From: a virus | Virus record (IMG/VR): IMGVR_UViG_3300046747_000228 | Direction: 5' to 3' (one strand) | Length of the DNA: 40,606 nucleotides | Part shown: positions 1-40,606 of the stretch, in pieces | How positions within the stretch are numbered: position 1 is the stretch's first letter | Layout: the number at the start of each line of letters is the position of its first letter | Notes under the pieces: model-generated | Seen by the model: the letters and a program-made list of their open reading frames with translations, nothing else | Database searches by the model: none | What the model was told of the DNA's origin: nothing | Program-made: the position numbers and the translations under genes

Positions 1-127
1 GGTCGTCGCTGTTGCCGATCGAGACGTAAACCGTCACGCCGTCACCCCCCGCGGCAACACGAGCCCGGTACCGGTCGTCGTCGTACCGTCCGGGTTAGGA
101 GTCGGGGCGCCGGGGGCGCCGGCCGCC
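1..127. repeat. Terminal direct repeat, left copy (identical to 40480-40606). Assembly overlap of a circular or circularly permuted genome of about 40,479 bp.
   Basis: Bases 1-127 (ggtcgtcgctgttgccgatcgagacg...gggggcgccggccgcc) recur as the last 127 bases of the window. Reading frames continue across the junction: the portal stop at 34-36 corresponds to 40513-40515 and overlaps the GTG of the 40235..40516 gene. Confidence 0.9.
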
Positions 128-1551
128 TGCGTGTTGAGCAGCTTCGTCAATTGCCCGAGCGAGTCACCCTCGCTAGCCATCTGTCGCCACCGCACGACGT
201 CTTGCCGGGTGACCCCGGGGATGCGGTCCCACAACGCCTGCGGCGGCACGTTGAGCATGGTTGCTACCTTGCCGAGGCCATCGATCAGAGCGCCGAACGC
301 GCGGGCGCTCGTGTCCTTCCATACCACTTCGATCGTGTCGGGCACCTCGATGCCCTTGTATTCGCCGATCGTCTGCGCGAGCTGCTCATGCGACTCGCCG
401 AGGCAGGTCTTCGCGAGGTCGACCTTCCGGTCACGTCCCGCCTCGGCCGCCGCGAGCGCCTCGGCGGAGAGGTTGACGAGCTCGCCGATCAGCTCGTGAA
501 CAGGCGTCTGCGACAGGGTGGCGCCATATTTGAGCACTGCCTCACGAGCACGCAGGAAGCCGTCGAGGGACGTCTCGGAGAACTCGCCGAGCTTCACGTC
601 TTCCGGCGAGTCCTCGAAGGTCCACATCTGCGAGGCGCCCGCCTTCATCTTGGCGGCCGTGTTCTCGGGGGTCCATCCGACGATCCACCGCTGGCGGAAG
701 GCCGAGTACCACATCGCCGAGGCGAGAGCGAAGCTCGAGACGTCTTGCTGGTCCTGCAGCGTCATGAGGGGCGCGACCTCGCCCGCCACGATGCACGTCG
801 TGTTGCGCCCGTTGAACTGGCCGAAGGGCTCGGGCGACATTGGCTCGTCGTCGAGGTCGAGGTCTTCGTCGGCGACGTAGCGGATCACGGGAACGTAGTC
901 GACGCCAAGGTCGGCCGGCCCATCGTTCGCGGTCATCGTCTTCTTGTCGGCGTCATAGGCGAAGGTCCACACCTGCGCACCGCCGGTGCCGCTCTGCTCG
1001 TAGAACCGGTACCCACCGTTGCGGCGCCGCTCGAATGCCTGCCGCGGGTAATCGGGCTCGTCGTCGCTGTAAAGCGCCGTGACGGAGCGAGGGGAAAACG
1101 TGCGGATCACGGGCTCGGGCTTGCCGGGGGTGGCGATGACGTACCCGATGCCGTACTCGAAGACGGCCCGGTACAGCCCAGACTGCCCGCGGTCGAAGCG
1201 ATTGGCCTGCAGCGCCTGCCAGATGGGCGCGATCACGTTGTCCGGCCCCTGCGGGGGGACGAGACCGCCTCCGGCCGCCTCGGGGTCGACGTCGATGTCT
1301 TCCTGCGTGACTCGGATGTTGTCGAGGTACAGCGACTCGACGAGCGACATAATGACGATCTTGATGAGGTTGATACGCGAGATCCGCGCGAGCTCGCGCA
1401 CCTCGGCGGGCGCGTCCTTCGGCACCACGAGCGGGAGCGCCTGCTTGCCGGTCGCGTACAAGCGCAAGACGTCAAATTCCTGGCGCTCACGCTGCTGGAT
1501 ATCGCGCAGGCGCATTGCGGCGTCGATGGCTTCCGCCTCGGTCATCGCCAT
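34..1551 (-). CDS. Portal protein
   Basis: 505-aa ORF whose ATG at 1551 abuts the large terminase TAG at 1552-1554. Size, position and overall sequence resemble SPP1 gp6-type portals of actinobacteriophages. Recognised by eye only. Confidence 0.8.
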   Translation of the reverse strand: MAMTEAEAIDAAMRLRDIQQRERQEFDVLRLYATGKQALPLVVPKDAPAEVRELARISRINLIKIVIMSLVESLYLDNIRVTQEDIDVDPEAAGGGLVPPQGPDNVIAPIWQALQANRFDRGQSGLYRAVFEYGIGYVIATPGKPEPVIRTFSPRSVTALYSDDEPDYPRQAFERRRNGGYRFYEQSGTGGAQVWTFAYDADKKTMTANDGPADLGVDYVPVIRYVADEDLDLDDEPMSPEPFGQFNGRNTTCIVAGEVAPLMTLQDQQDVSSFALASAMWYSAFRQRWIVGWTPENTAAKMKAGASQMWTFEDSPEDVKLGEFSETSLDGFLRAREAVLKYGATLSQTPVHELIGELVNLSAEALAAAEAGRDRKVDLAKTCLGESHEQLAQTIGEYKGIEVPDTIEVVWKDTSARAFGALIDGLGKVATMLNVPPQALWDRIPGVTRQDVVRWRQMASEGDSLGQLTKLLNTQAAGAPGAPTPNPDGTTTTGTGLVLPRGVTA

Positions 1552-3357
1552 CTAAAAGACCGCCCTCCCACTTGTGCCGGCCCGGCGAGTCCGCACCTTG
1601 CCGCTATTGAGCACGATCCTACGGCCCATCCTCGCGCCGACGGCCGAGACGGCGAGGTCGACGCGCTTACTCGAGTCACGCGTGACCTTCCCGAGGCTTA
1701 CCCCCCACGGATTCGGCCGGCGTTTCGCGTTATGGAAGTGGTCCATCATGACGCCGTCGCCATCCCACGTGAAAGCGCTCTCTCCGTTTTCCTCGATGTC
1801 CTCGACGGTTTGCATGGCCGCGTGCGTAAACGTCCGGTTGCGGTCCGGCCCGCCGAGCGTCTTAATCCGCATGTCGAAGAGCACGCTGTTTCCGATCTTG
1901 ACACCCGGGGTCGCCCAGACCTTAAGGCGCTTGTGAAAGTCCCGATGCCACGCGTCGATGAGCGGCAGCCAGTAGAGCGCCTCGGTCTCGTCATCCTTCG
2001 CAGGGCTCGGATCGACGCCAAACCACTCCACCCGGTAGTACTCGAAGGCGTGCCGGACGGCGCCATCGACGTCTTCCCGCGGCGCAAGCCAGCCTTCGCC
2101 CGCCTTTCCGCGGGGCGGTAGCCAGACGCCGAGGCGGAACACGTGGCCATCGGTGAGCCGGCACCCCGCGAAGGCGGTCGCGTCGCCGCTCTTCGAGCAG
2201 TCCAAAAACATCGCGATCTGCTCGCGCTCGACGACGACGAACTTCGGGCGCGAGAGCGCGTCGAGCTTCCGCGGGTCGACCCATGCGTCCTCGGCCGCCG
2301 CGAGCCCGTTCAGGTAGTAGCGGATCGAGTCGGCGACCGGCGTCTCGGGGTCGAGCACCTCTCCCATCAGGCGCACGATGTCCGCCCATTCGGCATCGGC
2401 GTACGCGGCCTCGAGCCCGCTACGCAGACTCTCGGGATTGAAAACGTTGGTCGTCGGGGGCGCCTCAACCGAGTCATAGAGGATATCGACGGGAATGTCT
2501 GGATTATCGGCGTTCGCTATGACCTGCTGCTGCCACGCCGAGAACGTGCGCTCGGCGATCGAGTCGGCGCCCTGCTGATGGGCATTCGTACCGTCGAGCG
2601 TGCGCGCCTGCAGCCACGCGGGCGACTTGCCGACGTTGCGCCGGACGACCCGCGCGACGCGATGCCCTCCGGACGACTCCGTCATATGGTGCGTCTCGTT
2701 CAGGAAGACGAAGCTCGCCGGGTCGCCTTCGGCGCTGCTCTCCGACGCCGTGAGCACCTCTTGCCGGCCGCCCGTGCCCTTAACAATCGTTCGGGTTTCG
2801 CCGCAATCGAGGTCGTAGTACGCGCGTGCCTCCCGCGACCACATGCCGTTGGCGATGCGCAACACGTCTTTCGACTGCGCCTCGCTATTGCTTGCAATTT
2901 GCACGAGCGGCATGCCATGCGGCACGCCGACCCACCGGTCTTCGTCATCATCCCAAACGAGCTGCGTAGGGCCGATGAGCTCAGCGTTGCACAGCGATGC
3001 GCCGAACGGATCCTTACCAGTCCCCTTCGCGCCGCGCTTCGCGCCGCGCCGGTAGGAGAATCGTCCGTTTGTAGGGTCAAATGCGTACCACAAGATAATA
3101 AATCGCTTTTGCCCGGACGTGTACCGCCACGGTCCGCCCGTTTGGTAGTCGATCAGCCCAGGGCCGTCGCCTCGACCTTCCGCCCAGTCGATGACGCCCG
3201 GGCCGATCGACCGCGCGATCAGCAGGTCTTTCGCGCCCTGCTCGAGCGGGTAGGGCAGCGTGACCCAAGCATCCGTGCCGAACCATGGGTCACGGCGATA
3301 CCCGGGCAGCATGAGGTCGGCGCCGGCCGCCTCGGGGGCGTCGAGCAGATCCGTCAT
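1552..3357 (-). CDS. Terminase large subunit
   Basis: 601-aa ORF with a Walker-A-like GAKGTGKD, FLNETHH, and acidic nuclease-type motifs in the C-terminal half. It lies directly upstream of the portal gene. Confidence 0.85.
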   Translation of the reverse strand: MTDLLDAPEAAGADLMLPGYRRDPWFGTDAWVTLPYPLEQGAKDLLIARSIGPGVIDWAEGRGDGPGLIDYQTGGPWRYTSGQKRFIILWYAFDPTNGRFSYRRGAKRGAKGTGKDPFGASLCNAELIGPTQLVWDDDEDRWVGVPHGMPLVQIASNSEAQSKDVLRIANGMWSREARAYYDLDCGETRTIVKGTGGRQEVLTASESSAEGDPASFVFLNETHHMTESSGGHRVARVVRRNVGKSPAWLQARTLDGTNAHQQGADSIAERTFSAWQQQVIANADNPDIPVDILYDSVEAPPTTNVFNPESLRSGLEAAYADAEWADIVRLMGEVLDPETPVADSIRYYLNGLAAAEDAWVDPRKLDALSRPKFVVVEREQIAMFLDCSKSGDATAFAGCRLTDGHVFRLGVWLPPRGKAGEGWLAPREDVDGAVRHAFEYYRVEWFGVDPSPAKDDETEALYWLPLIDAWHRDFHKRLKVWATPGVKIGNSVLFDMRIKTLGGPDRNRTFTHAAMQTVEDIEENGESAFTWDGDGVMMDHFHNAKRRPNPWGVSLGKVTRDSSKRVDLAVSAVGARMGRRIVLNSGKVRTRRAGTSGRAVF

Positions 3358-3695
3358 GTCCCGCGGGTCTGCTTACGGTGGTGCCGCTCAACGGCTCGGC
3401 GGTCGGCGCGCGTCATGCTCCGCCACTTCGCCGGATCTTTGACCCACTCGGGCACCCGGGCCGGCGTCGGCTTGCCATGGACGTCGCAGCTCGCCGGATC
3501 GGCGCACGGCTCGTCACGAGCCAGCACGCGCGACGGCACGTCGGCGCGCTCGGCGAGCACCTCGACATCGCGAGCGAGCTGCTGCCGATGCGCGGCGAGC
3601 TCGTCGGGCGCGGGCGCGAACGCGCTCAGGGGCGGCATCTCCGCTCGCGGCAAACGCCCGAGCGAGTCGCCGTGATCATTGTCGCGCGTCATCAC
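3354..3695 (-). CDS. Hypothetical protein located between the small and large terminase genes
   Basis: 113-aa ORF. The start is GTG 3695 (GTGA overlap with the upstream stop) or ATG 3692. Its stop overlaps the terminase ATG (ATGA at 3354-3357). No family recognised. Confidence 0.6.
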   Translation of the reverse strand: MMTRDNDHGDSLGRLPRAEMPPLSAFAPAPDELAAHRQQLARDVEVLAERADVPSRVLARDEPCADPASCDVHGKPTPARVPEWVKDPAKWRSMTRADRRAVERHHRKQTRGT

Positions 3696-4081
3696 GACGC
3701 CTCGGGAGTGAGGCGTGACGAGTGATCGTCGCCAACGACTTCGCCGAGCGCGATGACCTCTTCGTATGAGTCGAAGCCCTGAGCGGCCAGCGTCATGCGC
3801 TTAAGCCACTTCTCCGTAGCCTCGGTGCCGCGGGCGCCGCAGAGCAGGCAGCGCGGGTGCGCGAGATCTTCGAGGTCGAGTCCCTCGTGCTCACACTCCG
3901 GGGGCATACGCCACTCGAAGACGCATGAAAGCTTGGCGCCGGCGTGCGCGAAGCAGCGATCGGTGTCAACGACGATGATGTCGCCCGACGCCTCGCAGTG
4001 CGGCTCGTGGGCGTCGGCCGACCATTCGATGACGATCGGCCCGGTCAGCAGCTCGCGTTTCTGCAGCCTCAGGGCGCCCAT
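3692..4081 (-). CDS. Hypothetical Cys-rich protein
   Basis: ATG 4081 shares one base with the upstream TGA (TGATG). The N-terminal part of the 181-aa track ORF is Arg-rich and looks like junk. Product MGALRLQKRELL... has six Cys including CLLC. Confidence 0.6.
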   Translation of the reverse strand: MGALRLQKRELLTGPIVIEWSADAHEPHCEASGDIIVVDTDRCFAHAGAKLSCVFEWRMPPECEHEGLDLEDLAHPRCLLCGARGTEATEKWLKRMTLAAQGFDSYEEVIALGEVVGDDHSSRLTPEAS

Positions 4082-4308
4082 CACGCCCCCCTGGGGATGT
4101 ATGCCTGCGGTCCGGTCGGCAACCCGATCGCCGCAACGCCGACCGGAGACGCAGCCTCGGCCGCCTCGAGCAGCGCGCCGAAGGCGCGGCCGGCGTCGGC
4201 CTCGCGTTCCGGCGTAGCGTTCGCGCAGCCGAAGCACACGTCATCGCCGCCCGGGCCGTACGGGCGAAGCTCTTCGTCGTCGGTACCGCAGTAGTGGCAC
4301 CTGCCCAT
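4081..4308 (-). CDS. Small zinc-ribbon-like protein
   Basis: 75-aa product MGRCHYCGTDDEELRPYGPGGDDVCFGC has a CxxC...CxxC pair. ATG 4308 shares one base with the small terminase TGA (4308-4310). Confidence 0.6.
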   Translation of the reverse strand: MGRCHYCGTDDEELRPYGPGGDDVCFGCANATPEREADAGRAFGALLEAAEAASPVGVAAIGLPTGPQAYIPRGA

Positions 4309-4778
4309 CACAACCCCCGGTAATCGTCGAGCTGCACGACGCCGGCCGACGCCGCGTTCTCGTCGGGCTTCTTGCCCTTCGGCTCGACGTACTTGATGCG
4401 CAAGTCGCGACGAGCGTCGAAGTACGTGCCCATCAGCTTCTCGCGTTGCCGCAGCTCGGCGCCCGTGTAGCCGCGCCACGCTTCCATAGTTCGGGCGTGA
4501 ACCTCCGCCGTATCCATGGCAAATTCCCAGTCGGTCTCGGTCCACAACTTGGCGTGCGGCATGCGCGAGACCGCGCGCCACCACCCGACGGTTGCGGGTG
4601 GCCACGTCTCCGAGTTAGCGGCGCCGACGGCCATCACGGAAACGCCTCCGGTCGCGCGGTCGCGCAGCGCGGGCGCGCCCTCGAAGGGGACGTCGTCGAC
4701 CTCGAGAAAGTCGTACGTCGGATTCTTGTGCCGCACCTGCGAGCGATCAGTCTTCGGCTTAGTGCCCGGTACTCCCAT
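4308..4778 (-). CDS. Terminase small subunit (putative)
   Basis: 156-aa ORF. It is the first gene after the non-coding cos-like region and is preceded by GGGAGAGAGGA. WPPATVGWWRAVSRMPHAKLWTETDW and the C-terminal ELRQREKLMG...RRDLRIKY resemble actinophage small terminases (P27-like). Recognised by eye. Confidence 0.65.
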   Translation of the reverse strand: MGVPGTKPKTDRSQVRHKNPTYDFLEVDDVPFEGAPALRDRATGGVSVMAVGAANSETWPPATVGWWRAVSRMPHAKLWTETDWEFAMDTAEVHARTMEAWRGYTGAELRQREKLMGTYFDARRDLRIKYVEPKGKKPDENAASAGVVQLDDYRGL

Positions 4779-4974
4779 CAGCCCATCCTCTCTCCCGACG
4801 CGATCCTAGCAGGTACCTAGTAGCTTTCGGTAACGGTCACGCTCCGTAGTTTCGTGACGGAGAGTGATTCGGACATACCCCCCCGAAACGGTCTCGAAGT
4901 CGTAACAAGGCGGAGACGCTAACCCCTGCCGCGCAGGGCACCCCTGGGGGGAGGGGCATCCCCACCCTTCAATG
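4779..4974. other. Non-coding region between the HNH gene and the small terminase; candidate cos/packaging site plus the late promoter
   Basis: 196 bp with no convincing ORF. It holds an imperfect hairpin at 4837-4867 (tcacgctccgt/acggagagtga) and G/C runs (cccctggggggaggggcatcccc). The HNH-cos-TerS arrangement is classical for cos phages. The exact ends cannot be read from the sequence. Confidence 0.35.
4803..4824 (-). promoter_or_regulatory. Tandem CTAGG promoter/operator element upstream of the late operon
   Basis: The minus strand reads GCTACTAGGTACCTGCTAGGAT. TGcTAGGAT fits an extended -10 (TGnTAnnnT) about 25 nt upstream of the SD and ATG at 4778. Same motif family as 7136, 11671, 15988, 16027, 19494 and 33619. 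Confidence 0.5.
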
Positions 4975-5313
4975 TTACTTTGCGCGATAAATAACACTAA
5001 GTGATGGACGATCGGACACCCTACGCAACCTAGTGTTACGTGACGCGTGCGATGCTGCTGCTCCTTGCTGCCCCGTACGCCGAGCATGGCACTTCGTGCA
5101 CACACCTCGAAGGTTCGCGTCACTGTGATCGCTCGCTTCGCCGATGTGGTCAACCTCTGTGCTCTTCGCACCCCAGCAGTCAGTGCGCAGCTTGCACGTG
5201 GGATCACGCTTGAGGATGCGTGGACGTATGACCCTGTCCCACTCAGGAGGCAATGGCACAGTGCGCCACTCCCGGGTACCGCGGGGGCGGGACGTAGGCG
5301 TAGGGGTGGCCAT
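4975..5313 (-). CDS. HNH endonuclease
   Basis: The product contains VDHIGEASDHSDANLRGVCTKCHARR (an H-N-H core with a CxxC). ATG 5313 was chosen because the upstream part of the ORF lies in AT-richer sequence. It is adjacent to the terminase genes, as in cos phages that need an HNH for packaging. Confidence 0.8.
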   Translation of the reverse strand: MATPTPTSRPRGTREWRTVPLPPEWDRVIRPRILKRDPTCKLRTDCWGAKSTEVDHIGEASDHSDANLRGVCTKCHARRTGQQGAAASHASRNTRLRRVSDRPSLSVIYRAK

Positions 5314-5430
5314 ACGGGAGAGGCTATATCCACCACGCGCACCATGCCGTATAGATGATGAACGATATAAGCAACGCTGAGGGCAGCATGAATAGGGGCA
5401 GGTCAAGAGCGTTCGGCCTGCGGTACATGC

Positions 5431-6057
5431 CTACCCCTTAGCGATCGGCTCGGCGAAGGTGTAGTTGCCCTCGACGCCTTCCGCGTCGTTGGCCATCATG
5501 GGCACTGCGCACGCCCGATGATCCGTGTACTTGTGCACCCACACTGTCCGCGAGTCGTCCTCCCCCGGCGAGGTCGCGTCGGTCATGCGACGCGTCACGA
5601 AGATGATCTGGGTATGGCAGTGCCGGCAATCCGACTTGTCGCCTAGGGACCAGACAACCGCGAGGCGTTGCGTCTGCTCACTGACGACCTGCGTAACCGC
5701 GGCCGGCCCGCCCCCGTAGCCAGCATCCCGCATCATCGCCGCGTAGCGGTCGGCCGCCTTCGACGCCTCAGCCGCGAACGCCGGCACGACCTGCGGCTCG
5801 TACGCCGCGGGGTGCGGAATGCCGGCCGCGCTCAGCTTGTCGCGAGCGTGTTGCGTTTCGATTCCCCGGGAGAGTGCATCGACCATCTCGCGACGTCTCT
5901 GTATCGCCCGCATGTCGTCGGCGACGCGCATCTCGCGGGCGATCTCGAAGAGCAGCTTCGCGCGCTCCGTCTCCGCTGCAGAGCATGGCGTCCGGACGAT
6001 CGCGTAGGCCATGAAGAGCGCCTCGGCCGGCGTCGGCAAGTTGTATTGGTTCGTCAT
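5431..6057 (-). CDS. Hypothetical protein
   Basis: 208-aa product MTNQYNLPTPAEALF.... ATG 6057 overlaps the upstream stop (ATGA at 6054-6057). No family recognised. Confidence 0.65.
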   Translation of the reverse strand: MTNQYNLPTPAEALFMAYAIVRTPCSAAETERAKLLFEIAREMRVADDMRAIQRRREMVDALSRGIETQHARDKLSAAGIPHPAAYEPQVVPAFAAEASKAADRYAAMMRDAGYGGGPAAVTQVVSEQTQRLAVVWSLGDKSDCRHCHTQIIFVTRRMTDATSPGEDDSRTVWVHKYTDHRACAVPMMANDAEGVEGNYTFAEPIAKG

Positions 6058-6677
6058 GAAATTAGCCTTTCGAGGTCGGTATGCGTCACTTTCATGGGCG
6101 GTCGCGGGACGTCGATCCGCCAGGCGTACGCGAGATCGGCCTTCCATCCTGCCTTCGTGCCGACGAGCTCGGCCGGCCGCGACCACGTAGCGACCGCGCG
6201 TAGTGGCAGCTTCGCGAGGCGGATCGCGCAGCCTTCCGGGCCGTCGGCACCTTGCCAGTAGTGCGCCGAGACGCTCCACCCGAGCGAGATCGCGAGCCGG
6301 CCGAGCTTCGAAGCTTGCCGGCCGCCTCCCGCACCCGCGATCTCGGCCGGCGTACGCGGCGCCCGGGCCAGCACCCGCGGGCGAGTGTCGACCTGCCGCT
6401 CAGTGATCTGCCGCCCGGTGACCTGCTCGACGCGCGCCACGAGCTCGGCGTCGGTCATCGGAACGGACATCCCAAACCAGTCACGGCGCGCAACGGCCGG
6501 ATCAGGCTCACGGAATGTTGCCTGCCGCAACAAAAGCGGGAGCCCGGTTGTCTTGCTGATCCGGCCGCCGGGGCACGCCGGCGTATGTAGCGCCGGCACT
6601 TCACCGCAGGCGCACAGCGGGCACTTGCCGGCGTCGTGAGACGACCGGTCGTACCCGCAGGCGCCGCAACGGCTCAC
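6054..6677 (-). CDS. Hypothetical protein with an N-terminal Cys cluster
   Basis: 207-aa ORF. GTG 6677 overlaps the upstream stop (GTGA at 6674-6677). The N-terminus CGACGYDRSSHDAGKCPLCACGEVPALHTPAC is zinc-finger-like. Confidence 0.65.
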   Translation of the reverse strand: MSRCGACGYDRSSHDAGKCPLCACGEVPALHTPACPGGRISKTTGLPLLLRQATFREPDPAVARRDWFGMSVPMTDAELVARVEQVTGRQITERQVDTRPRVLARAPRTPAEIAGAGGGRQASKLGRLAISLGWSVSAHYWQGADGPEGCAIRLAKLPLRAVATWSRPAELVGTKAGWKADLAYAWRIDVPRPPMKVTHTDLERLIS

Positions 6678-6916
6678 TTACTGCGCCCCCATGCCGCGAG
6701 CAGGTAGAAGGTTCCGGCAACGGCCAAAGGCATCACGATGTCGATCGAGGGGAACGCCTCATCGATCCTGAGCAGCACGAACATGCTCAGCATCGACGCG
6801 ACTACGAGTACGCCCGGGGTCGGCCGCATGCTCGGCGGATCACGACGCACGTCGGGCAACGGCTGGCCGCGGCGAAGCGCCTCGACAGTCTCTTCGTACT
6901 CTTCGTCGGCGCCCAT
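6674..6916 (-). CDS. Small membrane protein
   Basis: 80-aa ORF with two hydrophobic stretches (VLVVASMLSMFVLL, VMPLAVAGTFYLLAAW). Its start overlaps the upstream stop by one base. Confidence 0.6.
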   Translation of the reverse strand: MGADEEYEETVEALRRGQPLPDVRRDPPSMRPTPGVLVVASMLSMFVLLRIDEAFPSIDIVMPLAVAGTFYLLAAWGRSK

Positions 6917-7098
6917 TAGGCGCTCGCCGGGTACGGATAGTTGAGCACTTCGTCGCCGAGGCAGCTAACGAGGTGCGCGGCGTCGTCACGCAGGTGCGCG
7001 CCGTCGGCCGCCGTCTCCTTGCTGTACGCCGCGGACGCGCCGCGCCGGCGGAGCGTCTCGAGCAGCTCGCGCGTACTGACGTCGTCGAGTTTCTTCAT
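6916..7098 (-). CDS. Hypothetical protein
   Basis: 60-aa ORF. ATG 7098 is preceded by GAAAGG. It is the first gene downstream of the promoter element at 7136-7159. Confidence 0.55.
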   Translation of the reverse strand: MKKLDDVSTRELLETLRRRGASAAYSKETAADGAHLRDDAAHLVSCLGDEVLNYPYPASA

Positions 7099-7135
7099 CG
7101 TCTACCTTTCGGATCAGAGCAGGAACGGAAGCGCA

Positions 7136-7159
7136 AACCTAGCAGGAAACATGCTAGGT
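7136..7159 (-). promoter_or_regulatory. CTAGG promoter/operator element in an inverted-repeat arrangement
   Basis: The plus strand reads ACCTAGCAGGAAACATGCTAGGT, two 10-bp arms matching 9/10 as an inverted repeat. The minus strand gives TGcTAGGTT about 40 nt upstream of ATG 7098. It sits just after the helicase stop at 7172. Confidence 0.5.
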
Positions 7160-7171
7160 CCACAAGCGGCA

Positions 7172-8782
7172 TCACGGCCACGTTTTCGGATCGAAGTGCT
7201 GAGCAGCCTTCGCGATCATCTGCTCGTCGAAAACCTCACCCTTCGTACGCCGGCCGCGGGCGCGCTCGCGGCGCCACGGAGCATCACGTTGCGCCTGCCA
7301 CATCGGCCGCTCGGCGACGAACTCGTCCCCCCGCGCCATGGCGTACCCGATCTCCATATCGGCTTGTATGAGCCCCTCGTGGCCGCGGTCGAAGGTCAGC
7401 CATCGCAGGTCATACCGATCAGCCGCGCCGCTCATGGCTGGCACGAGGAACACGAGACCCTGCGCGCCGGCCGGCACGAACCATCGGCCGCCCGGGGTGC
7501 GCAGCCACGAGGTGTGCGACTGGCCGAAGAGGTCGACGAGCTCGTGCGCGAGATCGCCGTCGGCGTACTCGATCGGCTCGGCATCGCCTACCGCGGTCTC
7601 CGAGCGGTCGTCGACCACCTCGGCGAGCACCTCATCGTCGTCGACCTCATACATGAGCAGATCGTCGGGCATGTCGTCCGGGCCGGGCGCTCCGCCGAGG
7701 CTGGCGAGGGTGGCGAGCTTATGCCGACCCGTGACCCCCGTGAAGTCGATGATCCAGCAGAACGCCTTACCCGGGTACAGCCGAAGCCCACGGCCAACCA
7801 TCTGCTGATATAGCGTGCTGCTCGAGGTCGGCCGCCCGAGCAGGATGCACCCGGTACTCGGCAGGTCGGTCCCCTCGGTGAACAGGCCGACGTTACAGAG
7901 CACGGTCACGCGGCCGGCCCGGTAGTCGTCGAGCGCCTGCGCGCGGACGGCGGCCGGCGTCGTGCCGTCGAGGTGCACCGCGGTAACGCCGGCGTCGTTG
8001 AACGCCTCGGCCTGCTCGATGCTCACGGCAACGGTGGGCAGGAAGGCGATCGTCGGGCACCCCTTCGCGTGCTCGACCCATGCCTCGACTATCCGCTGCG
8101 GCGCCATGGCGGCCGACATCGCGGCGCCGAGCGCCCCCGAGTTGTAGTCGCCCGCCACGCGAGCGACGCGCGTGAGGTCGAGGTCGGCGATTCGCACCCG
8201 GACGCCACGGGGCGGCACGAGGTACGGGGGGTCGCTGCGGATGAGGTCGATCAGCCCGACGCGCGGCTCGACGATCGCCTCGAAGACCTCGCCGAGCGCG
8301 CGGCCGTCGGAGCGGTCAAGGGTAGCGGTCACGCCGAGCACGAGCGGTCCGTCGACGTCGTACGCGCGCAGCTCGCGCAACACCCGCAGGTAGGTATCTG
8401 CGGTCGCGTGATGGGTCTCGTCGATGACGATCAACCCCCACGTCCGCGAGACGAGCAGCGGGAGTGTCGCCTTCGTGCTCGCCGTTTGGATCGACCCGAC
8501 GACGATCTCGGCCCGGTACTGCTTGACCGTTCCCTGCAGGCGACCGATACGGCGCCCGGGCGCGACCTGCTCGGCCTTATCGATCGCCTGGTCGATGAGC
8601 TCGGTACGGTGCGCGAGCCAGAGCACGGGGCGGCCGGCGGCGACCGACATCTCGGCGATGCTCATCGCGGTCGGAGTCTTCCCGCCCCCCGTGGCCATCA
8701 CCATCGCGATCCGGCGGTCGCCGCCCTGCCAGAGCTTGAGCGCTCCGTCGACTAATTCTTCCTGGTAAAGGCGAAGCTTCAC
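7172..8782 (-). CDS. SF2 DNA helicase (DEAD/DEAH, type III restriction res-subunit-like)
   Basis: 536-aa ORF with Walker A MATGGGKTPT, a DExH box VIDETHH, and later helicase motifs (TATLDR, LGRPTSSSTLYQQMVGRGLR). The GTG start overlaps the upstream stop (GTGA at 8779-8782). Confidence 0.85.
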   Translation of the reverse strand: MKLRLYQEELVDGALKLWQGGDRRIAMVMATGGGKTPTAMSIAEMSVAAGRPVLWLAHRTELIDQAIDKAEQVAPGRRIGRLQGTVKQYRAEIVVGSIQTASTKATLPLLVSRTWGLIVIDETHHATADTYLRVLRELRAYDVDGPLVLGVTATLDRSDGRALGEVFEAIVEPRVGLIDLIRSDPPYLVPPRGVRVRIADLDLTRVARVAGDYNSGALGAAMSAAMAPQRIVEAWVEHAKGCPTIAFLPTVAVSIEQAEAFNDAGVTAVHLDGTTPAAVRAQALDDYRAGRVTVLCNVGLFTEGTDLPSTGCILLGRPTSSSTLYQQMVGRGLRLYPGKAFCWIIDFTGVTGRHKLATLASLGGAPGPDDMPDDLLMYEVDDDEVLAEVVDDRSETAVGDAEPIEYADGDLAHELVDLFGQSHTSWLRTPGGRWFVPAGAQGLVFLVPAMSGAADRYDLRWLTFDRGHEGLIQADMEIGYAMARGDEFVAERPMWQAQRDAPWRRERARGRRTKGEVFDEQMIAKAAQHFDPKTWP

Positions 8783-9069
8783 GGGCCCACCTCAGCATCA
8801 AGCCTGTTCGCGAAGTCTCGCCAGCGGTTCCGACTAGCCGCGGCACGATCGAAGGCGTCACGTAGCTTGATGATCGTTATCTGCTGCTGCTCGACGAACT
8901 CGATGAGGGCATACGGGTCATCGGCCTCGATCCGCGCGTGCGCTGCGGCAATCGCCTGCGGCAACGGGATACCGACAAGTTGCTCCCACTCTTCGAGCGC
9001 GGTCACGGCGCGCTCGACCTCGGCGCGCAGGCGGTCGCGCTCGGCAATCAGAGCGTCAACCGTCGTCAT
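8779..9069 (-). CDS. Hypothetical protein, paralogous module shared with 9066..9461
   Basis: ATG 9069 overlaps the upstream stop (ATGA). The product contains EEWEQLVGIPLPQAIAAAHARIEADDPYAL, which matches AEWEALVGMPLPQAIAIAVARVDANQPYAL in the neighbouring gene. Confidence 0.6.
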   Translation of the reverse strand: MTTVDALIAERDRLRAEVERAVTALEEWEQLVGIPLPQAIAAAHARIEADDPYALIEFVEQQQITIIKLRDAFDRAAASRNRWRDFANRLDAEVGP

Positions 9070-9461
9070 CGCTCCCCGCATTCCACGTAGTGCTTCGTCC
9101 TGCTGCGCGCGCCGAGCAACACGGCCGCGACCTCGACCGCGCGACAGTCGCAGTGATGCTCAATCGGCTGCAGCGTTCGATAATTGCTCGGCGCGCCCTC
9201 CCGCTCACAGCAATCGCAGAGACCTTCACCGCGCTTACCCTCGACGTCGGCCGTCCGCTTCGCCCGCGCCCGCCACATGTTCCGGTCCTGTGCGAGCTTA
9301 TGGAACGCGCCGGTAAGCGCCTCATACGCCTCGCCGAGCGCGTATGGCTGATTGGCGTCGACCCGCGCGACGGCGATCGCGATTGCCTGCGGCAACGGCA
9401 TGCCGACGAGCGCCTCCCACTCGGCGAGCAGCGTTTGCGCGTGCTCGAGCTCGTCGCTCAC
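9066..9461 (-). CDS. Hypothetical protein, paralogous N-terminal module plus a Cys/His-rich C-terminus
   Basis: GTG 9461 overlaps the upstream stop (GTGA at 9458-9461). The C-terminus carries CDCCEREG...HHCDC. Confidence 0.6.
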   Translation of the reverse strand: MSDELEHAQTLLAEWEALVGMPLPQAIAIAVARVDANQPYALGEAYEALTGAFHKLAQDRNMWRARAKRTADVEGKRGEGLCDCCEREGAPSNYRTLQPIEHHCDCRAVEVAAVLLGARSRTKHYVECGER

Positions 9462-9613
9462 GAGATCAGCCCTTCCCACGTCCCGCCTGCAGCGACGACG
9501 GCGATAGCGAAACCGGCGACCATGCCGAGAATCAGCAGACCGAGACGCTGGTCGACGTAACGCAGCATGAGCCACCCGAAAACCATCACCAGAAATTCAA
9601 CGACCACGATCAT
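9458..9613 (-). CDS. Small membrane protein
   Basis: 51-aa product MIVVVEFLVMVFGWLMLRYVDQRLGLLILGMVAGFAIAVVAAGG has two hydrophobic helices. ATG 9613 shares one base with the upstream TGA. Confidence 0.55.
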   Translation of the reverse strand: MIVVVEFLVMVFGWLMLRYVDQRLGLLILGMVAGFAIAVVAAGGTWEGLIS

Positions 9614-9924
9614 CACGGCTCGTACCTCGGCTTCGGGTGTCCTGCCGTGCCGCAATGCTGAGCGATGACGCGCAGCATGTCGCCCGCCGTGCCGTCCCAC
9701 TCGAGCGTCTTGCCGCACGGGCAATAGATCTCATCACTCGGCACTTCCTCCTCGCTCGGACCCGTGCTGAACGAGTCGTACGAGAGCGGCCATTCGTAGT
9801 GATCCGCGCTCCAAACAAACAGGTGATCGCGGACAACATGCACCACCTTGTGTTGCCGGCCAGCCGGCACCCAGAGCTCGACGATCGGGTTACGCCATAC
9901 GGCGAAGCGAGTGTCGATGGTCAT
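9613..9924 (-). CDS. Hypothetical protein
   Basis: 103-aa product MTIDTRFAVWRNP.... ATG 9924 overlaps the upstream stop (ATGA at 9921-9924). Confidence 0.6.
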   Translation of the reverse strand: MTIDTRFAVWRNPIVELWVPAGRQHKVVHVVRDHLFVWSADHYEWPLSYDSFSTGPSEEEVPSDEIYCPCGKTLEWDGTAGDMLRVIAQHCGTAGHPKPRYEP

Positions 9925-10199
9925 GACGTCCACTCCTTCGGGTTGATCAGCTTCATGGGGAACCCGCCCGGGCGCTTGCTCGCCTTGAGGTGCTCGGCGC
10001 ACGCCGGCGGACCGTTGAGCCAGAGGCGGCCGACCGCCTCGGCGTACCGCTGCTCATGCCCTAGCTGAGCGCACCCCCAAGCGCGCCGCGGCTCGTCAAG
10101 GCGCGCTAGGCAGGTGTAGAGCTCCGGCCAGAGGGTTTTGATCAGCTCGCGTTTCGACTCGCTCTCGTTCGCGAAGATCGCGAACGGATCGCCGCTCAC
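9921..10199 (-). CDS. Hypothetical protein
   Basis: 92-aa product starting VSGDPFAIFANESE.... GTG 10199 overlaps the stop of the zinc-ribbon ORF (GTGA at 10196-10199). The upstream part of the 234-aa track ORF is Arg/Ser/Pro-rich junk. Confidence 0.55.
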   Translation of the reverse strand: MSGDPFAIFANESESKRELIKTLWPELYTCLARLDEPRRAWGCAQLGHEQRYAEAVGRLWLNGPPACAEHLKASKRPGGFPMKLINPKEWTS

Positions 10200-10345
10200 C
10201 GTAACGTCCGGTCGCGGTAGCGCTCGAGGCACGGGCGGCAAACTCGACGGGCGACGGCCGGCCGGCCGAGCAGCTTTCGCCACATCGGCCGCCGGTAGAT
10301 CGCCACCGTTGCCACCCGATAGCAGTGCCCACAGCGGATGTTCAC
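10196..10345 (-). CDS. Small zinc-ribbon protein
   Basis: 49-aa product VNIRCGHCYRVATVAIY...VCRPCLERY has two CxxC pairs. GTG 10345 overlaps the upstream stop (GTGA at 10342-10345). Third-position GC is high in this frame. Confidence 0.5.
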   Translation of the reverse strand: MNIRCGHCYRVATVAIYRRPMWRKLLGRPAVARRVCRPCLERYRDRTLR

Positions 10346-10977
10346 GGGCGCCACGGCGCGGGGGCGCCGAGCTCGCGGCACATATCGTTGACCATGGTGC
10401 GGACGTCGTCCGCGTGAAAGTGCTCAGCATCGGCAGCGTTCTCGCGGGTGGCGAGAGCGACCCACGCGTCGATGCCCTCGAGCAGCGTCTTGCCGGCCGT
10501 GTAGATCGCCCGCTTAGTGGTGCGATCGAAGAGCTCGCGTGCGCCGATCGCGAGCGCGCCGAGCGATGCCTCATCACCGATGACAACCGCCTCGGGGTCA
10601 GGCGCCGACGGAACGCGCGCGGCAAGCTGCCTAGCGAGGTCGCTTACCTGCTCGGCGACGGCGAGCAGCTCGCTAGCGGTCTGCGAAGTGGCAGGCGCCG
10701 GCACCTCGGACGGTCCAATCTCACGCTCGACGAGAGCATGCGCGTTCGCCATGGCACGCAGGAAGGCGCTCGTCTCGTCGAGGTCGGCGACGTACGCCGC
10801 GGCAGAGACCCACCCCTTGATCGACTTCGAGCACCCAGGGATGTACGCCCACGGGCCGCGCACCTCGGCGCCCGCGGCGATCAGATACACGCGGAAAAGG
10901 TCACGCACGACGGCGCTCGCGGCGCCTGCGGCGACTGTGCGCGCTAAACGGCGCACGGCCTCGATGTGGTTGCTCAT
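10342..10977 (-). CDS. Hypothetical protein, N-terminal module paralogous to 10974..11633
   Basis: 211-aa product MSNHIEAVRRLART.... ATG 10977 overlaps the upstream stop (ATGA). RGPWAYIPGCSKSIKGWVSAAAYVA resembles PGGWIYLPGRVRPFAHGWQAAARCFA in the upstream neighbour. Confidence 0.65.
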   Translation of the reverse strand: MSNHIEAVRRLARTVAAGAASAVVRDLFRVYLIAAGAEVRGPWAYIPGCSKSIKGWVSAAAYVADLDETSAFLRAMANAHALVEREIGPSEVPAPATSQTASELLAVAEQVSDLARQLAARVPSAPDPEAVVIGDEASLGALAIGARELFDRTTKRAIYTAGKTLLEGIDAWVALATRENAADAEHFHADDVRTMVNDMCRELGAPAPWRP

Positions 10978-11633
10978 CGGTCCCCCTCGACGGCGAAGCC
11001 GAGGTCGTGAAGCGCCCGCTCGAGCAGCAGAGTCACGGCGTCCGCGCTCGTCGCGCCGCGGGGCATGCGGCGCATCACGGTGACGACCGCCATGCACAGC
11101 GCCGGCCGGCGTACGGTCGTCGCCGCCTCGACCGCGGCGAGCAGGCCCTTCGACGTGCCCGGGCCACCGCTATCGGCGAGCTCGACGAAGCGCGCGTACG
11201 CGTCTTCGCGGCGCCGGCCGCCCGGGGTGTTATCGACGCCACGCAGCATGTTCTCGCGCAGCGCTGCGTCGTGAACGTCCTCCGGGCGCTGCCGCGGTAC
11301 GGGTGCGATGTACGCAGCGTTCTGCTCGTACGCCGCGGCGTCGGCGAGCGCCTCGGCGTACGCGGCGGCGAGATCCTCGATCGACACGGAGCGCTTCGAC
11401 ATCTCGACGAGCAGGTCGCGGCCGGTATGCGTCACGGCCGTTACGGCGAAGCACCTCGCGGCAGCCTGCCAACCGTGAGCGAACGGCCGCACCCGCCCCG
11501 GAAGGTAGATCCATCCGCCCGGTCGGCGGAGGATGCCGACGTCGATAGCGAGGCTGCGGAAGATGGCTCCGGCGGCAGCATCGCCCTTCGCGGCGCGTCC
11601 GGCGAGCTGCTTGATTTCATCAACGGTAAGCAT
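10974..11633 (-). CDS. Hypothetical protein, first gene of an early leftward operon
   Basis: 219-aa product MLTVDEIKQLAGRAAKGD.... ATG 11633 is preceded by GAAAGG and by the promoter/leader module at 11634-11700. Confidence 0.65.
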   Translation of the reverse strand: MLTVDEIKQLAGRAAKGDAAAGAIFRSLAIDVGILRRPGGWIYLPGRVRPFAHGWQAAARCFAVTAVTHTGRDLLVEMSKRSVSIEDLAAAYAEALADAAAYEQNAAYIAPVPRQRPEDVHDAALRENMLRGVDNTPGGRRREDAYARFVELADSGGPGTSKGLLAAVEAATTVRRPALCMAVVTVMRRMPRGATSADAVTLLLERALHDLGFAVEGDR

Positions 11634-11700
11634 CGGCACTGCCTTTCGGGTTGGAGCGGGTGGAGATGTCAACCTAGCAGGAAACCTAGCAGGTTTGCAA
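11634..11700 (-). promoter_or_regulatory. Promoter/leader module, near-duplicate of 16018-16094 in the opposite orientation
   Basis: The minus strand reads TTGCAAACCTGCTAGGTTTCCTGCTAGGTTGACATCTCCACCCGCTCCAACCCGAAAGGCAGTGCCG followed by ATG. It holds two TGcTAGGTT elements 12 bp apart and then an SD-containing leader. Confidence 0.6.
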
Positions 11701-11712
11701 CCCGCAGACAGT

Positions 11713-11749
11713 GAGACGCCCGCCGAACGGGGAAGCTGGCGGGCGTCTC
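11713..11749 (-). terminator. Stem-loop, probable intrinsic terminator
   Basis: Perfect 12-bp inverted repeat GAGACGCCCGCC (11713-11724) and GGCGGGCGTCTC (11738-11749) with a 13-nt loop. It lies between the stop of 11771..11971 and the next promoter module. There is no clear U-tract. Confidence 0.55.
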
Positions 11750-11770
11750 GGGAGGTGGGAGGCTACGGCG

Positions 11771-11971
11771 TTAGTTGTCGTCCGCCTCGGCGGGCTCGCT
11801 CGTGGCGATCCGGGTGTCGCCGTCGAGCGTCACGCTCTCGGGCTGCGGGTGGCGTTCGGCGCGCGCCTCGCTACCGTGCAACGCCACGGCCTCGGCGGTC
11901 GCGCCCTGCTCGGGCTCGTCCTGCTGCGTCTTTTCCATGCTCCGCACGTTACCCCCGGTGGCCGCGGTCAC
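11771..11971 (-). CDS. Small acidic hypothetical protein
   Basis: 66-aa ORF starting at GTG 11971 (or ATG 11938, MEKTQQDEPEQG...). It is followed by the hairpin at 11713-11749. Confidence 0.5.
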   Translation of the reverse strand: MTAATGGNVRSMEKTQQDEPEQGATAEAVALHGSEARAERHPQPESVTLDGDTRIATSEPAEADDN

Positions 11972-12091
11972 ACGTCGGACACAGGAATACGAGCCCGTTC
12001 GTCGTGCGCGCCACGATCGAGCGCTTCCCGCGGCAGCACCCGCAGCGGGGGACGTTGCCGGGGGCGGCCGGCCGCGGCGGCAGGGGCGCCG

Positions 12092-12376
12092 TCAACGGGG
12101 CACCTCGACCCATACTCGCCGCCACGTCTTCGGGACGTCGGTCCCGCGGGACGTCGGCACGTGCCGCATCTGCTTTTGCGGGTCGATATACGCGACAACG
12201 TCACAGCCGTGCGTCGCGCTGTAGAACGTAAACGGCTCGAGACCGAGATCGTAGGGCGTCTCGGCCGCCGCGGGCGCCTGCGGCTCGGGTGGCGGAGCGA
12301 AGAGCTCGACGAGCGTGGCGAGCTGCTGCGGGTCGAGGCGCAACGTCACTTCGGCGCCCTGCTGCTCGGCGCTCAC
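12092..12376 (-). CDS. Hypothetical protein
   Basis: 94-aa product VSAEQQGAEVTLRLDPQQLATLVELF.... GTG 12376 overlaps the upstream stop (GTGA at 12373-12376). The upstream part of the track ORF is Arg-rich junk. Confidence 0.6.
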   Translation of the reverse strand: MSAEQQGAEVTLRLDPQQLATLVELFAPPPEPQAPAAAETPYDLGLEPFTFYSATHGCDVVAYIDPQKQMRHVPTSRGTDVPKTWRRVWVEVPR

Positions 12377-12747
12377 ATCGGCCTCGCTAGTCCGCGGCAC
12401 CCGATGACCGTACCGCGGGCGTTGCGCACCTGCCGCCACGGGATGAGCAGGTCGATCCGCGACCGGACGGCGAGCGCGAGCGGCATGCTCACGACGTACC
12501 ACGTGTACGGCTTCGCGTCTGGGAGATCCGCCACGTGCCCGTACTCGACCTGCGTCACGGCGACCGCCCCGGCGCCCGGGAGGCGCACCGTCGCGCCGTC
12601 GTCGTACACCCGCTCGGCGATGCGGGCGACCGTGCCGCACGGCGGGATGCTCAGGTATGGCCGGACGATCATGGCGCCCTCATCGATTACCCCCGGGGCG
12701 TCCGCGTTGAAGACGTCGATCACGTGCGGCGTGAGATTGATGATCAT
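12373..12747 (-). CDS. Hypothetical protein
   Basis: 124-aa product MIINLTPHVIDVFNADAPGV.... ATG 12747 is preceded by GAAAGG. Confidence 0.7.
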   Translation of the reverse strand: MIINLTPHVIDVFNADAPGVIDEGAMIVRPYLSIPPCGTVARIAERVYDDGATVRLPGAGAVAVTQVEYGHVADLPDAKPYTWYVVSMPLALAVRSRIDLLIPWRQVRNARGTVIGCRGLARPM

Positions 12748-12752
12748 GGTTT

Positions 12753-12920
12753 TCAGTTACCTTTCAGGATTTCAGCAACCATTTCGGACACAGGGAACGT
12801 AAGCCCGCGAACGGGGATGAACCTACCCTGCTTGATGCTCTCGGCGATCCATCGGTTATGCGGCACGGGGCACGTGGTGTCGCTGCCCGTGCAAACGACT
12901 AGGGGCTGATGTCTATCCAT
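12753..12920 (-). CDS. Small hypothetical protein (below the length cut-off of the ORF track)
   Basis: Found by hand translation of the minus strand, from ATG 12920 to TGA 12753-12755. Product: MDRHQPLVVCTGSDTTCPVPHNRWIAESIKQGRFIPVRGLTFPVSEMVAEILKGN. Third-position GC is only moderate, so the call is uncertain. Confidence 0.35.
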   Translation of the reverse strand: MDRHQPLVVCTGSDTTCPVPHNRWIAESIKQGRFIPVRGLTFPVSEMVAEILKGN

Positions 12921-12937
12921 GACGTATCTCCTACTGC

Positions 12938-13160
12938 GGCAGTGTGATTAAAACTGCCGACTGCCGACACGCCAGTGTGCCGAAAAGTGCCGACAGTGAC
13001 AGAGAGTAAAATTTCGATTACTACCTTCCGGTAACGTGAAACGCTCTGACCAGCGGAAATATAAGTAAGTAAGTAAATAACGACTCCTACGGGGGCCGAT
13101 ATATCGGCAATATGTTCGTTAGACACTGTCGGCACTGCCGACTGCCGACACTGCCGACAT
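12938..13160. repeat. AT-rich region with clustered TGCCGAC iterons; candidate origin of replication
   Basis: The exact 18-mer ACTGCCGACTGCCGACAC occurs at 12953-12970 and 13134-13151, with further cores at 12938-12944 (inverted), 12977-12983, 12988-12997 and 13152-13159. An 11-bp inverted pair lies at 12988-12998 and 13124-13134, and a 14-bp palindrome GCCGATATATCGGC at 13095-13108. A (TAAG)n tract sits near 13062-13077. This is the lowest-GC stretch of the window and it abuts or overlaps the 3' end of the primase gene. Confidence 0.5.
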
Positions 13161-15563
13161 CGCAGACGCGGGAATCGACGACCCCGGTTCGTAGAACGTC
13201 CCCGCGGCGTCCGTCACGCACCACCCGCGAGCCACCATGGCGGCGACGATGTCATCGCGGATGTCCCGCTGAGGGGCGGACAACATGCGCGAAAAATCCC
13301 GAGCTGTCATACGCCCGTGCCCATGCAACTTCACGGCCACCCGCTCGGCGAACCGAACCGTCCGGGCATCCTCGGCGAGCCCGCGCACGTCGAGGCGGCC
13401 GAGCTCGGCCGCGGCCTCACGTCGCCTGTGGCGGTCGATGTCGACCGCCTCGGCTTTTCCCCTGCGCGCCTCTCCGAGCGCCTGCACGTGCCGCCTGACG
13501 GCGTCTGACGTCTCCCACAGGGTGCCGGCTAGGGCGCAATCCTCTTCGTTGACTTCCTTCCTGCCGTCGAGCCGCGCGAGCAGTCCCGAAAGCTTGACCA
13601 GCATGAGGGGTCGCTGTGAATGGAACGGGTCGACGATGAGGCGCCCCTGCCCGCGGGAGACCCGCTCCCGCCTGATGGCCGCGAGGATCGCGGGCGGGAA
13701 CGTGAGCGTGACGCCGGCGTCCGCCATGGCGTGTTGCAACTCGGTCGGCACAACGTCAATGGGCACACCCGGCGGGAACGGGTTGTCGGGAGGGTCGTCA
13801 GGGATCGACGGGTCTACCGCCCAGACCCACATAAACCGTTGCGGCGTGCCGGCGTCGACGTCGGCGAGCAGCGGAAGCGCCGTGTGGTCTTGATACCCAA
13901 TCGTCAGGCCGAGAGCATAGGAACCTTTCTCGACGACACGAGTCGTCTCTGACCTGCCGTTTTTCTGGCCGATCGTCTCGCCGTTCCACGCCGAGCGAAG
14001 CGTCTCGCCGACCGTGCTACCCGTTCTCTCGATCAGCTTGTTGAGCCCCTGCCCTTCATCGGTATGAAGTAGGACATTGTGGCGTACCTGCTTACGAACC
14101 CGGGCCTTTTTGGCGCTTCCGTCTTTCGCCATATCGCCCGTTTCTTCCATTACCTCACCCATGTACGCCTCGGCGATTCCCTCGCCGCTCCCGAGCGGGA
14201 ACTCGGCCGGCGGCACGCCACCGATACGCAGAGACGCCCCGACGCCGAGGCCCTGCGTCTTGCCCACCCCCGTCGGCGCGATGATGGCGGCGAAAAGATT
14301 GAGGCTGGCGGGTGTGCCGACGCCGGTATCGGCTCGCACGGTATGCGAAGTCATGGCGGCGAGCCGTGTAAGAACCGAGTAGAGAGCAACGTCCCCGCTG
14401 GTCGCCCGCTCGTGCGCTACCCGCCGGATACGCGTGAGAGCGGGCCTAGCTGCCCAAAATTCGTCAGGTAGCGTCAAGCTGCCCGGGGCGACGATCGCCG
14501 TCGAGGGGGGCGCCCCGACGTTGCCGGCCGCCGCCCCGGGCGCTGTAAAACCCAGCGGCGCCACGATGCCCGTAGCCGGGGGGATGTCGTGCTCGCATAT
14601 CGTGCGCGGCACCGAGTTGGCTTTTGCCGCGAGCTTGACGGCGCCCGTGATCAGCCGTTGCCACTCTCCCGACGCCCACCTCGCTTCGCCGATCGCCTTA
14701 CGGAACGCGGCGCCGATCATGGCGACCGCATCGGGTGCGCCCTTGTGTCCCTCGCCGCCCGCCCGGACGACCGCGGCGAGGGCGTCACGCGCCGTCTCGT
14801 GCCGCGCGCCGTTGACGTCCGTGAGGTCGTGCACAGCCTTTATGCACACGCTGTGGATAAGCGGGCAGGTGCCGGCGTCGGCGCGCAGCGCATCCCACCA
14901 TGCCGCGAGGTCGCTAGTAGCGAGGTGGCTCTTCTCGGCGGTCGCGTACGGCAACGCGAGCCCGCGCACCCATGCTTCCGGGAGCTCGGCGAGGTATTCC
15001 GGCCGCGGGACTACCCCGGGCGGACCGCTCTGCGACCAACTGCCTTCGGCGCGCCACTCGTACGGGGCGCCCGCGGCGTCCGGGTTGGTTGATGGCCACA
15101 CGACGGCGTAGCGGTGTCCCGCTTGAATGATCTCGATGAACTTCGCCGCCTCGCCGGGCCAGTTGATCGGCCGCCCGTCGAGCTGCTCGGGCACCCGGAA
15201 CCATCGGATACCCGACGGCGCCGGCCGCGCGCTCGACACCCACGTCGGGGGTAATGGGCCGAACTTCGCCTCGAGCTCGGCGAGGTGCGCACCCCCGGTC
15301 TTCGAGCCGTAGTCGTCGACGTCGAGGCCGAGCGTGCCGGCCGCCGCGCGTATGCCGATGTTGTACGTCGCCTCGGCGCCGAGCTCCCATACGCCGATGT
15401 CGGCGTCAGACGGGTACGGCGAGCCGTGCCCCGTGAAGCCCCCCGGGGGCGGCGACTTTTGCCCGGGTGCTCGACCGATCGGCAACGCGCCGAGCCAGCC
15501 AGCAGCCCGGTAGATTCGCGCCGCTCGTCCGAAAGGCCCGAGCCCTGTATCGTCTGTCGTCAA
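13119..15563 (-). CDS. Bifunctional DNA primase/polymerase (prim-pol) fused to a P-loop NTPase (helicase-like) domain
   Basis: The N-terminus YRAAGWLGALPIG...GLDVDDYG...GHRYAVVWPSTNP is typical of the bifunctional prim-pol N-terminal domain. The central region has Walker A APTGVGKT and Walker B-like VLLHTDEG. TTG 15563 is preceded by GGGAGAG; the longest ORF would start at TTG 15593. Confidence 0.8.
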   Translation of the reverse strand: MTTDDTGLGPFGRAARIYRAAGWLGALPIGRAPGQKSPPPGGFTGHGSPYPSDADIGVWELGAEATYNIGIRAAAGTLGLDVDDYGSKTGGAHLAELEAKFGPLPPTWVSSARPAPSGIRWFRVPEQLDGRPINWPGEAAKFIEIIQAGHRYAVVWPSTNPDAAGAPYEWRAEGSWSQSGPPGVVPRPEYLAELPEAWVRGLALPYATAEKSHLATSDLAAWWDALRADAGTCPLIHSVCIKAVHDLTDVNGARHETARDALAAVVRAGGEGHKGAPDAVAMIGAAFRKAIGEARWASGEWQRLITGAVKLAAKANSVPRTICEHDIPPATGIVAPLGFTAPGAAAGNVGAPPSTAIVAPGSLTLPDEFWAARPALTRIRRVAHERATSGDVALYSVLTRLAAMTSHTVRADTGVGTPASLNLFAAIIAPTGVGKTQGLGVGASLRIGGVPPAEFPLGSGEGIAEAYMGEVMEETGDMAKDGSAKKARVRKQVRHNVLLHTDEGQGLNKLIERTGSTVGETLRSAWNGETIGQKNGRSETTRVVEKGSYALGLTIGYQDHTALPLLADVDAGTPQRFMWVWAVDPSIPDDPPDNPFPPGVPIDVVPTELQHAMADAGVTLTFPPAILAAIRRERVSRGQGRLIVDPFHSQRPLMLVKLSGLLARLDGRKEVNEEDCALAGTLWETSDAVRRHVQALGEARRGKAEAVDIDRHRRREAAAELGRLDVRGLAEDARTVRFAERVAVKLHGHGRMTARDFSRMLSAPQRDIRDDIVAAMVARGWCVTDAAGTFYEPGSSIPASAMSAVSAVGSADSV

Positions 15564-15612
15564 GTTCGTCTCTCCCAAAAGTGATGAACGCAAGTCTCTT
15601 CACGGAGACGTG

Positions 15613-15658
15613 AACGGCGCGCAGCAAGCCCTTCGCGAGAGGGATGCGGCGCGCCGTT
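15613..15658 (-). other. Stem-loop between the RHH-like gene and the primase gene (possible attenuator or terminator)
   Basis: Perfect 10-bp arms AACGGCGCGC (15613-15622) and GCGCGCCGTT (15649-15658) enclose a 26-nt loop that contains a smaller CCCT/AGGG pairing. Confidence 0.3.
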
Positions 15659-15681
15659 TGTCTAGATCGGGTCTAGTGACC

Positions 15682-15981
15682 CTACGCCTCGGGTGCGCCG
15701 TCGCCCCTCGCCCGCCGCGCGAGCTCGGCACGTCCCTTGCGCACGGCGCGCTGGTATCGCTGCGGATCGCGACGGAACAGGCGCGAGATCGCGTCGTCGA
15801 GCAGGTCGCGGACGACCTCACCCTCGCGCGGTCGCGTGTAGTCGCCATCCTCGGCGTTCTCGATGGCCACGCCGAGCAGCAGCTCGCGGGTCTGCGTATC
15901 GACGAGAGCGTGCACTTGCTGCGAAAACCGTCGGGCGGCCGAAGTCTGCGGCGGCGCGACATCAGTCACGAGATCAGTCAT
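15682..15981 (-). CDS. Putative ribbon-helix-helix-like DNA-binding protein (candidate early regulator)
   Basis: 99-aa ORF, the first gene leftward of the divergent control region. RRFSQQVHALVDTQTRELLLGVAIENAE...GEVVRDLLDDAISRL fits a strand-helix-helix pattern. ATG 15981 has no SD and lies 6 nt after TAGCTT, which suggests a leaderless transcript. The fold assignment is inference. Confidence 0.4.
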   Translation of the reverse strand: MTDLVTDVAPPQTSAARRFSQQVHALVDTQTRELLLGVAIENAEDGDYTRPREGEVVRDLLDDAISRLFRRDPQRYQRAVRKGRAELARRARGDGAPEA

Positions 15982-15987
15982 GCGACG

Positions 15988-16010
15988 AAGCTAGCAGAAA
16001 ACCTAGCAGG
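15988..16010 (-). promoter_or_regulatory. Leftward promoter/operator (tandem element) of the divergent control region
   Basis: The minus strand reads CCTGCTAGGTTTTCTGCTAGCTT, followed by cgtcgc and the ATG. The second copy supplies TGcTAGCTT (TGnTAnnnT) at the right distance for a leaderless start. Confidence 0.5.
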
Positions 16011-16017
16011 GCGTCGA

Positions 16018-16094
16018 CATTGCGAACCTGCTAGGAATCCTGCTAGGTTGACATCTCCGCACCACAACGAACACCCGAAAGGCAGGGCCGGGGC
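16018..16094 (+). promoter_or_regulatory. Rightward promoter/leader module, near-duplicate of 11634-11700
   Basis: The plus strand reads CATTGCGAACCTGCTAGGAATCCTGCTAGGTTGACATCTCCGCACCACAACGAACACCCGAAAGGCAGGGCCGGGGC followed by ATG at 16095. There are two CCTGCTAGG copies (16027-16035 and 16039-16047), and the second gives TGcTAGGTT. Confidence 0.6.
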
Positions 16095-16319
16095 ATGACA
16101 CAGATCATCGAACAGGTCACGTACGTTCCGGTCCGGGGGTCGACGACCGTGGTCGTTCGCCCGCCTCGGGCATGCGGTCTCGCCGGATGCGTCGGCGAGC
16201 TCGAGGTTGCCGGCAAGCATGGCGACAGGACCATCGTTCACCTCGATGACGAGCAGCGACGCGTGCTGATCGAGGGTCTCGGCGGTCTGCCGCAGACCTA
16301 TGACCCGCGGGGGAGGTGA
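16095..16319 (+). CDS. Hypothetical protein, first rightward early gene
   Basis: 74-aa product MTQIIEQVTYVPVRGS..., with GAAAGG upstream. Confidence 0.65.
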   Translation: MTQIIEQVTYVPVRGSTTVVVRPPRACGLAGCVGELEVAGKHGDRTIVHLDDEQRRVLIEGLGGLPQTYDPRGR

Positions 16320-16324
16320 TTGGC

Positions 16325-16441
16325 ATGGTTCGCATCGTCATCGCTATCGCGCTGCTCGCCGCTCGTCTGCGGCTCGCGAAGTTGACGGCGCCCGCGGCGC
16401 CGGCGTACGTCGGGCGTCACTGGGCGCCGGGGGTCATCTGA
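16325..16441 (+). CDS. Small hydrophobic protein (below the track cut-off)
   Basis: Hand translation gives MVRIVIAIALLAARLRLAKLTAPAAPAYVGRHWAPGVI. GGGAGG lies upstream, third-position GC is far higher than in the overlapping 16300 frame, and its TGA shares a base with ATG 16441. Confidence 0.45.
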   Translation: MVRIVIAIALLAARLRLAKLTAPAAPAYVGRHWAPGVI

Positions 16442-17253
16442 TGGTCGCCGCTTTACAGATCACGTGCCCGTTCCTGCCCTGCCGCGGGCAATGGTGGGTC
16501 GGCGTCGGGCTCAGTGACACGGTACGTGTGCCGCAGCACAGTCCGATCGGTATGCCCGCGAGCTACACGGGGTGGCTGCCATGGTGCCCGGGCGCGAACA
16601 TGTTCGTCCGGAAGGACACGTCGCGCCCGTTCATCGAGCAGGACGTCGCGAAGCTGCAGCGCGCCCTGGCCGCTTATCAGGCGCGCGTCAAGGCGATCGC
16701 CGCAGGGACGGCCGACGGCGCACCGTACAAGCCTCTCGCCGCGGGCGAGTCGGTCGGCCGTCCGGTCGATCCGACCAACGAATACTTTCCGGGGCGGCCG
16801 GCCGATGCGCCGGAACCGAATCCTGGCGAGCGCCCCGAAATGCTCCCCTCGTGGGAGCTCGGAGGCGGACACCTAGGGGGAAGCGCAGTGGACAATTCGC
16901 ACAGCACTACGCAGGGGCTCGTCGGCCTCGCCATCAATCAGATGGGTCTGACACAGGATCTGCTCGCGCGGGTCACGTCGGCGCTCGATGAGGCCGAAGC
17001 GGTCGCGGTCGCGTCCGAGTCGCAGATCCGGACCGTTCAGTCGCTCGTCATGGCGGCCGTCGGCACGGGCGAGGGCGCGCCTCCGTCGGGTGAGCAGATG
17101 GCGGAGCATACGGCGCTCGCGGTCGACACGATCTCGGGCGACGCGAGCGTCGGCCTCGCGGTGCACCTCGCGAAGGTCCGCGCGGAGACGGCGAACAACC
17201 AAATTCTCGCCGCGGTTGCCAATGCTCAGGAATTTCTCCGGACGCTCAGCTAG
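16441..17253 (+). CDS. Hypothetical protein
   Basis: 270-aa product MVAALQITCPFLPCRGQWW... with a helical C-terminal half. The start was chosen on codon bias and stop/start overlap. Confidence 0.65.
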   Translation: MVAALQITCPFLPCRGQWWVGVGLSDTVRVPQHSPIGMPASYTGWLPWCPGANMFVRKDTSRPFIEQDVAKLQRALAAYQARVKAIAAGTADGAPYKPLAAGESVGRPVDPTNEYFPGRPADAPEPNPGERPEMLPSWELGGGHLGGSAVDNSHSTTQGLVGLAINQMGLTQDLLARVTSALDEAEAVAVASESQIRTVQSLVMAAVGTGEGAPPSGEQMAEHTALAVDTISGDASVGLAVHLAKVRAETANNQILAAVANAQEFLRTLS

Positions 17254-17513
17254 TGACGTACGAGGAAGTGCACGCGGGCGATCACGTGCTCGGTCATGAT
17301 GGCGATATCTGGGGAGTCGCCGAGATCGAGCACGTGCCGCGGATCGCTGTGACGCTCGTCAAGCCCGGGTGTCGCGTAACGGGTTACCCGCCTGCGGGCA
17401 CACCGGTCACTATCGTGGCTCGGTCCGACGTCACGGCCGAGCACGCGGCGGCCGGCGTACTGATCGCCGCGGGCTTCAACATCGACATCATTTCGGAGCA
17501 ATGGACACCGTAG
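17253..17513 (+). CDS. Hypothetical protein
   Basis: 86-aa ORF. GTG 17253 shares a base with the upstream TAG. Confidence 0.6.
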   Translation: MTYEEVHAGDHVLGHDGDIWGVAEIEHVPRIAVTLVKPGCRVTGYPPAGTPVTIVARSDVTAEHAAAGVLIAAGFNIDIISEQWTP

Positions 17514-17710
17514 TTTTTCTGCTCGGCGACCCGAACCGGGCGCTGCGAACCGTTCCGGTGGTACCCGGCCCCGAGCCGGCGGCCGTCGGTCCGTGCGTGG
17601 CGTGCGGCGACCGCGGGATGCGCGCTTGGAAGGTCGTCTCGGCCGTCGACTTGATCCTGTGCATCGACGCCGAGGGGTGCCGCGCACGATTCACGGAAGG
17701 GGAGAAATGA
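17501..17710 (+). CDS. Small Cys-containing hypothetical protein
   Basis: 69-aa product MDTVVFLLGDPNRALRT...CVACGDRG...CIDAEGC. It overlaps the previous gene by 13 nt. Confidence 0.5.
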   Translation: MDTVVFLLGDPNRALRTVPVVPGPEPAAVGPCVACGDRGMRAWKVVSAVDLILCIDAEGCRARFTEGEK

Positions 17711-18048
17711 CGCAGTACGGGCACGAGGGCCGGCACCATGGCGTCGGCACGCCGGATTGCCCTCGCGATCTTCACCACCATCACGACGAGCGTTGCGAGC
17801 GCCCGGGCGTTACCGCAGCACGAGCAGCCGTCGCGGCACTACGCGATCGTCGGCAACGGGCGCGCGAGACATTCCACGACGAATGGTCGCGGCGCGGCGT
17901 ATGCCTACGCGCCTGCGACGAAGCGATCGAGACGGCGACGCGCGTGCGCGTCACGCCCGAGCTCGTCGACGCATACGCGACCGCAGACAACATCGACGAC
18001 GGACTAGCCCGAGCGTTCGCCGCCGCGGGCTTCGAGGTCGAGGAATAG
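17707..18048 (+). CDS. His-rich hypothetical protein
   Basis: 113-aa product MTQYGHEGRHHGVGTPDCPRDLHHHHDERC.... It has an ATGA overlap at 17707-17710. Confidence 0.6.
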   Translation: MTQYGHEGRHHGVGTPDCPRDLHHHHDERCERPGVTAARAAVAALRDRRQRARETFHDEWSRRGVCLRACDEAIETATRVRVTPELVDAYATADNIDDGLARAFAAAGFEVEE

Positions 18049-18060
18049 GAAAGGGGAGAG

Positions 18061-19488
18061 ATGACGCAAATCGTACATAGCGCGCAAGCGCCGACACAGC
18101 GGCAGATGCCTACGGGCGGTCGTTGGGGGTGGTATACGGATCATGAGGGGCGCGAGTGGCGCCGCGTGTCGAAGCTCGTCAAATACGTCGAGACCGACAC
18201 GTACAACCTTGACCAGTGGATGAAGCGGCAGGTCGCCGAAGGGCTCGCGATCCGCGACGACCTCGTGCTCGCGGTCAAGGCCATGGGTCGCCCCGACGCG
18301 ACGCTCGGATGGTCGGACGCCGACAAGAAGAAGCTGAACGAGATCGCGCGGGACGCGATGAACGCTGCCAAGCAGGCCGACGGCGCCCGCAGCGGGACGG
18401 CGATGCACGATCTTACCGAGCGCCTCGACCGCGGCGAGAGCGTCGACAATGTGACGCGCGGGTTGCCGGCCGCCGCGGGTATGTCGCTGCGCGCCTATGC
18501 GTTCCTGCGCGAGGCGAACGGGTGGCGCAACGTCGAGATCGAGCGCACGGTCGTCGTCGACGAGCTCGAGGTTGCCGGCACCTTCGACCGCATCGACATC
18601 GTGCCCGGGCTCGTTTCCCTGCTCGGCCCGGGCTCGTGCCAGTACGGCGACGAGTGCCCCGACGTCGGCTTGCCCGGCCACGGGGATGCGGCCGTCGTCG
18701 ACGTCAAGACCGAAAAAGCGCCGTGGCTCAATGGCCTGCACATCGGTCCGCAGCTCGCGATCTACTCACGGGCTCAGCGGATGTGGGAACCGGACGGCAC
18801 GGTCGTTCCGCTGCTCTATGCCGACGGCCGGCCGAAGATGCGCGACGACGGCGCCGCGCCGCTCACGACGGCCGGCGGGCGCTACGTGCGGGTGCCGTGC
18901 GTTCGGCAGGATGTCGGCATCGTTGTGCACGTGCTCGACGGCGATGCCGTGCCGTACTTCATCAATCTGGCGGAGGGGTGGGGCGCGGCCGTCGCCGCCT
19001 ACGAGCAGATGCGGCGCGAGCAGCGGTCGAAGACTCGGCTCGGCGCGCCGGGTGCATGGTTCGTGCCCGTGCCGAACGTCAAGCGGCCGGCCGTCACGCA
19101 GATTTTCACCGAGCACGCGGTCGCGGCCGACTACGCAAATCCCGCGCGGCCGGCCGCCGGGGGCGCCGAGCAGGTCGCCGTTCGCGGCGTCGACGGATTG
19201 GTGCGATGGGAGGGCGAGGCGCCGGCCGAGAACGTCGCGACCCGCGGACCGCTCGATGAGGTCGACAAAAGCGCGATCGAGGCGATCTGGCTGGCGAACG
19301 TCGTCAACGGGGGCGACTGCTCGCTCTCGAAGATCTTCGAGATCTACACGGGGATGGGTCGCCTCTGGTCCGGTCGAGTCGCCGAGGCGGCGACCGCGCG
19401 GCGTCGGCAACTTGAATGCCCACAGCGTGCGCTTCACGTCGGCGCGGGCAAGTGCGCGTGCGGGTGGGTTACGGGCGTCGCACCGTAG
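18061..19488 (+). CDS. PD-(D/E)XK nuclease (RecB/Cas4-like exonuclease) with a long C-terminal extension
   Basis: 475-aa ORF with a strong SD (GGAAAGGGGAGAG). Motifs GTFDRIDIV, AAVVDVKTEK and QLAIYS follow the D...D/ExK...QxxxY pattern of RecB-family nucleases. The C-terminus has Cys clusters (CQYGDEC, ECPQ...CAC). Confidence 0.6.
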   Translation: MTQIVHSAQAPTQRQMPTGGRWGWYTDHEGREWRRVSKLVKYVETDTYNLDQWMKRQVAEGLAIRDDLVLAVKAMGRPDATLGWSDADKKKLNEIARDAMNAAKQADGARSGTAMHDLTERLDRGESVDNVTRGLPAAAGMSLRAYAFLREANGWRNVEIERTVVVDELEVAGTFDRIDIVPGLVSLLGPGSCQYGDECPDVGLPGHGDAAVVDVKTEKAPWLNGLHIGPQLAIYSRAQRMWEPDGTVVPLLYADGRPKMRDDGAAPLTTAGGRYVRVPCVRQDVGIVVHVLDGDAVPYFINLAEGWGAAVAAYEQMRREQRSKTRLGAPGAWFVPVPNVKRPAVTQIFTEHAVAADYANPARPAAGGAEQVAVRGVDGLVRWEGEAPAENVATRGPLDEVDKSAIEAIWLANVVNGGDCSLSKIFEIYTGMGRLWSGRVAEAATARRRQLECPQRALHVGAGKCACGWVTGVAP

Positions 19489-19493
19489 CCGGA

Positions 19494-19515
19494 CCTGCTA
19501 GGTACCTGCTAGATT
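19494..19515 (+). promoter_or_regulatory. Tandem CTAGG promoter/operator element
   Basis: The plus strand reads CCTGCTAGGTACCTGCTAGATT. The second copy gives TGcTAGATT. It lies about 105 nt upstream of ATG 19623. Confidence 0.45.
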
Positions 19516-19525
19516 TAAGGTCCGT

Positions 19526-19565
19526 CCCGCGGCTCAGTGGTTACAGAACGTCACAGGGCCGCGGG
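19526..19565 (+). other. Stem-loop in the leader of the 19623 gene
   Basis: Perfect 8-bp arms CCCGCGGC (19526-19533) and GCCGCGGG (19558-19565) with a 24-nt loop. Confidence 0.3.
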
Positions 19566-19622
19566 GCGCCAAACCTCGGGTTGTTCCGACCCACCGAATC
19601 AAGATCCGAGAATCGAGGAACG

Positions 19623-20426
19623 ATGTCTCAGCCCAATCCGTTCGCGGCCGGCACGCCGGTCGCCCCGCAGCAGCAGGCGCCCGCGGCCAACCCCTTCGGC
19701 GCGCCCGCCCCTGCGCAGCAGCAGGCGCCCGCGGCCAACCCCTTCGGCGCCCCTGCTGCCCCCCAGCAGCAGGCGCCGGCCGCGCCGCAGGCGTACGCGC
19801 CGCAGCAGCAGTACGCGCCGCAGGCGCCCGCTCAGCAGGCGTACGCGCCCGCCGCGGCGCAGCAGCAGACCGCAGCGCCCGCGCTCGGTCCGGTCGGGGG
19901 CGCTGCGGCGCCCGTGGTCGGCGAGGGCCGCGGCCCTAAGTTGCCCGACATGTACGGCCGCCTCCTGCTCGTCATGCCGCAGCGCCTCGAGAACGTGCCG
20001 CGGCGCCCCGAGCACATCACGGCCGAGCAGCGCGCGGCCGGCAACGTCAACCAGGACAAGATGACCGCCACCATCGTCATCCTCGACGCCGGCCGCGTCG
20101 GCGACTACTCGCCGATCTGGTTTGGCGGAAACCCGCACGCGCTCGGCGGTACCCCGCACACGGAGTCCGCTGCGCTTCCCTACGTCCGTAAAGGCATGTG
20201 GCTCAATCAGTCGCGCCTCATCTCGCAGGCGCGCGACTATCTGCCCGGGGGCGCGCACGCCGGCCCGAACGGGGCGCCCGGGATGGTTTGCGGCCGACTC
20301 GTCAAGACCGGTCCGGGCGCCAACGACCCGTGGTACCTGACGACGCCGACCGACGAAGAGGTCGCGCTCGCCAACGCCTACGTCGGGCTCGTCGCGAACG
20401 GGCAGTACCCGAACCCTCTCGCGTGA
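19623..20426 (+). CDS. Hypothetical protein with an N-terminal Q/A/P-rich NPF(G/A) repeat region
   Basis: 267-aa product MSQPNPFAAGTPVAPQQQAPAANPFGAPAPAQQQAPAANPFGAP..., with GAGG upstream. The globular C-terminal half was not recognised. It sits between the nuclease and RusA. Confidence 0.7.
   Translation: MSQPNPFAAGTPVAPQQQAPAANPFGAPAPAQQQAPAANPFGAPAAPQQQAPAAPQAYAPQQQYAPQAPAQQAYAPAAAQQQTAAPALGPVGGAAAPVVGEGRGPKLPDMYGRLLLVMPQRLENVPRRPEHITAEQRAAGNVNQDKMTATIVILDAGRVGDYSPIWFGGNPHALGGTPHTESAALPYVRKGMWLNQSRLISQARDYLPGGAHAGPNGAPGMVCGRLVKTGPGANDPWYLTTPTDEEVALANAYVGLVANGQYPNPLA
19668..19790 (+). repeat. In-frame tandem repeat with a 48-bp period
   Basis: The 35-mer CAGCAGCAGGCGCCCGCGGCCAACCCCTTCGGCGC is exact at 19668-19702 and 19716-19750. 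A degenerate third unit starts near 19765. Confidence 0.85.
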
Positions 20427-20893
20427 TCCTGACCATTCGGGCGATCGGCCGCCCCGCGCCGCAGGGTTCGAAGGAGCTCGGCAGTGCGGGGCAGGTCATC
20501 GAGTCGAGCCCGTACCTGCCAGCGTGGCGGCAGTGCGTGCGCATCGCCGCCTTCCGGGCGTACGCCGCGGCGCGCATCGATCCCGCGACACTCCCAGTGT
20601 TCGCGGTCGGCCGCCCCGTGCACATCGAGCGCGTGACGTTCTACCTCATCCGCGGGCAGCAGGGGGGCGCGGCCGAGAGCGCCGAGCCGGTAGGCGACCC
20701 CGATATCGACAAGCTGCTGCGCTCGACGCTCGACGCGCTCGGCGGCCGGCGTGACAAGTTCAAAACGGCGAAGCTCTTCGCCGACGATTCACAGGTGACA
20801 AAGATCAATGGGCCGCTCGAAAAGGTGTGGGCAATCTCGCCGCAGACCGCGGGCGCCACGATCATCATTTCCGATGGGAGAGATCAACAATGA
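20423..20893 (+). CDS. rusA: RusA-like Holliday junction resolvase
   Basis: 156-aa ORF whose GTG overlaps the upstream TGA (GTGA at 20423-20426). GRPAPQGSK, DPDIDKLLRSTLDAL and ADDSQV match RusA family motifs. Confidence 0.75.
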   Translation: MILTIRAIGRPAPQGSKELGSAGQVIESSPYLPAWRQCVRIAAFRAYAAARIDPATLPVFAVGRPVHIERVTFYLIRGQQGGAAESAEPVGDPDIDKLLRSTLDALGGRRDKFKTAKLFADDSQVTKINGPLEKVWAISPQTAGATIIISDGRDQQ

Positions 20894-21321
20894 CGGACGT
20901 CTACCGCGTGCTCGTCGTGCGCGAAAATACCGGGTCGCTGAGCGAGGTGCTCTTCGAAGCCGCGAGCCCGGACGCCGACCGCCTGCTCGACTACGCGCCG
21001 GCCGAGGTCGTCGTCGCGCTCACGGCCGTGAGCCAGCGTGCCGAGGTCCTCACGTCCGAGGCAGTCATGAGCGCACTCCCGGCGCCTCAGCCCGTCGACG
21101 AGCCCGTCGAGGCGGCCGACGACAAGCCGAAGCGCACGCGGCGCACGAAGGCCGAGATCGCCGCGGCGAAGGCGGCCGGCGTGACTGTGTCGACGAGCTT
21201 CGAGGGCGCCGTCCCCGTGCCGACGAGCCCGTTGCCGGCCGAGGCGTCGTCTCCGCTCGCCGAGCCGTTGCCGCAGGAGGCGCCCGCGCCGGCGGCCGGC
21301 GTCTTCAATCCGTTCGCCTAG
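20890..21321 (+). CDS. Hypothetical protein, last gene of the rightward arm
   Basis: 143-aa ORF with an ATGA overlap at 20890-20893. It has a basic KPKRTRRTKAEIAAAKAAG segment and a Pro/Ala-rich tail that ends in GVFNPFA. Confidence 0.65.
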   Translation: MTDVYRVLVVRENTGSLSEVLFEAASPDADRLLDYAPAEVVVALTAVSQRAEVLTSEAVMSALPAPQPVDEPVEAADDKPKRTRRTKAEIAAAKAAGVTVSTSFEGAVPVPTSPLPAEASSPLAEPLPQEAPAPAAGVFNPFA

Positions 21322-21551
21322 TTGCCGGCCGTCTCGACGACCGACGGCGAATCACCCGGGCCGAGAGGCGCGCTCGCGATGCTCGTGACGACCGAGAGCA
21401 CGAAGCCCGTGAGCGCGCCGAGCCCGAGCGCCTCGAGCGCGCCGAGGTCGAGGATGTTGAACGTCGCGGCGCCCATGGCCGCGACGGCGAGCTGGGCGGC
21501 AGTCTTTACCGCGCGCTCGAAAGTCTCTTTCCAAAACTGCCGCTTCATCAT
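21318..21551 (-). CDS. Holin-like membrane protein (r1t/LL-H-type by eye)
   Basis: 77-aa product MMKRQFWKETFERAVKTAAQLAVAAMGAATFNILDLGALEALGLGALTGFVLSVVTSIAS.... The FWK..ER..KTAAQ signature and two hydrophobic helices resemble r1t-type holins. A TTG at 21572 is an alternative start. Confidence 0.5.
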   Translation of the reverse strand: MMKRQFWKETFERAVKTAAQLAVAAMGAATFNILDLGALEALGLGALTGFVLSVVTSIASAPLGPGDSPSVVETAGN

Positions 21552-21570
21552 GTCGCGAGCGTACCGCGAC

Positions 21571-21583
21571 AATGCCTAGCAGA
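21571..21583 (-). promoter_or_regulatory. Degenerate single copy of the CTAGG element
   Basis: The minus strand reads TCTGCTAGGCATT, about 20 nt upstream of ATG 21551. The -10 candidate TAGGCA lacks the final T. Confidence 0.3.
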
Positions 21584-21587
21584 ACTT

Positions 21588-21609
21588 CCCGCGACCAACC
21601 GGTCGCGGG
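21588..21609. other. Strong hairpin between divergent genes
   Basis: Perfect 9-bp arms CCCGCGACC (21588-21596) and GGTCGCGGG (21601-21609) with a 4-nt loop. It lies 22 nt upstream of ATG 21632. Confidence 0.5.
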
Positions 21610-21631
21610 CAGGAAAGAACGAAGGGGAAAC

Positions 21632-22636
21632 ATGATCAGCAAGCTGAGAGCCGCACTCGTCGTGCTGCTGCTCGCCGCGGGGATCACGGGAGGTACGGCG
21701 ATCATGCCGATCGCCTCCGCCGAGGCGGTCGGACACGCGAGTGGGCACATCGTCCCCCCGGGTGCCGGCGGTAGCGCGCACGCGGCTAAGGCGAAGGCCC
21801 TGACCGCGTTCAATGGCGCGGGTTACTACTACGCCGGCGGATCGCAGACCTACGGCGGAACCGATTTCAGCCGCGGGCTCGGCGCCAACATCTTCATTTC
21901 GAAGCCATTCGTGCCGAACACGCCCAACGGGGGCGGCACCTATGACCACTCCCTGCTGGACTTGATCGTCAACGAAACGACCTCGGGCGTAGCGGGTAAC
22001 GCCATGGAGGCGTTCGTTGCCGTCGAGCCGAACGTGTGGGGGAACTTCAACCCGCACCTCGGCGTCTGCGCGTGGCATAACAGCGTTGACAATGGTTGCT
22101 ATACCGGCGGCACCAACTGGATCGACAACCCTGCCAACCCGCTCAATCTCGGCGCCGACCTGTCCGCCGATATCGGCACGGGTAAGTCGTTGATCATCGT
22201 GTACGCCTCGACCGGGTGCGGCACTGCGTCTACCGGATGGTGGGTGCAATACGCGGGAACGTACGTCGGTTGCTACACGCCGGCCGCGTTCGGCGGATCC
22301 ACGTGGTCGACGGCGAAGTTCGTTCAGGCCGACGGCGAGTACTACTACAACGGGGTGAATCACCCTGGCACGAGCAACGACAAGCCGTGCGGCGACCTCG
22401 GGAACGGCTTGTACCCGGGCACGGGCGCGGGATACATCGCGAGCCTGTCGACCGTCAACCCGTCCCCGGCCGGACTGGTCTCGTCGTTCACCTTGCACCC
22501 GGACACCGATTCGGGGGCCTATAGCGCGAACTGGACGGTACCGGGCAGCACCACGCGGAGCATCTACATCGGGGGCGCCGGCTACAAGTTCGTGAGCGGT
22601 GTGGCAACCCTGCCCGGTACCGCCGGGTCCTGCTAG
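21632..22636 (+). CDS. Secreted neprosin-like (DUF239/glutamic peptidase-like) protein
   Basis: 334-aa ORF with SD GAAGGGG. It has a Sec-type signal peptide, MISKLRAALVVLLLAAGITGGTAIMPIASA|EA. The mature part follows the neprosin-domain order: HSLLDLIV, NAMEAFVAVEPNVWGNFNPHL, GCYTGG, GWWVQYAGTYVGCYTPAAF, ADGEYYY. Recognised by eye, no search run. Confidence 0.5.
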   Translation: MISKLRAALVVLLLAAGITGGTAIMPIASAEAVGHASGHIVPPGAGGSAHAAKAKALTAFNGAGYYYAGGSQTYGGTDFSRGLGANIFISKPFVPNTPNGGGTYDHSLLDLIVNETTSGVAGNAMEAFVAVEPNVWGNFNPHLGVCAWHNSVDNGCYTGGTNWIDNPANPLNLGADLSADIGTGKSLIIVYASTGCGTASTGWWVQYAGTYVGCYTPAAFGGSTWSTAKFVQADGEYYYNGVNHPGTSNDKPCGDLGNGLYPGTGAGYIASLSTVNPSPAGLVSSFTLHPDTDSGAYSANWTVPGSTTRSIYIGGAGYKFVSGVATLPGTAGSC

Positions 22637-22986
22637 CAGGTACTCGCAGGCGGAGCAGGATGCGCCGCGCGGACGTCGTCAGTGTGCCTACGCGCCTCGA
22701 CGTCCGCGCGGCGTAGCTCGAGCCCGCTCGGTCCCCCCGGCTGCGGACCGTTGACGAGCGCGGCGTCGGCGCGCCGCTCGGCGTCCGTGGCATCGGAAAT
22801 GATCACGGTGCGCGCGGCGTCTGCCCGCTGCTGATCGGCGAGGCATCGGATGAAGCTCTGCTGTTGCATGCCGAGCCACCCGACGGCGATGAACGCGACG
22901 AGCGCGAGCAGGGTCGTTATCGCGCGCATGGTCGGCGTGCCGGCCCATGCCAGCCAGCGGGGTGGATCCTCCGGGAGGCCGGTCAT
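22633..22986 (-). CDS. Membrane-anchored protein, last gene of the lysis cassette
   Basis: 117-aa ORF with one N-terminal TM helix (AITTLLALVAFIAVGWLG) and a charged helical ectodomain. It has an ATGA overlap at 22983-22986. Confidence 0.6.
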   Translation of the reverse strand: MTGLPEDPPRWLAWAGTPTMRAITTLLALVAFIAVGWLGMQQQSFIRCLADQQRADAARTVIISDATDAERRADAALVNGPQPGGPSGLELRRADVEARRHTDDVRAAHPAPPASTC

Positions 22987-23114
22987 CGATCCCCCCGCGG
23001 CGGCCGGCGGGCGTCATGCCTCGCCAGCCACACGCGGCCGGCAACGCCTACCGATGACCACACGACGAGCCACGCGAGAGCGTCGGCCGCGTACTTCGGG
23101 TCGAATCCGCTCAT
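22983..23114 (-). CDS. Small membrane protein
   Basis: 43-aa product MSGFDPKYAADALAWLVVWSSVGVAGRVWLARHD.... It has ATGA overlaps at both ends (23111-23114 and 22983-22986). Confidence 0.5.
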   Translation of the reverse strand: MSGFDPKYAADALAWLVVWSSVGVAGRVWLARHDARRPPRGDR

Positions 23115-23347
23115 GGTCGGTCGCCTTCCTTTTCGGTCGGGTCGGCCTTCGGCACCTCGGCCGTTCGGATAGGACTTGCCCTTTTCCGGGCGATCGTATC
23201 GCCACCCGAAAGGGCAAGCCACAGGGCCGCAGGGAAGCCGACGATCACGGCGCTCGGTATCTGCTGCAGCCAGAGCGACACGGCGACGATGCCGAGCCAC
23301 GCGAGCATGCCGACGAGCAGGACAAAAAGGCGCGCCCACTGCGGCAT
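23111..23347 (-). CDS. Holin-like two-TM membrane protein
   Basis: 78-aa product MPQWARLFVLLVGMLAWLGIVAVSLWLQQIPSAVIVGFPAALWLALSGG... with a charged tail, preceded by GAGGGG. It is the first gene after the endolysin-like gene. The longest ORF starts at GTG 23386. Confidence 0.55.
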   Translation of the reverse strand: MPQWARLFVLLVGMLAWLGIVAVSLWLQQIPSAVIVGFPAALWLALSGGDTIARKRASPIRTAEVPKADPTEKEGDRP

Positions 23348-23457
23348 GCTCGACCGCCCCTCTATCGCAAGATCGGCCCGCCGCACACAGACCGTGACGG
23401 CGGGCCGTTAAGAGAAACATAAACGTTCCAGTAACGAAGCGGCAGGGGGGTCGCTAC

Positions 23458-24333
23458 TTACTTCGCGGCAGTCGCGAGCGCTTGCCGGATAGCGTCCAAA
23501 ACTTCCTTGGCGGTCTCGGCGGGGATCGCCTGCAGCGCAACGATCATCGCATCCGTCATGGCGGCCGGAGTCAGGCCCGCCAAGATCGCCTGCGCGATGG
23601 CTGCCTCATCGGCTAAGTCTCGGCCCGCCAGTTCGCTGACCATCGAGACAAGCTGCACGATACGCTGCGCCATCAGGTTGACTACCTGATACGCCTTCTC
23701 TTGCTGCCCCTCACCGTTCGGGATGCCGTGATACCACACGTCAAGCCCGGTCTTACTGGTCGCCGCGCCAGGCAATGCCGGATCCGGCATGTCTGTGCGC
23801 GTAAAGAACTTATTCAGTGCGTTTGTAACATCCTCTTCGCTCACGTCATCTCCAAACTTGTCGACGATTCCCCACGGCCGCGTGTCGGCCTCTTTCGCAC
23901 TGTCGTAGTCCGCGCTGAAATGCGCGTGCTCATCGTGCGGCGACGCTCCGGTATACGGCTCTTCGGCCCACCCGGTCCGGTAGTCCCATGTCCGACGCCG
24001 GTAGATGATGTACCGGAGGCGCCCGCGGTCGGTGCCGACGCTCTCGTCCTTCCGGCACTCACCGAGCAGGAACTGAATGATCTTTTCCATCGGATCGCTA
24101 CCGAGGTCAGGCCGGTTGAGGTCGTTGTCGACGTCGATCGCGTGAACCTCATTAACGCCGTCCGCGTCGTGAATCGGAACCTTGCCCGTCTCGTCCGGGT
24201 TGTGGTCCGATGACTCTTTCGAGTGTGCGTCGTCACCCTTGCTACCGTCCGACGCATGATCGCGGTTCGGAGCGATCCGATCGAACTCAGCGAAGAGCGT
24301 CTTCAAGCAGGGTATGAGCACCCAATCAGCCAT
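23458..24333 (-). CDS. Putative endolysin (zinc-peptidase-like N-terminal domain)
   Basis: 291-aa ORF positioned between the tail genes and the small membrane proteins. The N-terminus carries ASDGSKGDDAHSKESSDHNPDE...VHAIDVD...HDEHAHFS, a His/Asp pattern reminiscent of LAS/M15-type peptidoglycan peptidases. The call rests on position plus motif only. Confidence 0.5.
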   Translation of the reverse strand: MADWVLIPCLKTLFAEFDRIAPNRDHASDGSKGDDAHSKESSDHNPDETGKVPIHDADGVNEVHAIDVDNDLNRPDLGSDPMEKIIQFLLGECRKDESVGTDRGRLRYIIYRRRTWDYRTGWAEEPYTGASPHDEHAHFSADYDSAKEADTRPWGIVDKFGDDVSEEDVTNALNKFFTRTDMPDPALPGAATSKTGLDVWYHGIPNGEGQQEKAYQVVNLMAQRIVQLVSMVSELAGRDLADEAAIAQAILAGLTPAAMTDAMIVALQAIPAETAKEVLDAIRQALATAAK

Positions 24334-24358
24334 ACCTCGAGCGTACTGCGCGGCAGGT

Positions 24359-25072
24359 CTAGAGGAAGCTCGTCACGATGATCGCGCCGTTGTTCCCGTT
24401 GCCGCCATTGAGGGCCGAGCTCGACGCGATCTGTGACGCGCCGCTACCGCCTCCCCCGTACACCTTGCCAGACTGCCCCGCACCGCTCGTGTTCCCGTAG
24501 GCCGACCCCCCGATGATGGAAGCGCCACCGTCGCCGCCGCGCTGCCCTCCGGCCGTCGAAAAGAATCCGTGCCCCGAGCCACCCGCGCGGCCAGGGACGC
24601 GGAACGTGCCGCCCGTGCCGCCCGTGCCGCCCTGGCGCGACGAAGTGTTCGCCGAGAGTTGCCCGATCGTCGAGGTCGCCGCACGAACCGCCCCGCCTCC
24701 GCCTCCGCCTGCAGTGATAAGCGGCGTGGTGCCGAAGCTGCTAGTGCCGCCGTTCGGGCCGGCCCCCGTGCCGCCCGTACCCCCGGCGCCGACGGAGAGC
24801 GATTCCGTCGAGCCGAGATCGTCGGCGTCGATCCAATCGGACGCGTACTCGCCGCTACCGCCGCCGTCCCCGTGCGACCACTGTGAGGCGCCCGTAGCGC
24901 CCGCTCCGCCACCCGCGCCCCCGGCACCGATCACTTCGACGTGCACGAGCTTGGCGCCGGCGGGCTTCGTCCACGTGCCCGCGCCGCTCGTCGTGAAGAT
25001 TTGGATGTCCGGCGCGGCGGCCGACATTGCGTTATCGGCGAACGTCGGGTCGCCTGCGTCGATCAGTCCCAT
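24359..25072 (-). CDS. Glycine-rich minor tail protein
   Basis: 237-aa ORF with long GGxGG tracts (GAGGAGGGAGATG, GGTGGTGGT, GGGGSGAS), typical of the Gly-rich tail-tip proteins of actinophages. It follows the large minor tail protein. Confidence 0.65.
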   Translation of the reverse strand: MGLIDAGDPTFADNAMSAAAPDIQIFTTSGAGTWTKPAGAKLVHVEVIGAGGAGGGAGATGASQWSHGDGGGSGEYASDWIDADDLGSTESLSVGAGGTGGTGAGPNGGTSSFGTTPLITAGGGGGGAVRAATSTIGQLSANTSSRQGGTGGTGGTFRVPGRAGGSGHGFFSTAGGQRGGDGGASIIGGSAYGNTSGAGQSGKVYGGGGSGASQIASSSALNGGNGNNGAIIVTSFL

Positions 25073-25073
25073 G

Positions 25074-28000
25074 TCAGAGTGCCCACCTTCCAGCGCTTTT
25101 CGCGTGCACTGTGGTGCCCGCGGGGATCGCCTTCGCGACCCCGTTGATTGCTCTTGCGACCGTAGCGTCTTGAATGCCGGCGTCGGTCGTGATGGTCACG
25201 TCATCGACGTACAAGACCGTGCCGGCCGTCGGCGACGCGCGGACGCTCGGGCCGTACCCGAGGAATGCGGCGTCGTCCGGGGCGGTCGCGGTAACGGTCC
25301 GCTGCACGAAGCTTCCCGAGGCGAGCGAGGCGAGACCGGAATCGTCGGTCGAGAGGTAGTCCCCGTTCGCGTCGTACCAATCGATGGTGGCGCGAACGTC
25401 AGTGAGCAGCGCGGTCGAGCGCACCCATACGCCGAGCGTGTACGTCGCGCCCGGAACGACCCCGGGGGAATTGGCCAATGACGGCCGGATGTACGCCTGC
25501 GTCGGCGACCCCGTGACGGTCATGAGACCGGAGAATGACCCGCCGTGCGCGAAGGTGCCCGAGCGCGCGAGCGTGCAATTCGCGTTGAGGCCCCAATCGG
25601 TGATGTCCGACGTGTTCTCGAAGGCGCCGGAAATGAGCTTCGTATCGCTGCTTCGAGCGCCCATCGTGGTGACCGTGACGACCTCGCCCGTGCTCAGCAT
25701 GAGATCGGGCGTTGCGGTCGTCGACCATTTGATCTTTTTGGTGCCAAGCTTAAGCGACGTGCCGGCCGACGTCGCCGCGCTGATTACGTAAGAGCTCTTC
25801 GCGTCCCACAGACTCGTGGCCGAGTCCCACTCGCCGACCTGCAGCAGTTCCGCGGGTGAGCAGGCGAGCTCGACGTCCCATTTGTCGAGGTTCAGGGTCT
25901 CGGTGAAACCCTCGATGATGAGGTCGATGGTCTGCCCCGCGAGCTGCGCGCTCGGCGGGTTGGCGATCGTGATGCGCGAGCCGATACGGCAAGCGAGCCA
26001 CCCCGGGGCGAACTCGGGGTGAGCAATCAGATTGATCTTGACCCGTGGCCAACGGAGGAAATCTGCCGTGCTCTGGTTGAGCATCCATGAGGCGAAGTCA
26101 ATGAGGCGGCCGTCACTAGCGATGTTGAGCTCGGCCGAGTCGTCGAGTGTGCCCGTCTTCGCGATCGAGGCGGCATCCTCGACCGTGACGTTTTGCGCGC
26201 CCCCGGTCCTGCTGAGCTTCCATTTGTTCCGAAAGCGCTGGTCGTCGTCGGTCGGTTCGGGTGCCTCATCGAGGTGACCGAGCGCCCAGTCGAGCGCGAG
26301 CGCAACGGGCATGTTGTACCGGCGAGTGCGCGGGATGTACATGAGCGCATTGCCCCGCTCGCAGAGCACTCCCTGATCGGCTTCCTCGCACTCGCGCAGC
26401 AGGTCTACGAGCTTCCCAGGGCGCTGCCTACCCATCGGTTCCGAGTCGCCGTCGAGCACGTACGACGGCACGTTGTTCTCGCCGCACAGTCGCGCGAAGC
26501 GCGCGGAAGCGGTCTCGGTGGCGTAGCCGTCGGCGACGAGCGTAAACGTGCCGTCGACGAATGGAAGGTCGTTGTCGCCAAACCACAGGTGGGCAACGGC
26601 CATATTGTCGGATACCGGAATGATCGAGAAATAGTCGGGCTTAGTGGACGTGCCCGCGTACGTGTCGGTCGACGCCCAGTAGTCGACCTCGCCGATTTGA
26701 TGCCAGAGCAGCGCGACCGAGACGGTACCTCCCGAGACGTTCGTCTCGAGTTGCATGGCGATCCACTGCGTTGGGTCGACCGCCCAAGCGGCGCCGGCAC
26801 CCGCGATCGACGCTCCCGACGAGTCGGCCGCATCCCACGTCAAGGATGTCGCATCGACAATCAGGCTGAATACGCGCATCGTGCCCGTACACCGGAGGTA
26901 GATCATCTGCGTCGGGACCGCGGGGAGCGAGTCCATCTTGAAAAACCACAGGGCCGCGAAGCCGTCCGGGGTCGGCGTACTGCGGATGTTGAACTGGATG
27001 TTTCCCGTGGCGGGCGTGTCCATCGTCGGCACGGGCGCCGAGCCAGCCAAGGTGTCGACCGCAGCGAAGGTCACGCCTGACGTGATGGCGATATCGCCGT
27101 CGGTCGACAGGAGGTGCTGCGCACCGCTTTCCTCCTCGCAGGGGTAGTACGTGAACGGGCTCTGTGCGCTGAGATGGCTTAGGAGTGGCGAGTTGACCGG
27201 GCTCGTACCGGTCGAGAGGCGACGGATGATGCCTGCCCCGACGAGCGGCATGGTCGAGTCTTTGCCGCTCTTCTCCGGCCATTTGGGCGCCCACTCGGGC
27301 ACGTTGCCAGACCACAGCAGGTTGACGAGCGTGAAGTCGTCAACCTTCGCCGTGTACGTGCCGGCGTTCGTATTGATCCGCCAGCCGAACCAACCTGTGC
27401 CGACGCCCTCGACGGAACTGTCGGTCGTGACACCCTGCCACGTGTCCGGCTCGTCGGAGAGCGCCCCGGTCCACGTCTTGACCATGATGTACGGGCCGTC
27501 CGCCCGGGCCTTGCCCCAAACCTTCGTGCCGGCCGAGTACGTGACCGAGGTCGCGGTAAGCGCCAAGCGATCGGACTGAGCGCCCTTGTACACCCTCTGA
27601 ACCTTGACGGCGACCGTGCCGGCCGCCTGCAGCTCGACGTGAGCCCGCACGAGGTTGCTCGCGTCCGTGTGCCGCAGCAGCGCGGCCGAGACGAATGAGG
27701 CCCCGGTCGGCATGACGTCGAGCGTCGTCGACCATACGATCTCGACGTCCGGCGAGCCGGCGTCGACGACGACGTTGCGGCACGCATTGTTGGTCGCGAG
27801 CACGATCGTCGCCTGCGTGCCGTCGACGGCCGCCGTGCCGTTGCTCACGGTCCATGCGAACCCTTCGGGGGTCGACCCCCACCCGGACGCTACGGTTCGC
27901 GTGAACGGGTCATCGACCCGCGGCATGGTGACGCGCGCCGGCGTGCCGCGGCCGATCTGCCCGAAGTAGGCGCCCATAGCGTTGCGCGGCGAGAGGCGAC

Positions 28001-28199
28001 CGTCGCGGTTGTCCATCAGGGTCGAAAGCGAGCCAGCCTCGACCTCGTTCGCCTCATCGTCGCGGCCGGCGGTGATGACGATGTCGGCCTTCCGGCGCCG
28101 CTTGCCGGCGTCGACCCATTGCCACAACGACGGATCACCCGCAGGGTTTGCCCCGGGAGCGATCTCGATCGCTGTGCTGACTCGGGGGTCACTGCTCAC
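25074..28199 (-). CDS. Minor tail protein (distal tail/tip protein with a C-terminal carbohydrate-binding-like domain)
   Basis: 1041-aa ORF immediately after the tape measure gene (GTGA overlap at 28196-28199). The C-terminal roughly 170 aa (GAFENTSDITDWG...GATYTLGVWVRS...IDWYDANGDYLS) resemble CBM4/9-type jelly-roll modules. Confidence 0.7.
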   Translation of the reverse strand: MSSDPRVSTAIEIAPGANPAGDPSLWQWVDAGKRRRKADIVITAGRDDEANEVEAGSLSTLMDNRDGRLSPRNAMGAYFGQIGRGTPARVTMPRVDDPFTRTVASGWGSTPEGFAWTVSNGTAAVDGTQATIVLATNNACRNVVVDAGSPDVEIVWSTTLDVMPTGASFVSAALLRHTDASNLVRAHVELQAAGTVAVKVQRVYKGAQSDRLALTATSVTYSAGTKVWGKARADGPYIMVKTWTGALSDEPDTWQGVTTDSSVEGVGTGWFGWRINTNAGTYTAKVDDFTLVNLLWSGNVPEWAPKWPEKSGKDSTMPLVGAGIIRRLSTGTSPVNSPLLSHLSAQSPFTYYPCEEESGAQHLLSTDGDIAITSGVTFAAVDTLAGSAPVPTMDTPATGNIQFNIRSTPTPDGFAALWFFKMDSLPAVPTQMIYLRCTGTMRVFSLIVDATSLTWDAADSSGASIAGAGAAWAVDPTQWIAMQLETNVSGGTVSVALLWHQIGEVDYWASTDTYAGTSTKPDYFSIIPVSDNMAVAHLWFGDNDLPFVDGTFTLVADGYATETASARFARLCGENNVPSYVLDGDSEPMGRQRPGKLVDLLRECEEADQGVLCERGNALMYIPRTRRYNMPVALALDWALGHLDEAPEPTDDDQRFRNKWKLSRTGGAQNVTVEDAASIAKTGTLDDSAELNIASDGRLIDFASWMLNQSTADFLRWPRVKINLIAHPEFAPGWLACRIGSRITIANPPSAQLAGQTIDLIIEGFTETLNLDKWDVELACSPAELLQVGEWDSATSLWDAKSSYVISAATSAGTSLKLGTKKIKWSTTATPDLMLSTGEVVTVTTMGARSSDTKLISGAFENTSDITDWGLNANCTLARSGTFAHGGSFSGLMTVTGSPTQAYIRPSLANSPGVVPGATYTLGVWVRSTALLTDVRATIDWYDANGDYLSTDDSGLASLASGSFVQRTVTATAPDDAAFLGYGPSVRASPTAGTVLYVDDVTITTDAGIQDATVARAINGVAKAIPAGTTVHAKSAGRWAL

Positions 28200-30310
28200 G
28201 CGAGTACCACCTGCCCGTTACCGCCGTTCTTGACGCGGAAGGACTTGCGGATCCAGCGCCTAAATTCCTGCTCGCCGCCCGGGGTTATCTGCACGATGAT
28301 GGGGCGCTCATCGCCGCGGCCGGCAAGGTTCGGAAGCTGCGAGATCGGCGCGACCGCCTCGGCTTCGCCCCCTTCGGCGACGTTGACGAGCCGGCCGCCC
28401 GGGGTCGCGGGAACGATGCCGCCGTGCGCAAGCTGCGGGATGCTCGGCACACCGATCGTCCCCCCGCCGAACGTGTGCCCGAGCACGGAGAATGACGGAA
28501 TCGAGAAATGCAAGCTATTCCACTTGCCGATGACCCAATTGATTGCCGAGCGGAAACCGGATTTTAGCCCGTCCCACATCGACGAGAGCTTCGCGCGGAC
28601 CTTCGCGGGCATGCCCATTATCCAATTGAAAAACGCAACGCCCTTCGACTTGATCCAATTCCACGCCGTGACCGCAGCGCCCGAGATCAATCGCCACGCG
28701 CCGACGTATACCGAGATATAGCGCTTGATCGCGCCGAGTAGCCAATTGAAGACGACGACCGCGGCCTGCTTGATCCAGTTCCACGCGACGACGGCCGCCT
28801 GCTTGATGACGTCCCATGCGGCGATCCAAAACTTCCGGAACGCCTCGCTATGAGTCCAAAGCAGGTAGATCACGCCGACGAGCGCGGCGACGGCGAGGAT
28901 GATCAAACCGATCGGGTTGGCATCCATCGCGATGTTGAGCAACCACTGAGCAGCGGCCCATGCCTTCGTCGCGACCGCGACCGCGCCTTGCTTGATCAAG
29001 TAGGCGGCGATCTGAGCAGTAGCGGCGACGAAGTTGGCGGCGACGATCGCGCCGTTGTACAGAAGCTGCGCTGCCGCGGCGAGCCCGGTCGCCGCGCGAA
29101 CGGCGATGACCTTCGCGAGGTAGACCGCGATCTGCGCCGAGGCGAGCACGAAGTTCGAAGCGCCGAGCGCGATCTTCCATGCGACCTGCGCGACGGCCGC
29201 CGCTTTGGTGCGCGCCTCGGCGATGGCGGCGATCACGTTGTACACCTTGAGCGCCGCGTTGTACGCCAGGAAACCAGCGACGATCGCCGTGATCCAAGAC
29301 GGGGGCACGGCCGCCACGAGACGAGCCAGGGCGCCGGCAACGGCGCCCGTGATGGGCGCGAGTGGCGCGACCGCCTGCGCGATGTGCACGGCGGCCGTGG
29401 CGATCTGCCCGAGCATCGTGACGAGCCGCGGGCCCTGGGCTTGCATGTACGCGATGACCTTCGTGAAGCCCGCATCCTTGCCGGTCTCACTCGTGAATGC
29501 CGCCCACTTGGCGGTCACGTCGTCGAGCCACTTAAGGATGCCCTGCCCCTGCGCGTCGCCGAAGCGGCCGAAGATGTTGGCGAACGTCTTGCCGAGGTTG
29601 AGCACGATGCCCGTGAGCGAGTCCATCGCCGGGCCGGCACGCGCGACCATGCGTTCGATGAACCCGCCCTGAGCACCCTTCTCGATGGCGCTCAGGAGGC
29701 GCGAGACGGCCTTCTCGCCGATATCGAAGAGCGGTTGCAACTTCAGTACCGCGCTACCGATCAGCTTGTATCCGCGAGTCAGGATGCCGAATACGGCGGG
29801 TTTGTTGGTCTCGACGAAATCTTGCCAATCCGATTTCAGCTGGATAAACGCCATGGTCGCGGTACGGGTGGCAGGGGGGAGATTCTTCAATCGCGCCTGC
29901 AGCTCGAGGGTCGCCTCGGCTTGCTTCTTGAGGTACTTCGAGTTGTCCTGCCCCGCCTTCGCGGCGAGCTTCGCCTCGGTCTTGTAGAGCGCGATCTTGT
30001 CGCTGAGGTCGGTGACCTTCGTCGCGGCCTCGGTCACGTCCGTGACGGCCGTCTTAGTGACGGCGCCGAACACGCCGAGAGCGGCGCCCGCCCCCGCGAG
30101 CGCCGTCCCGAGACTGATGATGCCGGCCGTTGCGCCGGCGGCGAGGGGGACGACTGCCGAGACGCCCGCGAGCCCGCGGATCGCCTTGCCGGCAACGTCG
30201 TCGAGTTTGTTGAACGCCTTCGTGAGGTCCGTGCCGACCGCCTTGGCGCCCTTCTTAACGTCGTCGACGTCGATGCCGATCTCAATCAGCAGGTCGGCAA
30301 GAGTCGACAC
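28196..30310 (-). CDS. Tape measure protein
   Basis: 704-aa Ala-rich helical protein with long hydrophobic segments and W-containing repeats (AWNWIKQAAVVVFNWLLG, AWNWIKSKGVAFFNWIMG). It lies directly downstream of the G/G-T chaperone genes. Confidence 0.85.
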   Translation of the reverse strand: MSTLADLLIEIGIDVDDVKKGAKAVGTDLTKAFNKLDDVAGKAIRGLAGVSAVVPLAAGATAGIISLGTALAGAGAALGVFGAVTKTAVTDVTEAATKVTDLSDKIALYKTEAKLAAKAGQDNSKYLKKQAEATLELQARLKNLPPATRTATMAFIQLKSDWQDFVETNKPAVFGILTRGYKLIGSAVLKLQPLFDIGEKAVSRLLSAIEKGAQGGFIERMVARAGPAMDSLTGIVLNLGKTFANIFGRFGDAQGQGILKWLDDVTAKWAAFTSETGKDAGFTKVIAYMQAQGPRLVTMLGQIATAAVHIAQAVAPLAPITGAVAGALARLVAAVPPSWITAIVAGFLAYNAALKVYNVIAAIAEARTKAAAVAQVAWKIALGASNFVLASAQIAVYLAKVIAVRAATGLAAAAQLLYNGAIVAANFVAATAQIAAYLIKQGAVAVATKAWAAAQWLLNIAMDANPIGLIILAVAALVGVIYLLWTHSEAFRKFWIAAWDVIKQAAVVAWNWIKQAAVVVFNWLLGAIKRYISVYVGAWRLISGAAVTAWNWIKSKGVAFFNWIMGMPAKVRAKLSSMWDGLKSGFRSAINWVIGKWNSLHFSIPSFSVLGHTFGGGTIGVPSIPQLAHGGIVPATPGGRLVNVAEGGEAEAVAPISQLPNLAGRGDERPIIVQITPGGEQEFRRWIRKSFRVKNGGNGQVVLA

Positions 30311-30311
30311 G

Positions 30312-31054
30312 CTAACCCCCTCCCATCGCCTTGTGTAGCCGTCGAACCGTTCGAAGCATCTGCTCGGCGCCGGCCGCTTCGCCTTGACCCTGAGCAGCCC
30401 GTACCGCTTGCCACTTCGGCAGGAACTCGTCGGCCCGGTAGGGCCGTTGCGCCTTCCCGCGGTTCACGTTCGCGATCGTCGACATGAGCATCGCGAACAA
30501 ATTATCGAGGCGCTCGTCGCCGATCGGCCCGGTTACCGCCTCGTACGCCTCCCACTCTGTCAGCTCACGCGACGTGACCCGCTCGAGCAGTTCCTCGACC
30601 GTGCACCCGAGCGCGAGCGCTAGTCGGAAGTACCTCCGTCGCTCGGGTCGTTGCCGAAATTTTCGGCGAGCTTCTCCACATCCTGCTCGCTCATGCCGCT
30701 CAGTCGCCGCGCGGCGTCGAAGATCCGCTCGATCGGCGCCGCGCTCTTGCGTCCGAGCGCGCGCACGTCGTCGCTCGTGAAGACCGGGGTGCCGCTCTTG
30801 TCGACGACCGTGAGAACGACCATCTTCGCGCGGGCGTTCTGCAGGTTCACGCTCCGGCTATTGCCGTTGGTCTTGATAATCGATTCCTCGTACGCGTCCC
30901 GCTGCGCACCGGAGAGGTTGCGTACGCGCACCTTCCCGCCCCACTCCGGACAGTCGACGACCTCGTACTTCCGGTCGTCGGCGTCGATGATCGCATCGCG
31001 GCCGAGGAAATCCTCGACCGCGGCGTCCGAGTCGGTCACGTTCTGATCAGTCAT
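30312..31054 (-). CDS. Tail assembly chaperone, -1 frameshifted G-T fusion product
   Basis: The frame reached by a -1 slip at 30656-30662 stays open to TAG 30312-30314. It encodes ...LGCTVEELLERVTSRELTEWEAYEAVTGPIGDERLDNLFAMLMSTIANVN..., a typical T-part sequence. No independent start or SD is seen for this frame. Confidence 0.7.
30620..31054 (-). CDS. Tail assembly chaperone (G form)
   Basis: 144-aa acidic protein between the tail tube and tape measure genes. The slippery heptamer lies 11 codons before its stop. Confidence 0.8.
   Translation of the reverse strand: MTDQNVTDSDAAVEDFLGRDAIIDADDRKYEVVDCPEWGGKVRVRNLSGAQRDAYEESIIKTNGNSRSVNLQNARAKMVVLTVVDKSGTPVFTSDDVRALGRKSAAPIERIFDAARRLSGMSEQDVEKLAENFGNDPSDGGTSD
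30656..30662 (-). other. Programmed -1 ribosomal frameshift site (AAATTTC)
   Basis: The minus strand reads GCC GAA AAT TTC GGC. The X XXY YYZ heptamer A AAT TTC is in the zero frame of the G gene. Confidence 0.7.
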
Positions 31055-31076
31055 TCTGTCGTCTCTCCCTGTGTGC

Positions 31077-31514
31077 CTAGCTACCGGTCTGCGCGAGCGT
31101 CGGCTTGCCCGTGACCTTGATCGTAAGGCTGCGGGTCATTTTGTCGTCATACGCGAACTCATCACCGAGGTTGGTCATGATCCCGCGAAGGGTCCACGTC
31201 CACTCGTCCGCGGTGTCGGGCAGGAGTACTACCCGGTAGTTCCGCGGATCGGTGTCGTCGAAGTCGTCGTCGAGGTCGTGCGTCGCCTCAGCGGGGTCGT
31301 AATTGATGTCGAGCTGAACCTCGCCGCCATCCTTGAGACCGCCAATGAATTCCATCCACTGATCGGGCGAGTCGTGCGCGGTAACGTCGATCGTCTCGCG
31401 CTTGCGGTCCGGCCCCTTGATGTTCGTGACGTTGGCGATCGTCGCGTAAACCGTGCCCGGGGTGAGCGTGGTGGCGCGCTGGAATAGAGTACCGAAAGCA
31501 TCGCGACCCGACAT
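31077..31514 (-). CDS. Major tail (tube) protein
   Basis: 145-aa ORF upstream of the chaperone genes. Its size and sequence (TIDVTAHDSPDQWMEFIGGLKDGGEVQLDINYD) are typical of small siphovirus tail tube proteins. Confidence 0.75.
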   Translation of the reverse strand: MSGRDAFGTLFQRATTLTPGTVYATIANVTNIKGPDRKRETIDVTAHDSPDQWMEFIGGLKDGGEVQLDINYDPAEATHDLDDDFDDTDPRNYRVVLLPDTADEWTWTLRGIMTNLGDEFAYDDKMTRSLTIKVTGKPTLAQTGS

Positions 31515-31529
31515 GCGCGGTCGCCTCCC

Positions 31530-31994
31530 TTACGTGAGCTGCTGCGTCTGTATGCGAAATCGTACGACGTGGTGACGTATCTGCGGGTCAGGGTCCTCGA
31601 GTGCCTGATCAAATTCCTGGCGGATGGTCACGCACTTGTGCCCGTCCGCTGCGAGCAGCGCCGAGATCTCGGCGACCTTGTGGTCGAGCGATGACGTGAT
31701 CGCGTTGGCGATGTCCTGCCCGGGCTTGCTGCTGCGGGTGTACGTCCACACGTGCAACGTCTCGGTGATCTCGCGCCCGAACGAGGTTTGATCGTTGTCG
31801 GGGATCGAGAGGTGGTCGCCGATGCGCACGTACGGCTTCGCTTGCCCTTCGGGCGCCTGATCGACGACGGCCGGCGTTGCCGGCGTGACGTCTTTGATGG
31901 GCGCGAGCAGGGAGGCGAGCGTCGTGTCGGCGCGCAAGCGAGCAACGATCGCCCGCTGCAGGGGCGTGATCGGATTGCGGTTCGTGATGGTCAT
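31530..31994 (-). CDS. Tail terminator / tail completion protein (DUF3168-like)
   Basis: 154-aa product LQRAIVARLRADTTLASLL...KPYVRIGD...LHVWT matches the DUF3168 pattern. It has an ATGA overlap at 31991-31994. Confidence 0.65.
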   Translation of the reverse strand: MTITNRNPITPLQRAIVARLRADTTLASLLAPIKDVTPATPAVVDQAPEGQAKPYVRIGDHLSIPDNDQTSFGREITETLHVWTYTRSSKPGQDIANAITSSLDHKVAEISALLAADGHKCVTIRQEFDQALEDPDPQIRHHVVRFRIQTQQLT

Positions 31995-32365
31995 AGCCTC
32001 TTGAGCTCCGCTGCGATCTCGGCTCGTACACGCTTCGGGAAACGGCGCCGAGCGCGCTCGGCCGCAGGCTGCACGAAGGGCTGAGCCTTCGTGTCGTCGG
32101 TACCGTGCTCGACGAATGTGGCGTACCGCGCGGTCGCCACGGCGCGCCCGCGCAGCAGCTTCTCGTCGTACTCGGCCTGAATCGACTCGCGAAGCTCTCC
32201 GGTCTTGTACGGCGCCCCGCGCTTCATGTCGTCCCGAGTCTCGTACGTCTCGTCGCGGACCGCTCTGCCGCCCGCTGAGCGCACTAGAAACGGCATCGCT
32301 ATCAACTTGGCGCGCAGCTTTTCCATGCCGTGGATAGTGATCGTCTCCCGGCGCCCGCGAGCCAT
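31991..32365 (-). CDS. HK97 gp10-like head-tail connector (neck) protein
   Basis: 124-aa product GAPYKTGELRESI...YATFVEHGT...AQPFV is a classic HK97 gp10 family signature. Confidence 0.75.
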   Translation of the reverse strand: MARGRRETITIHGMEKLRAKLIAMPFLVRSAGGRAVRDETYETRDDMKRGAPYKTGELRESIQAEYDEKLLRGRAVATARYATFVEHGTDDTKAQPFVQPAAERARRRFPKRVRAEIAAELKRL

Positions 32366-32368
32366 GGC

Positions 32369-32818
32369 CTACTCCGTCGACTTCCGCGGCCGGCCGGGGG
32401 CGCGGCGGGGCGCGGCCGGGGGCGCCACGGGGTCGACGCCGGCGTCGAGGATGCCGAAGAGCACCTCGACGAGCCAGCCTTCGCGCTCGGTGTCAACGTC
32501 GACGGGCATGAGCCCGCGGGTCTGCAGCCCGTCAACGATGGTCGCGAGCTGTAGGCGGTAGCCCTCGGCGACCGACTCGGCCTCGGCAACCTTGCCGGGC
32601 CACGTCTCACCGTCGCCGCGCTCGGCCGCGCTCGGGCCGTCGTGCTCGTCGTCACCCTCGTACGGGAGATCGATCTTGTACGGCATGAACGAGTCGGGGT
32701 ACGCCTTCGCGACCGGGTGGCGAGCGTCGGCGAACGTGCGCCCGCGCACGACGCGATACTTCGAGCCGTCCGGCGCCGTGATGATGCCGTTTCGCTTCGA
32801 GACGACGATCTCGGTCAT
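32369..32818 (-). CDS. Hypothetical protein with a C-terminal AT-hook-like tail
   Basis: 149-aa ORF with an ATGA overlap with the upstream GT-like gene. It ends in PRRAPGRPRKSTE. No family recognised. Confidence 0.65.
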   Translation of the reverse strand: MTEIVVSKRNGIITAPDGSKYRVVRGRTFADARHPVAKAYPDSFMPYKIDLPYEGDDEHDGPSAAERGDGETWPGKVAEAESVAEGYRLQLATIVDGLQTRGLMPVDVDTEREGWLVEVLFGILDAGVDPVAPPAAPRRAPGRPRKSTE

Positions 32819-33573
32819 GATGCCTCTCTTTCGGCGCGTAGGGCGCGCACCCTCGCCGCTTGCTCGGGTAGGTCGTCGCGTTTCCAGCGACGGTATATCG
32901 GTCGGTCCTTCGCGTACTGCTCGGGCGCGTTGACTCGCCGGTACTGCTCATCGAGCTCGGCTCGCCGCCCCGCGTACGGGTTGAGGTGGTCGATCAGCAC
33001 GTCGCCGAGGAACCGGTACGCGCCGGCCGCGGCGGCGAGATCCCGCACCGCGTCGTCGCAGTAGAGGTGCTCGACGCCGGCCGGCACCATGCGGCCGAGC
33101 TCGTGCACGATGTCCGCGGTCATCGCCCACTGCGTAGGCAGGTCGTCGGTTCGGTAACCGTCCGGACAGGAGACGACACCCGTGCCGAGATCGCGCAGCG
33201 CGGATAGGTAGCGGCCGACCCACCCGGGTGTCCGCGGACGGTGGTCGTCGCCCGCGAAGCCGAGCGCGTACGTTCCGGCGAGCAGCAGGTCGACGGCCGC
33301 TTCGTTGAGCTTCGGCACGAGCGGCGCCCACTGCGGGATGACAGACCACGTGATGAGGCGCTCGCCGCGACAGGCGGCGAGATAGCGAGCGGCGTCGAGG
33401 GCCGTGACGTACTCGTCATATGCCGGATCATCGGCGTCGATCACGAAGCTGAGCTCGGCGCCGTCGTCGAAGGCGCCCGTCTCGCGCCACGCTGCGACAA
33501 CCTCGGGAACGTTGCCCGGACGCGAGCGTGTCGGCACGATGACGATGAGGGGCGCGTTCATACGGAAAAGCAT
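32815..33573 (-). CDS. Putative glycosyltransferase (GT-A-like)
   Basis: 252-aa product LIVIVPTRSRPGNV...ELSFVIDADDPAY...FAGDDH fits a GT-A Rossmann-like N-terminus with a DxD motif. ATG 33561 is an alternative start. Confidence 0.55.
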   Translation of the reverse strand: MLFRMNAPLIVIVPTRSRPGNVPEVVAAWRETGAFDDGAELSFVIDADDPAYDEYVTALDAARYLAACRGERLITWSVIPQWAPLVPKLNEAAVDLLLAGTYALGFAGDDHRPRTPGWVGRYLSALRDLGTGVVSCPDGYRTDDLPTQWAMTADIVHELGRMVPAGVEHLYCDDAVRDLAAAAGAYRFLGDVLIDHLNPYAGRRAELDEQYRRVNAPEQYAKDRPIYRRWKRDDLPEQAARVRALRAEREAS

Positions 33574-33618
33574 AGACGTTCGGATGATTTTTTGATGAAA
33601 CGCAGCTCAGGGGGTAGA

Positions 33619-33629
33619 AACCTAGCAGG
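33619..33629 (-). promoter_or_regulatory. Single CTAGG promoter element that could restart leftward transcription after the opposite-strand gene
   Basis: The minus strand reads CCTGCTAGGTT (TGcTAGGTT), about 45 nt upstream of ATG 33573. It lies in an AT-richer intergenic region (33574-33679). Confidence 0.45.
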
Positions 33630-33679
33630 TTTGGCGATAGGCTCACTGCGTAAGCCCGACCGAACGAGGGAGACCCGAA

Positions 33680-34141
33680 ATGAACGGCATCGAGCGAGCG
33701 AACTGGACGATCGCCTACCGGAAGCCGCGGGCGAACCGCTTCCTGCGCGTGGCGACCTGGTCCGGCACCTGGTCGCAAGCTATGGGCATGCGGCGGTTGT
33801 TCGCCACGGCGAACCCCGAGCTCGAGGTCTACTGCACCTCGAGCCGCGCGGCCGAGATCGAGGGTTTCGTCATCGAGGAGGACTGCCGGAACATCCTGGT
33901 CGACTCGGGTCGTCGGGTGCGCATCTTCGAGACCGACGTCGAGTTGCCGGCCGAAATGGTCGCTCGCATCCCCGCGGCCGAGGTCGCCCGCGAGCGGTGG
34001 ATCGACGCCGAGCCGATCGCCGACGCCGCCGGACAGGGCTTCGAGGTCGCCCTGCGCGAAGGTGTCGTGCTCGCCGTCCGGGCGGCCGACTGGCACGAGG
34101 CGATCGTCGCGAACGCGGCGCGGGCGCTGCTTACCGCCTAG
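33680..34141 (+). CDS. Hypothetical protein encoded opposite to the structural operon
   Basis: 153-aa product MNGIERANWTIAYRKPRANRFLRVATWSG..., with GAGGGAG upstream. A possible -10, TAGGCT, lies at 33637-33642. Its TAG overlaps the TAG of the convergent GT2 gene through a shared CTAG. Confidence 0.65.
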   Translation: MNGIERANWTIAYRKPRANRFLRVATWSGTWSQAMGMRRLFATANPELEVYCTSSRAAEIEGFVIEEDCRNILVDSGRRVRIFETDVELPAEMVARIPAAEVARERWIDAEPIADAAGQGFEVALREGVVLAVRAADWHEAIVANAARALLTA

Positions 34142-34803
34142 TCGTCGCTCTCGTGGTGCCACGCGAAGGCGGGATGGTCGATTGCCGGCCGCCCCGCCTT
34201 CGGCACGATCGTCTTCGGGTCTTGCCATGAGGTCGTGTCGTCGCGGAACAGGTAGTGATACATGATCTTGTCGATATACGACTCGGTCACGAGGTGGCGA
34301 CGCACCTGCTTGACCCACACGCGATCTTCGGCGCGGCCGGAGCGGCAGAGCGAGAACAGACCCTCGCGGGCGAAGACCGCTCGGATGGGGTCAAGGTGCG
34401 TGAAGTCGCGATGAAGCACACCATCGGTCCGTCCCCAACGGCTATACCTGAGCGAGTGCTCGACGATCTCGCGGCCAGTGTCGTTGGTCGTGTACTCGAG
34501 TTTGAATCCCACGTGATCCGGCCGGCTTACGAGCGCGTTGACGATCTCGGCGACGTAGTACTCGGGCACGAGGTCGTCGTCGTCGATGAATGAGACGTAC
34601 TCGGCGCCGGCGGCGATCGCCGCGGCGATCAGCCCATCGCGGATCTCGCCGAGCGTCGGCCGCCCGTTATTCCGCCACGCGAGCAGGCGCACCTGCGGGT
34701 AGGCGTCGAGCTGCGGCAGCAAGACGCCCATCAGGCGCGCGAAGAGCTCTTCACGCTGGCCTAGGGTGGGCACAAGGATTGTCCATTTCGGGTCATTCGT
34801 CAC
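34138..34803 (-). CDS. Glycosyltransferase family 2
   Basis: 221-aa product WTILVPTLGQREELFARLMGVLLPQL...AGAEYVSFIDDDDLV is a canonical GT2 N-terminal pattern with a DxD motif. It has a GTGA overlap with the upstream methyltransferase gene. Confidence 0.75.
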   Translation of the reverse strand: MTNDPKWTILVPTLGQREELFARLMGVLLPQLDAYPQVRLLAWRNNGRPTLGEIRDGLIAAAIAAGAEYVSFIDDDDLVPEYYVAEIVNALVSRPDHVGFKLEYTTNDTGREIVEHSLRYSRWGRTDGVLHRDFTHLDPIRAVFAREGLFSLCRSGRAEDRVWVKQVRRHLVTESYIDKIMYHYLFRDDTTSWQDPKTIVPKAGRPAIDHPAFAWHHESDD

Positions 34804-35426
34804 AGTTGTTCTCCGTGCCGTCGGGGCGTTAGCAGGACATCGGACCAGCGCTCGTCACGCTTCCATTGAATGCGCGGCGCCCACCCCTCGACCTCCGCCC
34901 ACTCGAGCAGGTCGGGCCAGTACGCGCCGGGGGCGTCGGCGCCTTCAGATTGCGTCTCGATGATGATGAGATCGAGCCGGCCGAGATCCGCCGTGCGCAG
35001 CGCATCGAGCTCGGTTCCCTGCGTGTCGACGATCAGTACGTTGCCGAAGGTCTGCCCCTGAATCGCAGAGATCGGCACGACGTCGACGAGAAACGCGTCG
35101 GTCTGCTCGTGCCGGCCGTCGCGCATGAGCCCGGAAAACGACGTGTCCGCCATACGGTGGAACTCGGCGCGCCCCTGCTGCCCGCAGGCCACATTGACGA
35201 TGCCGACGCGCGGGTCGGCGATCCACGGTTGCCCTGCCATGACGCCGCAGCTTTGCGGGTCTGGCTCGACGAGCGTGATCCGCTCAAAGCTGCAGTCGAG
35301 ATAGAGCGGCACCTCCTGCCCGTGGTGGGCGCCAATGTGGATCACGCCGACCGGGCGGATGCGGAGCTCTTCGAGCGCGTCGCCGATCAGTCGAAGGGAC
35401 CAGCGCCAATCGCGGATGATCTTCAC
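34800..35426 (-). CDS. FkbM-family SAM-dependent methyltransferase
   Basis: 208-aa product GVIHIGAHHGQEVPLY...ITLVEPDP...LIVDTQGTELDALRTADL matches the FkbM (Methyltransf_21) motif order. It has a GTGA overlap with the adaptor gene. Confidence 0.75.
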   Translation of the reverse strand: MKIIRDWRWSLRLIGDALEELRIRPVGVIHIGAHHGQEVPLYLDCSFERITLVEPDPQSCGVMAGQPWIADPRVGIVNVACGQQGRAEFHRMADTSFSGLMRDGRHEQTDAFLVDVVPISAIQGQTFGNVLIVDTQGTELDALRTADLGRLDLIIIETQSEGADAPGAYWPDLLEWAEVEGWAPRIQWKRDERWSDVLLTPRRHGEQL

Positions 35427-35776
35427 GTATTGCTCCCTTCCGGCTGCAGCTGCTCGCAGTCCGCGCGTAGGTACACCCGGTCAGACGGCGTAACGGTCGA
35501 CTTCACGCGCAGATCATCGCCGTCGTCGAGCGCGATGAGGTGGTCGCCGCGGCGCACGTCGGCCGACGGTTTGAAGTGCGCGATCACAGAGAACGCGGCC
35601 TGCGCTTGCATCGCCTCGAGCTGCTCGACGCTCGCGGGCTGCGACACCTTCGCGCGCACGACGCCGTGATCGACCTCGGCGACGCTCGCGCCCCCGACGT
35701 CATCGCGCGTGGTCGTTGGTCGCATCACCCGAAAACGCCGGTTGAGCTCGTGCGTTCCGATCTCGCCGTCCCTCAT
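35423..35776 (-). CDS. Head-tail adaptor (head closure) protein
   Basis: 117-aa ORF. Its size, position after the connector gene and overall sequence are consistent with SPP1 gp16-like head-tail joining proteins. Confidence 0.6.
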   Translation of the reverse strand: MRDGEIGTHELNRRFRVMRPTTTRDDVGGASVAEVDHGVVRAKVSQPASVEQLEAMQAQAAFSVIAHFKPSADVRRGDHLIALDDGDDLRVKSTVTPSDRVYLRADCEQLQPEGSNT

Positions 35777-36492
35777 CAGTAGACCACTTCATCGAGGTCC
35801 GAGTTGTCGGCGCTGTAAGGGCTCACGAGGGTGACCGAGCGGAACGACGACCGGGTGCCGAACCTGCGCACGTCGATTTCCTCCTGCTCTGTGAGGTAGA
35901 CCGCCTCGCCCCCCTGCAGCCCGGAACGGTCGTAACTCGTCGTCCGGTCGCCGGTTGTGCGCTGCGAGAGCGCGTGCGGGTTGTCGAAGGCTCGGGCGGC
36001 CGACGCCACGCAGATACGGGCTATGCGCCGCGGCACGGCGTCGAGCGCGTTCGTGCCCGTCACGAGCCAGGTCTTGCCGGCAATGTCGCGGATTAGCTCG
36101 CTTGCTTCGTCGAGCAGGTACTCGGCGCGGTCGCGCTCGGTCTCGTCGAAGTCGTCGGCCGCCGCGCCGAGCTTGCGCGCGAGCATGGCGAAGCTACCGA
36201 GCGGCGGCACTTCGTCGTCGACGGCGCCCACGTAGAAGTAGCCGTCGGACGTGTCGGCGATGCCCCCCGTGATGTCCCACACGTACGCGTAGCGGCCGAC
36301 GACCGCCACCTCTGCCGGCGGAATGATGACGTCGAGGATGCCGGTACCGCCCGAGCTCGTCACGCCGGCGTACGTGGTGCCGTCGGTCTTCGTGAGCGTG
36401 AGGCTTCCCGAGATCCCTACCGGCGCTCCGGTATCCGGGTCGGTCGCCGTGTAGCGAAGCGGCACCGGGTCGCCGAAATCGTATCGCCGCAT
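35776..36492 (-). CDS. Head-tail connector (gp6-like) with an N-terminal beta-rich extension
   Basis: 238-aa ORF. The C-terminal half (DDFDETERDRAEYLLDEASELIRDIAGKTW) resembles gp6-like connector proteins. The N-terminal roughly 100 aa form an extra Thr/Gly-rich domain. Confidence 0.6.
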   Translation of the reverse strand: MRRYDFGDPVPLRYTATDPDTGAPVGISGSLTLTKTDGTTYAGVTSSGGTGILDVIIPPAEVAVVGRYAYVWDITGGIADTSDGYFYVGAVDDEVPPLGSFAMLARKLGAAADDFDETERDRAEYLLDEASELIRDIAGKTWLVTGTNALDAVPRRIARICVASAARAFDNPHALSQRTTGDRTTSYDRSGLQGGEAVYLTEQEEIDVRRFGTRSSFRSVTLVSPYSADNSDLDEVVY

Positions 36493-36507
36493 GCTGGCCG
36501 CCTCTCC

Positions 36508-37368
36508 CTAGTCCGCGACTCGTACGCGGGTAACGATACGGCCGGGTGCCGGCCGCGAGGTGGAGACGGCGCCCGGTCCGCGGTTGACGAGCCGCGGCGC
36601 GACGACCCGCGCGGCGCTGCCATTCGATCCGGCCGACGATGGCGCGAGATTCAAGCCGAGCGCGACGGCGCCGGCCGCCTCACGCACGCACGCGGCGGCG
36701 AGGCCGAGGTCGAGCGTCACGGCCACGGCGCCGGCATGCCGTGTCGCGCCGGCGGCCGAGACGGCGAGGTCGAGACCGGCGTCGGCCGTGCCCTCGTGCG
36801 CTGTAGCGCCGGCGGCCGAGACGGCGAGGTCGAGCCCGACGTCGACCGTGCCCTCGTTCGGTCCAACGTCGGCCGGCACAAACACGACGTCGACGAAGTA
36901 GCAACCGCTTCCTGAGGCGTTCGTCGGGAATATGGTCTCGGTGCCGCCGGTAACGGCGAAGCGGCCGGCGTCGGCCGGCGTACTCAGGTCGCCATTCGTG
37001 AGTGGCCACGGGGAGCTAGCGCCGGTCGACGCGACGTACCGGTCGGGGGTGCGGATTGCCGCGCAGTAGGTAACGCCGGCCGTGACCGAGATCGCGGAGG
37101 CGAGCGCAACCTCGTTCCACTGGTCAAGGTCGCCCGGAACGGGGAACGCGACGTCGGGCTCGGCCGCGAGCTTGGCACTGTCGCTGTTGCGGAACAACGA
37201 CGCCTTGACCGCCTGGTCAAAGGGCTGCGCGGTGAACGGGAACCACCACCGAATAGCCGTGATGGTGCCGTCGACGGCCGGCGTGAAGTAGGTTCCGAGC
37301 GTGTAGACCGTGCCGTCCGACGCGTCGTGAAAGACCGGAACCTGACTCGTGAAGAGCGACTCGGTCAC
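36508..37368 (-). CDS. DUF4082-domain protein with four C-terminal 20-aa repeats (candidate capsid decoration or adhesin)
   Basis: 286-aa ORF. The N-terminus YTLGTYFTPAVDGTITAIRWWF...GVTYCAAI fits the DUF4082 pattern. The C-terminus holds the repeats GTVDVGLDLAVSAAGATAHE, GTADAGLDLAVSAAGATRHA, GAVAVTLDLGLAAACVREAA and GAVALGLNLAPSSAGSNGSA. Confidence 0.6.
   Translation of the reverse strand: MTESLFTSQVPVFHDASDGTVYTLGTYFTPAVDGTITAIRWWFPFTAQPFDQAVKASLFRNSDSAKLAAEPDVAFPVPGDLDQWNEVALASAISVTAGVTYCAAIRTPDRYVASTGASSPWPLTNGDLSTPADAGRFAVTGGTETIFPTNASGSGCYFVDVVFVPADVGPNEGTVDVGLDLAVSAAGATAHEGTADAGLDLAVSAAGATRHAGAVAVTLDLGLAAACVREAAGAVALGLNLAPSSAGSNGSAARVVAPRLVNRGPGAVSTSRPAPGRIVTRVRVAD
36613..36852 (-). 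repeat. In-frame tandem repeat, 4 units of 60 bp
   Basis: The 29-mer gcgccggcggccgagacggcgaggtcgag is exact at 36746-36774 and 36806-36834, a period of exactly 60 bp. The flanking units are more diverged. Confidence 0.85.
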
Positions 37369-37378
37369 GGCGCCCCGC

Positions 37379-37714
37379 TCAGGTCGACGAGCCGGTAACA
37401 GTCAGGCTCGTGATGCTGTACTCGCCCGCCGCGTTGAAGGTCTGGTCACCCGTGAGCGCGTCGTAACCGTAGAACGTGCCGGCCGTCGACGCGCTGTAAA
37501 ACAGAGCGTGCGTCGCGCCGGCACCCGGGGTGCCGGTGAAGTCGTAGGGCACGCCGGTCGCGGTGATGACGCCGGCGGCGACGGTGCTCGCGAGCTGCAC
37601 GCGCGCGGCCGAGGTCTGATTGCCGGACGCGTTGCCGTTGCCGATGGCAACCCAGATGACCGCTTCATTGCCGTCCTCGAGTACGGCATTGATGCCTGCT
37701 GTGTTCAGGGGCAC
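37379..37714 (-). CDS. Hypothetical structural protein downstream of the capsid gene
   Basis: 111-aa Gly/Ala/Thr-rich ORF starting at GTG 37714. It lies between the major capsid gene and the DUF4082 gene. Confidence 0.6.
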   Translation of the reverse strand: MPLNTAGINAVLEDGNEAVIWVAIGNGNASGNQTSAARVQLASTVAAGVITATGVPYDFTGTPGAGATHALFYSASTAGTFYGYDALTGDQTFNAAGEYSITSLTVTGSST

Positions 37715-37746
37715 GGCGTACGCCCATCCTCTCTAGGGGTGCGAGA

Positions 37747-37779
37747 CCGCGCGCTGCCCCGGGGGGAGGCAGCGCGCGG
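37747..37779 (-). terminator. Stem-loop just downstream of the major capsid gene (terminator or attenuator candidate)
   Basis: Perfect 12-bp arms CCGCGCGCTGCC (37747-37758) and GGCAGCGCGCGG (37768-37779). It starts 15 nt after the capsid stop at 37794. There is no U-tract. Confidence 0.45.
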
Positions 37780-37793
37780 CGACGGTGGGCGGG

Positions 37794-38768
37794 TTAGGAG
37801 CCGGACCGGATCGCGACCGCGCGCACGAGGTGCGAGGCGCTGTTCGGGTCGGTCGGAGTGATGGGGTCGTTCACGGTCGCCGTGCCGACCCATGCGTTGA
37901 CGAGCGATCGGTCGGTCGTGTTCGTGTAGTCGTAGTCCATCAGCCAGCGGACCGACACGCCGTTGTAGAACTGCGCCTCGCCCGCGCGAGCGCCCGCCTG
38001 CTGCGTCTGCCCGAAGGTCGCGCCCCGCGGGACGAGCGGCGCCCGGGTAGCGAGCACGAAAGCGGTCCGGTGGTACGCGTACGCGACGTCGTCGTCGATC
38101 TGGGTGGTGGGAACGACGGCGAGTCCCGCGATCATGCCGATCATCCGGCGCCGCAGGGCGTCGGTAACCTCGGGACCGATCGCGTCGAAGCGGGCGAAGC
38201 GGTCGTCGGTGACGATCTGCTCCTTCACGTCGGCGCCGACGAGCAGGTACCGGTCGTCCTCGGGCACGTTCTGCTTGTCGAGCAGCTTCGCGGCGCGAGC
38301 GGCCACGAGGTACCAATCGGTCGAGCCCGAGACGAGAAACTCGGTGTCGGTCGGGTCGATCGTGTTGACGTAGGTCGCGTTCTCGATCTCATCGATCGCC
38401 TCATCCTCGATGCCCTCGACGACGGCGCGCACCTGCGGGGAAAGCACCTGCGTCGCAAAGTCGGTGATGTCGAGGGTGAGCTCTTCGTCGGTGATCGGGG
38501 CGCCGTTGTAAACGTCGGTCGTGAGCTGCACGGGCACGCCGAACTCGTTCGACGCGTCGTTGACGATCGCCGTGCCGGCACGCAGGGTGCGCTTACGGGC
38601 GGTCCGGCGAGCAGGGACGCGCATGGTCACGGTGTCGTTCAGGGCGCCGGTGAACTCACCCGGGTTGACGGCGTCGGTCCACAGAGTCTTGCCGACCACA
38701 AGGTCGCGGTACAGCAGGCCGACGGCCGCACGCGCGATGACGGTTGGCTTAAGGAACTTGTTAGCCAC
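37794..38768 (-). CDS. Major capsid protein
   Basis: 324-aa ORF starting at GTG 38768 after GGGAG, directly downstream of the scaffold gene. The N-terminus MANKFLKPTVIARAAVGLLYRDLVVGKTLW and the size fit the actinophage HK97-fold/P22-coat-like capsid families. Confidence 0.8.
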   Translation of the reverse strand: MANKFLKPTVIARAAVGLLYRDLVVGKTLWTDAVNPGEFTGALNDTVTMRVPARRTARKRTLRAGTAIVNDASNEFGVPVQLTTDVYNGAPITDEELTLDITDFATQVLSPQVRAVVEGIEDEAIDEIENATYVNTIDPTDTEFLVSGSTDWYLVAARAAKLLDKQNVPEDDRYLLVGADVKEQIVTDDRFARFDAIGPEVTDALRRRMIGMIAGLAVVPTTQIDDDVAYAYHRTAFVLATRAPLVPRGATFGQTQQAGARAGEAQFYNGVSVRWLMDYDYTNTTDRSLVNAWVGTATVNDPITPTDPNSASHLVRAVAIRSGS

Positions 38769-38818
38769 GCGGGCTCACTCCCATCTATGCGCGGCCGGCG
38801 TTCCCGTACCGCTGCGGT

Positions 38819-39427
38819 TTAGCGTCGCGGGACTTTCGCGACGAGCTCTAAGGGATCCATCTTCTCGAGGTCGGGCTCGGCGCCCGTTGTGCCCGGGGCG
38901 CCCGAGCGCAGCGTTTCTTTCGGCCGGCGGCCGGCGGCCGGCGTGCGCTGCGCGTCGGTCTCGCCTCCCTGCTGCGCATCATCGGTGCCGTCGCCTTCGG
39001 TCCCCTTGCCGGCATCGCCGTCGGTTTCCGTGGTCGTCTTCGTGGTGGTCGTCTTCGCCTTACGCGCCGCGACGTCGATGCCGAGGTCGTCGACGAGCTC
39101 CTGCGCGTCGGCACGCAGCTCGTCGGCACTCTTGCCGGACAGTCGCCGCGCCTCCTTCCGCGTCAAGCCGAACTCGTCGGCGACGTCACGCCGCGCGACC
39201 TCGAGATCGGCAGACTCGGCGCGCTTGGCAAGCGCGGTCATCTGCTCAGTCAACTTGTCGAGCTGCGACTTGCTCTTGTCGGCATTGCTCGCCGCCGCTT
39301 TGAGGTCGTCGTAATCGGCGTACTTCGCGTTGAGCTTCTCCCGCTCCCGATGCGCCCCCGCCGCGGCAGCGCGGTCGAGGTCAGCCTGCGTGAACGTCTT
39401 CGTGCCCGACTCTCCGTCGTCACCCAT
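38819..39427 (-). CDS. Scaffolding protein
   Basis: 202-aa highly charged helical protein (DLDRAAAAGAHREREKLNAKYADYDDLKAAA...). It lies between the MuF-like and capsid genes. ATG 39427 is preceded by GGAG. Confidence 0.7.
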   Translation of the reverse strand: MGDDGESGTKTFTQADLDRAAAAGAHREREKLNAKYADYDDLKAAASNADKSKSQLDKLTEQMTALAKRAESADLEVARRDVADEFGLTRKEARRLSGKSADELRADAQELVDDLGIDVAARKAKTTTTKTTTETDGDAGKGTEGDGTDDAQQGGETDAQRTPAAGRRPKETLRSGAPGTTGAEPDLEKMDPLELVAKVPRR

Positions 39428-40235
39428 TGCCCGAGTCTCCGCTCGTATACTGCCCCGCTGCGGGTCGACCGTTGTCGAGCCATCTGCGGTAGTTATTGAG
39501 AGCATTATTGCTTGTGTCTACCGACATTGTGCCACTCGCCTTCGCCCATGCTTGCGCGTCGCGGAATTCGGCGTGGAACTTGTCGGACTGAGCGGCAACG
39601 CCGACGGCCGCGGGGTCGCCGCGGTACACGGGCTCGGGCATGCATGAGCAGTGATCGTGCGGGTGGAATTCGGCCGTTTGCTCCGATTTGTACGCAGGTC
39701 CACGAGCAGCAAGCGAGCGGCAGAACGCGCACGGATCGCCGCTCGTCGCCCGCAACCAGCCGAGCGCGCGGCCGTCGGTCGCCGTGCCGTCGATGATCGT
39801 TTGCCGGCCGCCCCCGAGCACGAGCTTCGTGAGCTCACCCGAGACCTTGATCAGACCCTGATCCTTCGCACCCGACATCGTCATGCCCGCGCGGCGGCCG
39901 TCGAGGATGCCCTTAAGGGCAGCGCCCCGCAGTTGTCCGGCCATCAAGACGAGCGCCGGCGTCACGGCGACCGTGACGCCGGCGGCGACGGCGCTCGCGA
40001 GCTCGATCCTGCGAAACAGGCCGTAGTAAGTGGCGCCGGCCGCGGCCGACTGGTCGAATCCACTACCCGCGATACCCGCTGCGGCCTGCGCGAAGGGGTC
40101 GATCGTGCCGGACAAATTCTCGACGTCGACCAACGGCCAGATGCGCATGAGCGCTTGCAGCGAACGAGCCCGCACGGCGAGCTGTGCCGTGCGGTTGATG
40201 TTCGTGAGCTGCGCGCCCGCGGCCGTGAGCGCCAT
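39420..40235 (-). CDS. MuF-like minor capsid (head morphogenesis) protein
   Basis: 271-aa ORF. The C-terminal SGDPCAFCRSLAARGPAY...HPHDHCSCMPEPV is the characteristic Cys/His motif of MuF/SPP1 gp7-like proteins. ATG 40235 shares a base with the upstream TGA. Confidence 0.7.
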   Translation of the reverse strand: MALTAAGAQLTNINRTAQLAVRARSLQALMRIWPLVDVENLSGTIDPFAQAAAGIAGSGFDQSAAAGATYYGLFRRIELASAVAAGVTVAVTPALVLMAGQLRGAALKGILDGRRAGMTMSGAKDQGLIKVSGELTKLVLGGGRQTIIDGTATDGRALGWLRATSGDPCAFCRSLAARGPAYKSEQTAEFHPHDHCSCMPEPVYRGDPAAVGVAAQSDKFHAEFRDAQAWAKASGTMSVDTSNNALNNYRRWLDNGRPAAGQYTSGDSGNG

Positions 40236-40516
40236 CAGAGAAATTCCGTCGTGGGTGCCTCGGCCCACGCGATCGAATCCTGACGGTATCGGCGGCCGAG
40301 ATCCGCGAGCCGTCGCCGCAGCACGCCAACCGATGATGCCTGCGGCTCGATGCACCAACACGCGTTTTGCCACGGCGCATGCGGCAGGGACGTCCACTTG
40401 CCGTGGAACTCAGCGGCCGATTCTTTGATCGCGGTGTTGACCTCGGCGACGAATTCCGACCATTCCCGCTGAGTAAGGCGGTCGTCGCTGTTGCCGATCG
40501 AGACGTAAACCGTCAC
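40235..40516 (-). CDS. Hypothetical protein between the portal and MuF-like genes
   Basis: 93-aa ORF. GTG 40516 lies in the terminal repeat and overlaps the portal stop (GTGA, equivalent to positions 34-37). Confidence 0.6.
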   Translation of the reverse strand: MTVYVSIGNSDDRLTQREWSEFVAEVNTAIKESAAEFHGKWTSLPHAPWQNACWCIEPQASSVGVLRRRLADLGRRYRQDSIAWAEAPTTEFL

Positions 40517-40606
40517 GCCGTCACCCCCCGCGGCAACACGAGCCCGGTACCGGTCGTCGTCGTACCGTCCGGGTTAGGAGTCGGGGCGCCGGGGGCGCCG
40601 GCCGCC
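40480..40606. repeat. Terminal direct repeat, right copy (identical to 1-127)
   Basis: See the left copy. Confidence 0.9.

Follow-up and report, generated by a model that had tools for sequence, protein, structure and literature searches.

The window analysed here, a stretch of 40,606 nucleotides, is a complete 40-kb genome of an uncultured actinobacteriophage, and nearly every recognisable promoter predicted in it holds the same near-palindromic 9-base box, CCTGCTAGG (general form CCTR-N-TAGG), twice, one turn of the DNA apart. Comparison with relatives supports the view that the same sites act both as promoters and as paired operators of a phage protein that binds as a dimer.

The exact box occurs nine times in the window, where 0.09 copies are expected, and none of 100 dinucleotide-preserving shuffles contained nine or more. 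The 11-mer CCTGCTAGGWT, with at most one mismatch, gave 10 sites in the window against 0.44 expected. In a codon-usage gene map (94% of the window coding), eight of the nine exact copies lie wholly within the non-coding 6% and the ninth overlaps just the final 8 nt, stop codon included, of ORF 4806..5345. The motif is thus almost wholly intergenic, as an earlier note on this DNA had claimed, and the comparison of coding with intergenic frequency that it called for shows enrichment outside coding DNA. Its claim that copies point toward the downstream gene also holds, each exact copy aiming at a same-strand start codon 21-121 nt away, and the partner copies that it listed are all present (4816-4824, 7150-7158, 15990-15998, 19505-19513 and 21575-21583). 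That the element stands at every operon start was overstated: several long intergenic gaps, for example 12867-13118, 17711-17943 and 6471-6673, carry no copy.

A motif scan of IMG/VR recovered about 25 related uncultured phage genomes, all with the same layout. In 51 distinct units from the window and its relatives, a set partly ascertained through the motif itself, boxes form phased pairs, direct or inverted, at roughly one helical turn; start to start they are 11 bp apart in 35 units and 12 bp apart in the other 16, which agrees with the 11-12 bp first described. The sites of the window are collected in Table 1.

Table 1. Predicted promoters, boxes and the candidate reader gene in the window. 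Exact copies of CCTGCTAGG start at 4805(-), 7138(-), 11673(-), 11685(-), 16002(-), 16027(+), 16039(+), 19494(+) and 33621(-).
Feature	Coordinates	Strand	-35	Box 1	Box 2	-10	Remarks
Rightward divergent promoter P_R	16020..16049	+	TTGCGA 16020-16025	CCTGCTAGG 16027-16035	CCTGCTAGG 16039-16047	TAGGTT 16044-16049	18-nt spacer; predicted to drive 16095..16319 and plus-strand early genes
Leftward divergent promoter P_L	15988..16017	-	TCGACG (-35-like) 16012-16017	CCTGCTAGG 16002-16010	TCTGCTAGC (weakened) 15990-15998	TAGCTT 15988-15993	
Promoter	11671..11700	-	TTGCAA 11695-11700	11685-11693	11673-11681	TAGGTT 11671-11676	Predicted to drive 10974..11639
Promoter	7136..7165	-	TTGTGG (-35-like) 7160-7165	7150-7158, inverted: CATGCTAGG on + strand, CCTAGCATG on transcribed strand	CCTGCTAGG 7138-7146	TAGGTT 7136-7141	Predicted to drive 6916..7098
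Promoter	4803..4824	-		GCTACTAGG (variant) 4816-4824	CCTGCTAGG 4805-4813	TAGGAT 4803-4808	Precedes small-terminase-like gene 4308..4778; presumed start of late leftward unit
Promoter without -35	19494..19515	+		19494-19502	CCTGCTAGA 19505-19513	TAGATT 19510-19515	Predicted to drive 19623..20426
Single box	33619..33629	-			CCTGCTAGG 33621-33629	TAGGTT 33619-33624	Predicted to drive 32815..33573
Degenerate single box	21575..21583	-			TCTGCTAGG	TAGGCA (putative, weak)	Upstream of r1t-type holin gene, ATG near 21551
Perfect palindrome CCTGCTAGCAGG	22629..22640						Two half-overlapping boxes
99-aa protein gene	15682..15981	-					First gene of P_L; candidate box binder

In the full layout, a -35-like hexamer (TTGCAA, TTGCGA) is followed by 1 nt, box 1, 2-3 nt and box 2. 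Box 1 therefore occupies the 17-18-nt spacer between the hexamer and the -10, and box 2 provides TGC plus TAGGTT, an extended -10 and a -10. The proximal box ends in TAGNNT with TG before it, and at all twin sites of the window the -10 (proximal box plus 2 nt) fits TAnnnT, in the forms TAGGTT, TAGGAT, TAGATT or TAGCTT; in the 51 units, T at -7, the last -10 position, is 94% conserved. A hexamer that matches at least four of the six TTGACA positions lies 0-2 nt upstream of the distal box in 31/51 units and gives spacers of 16-19 nt, against a background of 2.4% per hexamer; offsets of 3-7 nt are at background. Thus, most sites are predicted to be full -35/-10 promoters, and the description of the elements as -35-independent was mostly wrong, although 20/51 units, the window sites 19494 and 33621 among them, do lack a -35. 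An ATG or GTG stands 6-7 nt after the -10 in 14/51 units, which implies leaderless mRNAs. Together these features support, and refine, the earlier proposal that the elements are promoters, of the type read by a housekeeping sigma factor (sigma-70-type, actinobacterial SigA/HrdB), their activity being predicted from this anatomy. A promoter scan of the window with the E. coli consensus, which is blind to TAGNNT promoters, returned 0 promoters, and a terminator scan of the window was at or below chance level.

Several units have conserved features beyond the boxes. P_R has a leader of 45 nt with a GAAAGG Shine-Dalgarno sequence, and its layout recurs in L002, L006, L009, L010, L022 and L029. It shares about 55 nt of leader with the 11671-11700 promoter; promoter cassettes were duplicated as units, and some of the conservation is thus common descent. 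At P_L, ATG 15981 sits 6 nt after the -10, so that the mRNA of the 99-aa protein should be leaderless; L006, L009, L010, L022, L029, L032, L103 and L107 have kept both the weakened box 2, (T/G)CTGCTAGC(T/C)T, and, 6-8 nt downstream, an ATG. Before the small-terminase-like gene, the GCTACTAGG variant is found at the orthologous site in L001, L026 and L033, and ORF 4806..5345 has the TAG of box 2 as its stop codon. Downstream of the 19494..19515 pair, a conserved hairpin (19523-19570) begins at 19523, the predicted +1 at which the transcript would start. Eight relatives have a tRNA gene after the hairpin of the orthologous pair; Rfam and tRNA scans of the window gave no matches. Judging by spacing, the 33621-33629 box could also serve, inverted, at -28..-20 of a plus-strand promoter for 33680..34141 with a -10 TAGGCT at 33638-33643.

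The palindrome at 22629-22640 is absent from the site list of the earlier note. The convergent genes 21632..22636 (+) and 22633..22986 (-) take their stop codons from its boxes, and the palindrome is not a -10 because it has no TAnnnT. Homologs of 22633..22986 also end in TGC TAG within a CCTGCTAGG box (L007 6622, L018 1202, L037 6252, L021 239).

Is the box read by RNA polymerase alone? RNA polymerase reads no spacer sequence. Nevertheless, across the 51 units box 1 is conserved as strongly as box 2, at positions that the search did not fix, and position 9 is G in 94% of box 1 and 61% of box 2 copies. No role in polymerase recognition is known for the CC at positions 1-2 or the G at position 9, which are 84-100% conserved. 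In the window and four loci fetched by protein, and hence unselected for the motif, a partner with at most two mismatches lies 11-12 bp upstream of 25 of 33 proximal boxes (0.7% by chance). The box 1 partner can be inverted, as at 7150-7158 of the window, in L029 and L036, and in 8/9 cases in L107. Finally, other lineages use CCTACTAGG or CCTGATAGG, the change affecting every site of a genome together: CCTACTAGG, a perfect palindrome, is the box of L112, L113 and L108, and L110 and L111 have CCTAWTAGG in the spacer, again a perfect palindrome in L110, and, at the -10, nnTGATAGG. Neither the twin-box layout nor the -35 differs in these lineages (L108, L110-L113).

If the host polymerase were the only reader, the proximal box would be an extended -10 of unusual length, and the distal box would either make a tandem promoter, as another -10 that overlaps the first, or be left over from duplication of a cassette; the uniformity of the sites would stem from copying and gene conversion of one strong cassette. 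Cassettes were indeed copied, P_R and 11671-11700 sharing sequence well beyond the boxes; -10, TG and -35 are all in register; box 1 of the 12-bp-spaced units, TGCTAGGTT, is a usable extended -10; and no DNA-binding protein was found among the roughly 50 of 61 predicted proteins scanned. However, in two thirds of units box 1 reads TAGGTA, unusable as a -10 since it has no -7 T, and an inverted box 1 cannot be a -10 for the direction concerned. The conserved CC and G are likewise left without a polymerase function, L110 keeps TG only in its proximal box while its spacer box is symmetric, the proximal box of L112 and L113 can lack TG (CCTAGTAGA) with the box retained, and non-promoter copies such as 22629-22640 retain CCTGCTAG without TAnnnT. 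We consider polymerase as sole reader unlikely. The idea of the earlier note that the promoters double as operators draws its support from comparison, because the spacer box is as conserved as box 2, invertible, near-palindromic and changed genome-wide in step.

What would a second reader do? We think it probable that each site is a composite promoter-operator, combining a host-sigma promoter with a twin box for a dimeric phage protein, most likely a repressor. From the anatomy and conservation of the sites we infer, as follows, that they act as promoters and bind a protein, in which direction that protein regulates them and which protein it may be. Host housekeeping-sigma polymerase would recognise the -35-like hexamer, the 17-18-nt spacer and the extended -10 (TGC TAGGTT) of the proximal box, and transcription would start 6-8 nt downstream of the -10, in many units at the start codon itself, yielding leaderless mRNA. 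The 9-bp near-palindromic box (CCTGCTAGG, CCTR-N-TAGG) would be the target of a phage-encoded protein that binds it as a dimer with two-fold symmetry, with box 1 at -28..-20 in the spacer and box 2 at -17..-9, over the extended -10 and the first four -10 bases. The 11-12 bp spacing would place two dimers on one face of the helix, where they may bind cooperatively. An occupied twin box would exclude RNA polymerase, and genome-wide repression is therefore the most likely effect: a feedback or shut-off that would reach early, tRNA, lysis and late units together, with degenerate boxes setting a graded order of repression. The reader may be the 99-aa product of 15682..15981, encoded by the first, leaderless gene of P_L.

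The same evidence for a second reader applies to positive control, in which an activator or promoter-specificity factor, bound to the spacer face opposite polymerase or touching sigma, would guide the host enzyme to phage promoters in the manner of T4 MotA or spacer-binding MerR proteins. A genome-wide activator would be biologically sensible in a phage that appears lytic, and the 20/51 units without a -35 might need help. Yet the proximal box spans -17..-9, including the first four -10 bases that sigma must melt, and the spacers already have the optimal 17-18 nt, whereas MerR-type activation corrects over-long ones of 19-20 nt; a MerR domain was not detected in the window proteins scanned. 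In addition, the early promoters, which must fire when no phage protein is yet present, match the -35/-10 best. Positive control is therefore, in our view, rather improbable, and we retain the repressor.

The 15682..15981 product is the best-placed, if unproven, candidate for the box-binding protein. Its homologs (21 close, 54 representative) are all metagenomic; every related locus that covers the divergent region contains the gene, always at the divergent twin boxes, and the promoter of the gene always has a weakened proximal box. The primase, the 99-aa protein and an acidic 86-aa protein are the only proteins conserved across all 7 distant loci. The 99-aa protein has a pI of 6.6, and a confident AF2 model (pLDDT 90.1) shows residues 1-28 extended, followed by three helices.

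Its description as RHH-like in the earlier note found no backing, nor did any search point to another DNA-binding fold. The protein matched no Pfam or PHROG family (one of 21 homologs had an Antitox_RHH match, E=0.09) and nothing in the PDB by sequence or HMM search; a Foldseek search with the AF2 model had no match (best E 6 in PDB, 0.33 in BFVD), hhalign against six exemplar RHH sequences gave a probability below 2%, and neither of two AF2 models, monomers that cannot show an intersubunit sheet, supported the assignment. A tblastn search of 50,697 GenBank phages with the protein also gave no match. Covariation of its N-terminal strand with the box was suggestive, with H at position 24 accompanying CCTGCTAGG and T or N the variants; however, the pattern is broken by L109 and confounded by phylogeny, as is any link between box and protein variants. 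The box remains CCTGCTAGG even where the putative reading strand differs (RRYNESMSMFVD in L109, YLDQQVHVLVD in L107).

Other candidate readers were rejected: an XRE-HTH protein of L103 has no homolog in the window, the conserved 86-aa protein is acidic with no PDB match, and the 74-aa product of the first gene of P_R is not universal and has no match. Pfam and PHROG scans of about 50 of the 61 predicted proteins recognised no DNA-binding domain and detected no integrase, immunity repressor or L5-type repressor. Promoters for a phage RNA polymerase or sigma factor were discarded because no such gene was detected in the genome and the geometry is ordinary -35/-10; replication iterons or packaging sites were ruled out by the dispersal of the sites at gene starts, and restriction-site avoidance was also considered and rejected.

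Might the host supply the reader? A global regulator or nucleoid protein of the actinobacterial host, exploited by the phages, would explain why the box is invariant across phages whose proteins are just 30-60% identical, and why unrelated high-GC viral contigs (L023, L025, L028, L031) carry TTGACG-CCTGCTAGG-cac-CCTGC-TAGTAT, with the composite in L016 too. But the box changes by phage lineage, and the tandem pattern in 185,579 representative cellular genomes, among which the true host may be absent, gave 67 matches at 64 loci over all phyla, only 3/67 with a -35-like hexamer. All are tandem repeats or chance except L099, the one match with promoter anatomy, which is a relative of the window phage; the scan revealed neither prophage relatives nor a host. 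Judging from these genomes, the twin box is not a host motif, and a host reader is very unlikely. Elsewhere, a nucleotide search of 13000-20000 in near and distant modes and a search with a 44-nt composite consensus, each against 50,697 GenBank phages, found no match; an IMG/VR search with the primase gave no confirmed relative, and literature searches for the box strings and for conserved actinophage promoter repeats found nothing relevant.

Among known systems, cluster A mycobacteriophages (L5, Bxb1, TipsytheTRex) encode a repressor with operators and stoperators (PMC9283540; PMC6550527). Their sites are asymmetric 13-mers bound by a two-domain monomer, and most lie off promoters and block elongation (PMC9283540). 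The window resembles them in that one short motif is spread genome-wide in an actinobacteriophage, intergenic and oriented with transcription, one set of copies overlaps the early promoter, and the motif varies between lineages. In contrast, the window box has 9 bp, is near-palindromic, is paired at one turn and forms part of the promoter core; among the roughly 50 proteins scanned, neither an integrase nor a homolog of the L5 gp71-type repressor was detected; and the only window site without a -10 is 22629-22640, to which relatives add a few gene-end copies. The stoperator analogy of the earlier note is accordingly loose: the concept of a shared regulon-wide motif carries over, whereas promoter overlap, motif form and the lack of a detected integrase or L5-type repressor do not fit. 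We find it scarcely credible that the boxes mainly stop read-through between operons, as stoperators do. Box orientation correlates with transcription direction and some boxes lie at gene ends (4805-4813, 22629-22640, L007, L018, L037), but the embedded -10 of box 2 explains the orientation, box 1 is free in orientation and the sites coincide with full promoters.

The composite promoter-operator reading has a parallel in SSV1 F55, a small dimeric viral regulator that binds tandem direct repeats over core elements of several viral promoters (PMC5569661). F55 also binds its own promoter, through a weaker site set; it is a demonstrated RHH protein of a lysogenic archaeal virus, with TATA/BRE promoters and a ATAGATAG-type repeat (PMC5569661). 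Here too the repeats cover the promoter core and the candidate regulator's own promoter carries the weaker site set; unlike in SSV1, the host is bacterial, all promoter classes carry boxes, and the candidate has no RHH match. More generally, RHH operators (P22 Arc and Mnt, plasmid CopG, omega) are short near-palindromic or repeated boxes that bind one dimer each; neighbouring dimers, about one turn apart, bind with cooperativity, Arc has its operator between the Pant -35 and -10, and omega accepts direct or inverted heptads. The window boxes are similarly short, pseudo-symmetric, 11-12 bp apart and direct or inverted. However, no window protein with sequence, profile or fold similarity to RHH was found, and Arc, Mnt, CopG and omega control one or a few promoters, not a whole genome.

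T7-like promoters, 23 bp with an invariant core, are read by a single-subunit phage RNA polymerase. As in these phages, a near-identical sequence stands at nearly all transcription units of the window, but with -35/-10 geometry and no polymerase or sigma gene detected. In the temperate Streptomyces phage phiC31, the c repressor binds 17-bp inverted repeats. Both are actinophages with many intergenic copies of one element, an operator in phiC31 and a putative one in the window, beside conserved early promoters, yet the phiC31 repeats are not phased twin boxes embedded in spacer and -10.

Temperate phages are known to carry genome-wide sets of operators. For the window phage, in contrast, no integrase or immunity repressor was detected and no prophage relatives were found; this counts against a global repressor, which would have no obvious use there, and raises the question of why an integrase-less phage would keep one operator on every promoter. 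As a tentative proposal, which we regard as somewhat doubtful, the 99-aa family (at least 54 representative members), with a confidently predicted fold matching no solved or predicted viral structure, may be a new family of global phage transcription regulators. On this proposal, the whole clade of apparently lytic actinophages would run its early, tRNA, lysis and late units from one class of host-type promoter, each tied to this reader, and the specificity of the family would drift by lineage (CCTGCTAGG, CCTACTAGG, CCTGATAGG) together with every promoter. The lineage variants of the box are a natural experiment in which a regulator and all its sites would have changed together. The twin box is a search key for related genomes, and it marks transcription-unit boundaries and leaderless genes, improving annotation; once the reader is known, the sites could provide strong, switchable high-GC promoters for actinobacterial genetics. 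If the composite reading is true, sequence would give an almost complete promoter map of an uncultured phage clade and a compact scheme for control of the whole genome, in which one reader acts on a 9-bp box present twice in each promoter.

The box CCTGCTAGG, a 9-base near-palindrome, occurs nine times in the 40,606-bp window against 0.09 copies expected from shuffling (none of 100 shuffles reached nine), and the 11-mer CCTGCTAGGWT at one mismatch gave 10 sites where 0.44 were expected. In a gene map drawn from codon usage, 94% of the window is coding, and the 6% non-coding remainder contains eight of the nine exact copies in full; overlap of the ninth is limited to the stop-codon end of ORF 4806..5345. 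All nine are followed by a same-strand start codon 21–121 nt downstream. These data confirm the earlier note's observation of an element found almost only in intergenic DNA and aimed at the downstream gene, and every degenerate partner copy that it listed was found where it had placed it. Its claim of a copy at every operon start was too strong, because several long intergenic gaps have none, and its list did not contain the perfect palindrome CCTGCTAGCAGG.

What are the boxes part of? An exact scan of IMG/VR with the tandem pattern hit 38 stretches, about 25 of which (66–73% GC) encode proteins 50–80% identical to those of the window. Across the window and its relatives, 51 distinct twin-box units (two boxes 11–12 bp apart, start to start) were counted, and their layout was constant: a -35-like hexamer (TTGCAA, TTGACA, TTGCGA or TTGCTA), 0–2 nt, box 1 CCTGCTAGG, a gap of either 2 nt, mostly TA, or 3 nt, mostly TTT, and box 2 (CCTGCTAG followed by G, C or A), after which come N and T. 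The end of box 2 thus belongs to TAG-N-N-T, a -10 with TG before it, and 17 or 18 nt separate -35 and -10. Statistics bear out the -35: TTGACA is matched at four or more of six positions, at offsets 0–2, in 31 of 51 units, against a background of 2.4% per hexamer, and offsets 3–7 are at background. The earlier note's reading of the sites as -35-independent promoters therefore does not hold for most of them. In 14 units, among them the one with the ATG at 15981, the -10 is followed after 6 or 7 nt by a start codon, as is typical of leaderless mRNAs, a common type in actinobacteria. No other promoter was found by an E. coli-consensus scan of the genome. The -10 with TG, the enriched -35, its spacing and the leaderless-type start codons support the promoter reading well, and we predict with high confidence that twin-box sites are housekeeping-sigma promoters.

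In eight relatives, a hairpin comes after the pair orthologous to 19494-19515, with a tRNA gene (Lys, Pro, Arg, Cys, Leu and others) behind it; the tRNA is absent from the window, L002 and L036. In the window, a strong hairpin without an Rfam match starts at the predicted +1 of this promoter (MFE -45.3 kcal/mol, z = -2.9 for 19516-19625). At this position relatives also carry a hairpin, whose stem differs in sequence and shows compensatory changes in 9 of 13 pairs; a role as 5'-terminal stabiliser or processing signal is possible. P_R, the rightward divergent promoter, and promoter 11671-11700 resemble each other outside the boxes as well, through about 55 nt of shared leader (TTGACATCTCC..ACCCGAAAGGCAG..ATG), also present in L002 and L011; whole promoter-leader cassettes are evidently duplicated.

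Is RNA polymerase the only reader of the boxes? Box 1 occupies -28..-20, a spacer stretch that, to our knowledge, polymerase does not read at the level of single bases. A second reader is suggested by five kinds of observation: conservation, pairing, free orientation, symmetry and lineage-specific change. At positions left free by the search, box 1 equals box 2 in conservation (C1 84%, C2 94%, G4 84%, C5 94%, G9 94%; G9 of box 2 only 61%), and in 11-bp units it reads TAGGTA, lacking the final T that a -10 requires. In the window and four loci fetched via protein rather than motif, 25 of 33 proximal boxes are accompanied, exactly 11–12 bp upstream, by a partner with no more than two mismatches, where chance predicts 0.7%. 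The partner is inverted at one site of the window, in L029 and L036, and in eight of nine cases in L107, whose inverted site is a 20-bp palindrome, CCTAGCAGGTACCTGCTAGG. The box itself has palindromic arms (CCTR-N-TAGG), and a few copies of CCTGCTAG, at 22629-22640 and at gene ends in L007, L018 and L037, lack any TAnnnT. More distant relatives, reached through homologs of the 99-aa protein encoded first behind the leftward divergent promoter P_L, keep the twin-box layout with a different box at all sites of the genome: CCTACTAGG, a perfect palindrome, in L112, L113 and L108; CCTAWTAGG as the spacer box, with nnTGATAGG at the -10, in L110 and L111. In L110, the TG of the extended -10 is kept only in the proximal box and the spacer box is a pure palindrome. 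Matches to the tandem pattern in cellular genomes, 3 of 67 with a -35-like hexamer, are chance or tandem repeat. By comparative inference, the boxes are probably operators as well.

Other viral DNA carries similar arrangements. Four contigs (L023, L025, L028 and L031, e.g. L031 3370-3410) have the composite TTGACG-CCTGCTAGG-cac-CCTGC-TAGTAT, and L016 (60% GC; 11670-12010) has TTGACAg-CCTGCTAGG-gc-CCTGCTAGGGA, with a further three boxes inside 330 nt. All five are high-GC viral contigs without detectable protein similarity to the window; their composites may reflect wider use of the box or chance matches. Besides its CCTACTAGG boxes, L112 (12.4 kb, whole locus) contains a second repeat, about GCCGGATAGGTGGAC, in at least eight copies.

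Which protein could be the reader? Only the primase, the 99-aa protein and an acidic 86-aa protein are kept in seven of seven distant loci. The 99-aa gene is always the first, predicted leaderless gene at the divergent twin-box region, and the proximal box of its promoter is always weakened, which together fit an autoregulated regulator. It is the best-placed candidate, and it may read the boxes, although this is less likely than not. Its family comprises 54 representatives at 50% clustering, all about 90–125 aa. An AlphaFold model from a deeper alignment (pLDDT 90.1) has extended N-terminal residues 1–28 and helices at 29–46, 53–71 and 73–91. Searches of Pfam, PHROG and PDB sequences gave no match for the protein; Foldseek of the model gave best E values of 6 in PDB and 0.33 in BFVD, and hhalign against six RHH exemplar sequences stayed under 2% probability. 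The label RHH-like is thus unsupported; the modelled strand followed by helices would be compatible with RHH plus an extra helix, which is not evidence for it. The N-terminal strand varies by lineage, with H24 accompanying CCTGCTAGG and T or N accompanying variant boxes, a comparison confounded by shared ancestry and with L109 as exception. The 86-aa protein (pI 4.9; 38–59% identity in the seven distant loci) outdoes the 99-aa protein in conservation across the clade, and has no family or structure match.

How would a reader act? One two-fold symmetric dimer would bind each 9-bp box, and two dimers would lie one helical turn apart on the same DNA face, probably cooperatively. The pair would cover -28..-9 and exclude polymerase or block -10 opening. 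The main alternative is that the reader is an activator bound on the opposite face of the spacer. The proposed outcome is repression by occlusion; because boxes occur on early, tRNA, lysis and late units, it would reach the whole genome. Its strength would be graded by degenerate boxes such as box 2 of P_L and 4816-4824 and by the single boxes at 33621 and 21575, and two divergent promoters may share the single box 33621-33629.

The window begins and ends with an exact 127-bp repeat, so that it represents a circularly closed, complete phage genome of ~40.5 kb (about 40,479 bp; 67% GC). Its large terminase is ~60% identical to Tsukamurella, Gordonia and Mycobacterium phage counterparts, its primase/polymerase at best 31% identical to Gordonia phage proteins, and a nucleotide search with 13000-20000 against 50,697 GenBank phages gave no match. 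Pfam and PHROG scans of about 50 of the 61 predicted proteins revealed neither an integrase, immunity repressor or partition gene nor a sigma factor or RNA polymerase, and no prophage relative turned up among 185,579 representative genomes. We infer an uncultured, probably lytic actinobacteriophage. Transcription diverges from 15981/16095, and the leftward unit runs through replication genes and terminase to head and tail genes across the circular junction.

Where the units meet, two convergent genes take their stop codons from CCTGCTAGCAGG. The homolog of 22633..22986 in relatives likewise has ..TGC TAG in a box as its end, and a same-direction gene comes next; the neprosin-like gene is 95% identical to that of L033. 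This junction looks like module exchange by recombination at a shared box. Inside the minus-strand structural block, a lone plus-strand gene diverges from box 33621-33629 and is kept in L004, L014 and L022; the products of two genes at 34138-35426, which gave matches to enzyme-like domains, may modify the virion or host surface.

Coordinates of features in the window
Feature	Coordinates	Strand	Remark
End repeat	1-127; 40480-40606
Small and large terminase; tail and head genes			recognisable
Degenerate box	4816-4824		GCTACTAGG
Inverted partner box	7150-7158
Helicase	7172..8782
Leader, promoter 11671-11700	11628-11671
Primase/polymerase	13119..15578
99-aa protein	15682..15981	-
P_L	15988..16017	-	degenerate box 2, TCTGCTAGC
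P_R	16020..16049	+	leader 16049-16097
86-aa protein	17253-17513	+
Exonuclease	18061..19488
Hairpin	19523-19570
RusA-like protein			weak assignment
r1t-type holin			recognisable
Single degenerate box	21575
Neprosin-like peptidase	21632..22636		recognisable
Palindrome	22629-22640		perfect
Meeting of units	22633-22636
Single box	33621-33629
Lone gene	33680-34141	+	153 aa; PHROG families of unknown function
Glycosyltransferase family 2, weak	34138..34803	-	E = 0.002, below cutoff
FkbM methyltransferase domain	34800..35426	-	E = 4e-7, above curated cutoff

P22 Arc acts at Pant, and it and SSV1 F55 are closest to the twin-box system in logic. The small RHH protein F55 acts as a dimer and binds tandem repeats that overlie core promoters, both its own and those of several viral genes (PMC5569661). 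The analogy to stoperators drawn in the earlier note holds only loosely: cluster A mycobacteriophages, in which one repressor has over twenty oriented sites (PMC9283540), offer the nearest precedent among actinophages; their defining features, asymmetric 13-mer sites, a monomeric two-domain repressor, elongation-blocking sites and a temperate lifestyle, were not found here. A literature search found no paper naming these box sequences in a phage context, and searches of 50,697 GenBank phages, with a 44-nt consensus of the composite and by tblastn with the 99-aa protein, gave no cultured phage with the composite promoter or the 99-aa family. On balance, we favor a phage-wide operator set fused to promoters in an uncultured clade, which would be a variant on a known theme with a putative reader possibly of novel fold.

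Follow-up and report, generated by a model that had tools for sequence, protein, structure and literature searches.

We examined the junction between the two gene arms of a 40,606-nucleotide viral contig (IMG/VR record IMGVR_UViG_3300046747_000228; the whole stretch is referred to here as the window), where the rightward arm ends at position 21321 and the leftward late operon at 22633. Two divergent genes lie at this junction, and both open reading frames listed in an initial annotation of the region are present: a leftward gene coding for a 77-residue holin-like protein, and a rightward gene, pointing against the late operon, that codes for a 334-residue protein related to the plant peptidase neprosin. 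The features of the region are collected in Table 1.

Table 1. Positions of genes, protein segments and sequence features at the junction (window coordinates)
Feature	Position	Strand	Description and basis
r1t-type holin-like gene	21318..21551	-	77 aa; PF16945, phrog_443, hydropathy
Divergent intergenic region, holin-like and peptidase genes	21552..21631		80 bp; sequence
-10-like hexamer TACGCT	21558..21563	-	6 nt upstream of the holin ATG; identical spacing in L019
Perfect 9-bp hairpin, 4-nt loop	21588..21609	+	peptidase 5' leader or operator region
Gene for a secreted neprosin-like (PF03080) glutamic peptidase	21632..22636	+	334 aa; ORF, Pfam, profile, Foldseek, dN/dS
Predicted signal peptide	~residues 1-32 (21632-21727)	+	hydropathy, homologue alignment
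Linker	residues 33-59		variable
Catalytic beta-sandwich	~residues 60-320
Codon of Glu126	22007..22009	+	aligned with neprosin catalytic E188; HMM alignment, opposite chain residue 60
Codon of Glu236	22337..22339	+	aligned with neprosin catalytic E297; opposite chain residue 169
Last gene of contiguous lysis block	22633..22986	-	117 aa, one N-terminal TM, charged tail
Perfect 16-bp inverted repeat, 19-nt loop	22663..22713	+	27 nt past the peptidase stop
2-TM holin candidate	23111..23386	-	likely start M14 at 23347; weak Phage_holin_3_6 match; homologue in L102
Probable endolysin	23458..24333	-	N-terminal zinc-peptidase-like domain

Organization of the junction

The perfect hairpin previously noticed between the two genes is formed by the arms CCCGCGACC (21588–21596) and GGTCGCGGG (21601–21609); it folds with -21.1 kcal/mol (z -3.1 versus shuffled sequences) and is not common to L009 or L019, two related phage contigs. 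An RBS-like GAAGGGG at 21622–21628 precedes the peptidase gene. A single CTAGG is present at 21575–21579 (- strand), within about 35 bp that are conserved upstream of the holin-like homologue in L019. It had been described as a degenerate element, but the window contains 30 copies of the pentamer where 28.4 are expected, and this chance-level frequency rules it out as a repeated motif. A consensus scan of positions 20700–23500 detected no sigma-70 promoter and no U-tract terminator. The 16-bp inverted repeat behind the peptidase gene (-55.4 kcal/mol, z -5.2) is contained in the 3' end of the converging 117-aa gene and is missing at the homologous positions of L019 and of another window relative, L102, both of which lack the peptidase gene there; in L009 a different strong hairpin lies right behind the peptidase copy. 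The repeat is probably the terminator of the peptidase transcript.

The lysis block itself is recognizable in related phages. Its last gene has a homologue in L102 and analogues in L019 and L018. The probable endolysin gave no match in a Pfam scan, but has 1608 homologues, some of which are fused to PG_binding_1; its AF2 model (pLDDT 84) has the VldE C-terminal peptidase domain as best fold match (E 5.5e-3, TMt 0.57–0.67). A link between the peptidase and a P/Q-rich protein encoded in the window (19416–20426) was considered and rejected, as the latter is cytoplasmic by sequence and has a homologue in the peptidase-free L102.

A phage-encoded member of the neprosin family

The initial annotation proposed homology to the neprosin/DUF239 domain from a series of conserved blocks, all of which are present in the order given: HSLLDLIV (residues 106–113), NAMEAFVAVEPNVWG (123–137), GCYTGG (155–160), GWWVQY..VGCYTPAAF (202–220) and ADGEYYY (233–239). 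The proposal is borne out by profile and structure comparisons. The 334-aa protein scores 28.6 bits with Pfam Neprosin (PF03080), above the cutoff of 22, and the E-value of 1e-6, modest alone, is joined by matches from 18 of 19 close and 121 of 139 distant relatives (best E 2e-33). A PDB search with the single sequence returned only a spurious capsid match (E 0.028), and a family profile was therefore needed; the profile built from 19 relatives matches neprosin and nothing else in the PDB, aligning to chain residues 17–252 of 7ZVB (7zvb_A) at E 1.4e-9 and covering nearly the full catalytic domain. An AF2 model of the protein (mean pLDDT 69, about 90 in the core) shows the 7+7 antiparallel beta-sandwich of the neprosin family, and its top five Foldseek matches in the PDB are all neprosin (E 1.4e-9 to 2.9e-8), with moderate TM scores of 0.64–0.66 on the mature neprosin chains and 0.53 on the query; every lower rank has E > 1e-3. 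Neither NCBIfam nor PHROGs holds a family that matches the protein, and the BFVD viral structure library gave only generic jelly rolls (TM ~0.3). The gene is under purifying selection (dN/dS 0.13–0.25), and the C-terminal tail of the protein, ending in Cys334, is conserved. These comparisons strongly support placing the 334-aa ORF among the neprosin ('eelysin', PF03080) glutamic peptidases, as a prokaryotic or phage representative.

Glutamates had been noted at the two positions expected for the catalytic pair. In the HMM alignment, for which the neprosin numbering of the aligned chain was verified via the N145 and N152 sequons, Glu126 falls on E188 and Glu236 on E297. Glu126, on a strand modeled with pLDDT ~90, is invariant in the 19 close relatives and kept in 167 of 169 overall; Glu236 is likewise kept in 167/169, and is the sole fully invariant column of the 139-sequence alignment. 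Both the neprosin fold and the conservation of the glutamates, checks that were set beforehand, are thus found. By analogy with E188 and E297 of neprosin, Glu126 and Glu236 would form the dyad that activates water. The surroundings of the dyad are different: neprosin Q173 corresponds to D110 in the window protein (E in 141/169 relatives), W175 to I112 (A in most relatives), Y214 to V, and T186 to A/T/I, with H134 and Y136 outside the aligned region, so that the neprosin second shell (H134, Y136, Q173, Y214, T186, W175) is not reproduced. The family has instead an invariant H106 of its own. Because the second-shell residues are replaced, neither the specificity nor the pH optimum of neprosin can be transferred to the phage protein.

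We considered whether the protein might instead be a non-catalytic or carbohydrate-active sandwich, similar to lectins or GH16 enzymes, that binds or cuts wall polysaccharide. The fold is concanavalin-like, lectins and GH16 glucanases appear below neprosin in the Foldseek ranking (E 1e-3 to 1e-2), and plant neprosin is the only characterized member of PF03080. At the level of sequence, however, homology is to neprosin only, and the two near-invariant glutamates coincide exactly with the neprosin dyad and come from two different strands, whereas a GH16-type ExDxxE motif would place them on a single one. We consider this alternative improbable.

Export and maturation

The N-terminus was previously read as a Sec signal peptide cleaved at ASA|EA. 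It contains two K/R residues, a single hydrophobic segment (residues 9–25, mean KD 2.2; a hydropathy scan of the 334-aa protein gave no second one) and then ASA/AEA, and an n-region, h-region and AxA arrangement of this kind is shared by all 19 close relatives and by 158 of 169 overall. The secretory character of the N-terminus is thus upheld. The signal peptides of homologues end in A-Q-A, which aligns opposite A30-E31-A32 and makes cleavage after A32 (AEA|VG) no less likely than ASA|EA. We propose that the protein would be exported by the Sec pathway, cleaved by signal peptidase at about A32|V33, and folded outside the membrane as a ~30-kDa beta-sandwich with six cysteines.

The pro-domain Neprosin_AP (PF14365), which makes neprosin a pH-switched zymogen, has no match in the window protein or in the 139 relatives scanned, and in most homologues the mature N-terminus directly follows the signal peptide. 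This counts against the model, which gives no account of how an exported protease would be kept harmless.

The holin-like gene as a probable part of the lysis backbone

The assignment of the leftward gene as an r1t-type holin holds up well. The 77-aa protein matches PF16945 over its full length (76.4 bits, cutoff 26.9; E 1.8e-21) and phrog_443, 'holin', in PHROGs (E 7.5e-17), and it has the two hydrophobic segments (about residues 18–34 and 42–58) of a small two-TM protein; use of an upstream TTG at 21572 as start would lengthen it to 84 aa. Measured from the start of the gene, the lysis cassette ends 1.08 kb away and the 2-TM holin candidate about 1.56 kb away, so that the earlier figure of about 1.5 kb to the cassette is approximate.

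In both the window and L019 the holin-like gene lies downstream of the lysis block on the same strand, with one reversed gene in between. The L019 homologue is 72% identical and syntenic, and the slot taken by the peptidase gene in the window is occupied there by a reversed methyltransferase-like gene; in L102 a different, multi-TM gene takes the terminal position of the holin-like gene. Upstream of the holin-like gene, the conserved ~35 bp shared with L019 include TACGCT-N6-ATG. Promoters of the TANNNT type and leaderless mRNAs are known in actinobacteria. We take TACGCT to be a -10-like element on this general ground, and the holin-like transcript may be leaderless, with its start set by this element.

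It had been suggested that the two genes form a divergent accessory pair and that the holin-like protein may help to export or release the enzyme. We considered such a two-gene module, in which the r1t-type holin-like protein would release or activate the peptidase. The genes are indeed adjacent and divergent, with an 80-bp control region and its hairpin between them. Nonetheless, no r1t holin is found in the flanks of any of the 18 peptidase loci and no peptidase at any of the 80 r1t-holin loci, and in L019 the holin gene occupies the same place beside an unrelated reversed gene. The peptidase has its own Sec signal, so a holin is unnecessary for its export. The pair model is therefore highly improbable. 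Given its position in L019 and the lack of co-occurrence with the peptidase, we read the holin-like gene as part of the lysis backbone, equipped with a conserved -10-like element of its own and without a functional partnership with the peptidase. For annotation, an r1t-type holin gene located behind a reversed cargo gene would on this reading still belong to the backbone lysis set.

The peptidase gene is a mobile cassette

The proposal that the peptidase gene is a moron-like insertion agrees with its distribution. The related phage fragment L009 carries a copy with 90% nucleotide identity at a different site, between homologues of window genes 5431–6279 and 4806–5345, in a backbone that is only 65–79% identical. 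In L019 and L102 the gene is absent from the junction, where DNA-methyltransferase genes (C5-type in L102, weakly D12-like in L019) are found instead; in the window it would have inserted, reversed, at a cargo position that separates the lysis block from the terminal r1t-type holin-like gene. Around 20 metagenomic phage contigs carry the gene in at least five different contexts. Only 2 of about 8 contexts adjoin lysis genes, and most copies adjoin packaging genes, with at least 12 contigs having the gene in-line between a TerS-like HTH gene and TerL. In L018 it lies between endolysin and holin, and its GTG start overlaps the endolysin stop (GTGA), consistent with translational coupling; 2-TM and 1-TM genes then follow. 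In L002–L004, a 57-kb phage, it is reversed relative to all of its neighbors, as in the window. A metagenome scan yielded few additional contexts.

Within the commonest phage group (group A), the peptidase has a median amino acid identity of 59%, versus 83% and 89% for the flanking genes. The gene is thus present, absent or relocated among related phages (L009, L019, L102, group A), as expected of a moron; its composition is not atypical, and is the same as that of the genome (GC3 0.84; GC profile). We conclude that it is a single-gene mobile cassette among soil actinophages.

The earlier statement that no phage role has been described for this domain also stands, as none emerged from INPHARED, BFVD or the literature searched. 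Among the deposited phage genomes of INPHARED, neither the DNA of the region nor three different family members used in tblastn found a match, and no phage with a neprosin-like peptidase is described in the papers searched. The prokaryotic and phage branch of the family comprises about 700 clusters, with the Glu-Glu dyad and without the pro-domain.

Host, lifestyle and probable role

Paractinoplanes and Actinoplanes genomes as well as phage phiAsp2 contain homologues of the endolysin domain with 66% identity. A degenerate DNA pattern composed by hand brought out the distant cellular relatives of the peptidase, which are concentrated in Actinoplanes and allied genera. On these sequence relationships the hosts of the carrier phages are probably Actinoplanes-like (Micromonosporaceae). 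The window ORFs scanned, which take in part of the small ones, include no integrase or repressor; this does not prove a lytic lifestyle.

A moron of the lysogenic-conversion type would have a promoter of its own, active in the prophage, and its secreted protease would serve the lysogen in nutrition or competition, presumably like the chromosomal homologues of Actinoplanes. Several features fit such a role: the gene is reversed with respect to all its neighbors in the window and in L002–L004, hairpins flank it on both sides, and its distant homologues are ordinary chromosomal secreted proteins, one of which (L155) adjoins a pair of genes read from their translations as ECF sigma/anti-sigma-like. 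Yet the scanned ORFs lack an integrase or repressor, most copies are co-directional and tightly packed within lytic operons, and the phage-clade peptidase motifs are absent from all 185,579 GTDB species genomes, in which the prophages of temperate carriers would be expected. Lysogenic conversion is therefore unlikely.

The coupling to the endolysin gene in L018, the placement between TerS and TerL, the lack of an integrase among the window ORFs scanned and the absence of the phage-clade motifs from the species genomes all support a late or lysis-linked role. Evidence on the other side is the small share of contexts that adjoin lysis genes, the orientation of the window copy against the late operon, and the failure of the consensus scan to detect a promoter or U-tract terminator there.

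The best explanation, and in our judgment a probable one, is that the gene is a mobile cassette coding for a secreted neprosin-like peptidase with a late extracellular role, and that the holin-like protein is not its partner. The peptidase most likely acts outside the membrane, late in infection. During lytic growth the enzyme would be made and would then cleave a protein of the host envelope or surface layer, thereby aiding release or destroying receptors; the peptidase would not be a lysogenic-conversion factor.

A broader and more tentative proposal, which we consider possible but rather doubtful, is that actinophages infecting filamentous soil actinomycetes employ a Sec-exported glutamic peptidase without a pro-domain as a new type of egress or host-surface enzyme, a proteolytic equivalent of LysB. 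Its target would be either a proteinaceous outer layer, digested at lysis, or protein receptors, destroyed both on infected cells and on debris, and the fast allelic turnover of the gene relative to its flanks in group A would reflect adaptation to variable host surface proteins.

Comparison with known systems

Mycobacteriophage LysB, a cutinase-like serine esterase, acts on mycolyl-arabinogalactan and is encoded between lysA and the holin gene. The analogy is positional only: the L018 peptidase gene lies between endolysin and holin genes, and the window copy adjoins the lysis block. Unlike LysB, the window protein is homologous to glutamic peptidases and carries a Sec signal, and most copies of its gene are outside lysis cassettes. 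As with phage morons, a single gene comes, goes or moves, is reversed in two backbones and is bracketed by hairpins; it differs from them in its genome-like composition, and consensus promoter or terminator sequences and signs of a temperate lifestyle were not found.

The Actinoplanes, Micromonosporaceae and other Actinomycetota PF03080 proteins share with the window protein the architecture of signal peptide plus catalytic domain and the H106/E126/E236/C253/C-terminal Cys pattern, and secreted PF03080 proteins are also present in Saccharibacteria genomes. These cellular proteins are 25–30% identical to the window protein and, in the examples inspected, are encoded in chromosomal, non-phage contexts. 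They lack the phage-clade loop, with gaps in about 137–140 of 169 sequences at the columns of window residues 246–250.

Neprosin of Nepenthes x ventrata (7ZU8/7ZVA/7ZVB/7ZVC) is likewise secreted and cysteine-rich, with a homologous catalytic beta-sandwich and a Glu-Glu dyad. The window protein, about 20% identical, differs in lacking the all-beta pro-domain and Lys-plug of the zymogen, in having a bacterial Sec signal peptide and being encoded by a phage, and in the phage-clade loop NNPGTSNDKP after the E236 strand and the C-terminal ...PGNxGSC tail. Neprosin is post-proline specific with an acid optimum; the likeness of the window protein to it is one of sequence and model. Eqolisins (MEROPS G1; scytalidoglutamic peptidase 2IFW, at Foldseek rank 35 with E 0.027) share the overall sandwich and the position of the general-base glutamate, but have a Gln-Glu dyad in place of Glu-Glu. 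The label 'family G3' given to neprosin in the initial annotation found no confirmation in the papers searched, which class neprosin as MEROPS U74 or 'eelysin' and define G3 by the strawberry mottle virus peptidase. The family is under development for oral glutenases.

The locus is a case of a known family, neprosin, in a new carrier, a phage. If active, the protein would be the first phage-encoded neprosin ('eelysin') glutamic peptidase and a rare example of a phage protease exported via the host Sec pathway, and would point to an actinomycete envelope protein important in phage release or adsorption. The prokaryotic and phage branch offers small zymogen-free scaffolds for enzymology and bears on the origin of the plant family. 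Neprosin orthologues have been regarded as plant-restricted; as a by-product of the more tentative proposal above, the Glu-Glu 'eelysin' dyad, found widely among Actinomycetota and their phages, would not be a plant innovation.

A neprosin-family homologue with a glutamate dyad

The initial annotation assigned the rightward gene between the converging arms to the neprosin family, and its Pfam score, profile match and predicted fold bear this out. All of the neprosin-type sequence blocks quoted for the 334-aa protein are present, and by itself it scores 28.6 bits against Pfam Neprosin (cutoff 22). A word-indexed search of 5.8 billion proteins returned only 22 relatives, nearly all metagenomic proteins. 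PF03080 is matched by 18 of 19 aligned relatives (best E 7.6e-19), and the 19-relative profile matches one sequence in the PDB, mature neprosin (7ZVB/7ZVC, E 1.4e-9, chain 17-252 of 261). The AF2 model (core pLDDT ~90) has neprosin entries as its best five PDB fold matches (E 1.4e-9 to 2.9e-8; TM 0.64-0.66 to mature neprosin chains), followed, after a gap, by lectins and GH16 enzymes at E >1e-3.

Glutamates had also been proposed at both catalytic positions. With chain numbering equal to the index plus 128, which places the two N-x-S/T sequons at indices 17 and 24 at N145 and N152 of the neprosin paper, E126 aligns with neprosin E188 and E236 with E297, and mutation of these two neprosin glutamates abolishes activity (PMC9343461). 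Both are invariant in 19/19 relatives and are kept in 167 of 169 sequences when representatives from an exhaustive search are included; E236 is the sole fully invariant column of a 139-sequence alignment. The dN/dS among copies is 0.13-0.25, and the gene is therefore maintained by selection. Pfam score, profile and model together establish the protein as a neprosin-family homologue with a conserved, intact glutamate dyad.

Distribution of the family

The exhaustive profile search recovered 725 cluster representatives at E ≤ 1e-3, 33 of them at E ≤ 1e-30. Distant cellular relatives (25-30% identity) occur in at least 40 species genomes, mostly of Actinoplanes, Paractinoplanes, Krasilnikovia and other Micromonosporaceae, with others in Jatrophihabitans, Nocardioides and some Saccharibacteria; those inspected as examples lie in ordinary chromosomal contexts. 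The hallmark motifs of the close clade (at least 45% identity) are absent from the 185,579 species genomes searched, and all close-clade contigs of sufficient length to assess are phage-like. No homologue was found in deposited phage genomes or in a viral structure library, nor any link between neprosin and phages in the literature searched; the neprosin structure paper describes orthologues as plant-restricted, and an earlier preprint counts 50 bacterial Pfam entries.

Four Saccharibacteria/Patescibacteria genomes (L123, L139, L150 and L156; episymbiont CPR, ~49% G+C) have neprosin-family homologues; tblastn confirmed three of the four loci, all but L150. Exchange between the episymbionts and the actinobacteria that host them could account for these genes.

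Mobility of the peptidase gene

A moron-like insertion had been suggested, and comparison of loci sustains that reading. L009, a related phage fragment, shares 65-79% identity with window 2344-10193 along its backbone. Its copy of the peptidase gene is 90% identical in DNA (core dN 0.028) and sits elsewhere, flanked by the homologues of window genes 5431-6279 and 4806-5345 and two genes ahead of TerS. A hairpin and a TAAGCT immediately precede this copy, and a hairpin of -33 kcal/mol immediately follows it. The commonest carriers, 41-43-kb phages (at least 12 contigs), have the gene in line, with a TerS-like HTH gene on one side and TerL on the other. Among these the peptidase has a median amino acid identity of 59%, versus 83% and 89% for its flanks; flank/peptidase/flank identities are 97/63/96 for L010 versus L011 and 99/69/98 for L014 versus L017. 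A 57-kb phage has the gene in reverse to every neighbour. In locus L018 the gene starts at a GTG overlapping the TGA stop codon of an endolysin homologue, and 2-TM and 1-TM genes come next. The relatives L019 and L102 have no peptidase at the homologous sites. These comparisons show the gene to be a mobile cassette.

The arm junction and the holin-like gene

The window is a complete phage contig (40.6 kb, 67% G+C), and its TerL is ~60% identical to that of Tsukamurella, Gordonia and Mycobacterium phages, identifying it as an actinophage. Exactly two ORFs, as annotated, lie between the converging arms.

Features of the window
Feature	Position	Strand or direction	Remark
Portal	34-1551	-	
TerL	1552-3357	-	
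TerS	4308-4778	-	
Helicase and primase-like gene		-	
Short rightward arm	16300-21321	rightward	exonuclease and RusA-like gene
Low-complexity protein	19416-20426	+	
Holin-like gene	21318-21551	-	77 aa
9-bp hairpin	21588-21609		
Peptidase gene	21632-22636	+	334 aa
1-TM protein	22633-22986	-	117 aa
Perfect 16-bp inverted repeat	22663-22713		27 nt after peptidase stop, inside end of convergent 117-aa gene
Probable endolysin	23458-24333	-	291 aa
Glycine-rich protein	24359-25072	-	between large tail protein and endolysin
Tail and lysis genes	~39.5 kb to 22633	leftward	

The r1t-type holin call holds, with a full-length PF16945 match (76 bits) and two hydrophobic segments. Its proposed pairing with the peptidase does not: r1t holins flank 0 of 18 peptidase loci, no peptidase lies beside 80 r1t-holin loci in IMG/VR, and L019, syntenic and encoding a 72% identical holin, has an unrelated reversed gene in place of the peptidase. 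The order in L019 is tail, endolysin, 2-TM, 1-TM, the reversed 253-aa gene (4201-4962, -; a DPPY motif, weakly D12 methylase-like, E 0.029), r1t holin, a converging homologue of window 20827-21321, and RusA. L102 shares the endolysin, 2-TM and 117-aa genes; next come a multi-TM gene of a different kind and, in reverse, a C5-methyltransferase gene (7989-9647, -) with LLPTP repeats. These gene orders therefore indicate that the arm junction is a cargo slot and that a terminal holin-like membrane protein is probably a member of the lysis set. On this comparison the junction is a cargo hot spot, occupied by the peptidase in the window and by reversed DNA-methyltransferase genes in two relatives, and the holin-like gene reads as a backbone gene independent of the peptidase. 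Ahead of the holin, a stretch of some 35 bp is conserved between the window and L019, and in it TACGCT stands at a distance of exactly 6 nt from the ATG. This would be a promoter belonging to the holin gene itself and, going by actinobacterial promoters in general, would fit a leaderless transcript.

The inverted repeat downstream of the peptidase gene folds at -55 kcal/mol (z -5.2) and is encoded within RRADV...DVRAA codons. L102 and L019, both without the peptidase, lack it at the corresponding positions; the L102 counterpart encodes a similar peptide but does not form the repeat. The repeat may have arisen as a terminator within coding DNA once the peptidase gene was in place.

Of two elements annotated between the genes, the 9-bp hairpin is present, and the CTAGG pentamer is unenriched in the window (30 copies vs 28.4 expected). 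Copies are paired or tripled at intergenic or gene-boundary sites (16002-16047, 4805-4820, 11673-11689 and 7138-7158), the total being at chance; the clustered copies might be part of a longer regulatory motif. At the region's two ends (21318-21321 and 22633-22636), the stop codons of the convergent genes overlap within a CTAG palindrome, which reads TAG on each strand. The low-complexity protein has a long P/Q/A-rich, gliadin-like region (PQQQAPAANPFGAP repeats) followed by a C-terminal domain that is conserved; L102 encodes a homologue, and no family match was found.

Lysis block and host

The lysis block is real. Pfam gives no match for the 291-aa probable endolysin as a whole. The N-terminal domain of the probable endolysin matches no Pfam, PHROG or NCBIfam family and has 1608 homologues, some with PG_binding_1 fused; copies are 66% identical in Paractinoplanes and Actinoplanes genomes and 43% in phage phiAsp2. 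The model (pLDDT 84) finds its best fold match in pneumococcal VldE, namely in the zinc L,D-endopeptidase domain of that protein. An invariant SDH...HAID...HxxHxH pattern marks the N-terminal domain, which has the look of a catalytic endolysin domain that lacks annotation and is common among soil actinophages. Next in the block are a 2-TM holin candidate and the 1-TM protein. Together, the endolysin homologues and the cellular peptidase relatives point to a probably Actinoplanes-like host. The glycine-rich protein (Pfam Gly_rich_2, E 7e-10) is replaced in L019 and L102 by an unrelated 150-aa gene.

Role of the peptidase

Export of the pre-protein would go through Sec, with cleavage near A32, and the mature protein would act outside the membrane as a predicted glutamic endopeptidase. 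It may degrade an envelope or surface protein during lytic growth, either aiding release or removing receptors. A lytic role is favoured because most copies lie within lytic operons, one is coupled to an endolysin, no integrase was found among the window ORFs scanned, and sequenced genomes hold no prophage copy. Lysogenic conversion, the main alternative, is improbable. The finding gains interest if a role in lysis, or one at the host surface, is shown.

Comparison with plant neprosin

The secretory N-terminus noted initially is typical of the branch, where it comprises 2-3 K/R, a hydrophobic stretch and AxA (158/169 sequences). Unlike plant neprosin, every scanned member of the window's branch lacks the Neprosin_AP pro-domain, and in most an A-Q-A signal-peptidase site is directly followed by the conserved core (FNGAGYYY...). 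In five proteins, that of the window among them, an extra linker of 25-30 residues precedes the core. A phage-clade loop, NNPGTSNDKP (residues 243-252; low pLDDT), lies right behind the catalytic E236 strand, and the clade's C-terminal tail GYKFVSGVATTPGNxGSC (residues 320-334) is conserved, its terminal Cys almost universal. The family G3 label given initially found no confirmation in the literature searched, where neprosin is named MEROPS U74 or 'eelysin' and G3 is the strawberry mottle virus peptidase. In the alignment, neprosin second-shell residues are replaced (Q173 by D/E, W175 by I/A and Y214 by V), and the branch has residues of its own, near-invariant H106, Cys253 and C-terminal Cys334. 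The post-proline specificity and acid optimum of neprosin are therefore not transferred to this protein. For a known enzyme family, what is new is the phage as carrier and the zymogen-less architecture.

Follow-up and report, generated by a model that had tools for sequence, protein, structure and literature searches.

Glycosyltransferase genes among the head-to-tail connector genes of an uncultivated actinobacterial siphovirus and their possible role in virion glycosylation

What do genes for sugar-modifying enzymes do among the genes that join the head of a siphovirus to its tail? This question is raised by a 40,606-nucleotide stretch of viral DNA (hereafter the window), in which an earlier note, made from the letters alone, had recognised five extra genes between two connector genes and had proposed that they equip virion proteins with a methylated sugar. 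The source is an uncultivated siphovirus with a genome of approximately 40 kb, whose host is a high-GC actinobacterium, probably of the family Micromonosporaceae.

The coordinates and strands of the five ORFs were given exactly in the earlier note, and the motifs quoted for them were found in the sequence. The third-codon-position GC of the ORFs (0.84-0.93) is the same as that of the adjacent structural genes, and all five are real genes. The upstream boundary of the cassette is formed by a minus-strand gene (35423..35776), which had been taken for the head-tail adaptor and instead encodes a head-closure/completion protein (PF05521, 4e-7; PHROG 25, 'head closure Hc1'), the Ad1 adaptor being encoded at 35776-36492. 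The downstream connector gene (31991..32365, minus strand) encodes an HK97 gp10-like neck/tail-completion protein (PF04883, 2e-7; PHROG 5) and is followed by the tail terminator gene (31530-31994). The proposed late-operon setting and translational coupling were borne out: the cassette lies on the structural-gene strand and is joined to structural genes by 4-base start/stop overlaps, and the overlaps were located as claimed (GTGA at 35423-35426, GTGA at 34800-34803 and ATGA at 32815-32818), the first of them joining the start of the methyltransferase gene to the stop of the head-closure gene. Neither a sigma-70-type promoter nor an intrinsic terminator was found between positions 32000 and 36600.

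Glycosyltransferase 1 (34138..34803, minus strand, 221 aa) is a GT2-like protein of the GT-A fold, as had been suggested. This assignment is based on homology: the protein matches PHROG 14775 ('glycosyltransferase', 5e-41), shares 27% identity with the N-terminal GT2 domain of Che8 gp108 (blastp, 5e-14), and its family profile matches GT2 enzymes of the PDB, with GalT1 (5hea) at 1e-6. Its score against the Pfam GT2 model PF00535 (18.2 bits) is under the gathering cut-off of 23.3; Pas33 of the Actinoplanes phage phiAsp2, which is 44% identical to glycosyltransferase 1, passes this model with 29.0 bits. The DDDD motif (D74-D77) is invariant in 19 sequences, a count which, like the other conservation counts given here, is non-independent because the sequences share ancestry.

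Glycosyltransferase 2 (32815..33573, minus strand, 252 aa) gave no match in Pfam or NCBIfam, and none of the 120 homologue clusters listed, out of 681, carries a precomputed Pfam domain. The GT-A-like character ascribed to it was recovered by structure prediction. The AlphaFold2 model (pLDDT 93.2, pTM 0.91) yielded 176 PDB matches in Foldseek at E <= 0.001, and 50 of the 50 among the matches listed are GT-A proteins, headed by PcManGT (6yv7, 7e-9) and then RmlT, WrtF, TarP, TarS and SpsA. According to this model, the protein is a GT-A glycosyltransferase; it also matches PHROG 2675 (3e-68) and PHROG 14945 ('glycosyltransferase', 4e-26). Residues D46, D48, D49, G108-D109-D110-H111, H169 and H196 are invariant in 42 sequences, and the acidic ones among them may be considered putative DxD-type metal/nucleotide-binding motifs. 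The N-terminal domain of phiAsp2 Pas34 is 48% identical to glycosyltransferase 2, and homologues were found in 423 IMG/VR stretches (candidates confirmed by tblastn).

The insertion point and the gene combination had been regarded as unusual, a view that was not upheld by comparison with relatives. Among 31 distinct related contigs, 29 carry both glycosyltransferase genes in the interval from the head-closure gene to the gp10-like gene, a proportion that overstates prevalence because most of these loci were retrieved with glycosyltransferase queries, which biased the set towards carriers. In a scan with the tail-tube protein, the cassette was absent from all six more distant relatives. One of the 29 carriers is a prophage in Micromonospora sp. 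NPDC049891. The identity of the glycosyltransferases correlates with that of the neighbouring structural genes (Spearman rho 0.55-0.77). The cassette is recurrent in this lineage and is no one-off splice, and the two glycosyltransferases alone constitute its core.

The third enzyme (34800..35426, minus strand, 208 aa) is a class I, SAM-dependent methyltransferase of the FkbM family, and its assignment was confirmed by two models whose curated cut-offs it exceeds: PF05050 (4e-7; 30.7 bits, cut-off 22.7; profile positions 1-152 of 173) and TIGR01444 (6e-10; 39.6 bits, cut-off 37.7). It also matches PHROG 36045 (4e-30), and its G32-A33-H34-x-G36 segment and E54-P55-D56 are invariant in six sequences. 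An FkbM gene is present in 9 of the 29 cassette-bearing contigs, either ahead of the first glycosyltransferase gene or between both. Some relatives carry in its stead a PF04989 'rhamnosyl O-methyltransferase/CmcI' gene (2e-30), and phiAsp2-like phages have a glycosyltransferase 2 with a fused Methyltransf_24 domain. The methyltransferase is thus an optional and interchangeable module of the cassette, represented by FkbM, rhamnosyl-O-methyltransferase/CmcI or a fused Methyltransf_24 domain. According to their family descriptions, FkbM and CmcI enzymes are O-methyltransferases of sugars or natural products, and the enzyme of the window is probably a sugar O-methyltransferase.

The two remaining genes appear to be dispensable for the chemistry proposed below. 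The 149-aa protein (32369..32818, minus strand) had been counted as a cassette member; it is a conserved protein of the connector module, as its homologue is kept in the glycosyltransferase-free relative L038, where the order is head-closure gene, 149-aa homologue and gp10-like gene. Another relative without glycosyltransferases in the contig stretches examined, L037, has an N-terminal homologue. The structural model of this protein comprises a beta domain (residues 1-47), helices (73-100 and 115-127) and a basic disordered tail, and gave no informative match in the PDB or BFVD. The AT-hook-like PGRPRK, to which attention had been drawn, is confined to the window and the relatives L002 and L004; GRP is missing from the tails of the other 16 relatives, which read, for example, KRAARPR, RKxxTP or KPR, and only the basic, proline-rich character of the tail is conserved.

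The antisense gene (33680..34141, plus strand, 153 aa) lies between both glycosyltransferase genes, has a third-codon-position GC of 0.92 and is preceded by a GAGGGAG ribosome-binding site 7 nt 5' of its ATG. Its stop codon overlaps that of glycosyltransferase 1 in a CTAG palindrome (34138-34141), and a 106-bp intergenic gap (33574..33679) separates its start from the divergent start of glycosyltransferase 2. This gap breaks the translational coupling present in relatives, and in relatives without the antisense gene both glycosyltransferase genes abut or nearly so. As only L002 and L004 carry the gene at the same position, we consider it a rare accessory insertion. The N-terminal domain of its product (approximately 85 aa) matches PHROGs 26559 and 11310, Corndog gp117 and other hypothetical proteins of cluster O; no match to defence systems was found by PADLOC. 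Since most related proteins have 200-244 aa, the copy in the window has an internal deletion.

Based on these observations, we suggest, with moderate assurance, that the locus is a late-expressed virion-glycosylation cassette. Two soluble GT-A glycosyltransferases would build a short O-linked glycan from host nucleotide sugars on the extreme C-terminal Ser (or Thr) of the capsid protein (…SGS), of the tube protein (…TGS) and probably of a 111-aa head protein (…GSST), and the FkbM methyltransferase, where present, would O-methylate one of its sugars. Of the original proposal, the decoration of virions with a methylated sugar stays the best hypothesis. The sequences show the families and folds of the enzymes, their place in the operon with its gene overlaps, the conserved pair of glycosyltransferases at this site, the exchange of methyltransferase types in one slot and the conserved Ser ends; the protein acceptors, the sequence of enzyme action, the kind of sugar and the benefit to the phage are inferred.

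The same enzymes might instead modify a polymer of the host envelope, i.e. a cell-wall glycopolymer or a glycolipid, which would mask receptors, exclude superinfecting phages or keep the progeny from being trapped on debris. Prophage-encoded TarP and the O-antigen-converting glycosyltransferases are known to modify the envelope in this manner. TarP, TarS and RmlT, which act on wall teichoic acid, are among the proteins structurally closest to glycosyltransferase 2, the lineage includes prophages of Micromonospora and Phytohabitans genomes, and FkbM and CmcI methyltransferases also act on sugars of glycolipids (Pfam family description). However, the genes belong to the late structural operon, in which their translation is coupled to that of connector genes, and they do not adjoin lysogeny genes; the window ORFs that were scanned include no integrase, no membrane segment was predicted in the FkbM methyltransferase or in either glycosyltransferase, and these enzymes have no flippase partner. 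Moreover, envelope modification leaves the conserved Ser ends of the unrelated capsid and tube proteins unexplained. We therefore regard it as quite unlikely. The structural-operon location and the lack of membrane segments and (among the ORFs scanned) of an integrase also rule against a lysogenic-conversion glycosyltransferase of the Gtr/TarP type.

Hypermodification of the phage DNA for restriction evasion, in which the glycosyltransferases and the methyltransferase would act on bases, seems highly improbable. DNA-glycosylating phage glycosyltransferases are well known (cited in PMC12619734), but the scanned ORFs include neither a hydroxymethylase nor any further gene for base modification, the cassette is located in the structural operon rather than in the replication module, and FkbM and CmcI are O-methyltransferase families for sugars or natural products.

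If virion proteins are glycosylated, the best candidates for acceptors appear, from sequence comparison, to be the extreme C-termini of three of them. The major capsid protein (37794..38768, minus strand; 40% identical to the Attoomi capsid protein) ends in …AIRSGS, the major tail (tube) protein (31077..31514, minus strand; its gene flanked by those of the tail terminator and the tail assembly chaperone) in …AQTGS, and the 111-aa head protein (37379..37714, minus strand; PHROG 240 'head protein', 2e-5), a possible decoration protein, in …TVTGSST. Of the 36 ORFs in the window, those of capsid and tube are the only ones with GS endings, which are expected, from amino-acid composition, at approximately 0.005 per protein. 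The terminal Ser of the capsid protein is found in all cassette-bearing relatives (…EGS in the Micromonospora prophage), the tube protein ends in TGS or SGS in all cassette-bearing relatives of the window-like lineage, and the 111-aa head protein of relatives ends in TGSST or TGSSS. Of the acceptor tracts listed in the earlier note, the tube C-terminus and the end of the 111-aa protein are thereby among the best candidates; the Thr-rich tracts of the portal (DGTTTTGTG) and the scaffold (KTTTTKTTTE) exist, and nothing specific supports them as acceptors.

Terminal Ser and cassette do not always go together, as L037 (tube …TGS, capsid …ATS) and L039 (…AGS) are Ser-ended and have no glycosyltransferase in the contig stretches examined. 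This speaks for conservation of the capsid and tube C-termini for structural reasons, in which case the enzymes would have other targets, for instance the DUF4082 protein, a tail fibre or receptor-binding protein, a phage protein outside the virion or a small molecule. The phages Attoomi and LeBron bear on both views: neither has a glycosyltransferase in the structural-gene region examined and their capsid and tube ends are not Ser, which favours the link, yet these ends are alike within each phage (…APVAP / …APAAP in Attoomi, …VTVPA / …VTVSA in LeBron), as conservation for structural reasons would have it. On the other hand, experiments on phages with related enzymes are known only from systems in which the C-termini of capsid and tube are modified; in mycobacteriophages, the capsid and tail-tube subunits are reported to carry glycans at the C-terminus (Freeman 2023, as cited in PMC12619734). 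The ends in the studied systems (…TGS, …DGS, …VGS) are close to those of the window: Che8 has …KTGS (capsid) and …SDGS (tube), and Corndog has …LVGS and …KGDS, respectively. The capsid and tube proteins of Che9d also end in Ser (…DES and …DES). Taken together, we find targets other than these C-termini unlikely.

Glycosylation of capsid and tube thus stays our preferred reading, and we offer a tentative and rather doubtful extension of it. The two-glycosyltransferase core might represent a widespread actinophage 'C-terminal serine glyco-tag' system, in which a short …G-S-COOH end serves as the recognition signal on otherwise unrelated virion proteins (capsid, tube and decoration protein) and swappable methyltransferases diversify the glycan cap between close phages; such variation would hint that the virion surface is under diversifying selection in soil. 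To our knowledge, a few mycobacteriophages are the only phages for which glycosylation of the virion has been demonstrated, and in these it shields the particles from antibodies. If the cassette of the window has this role, the trait would be widespread among environmental phages that infect Micromonosporaceae-like actinobacteria, with a second glycosyltransferase different from that of the known systems and with swappable methyltransferases. The C-terminal Ser would then constitute a simple portable acceptor tag, usable for glyco-engineering of phage particles. Cultivable systems are at hand, i.e. the Micromonospora sp. NPDC049891 prophage and phage phiAsp2.

Among the closest counterparts are the mycobacteriophages Che8 (gp108-110) and Corndog (gp35-38), whose virion O-glycosylation was described by Freeman et al. 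2023, Cell Host Microbe (as summarised in PMC12363180, PMC12619734 and PMC11600133). Like the window, they combine phage GT-A glycosyltransferases with a sugar-type O-methyltransferase, and a similar Ser-ended motif closes their capsid and tube proteins; glycosyltransferase 1 is homologous to the GT2 domain of Che8 gp108. The earlier note placed genes of this kind outside the structural operon, a rule contradicted by Corndog, in which gp35-38 are located within it, between portal and protease (PMC4351075), and by LittleE of cluster J, whose glycosyltransferase genes come after the capsid gene and before the connector genes. The Che8 genes are situated at the right genome end, and those of the window after the head-closure gene. 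The methyltransferases differ as well: Che8 gp108 is a fusion of GT2 and Methyltransf_24/TylF and Corndog gp35 is of the TylF type, in contrast to FkbM (PF05050) in the window. Che8 gp110 and Corndog gp38 match PF01755, and these GT25-type enzymes are described as essential for the glycosylation there (PMC12363180). No homologue of them was found among the window proteins by blastp, which speaks against the proposed role of the cassette; the second glycosyltransferase of the window belongs to a different family, without a Pfam model, and hhalign found no relation between it and Che8 gp109 or gp110 (probability 0.1% for gp110). The host of the mycobacteriophages is Mycobacterium, that of the window phage is likely a member of the Micromonosporaceae.

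Phages of cluster J (LittleE, Omega), like the window, bear a glycosyltransferase cassette inside the head-to-tail part of the structural operon, and LittleE gp15 shows weak homology to glycosyltransferase 1, with 25% identity. In these phages, however, the cassette precedes the first connector gene, consists of four glycosyltransferases (gp15, gp17, gp18 and gp21) and a kinase (gp16) with no methyltransferase annotated there, and the capsid end is not Ser (…PTFA in LittleE), a point against the association of glycosyltransferases with a terminal Ser. The closest homologues of both glycosyltransferases in an isolated phage are encoded by pas33-pas35 of phiAsp2 (NC_005885). This pair differs from that of the window in being located downstream of the tail genes, in the fusion of glycosyltransferase 2 to Methyltransf_24 and in the presence of a third glycosyltransferase, Pas35, next to it, whereas the adjacency of Pas33 and Pas34, their order and the association with a methyltransferase are the same as in the window.

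The window is a complete 40,606-bp metagenomic contig with a circularly permuted gene order. Its structural operon runs on the minus strand from the large terminase (1552-3357) and portal (34-1551) genes round the contig end to those of the protease (39420-40397), scaffold (38819-39505), major capsid protein (37794-38768), 111-aa head protein (37379-37714), DUF4082 protein (36508-37368; PF13313, 3e-14), Ad1 adaptor (35776-36492) and head-closure protein (35423-35776), the last of which had been taken for the adaptor in the earlier note. The glycosyltransferase/methyltransferase cassette (32815-35426) occupies the next position and is followed, again on the minus strand, by the genes for the 149-aa protein (32369-32818), gp10-like protein (31991-32365), tail terminator (31530-31994), tail tube (31077-31514) and the chaperone, tape measure and minor tail proteins (25074-31054). 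The five ORFs between the head-closure and gp10-like genes retain the coordinates and strands first assigned to them: an FkbM methyltransferase (34800-35426, -), glycosyltransferase 1 (34138-34803, -), an antisense gene (33680-34141, +), glycosyltransferase 2 (32815-33573, -) and the 149-aa protein. Their third-codon-position GC (0.84-0.93) matches that of the flanking structural genes, and the 4-base overlaps were confirmed (GTGA at 35423-35426 and 34800-34803, ATGA at 32815-32818); the convergent glycosyltransferase 1 and antisense genes overlap in their stop codons. A scan of 32000-36600 detected no promoters or terminators.

In the DUF4082 protein, whose gene separates that of the Ad1 adaptor from that of the 111-aa head protein, a ~19-aa unit (…EGTxDxGLDLAVSAAGAT…) is repeated in tandem about 2.5 times within the C-terminal half. 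The protein is found, or can be recognised, in only some of the relatives (loci L010, L012, L025, L074 and L122) and is therefore a further variable insert among the head genes; it may be a surface or decoration protein. In the related locus L036 (2258-2903) the 111-aa head-protein gene occurs in two tandem copies, 79% and 53% identical to that of the window. One minor tail protein (25074-28199, -; 1041 aa) matches PHROG 5313 at 2e-133, and three of its stretches match the 'phosphodiesterase' PHROG 24476 (6.5e-60); it may be enzymatic, with a host surface polymer as its target.

Profile and structure searches upheld the glycosyltransferase and methyltransferase assignments. The methyltransferase scores above the curated cut-offs of two FkbM-family models, PF05050 and TIGR01444, and its profile had no match in the PDB. 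Glycosyltransferase 1 has a Pfam GT2 score under the cut-off and a match to PHROG 14775 'glycosyltransferase' (5e-41); its identity is 44% to Pas33 of phage phiAsp2, which itself passes PF00535, and 27% to the GT2 domain of Che8 gp108 (5e-14). Its family profile matches PDB GT2 enzymes, and the DDDD motif is invariant within the family. For glycosyltransferase 2, Pfam and NCBIfam searches gave no match and a profile search of PDB sequences only noise; the 50 structural matches listed (of 176) for the AlphaFold2 model built from 42 homologues (pLDDT 93) were all GT-A glycosyltransferases, and the DxDD and GDDH motifs are invariant. No membrane segments were found in any of the five proteins. 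A defence function for them was considered and rejected, as the PADLOC scan was empty. Upstream of glycosyltransferase 2 (33574-33600, minus strand) a Shine-Dalgarno sequence is absent. A TANNNT-like hexamer (TATGCT) lies 7 nt upstream of its second in-frame ATG, and the N-terminus from this ATG (MNAPLIV…) is the start point of most homologues; insertion of the antisense gene may have produced a leaderless transcript start here.

A megablast search of 31000-37500 against GenBank phages found no isolated phage close at the DNA level; IMG/VR contains many relatives of ~40 kb. Both glycosyltransferases lie between the head-closure and gp10-like genes in 29 of the 31 distinct contigs covering these two genes, a count subject to sampling bias, as glycosyltransferase queries retrieved most loci. 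The insertion point, previously regarded as unusual, is thus shared by most of these relatives. Glycosyltransferases 1 and 2 and the 149-aa protein are found in 19 contigs; the same three genes are accompanied by FkbM upstream of glycosyltransferase 1 in three (one of them also with the antisense gene), by FkbM between the two glycosyltransferases in another three, and by the antisense gene without FkbM in one. Three contigs of a second, more distant lineage (tail terminator ~34% identical) carry FkbM and both glycosyltransferases without a 149-aa homologue, one contig (L038) has the 149-aa protein alone, and one (L040) has neither glycosyltransferases nor the 149-aa protein. Altogether, FkbM occurs in 9/29 cassette-bearing contigs and the antisense gene in 2/29.

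In the second lineage two additional ORFs stand between glycosyltransferase 2 and the gp10-like gene (L106 6639-8166, L114 6747-8654 and L117 5014-6521). One encodes 234-271 aa with a DPDE motif and the other 267-296 aa with a sub-threshold Stealth_CR2 match; they may be further sugar or sugar-phosphate transferases. Glycosyltransferase identities correlate with those of the neighbouring structural genes (rho 0.55-0.77), which fits long co-inheritance of the two. A scan seeded with the tail tube found the cassette in all covering contigs whose tube was at least 75% identical, and in none of the six more distant ones. The system, with its putative role in virion glycosylation, is widespread among uncultivated actinophages. 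Relatives of glycosyltransferase 2 were confirmed by tblastn in 423 IMG/VR stretches.

The gene order in L038 is head-closure gene, 149-aa homologue, gp10-like gene, without glycosyltransferases, and L037 is similar. The 149-aa protein is therefore part of the connector module and not, as previously proposed, of the cassette, which lies between it and the head-closure gene. Its description as an AT-hook protein was also abandoned on comparison with relatives. Its fold comprises a small beta domain and two helices, followed by a basic tail; in Foldseek searches of PDB and BFVD only uncharacterised phage proteins matched, and its profile gave only noise against PDB sequences. The antisense gene has a strong ribosome-binding site, and the N-terminal domain of its product (WTIAYRK…NILVDSGRRVRI) is common to Corndog gp117 and other cluster O hypothetical proteins. 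This 153-aa product is an internally deleted form of a 200-244-aa protein of relatives. Corndog has its own glycosylation cassette, and gp117 is located elsewhere in its genome.

In four related loci (L018 8654-9337, L020 8675-9358, L022 ~633-1277 and L070 ~3411-4064) a 227-aa PF04989 'rhamnosyl O-methyltransferase/CmcI' protein (2e-30) is encoded between the glycosyltransferases; L020 has FkbM in addition. An 84-92-aa ORF (MTKPTTGRILRYRG…) often stands beside the CmcI gene (L019, L020, L070). The phiAsp2-like genomes (~58 kb) have a third glycosyltransferase gene after that of glycosyltransferase 2, which there carries a fused Methyltransf_24 domain; Che8 gp108 is a fusion of GT2 and Methyltransf_24/TylF, and Corndog gp35 is of the TylF type. 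The methyltransferase slot is modular, and since three unrelated methyltransferase families were recruited to one glycosyltransferase core, we infer that the sugar made by this core receives the methyl group. Glycosylation of phage DNA is unlikely, as these families are of the O-methyl type and base-modification genes were not found among the window ORFs scanned.

We hypothesize that the cassette enzymes glycosylate the C-terminal Ser of the capsid, the tail tube and probably the 111-aa head protein. In mycobacteriophages, capsid and tail-tube subunits reportedly carry glycans at their C-termini (Freeman 2023 as cited in PMC12619734; PMC12363180). Of the products of the 36 window ORFs just two, the capsid (…AIRSGS) and the tube (…AQTGS), have a GS ending, which is expected from composition at ~0.005 per protein; the 111-aa head protein ends in …TGSST. 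A 4.2% background for GS endings over all loci was discarded because capsid and tube homologues themselves dominated the estimate.

Relatives were examined for the cassette over at most 10 kb on either side. Where, as in the window (capsid …SGS, tube …TGS), the glycosyltransferases are in the connector module, the capsid ends in Ser and the tube in TGS or SGS in all window-like relatives; the corresponding ends are …EGS and …TGS in a Micromonospora prophage (L126), and …GGGTSS and …DSSL or …ASSL in the second lineage (L106, L114, L117). Glycosyltransferases are also present in Che8 (right genome end; …KTGS, …SDGS), Corndog (between portal and protease; …LVGS, …KGDS), Che9d (…ADES, …LDES) and the cluster J phage LittleE (between capsid and connectors; …PTFA, …IGLS). 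They are absent from the regions examined in Attoomi (…APVAP, …APAAP), LeBron (…VTVPA, …VTVSA), L037 (…ATS, …TGS) and L039 (no capsid match, tube …AGS), and from between the connector genes in L038 (capsid not covered, tube …SGTP). Because of L037, L039 and the LittleE capsid, the association of Ser-terminal ends with the cassette is only suggestive. The capsid and tube ends are also alike in Attoomi (L153; genes 5662-6576 and 7986-8552) and LeBron (L154; 6085-7236 and 8990-9892), which hints at a more general matching of these C-termini in actinophages. That the cassette glycosylates other targets is less likely, and the Thr-rich portal and scaffold tracts once put forward as acceptors found no specific support. 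The observation in the earlier note is confirmed and its interpretation borne out in part, the enzymes being upheld and these acceptors not.

Micromonospora sp. NPDC049891 carries the same arrangement in a prophage (L126; NZ_JBFAML010000001.1, 216007-232717) and Phytohabitans aurantiacus a variant of it (L134); the glycosyltransferase pair also occurs in other Micromonospora genomes. Since phiAsp2, the nearest isolated phage, grows on Actinoplanes, Micromonosporaceae is the probable host family. An FkbM gene is absent from both phiAsp2 and the NPDC049891 prophage. The prophage copies with the cassette in cultured Micromonosporaceae suggest a temperate lifestyle for at least part of the lineage and offer an experimental system. 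The existence of prophages and the TarP-like structural neighbours of glycosyltransferase 2 would agree with modification of the host envelope. However, the cassette is coupled within the late operon, membrane partners are missing and the acceptor-like ends are conserved, which makes this less likely.

For the glycosylation of virion C-termini that we favour, Che8 gp108-110 and Corndog gp35-38 are the closest experimentally characterised systems. Common to them and the window are GT-A enzymes with an O-methyltransferase and capsid and tube proteins ending in Ser; moreover, Che8 gp108 is homologous to glycosyltransferase 1. On the other hand, the window has no homologue of the GT25-type enzymes called essential in PMC12363180, its second glycosyltransferase belongs to a different family (hhalign showed no relation to Che8 gp109 or gp110), and its methyltransferase is FkbM rather than TylF-type. 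The insertion points also differ, i.e. the connector module in the window, the right genome end in Che8 and the portal-protease gap in Corndog (PMC4351075). The earlier view placing such genes outside structural operons is therefore wrong for Corndog, and equally so for LittleE, where they separate the capsid gene from the connector genes.
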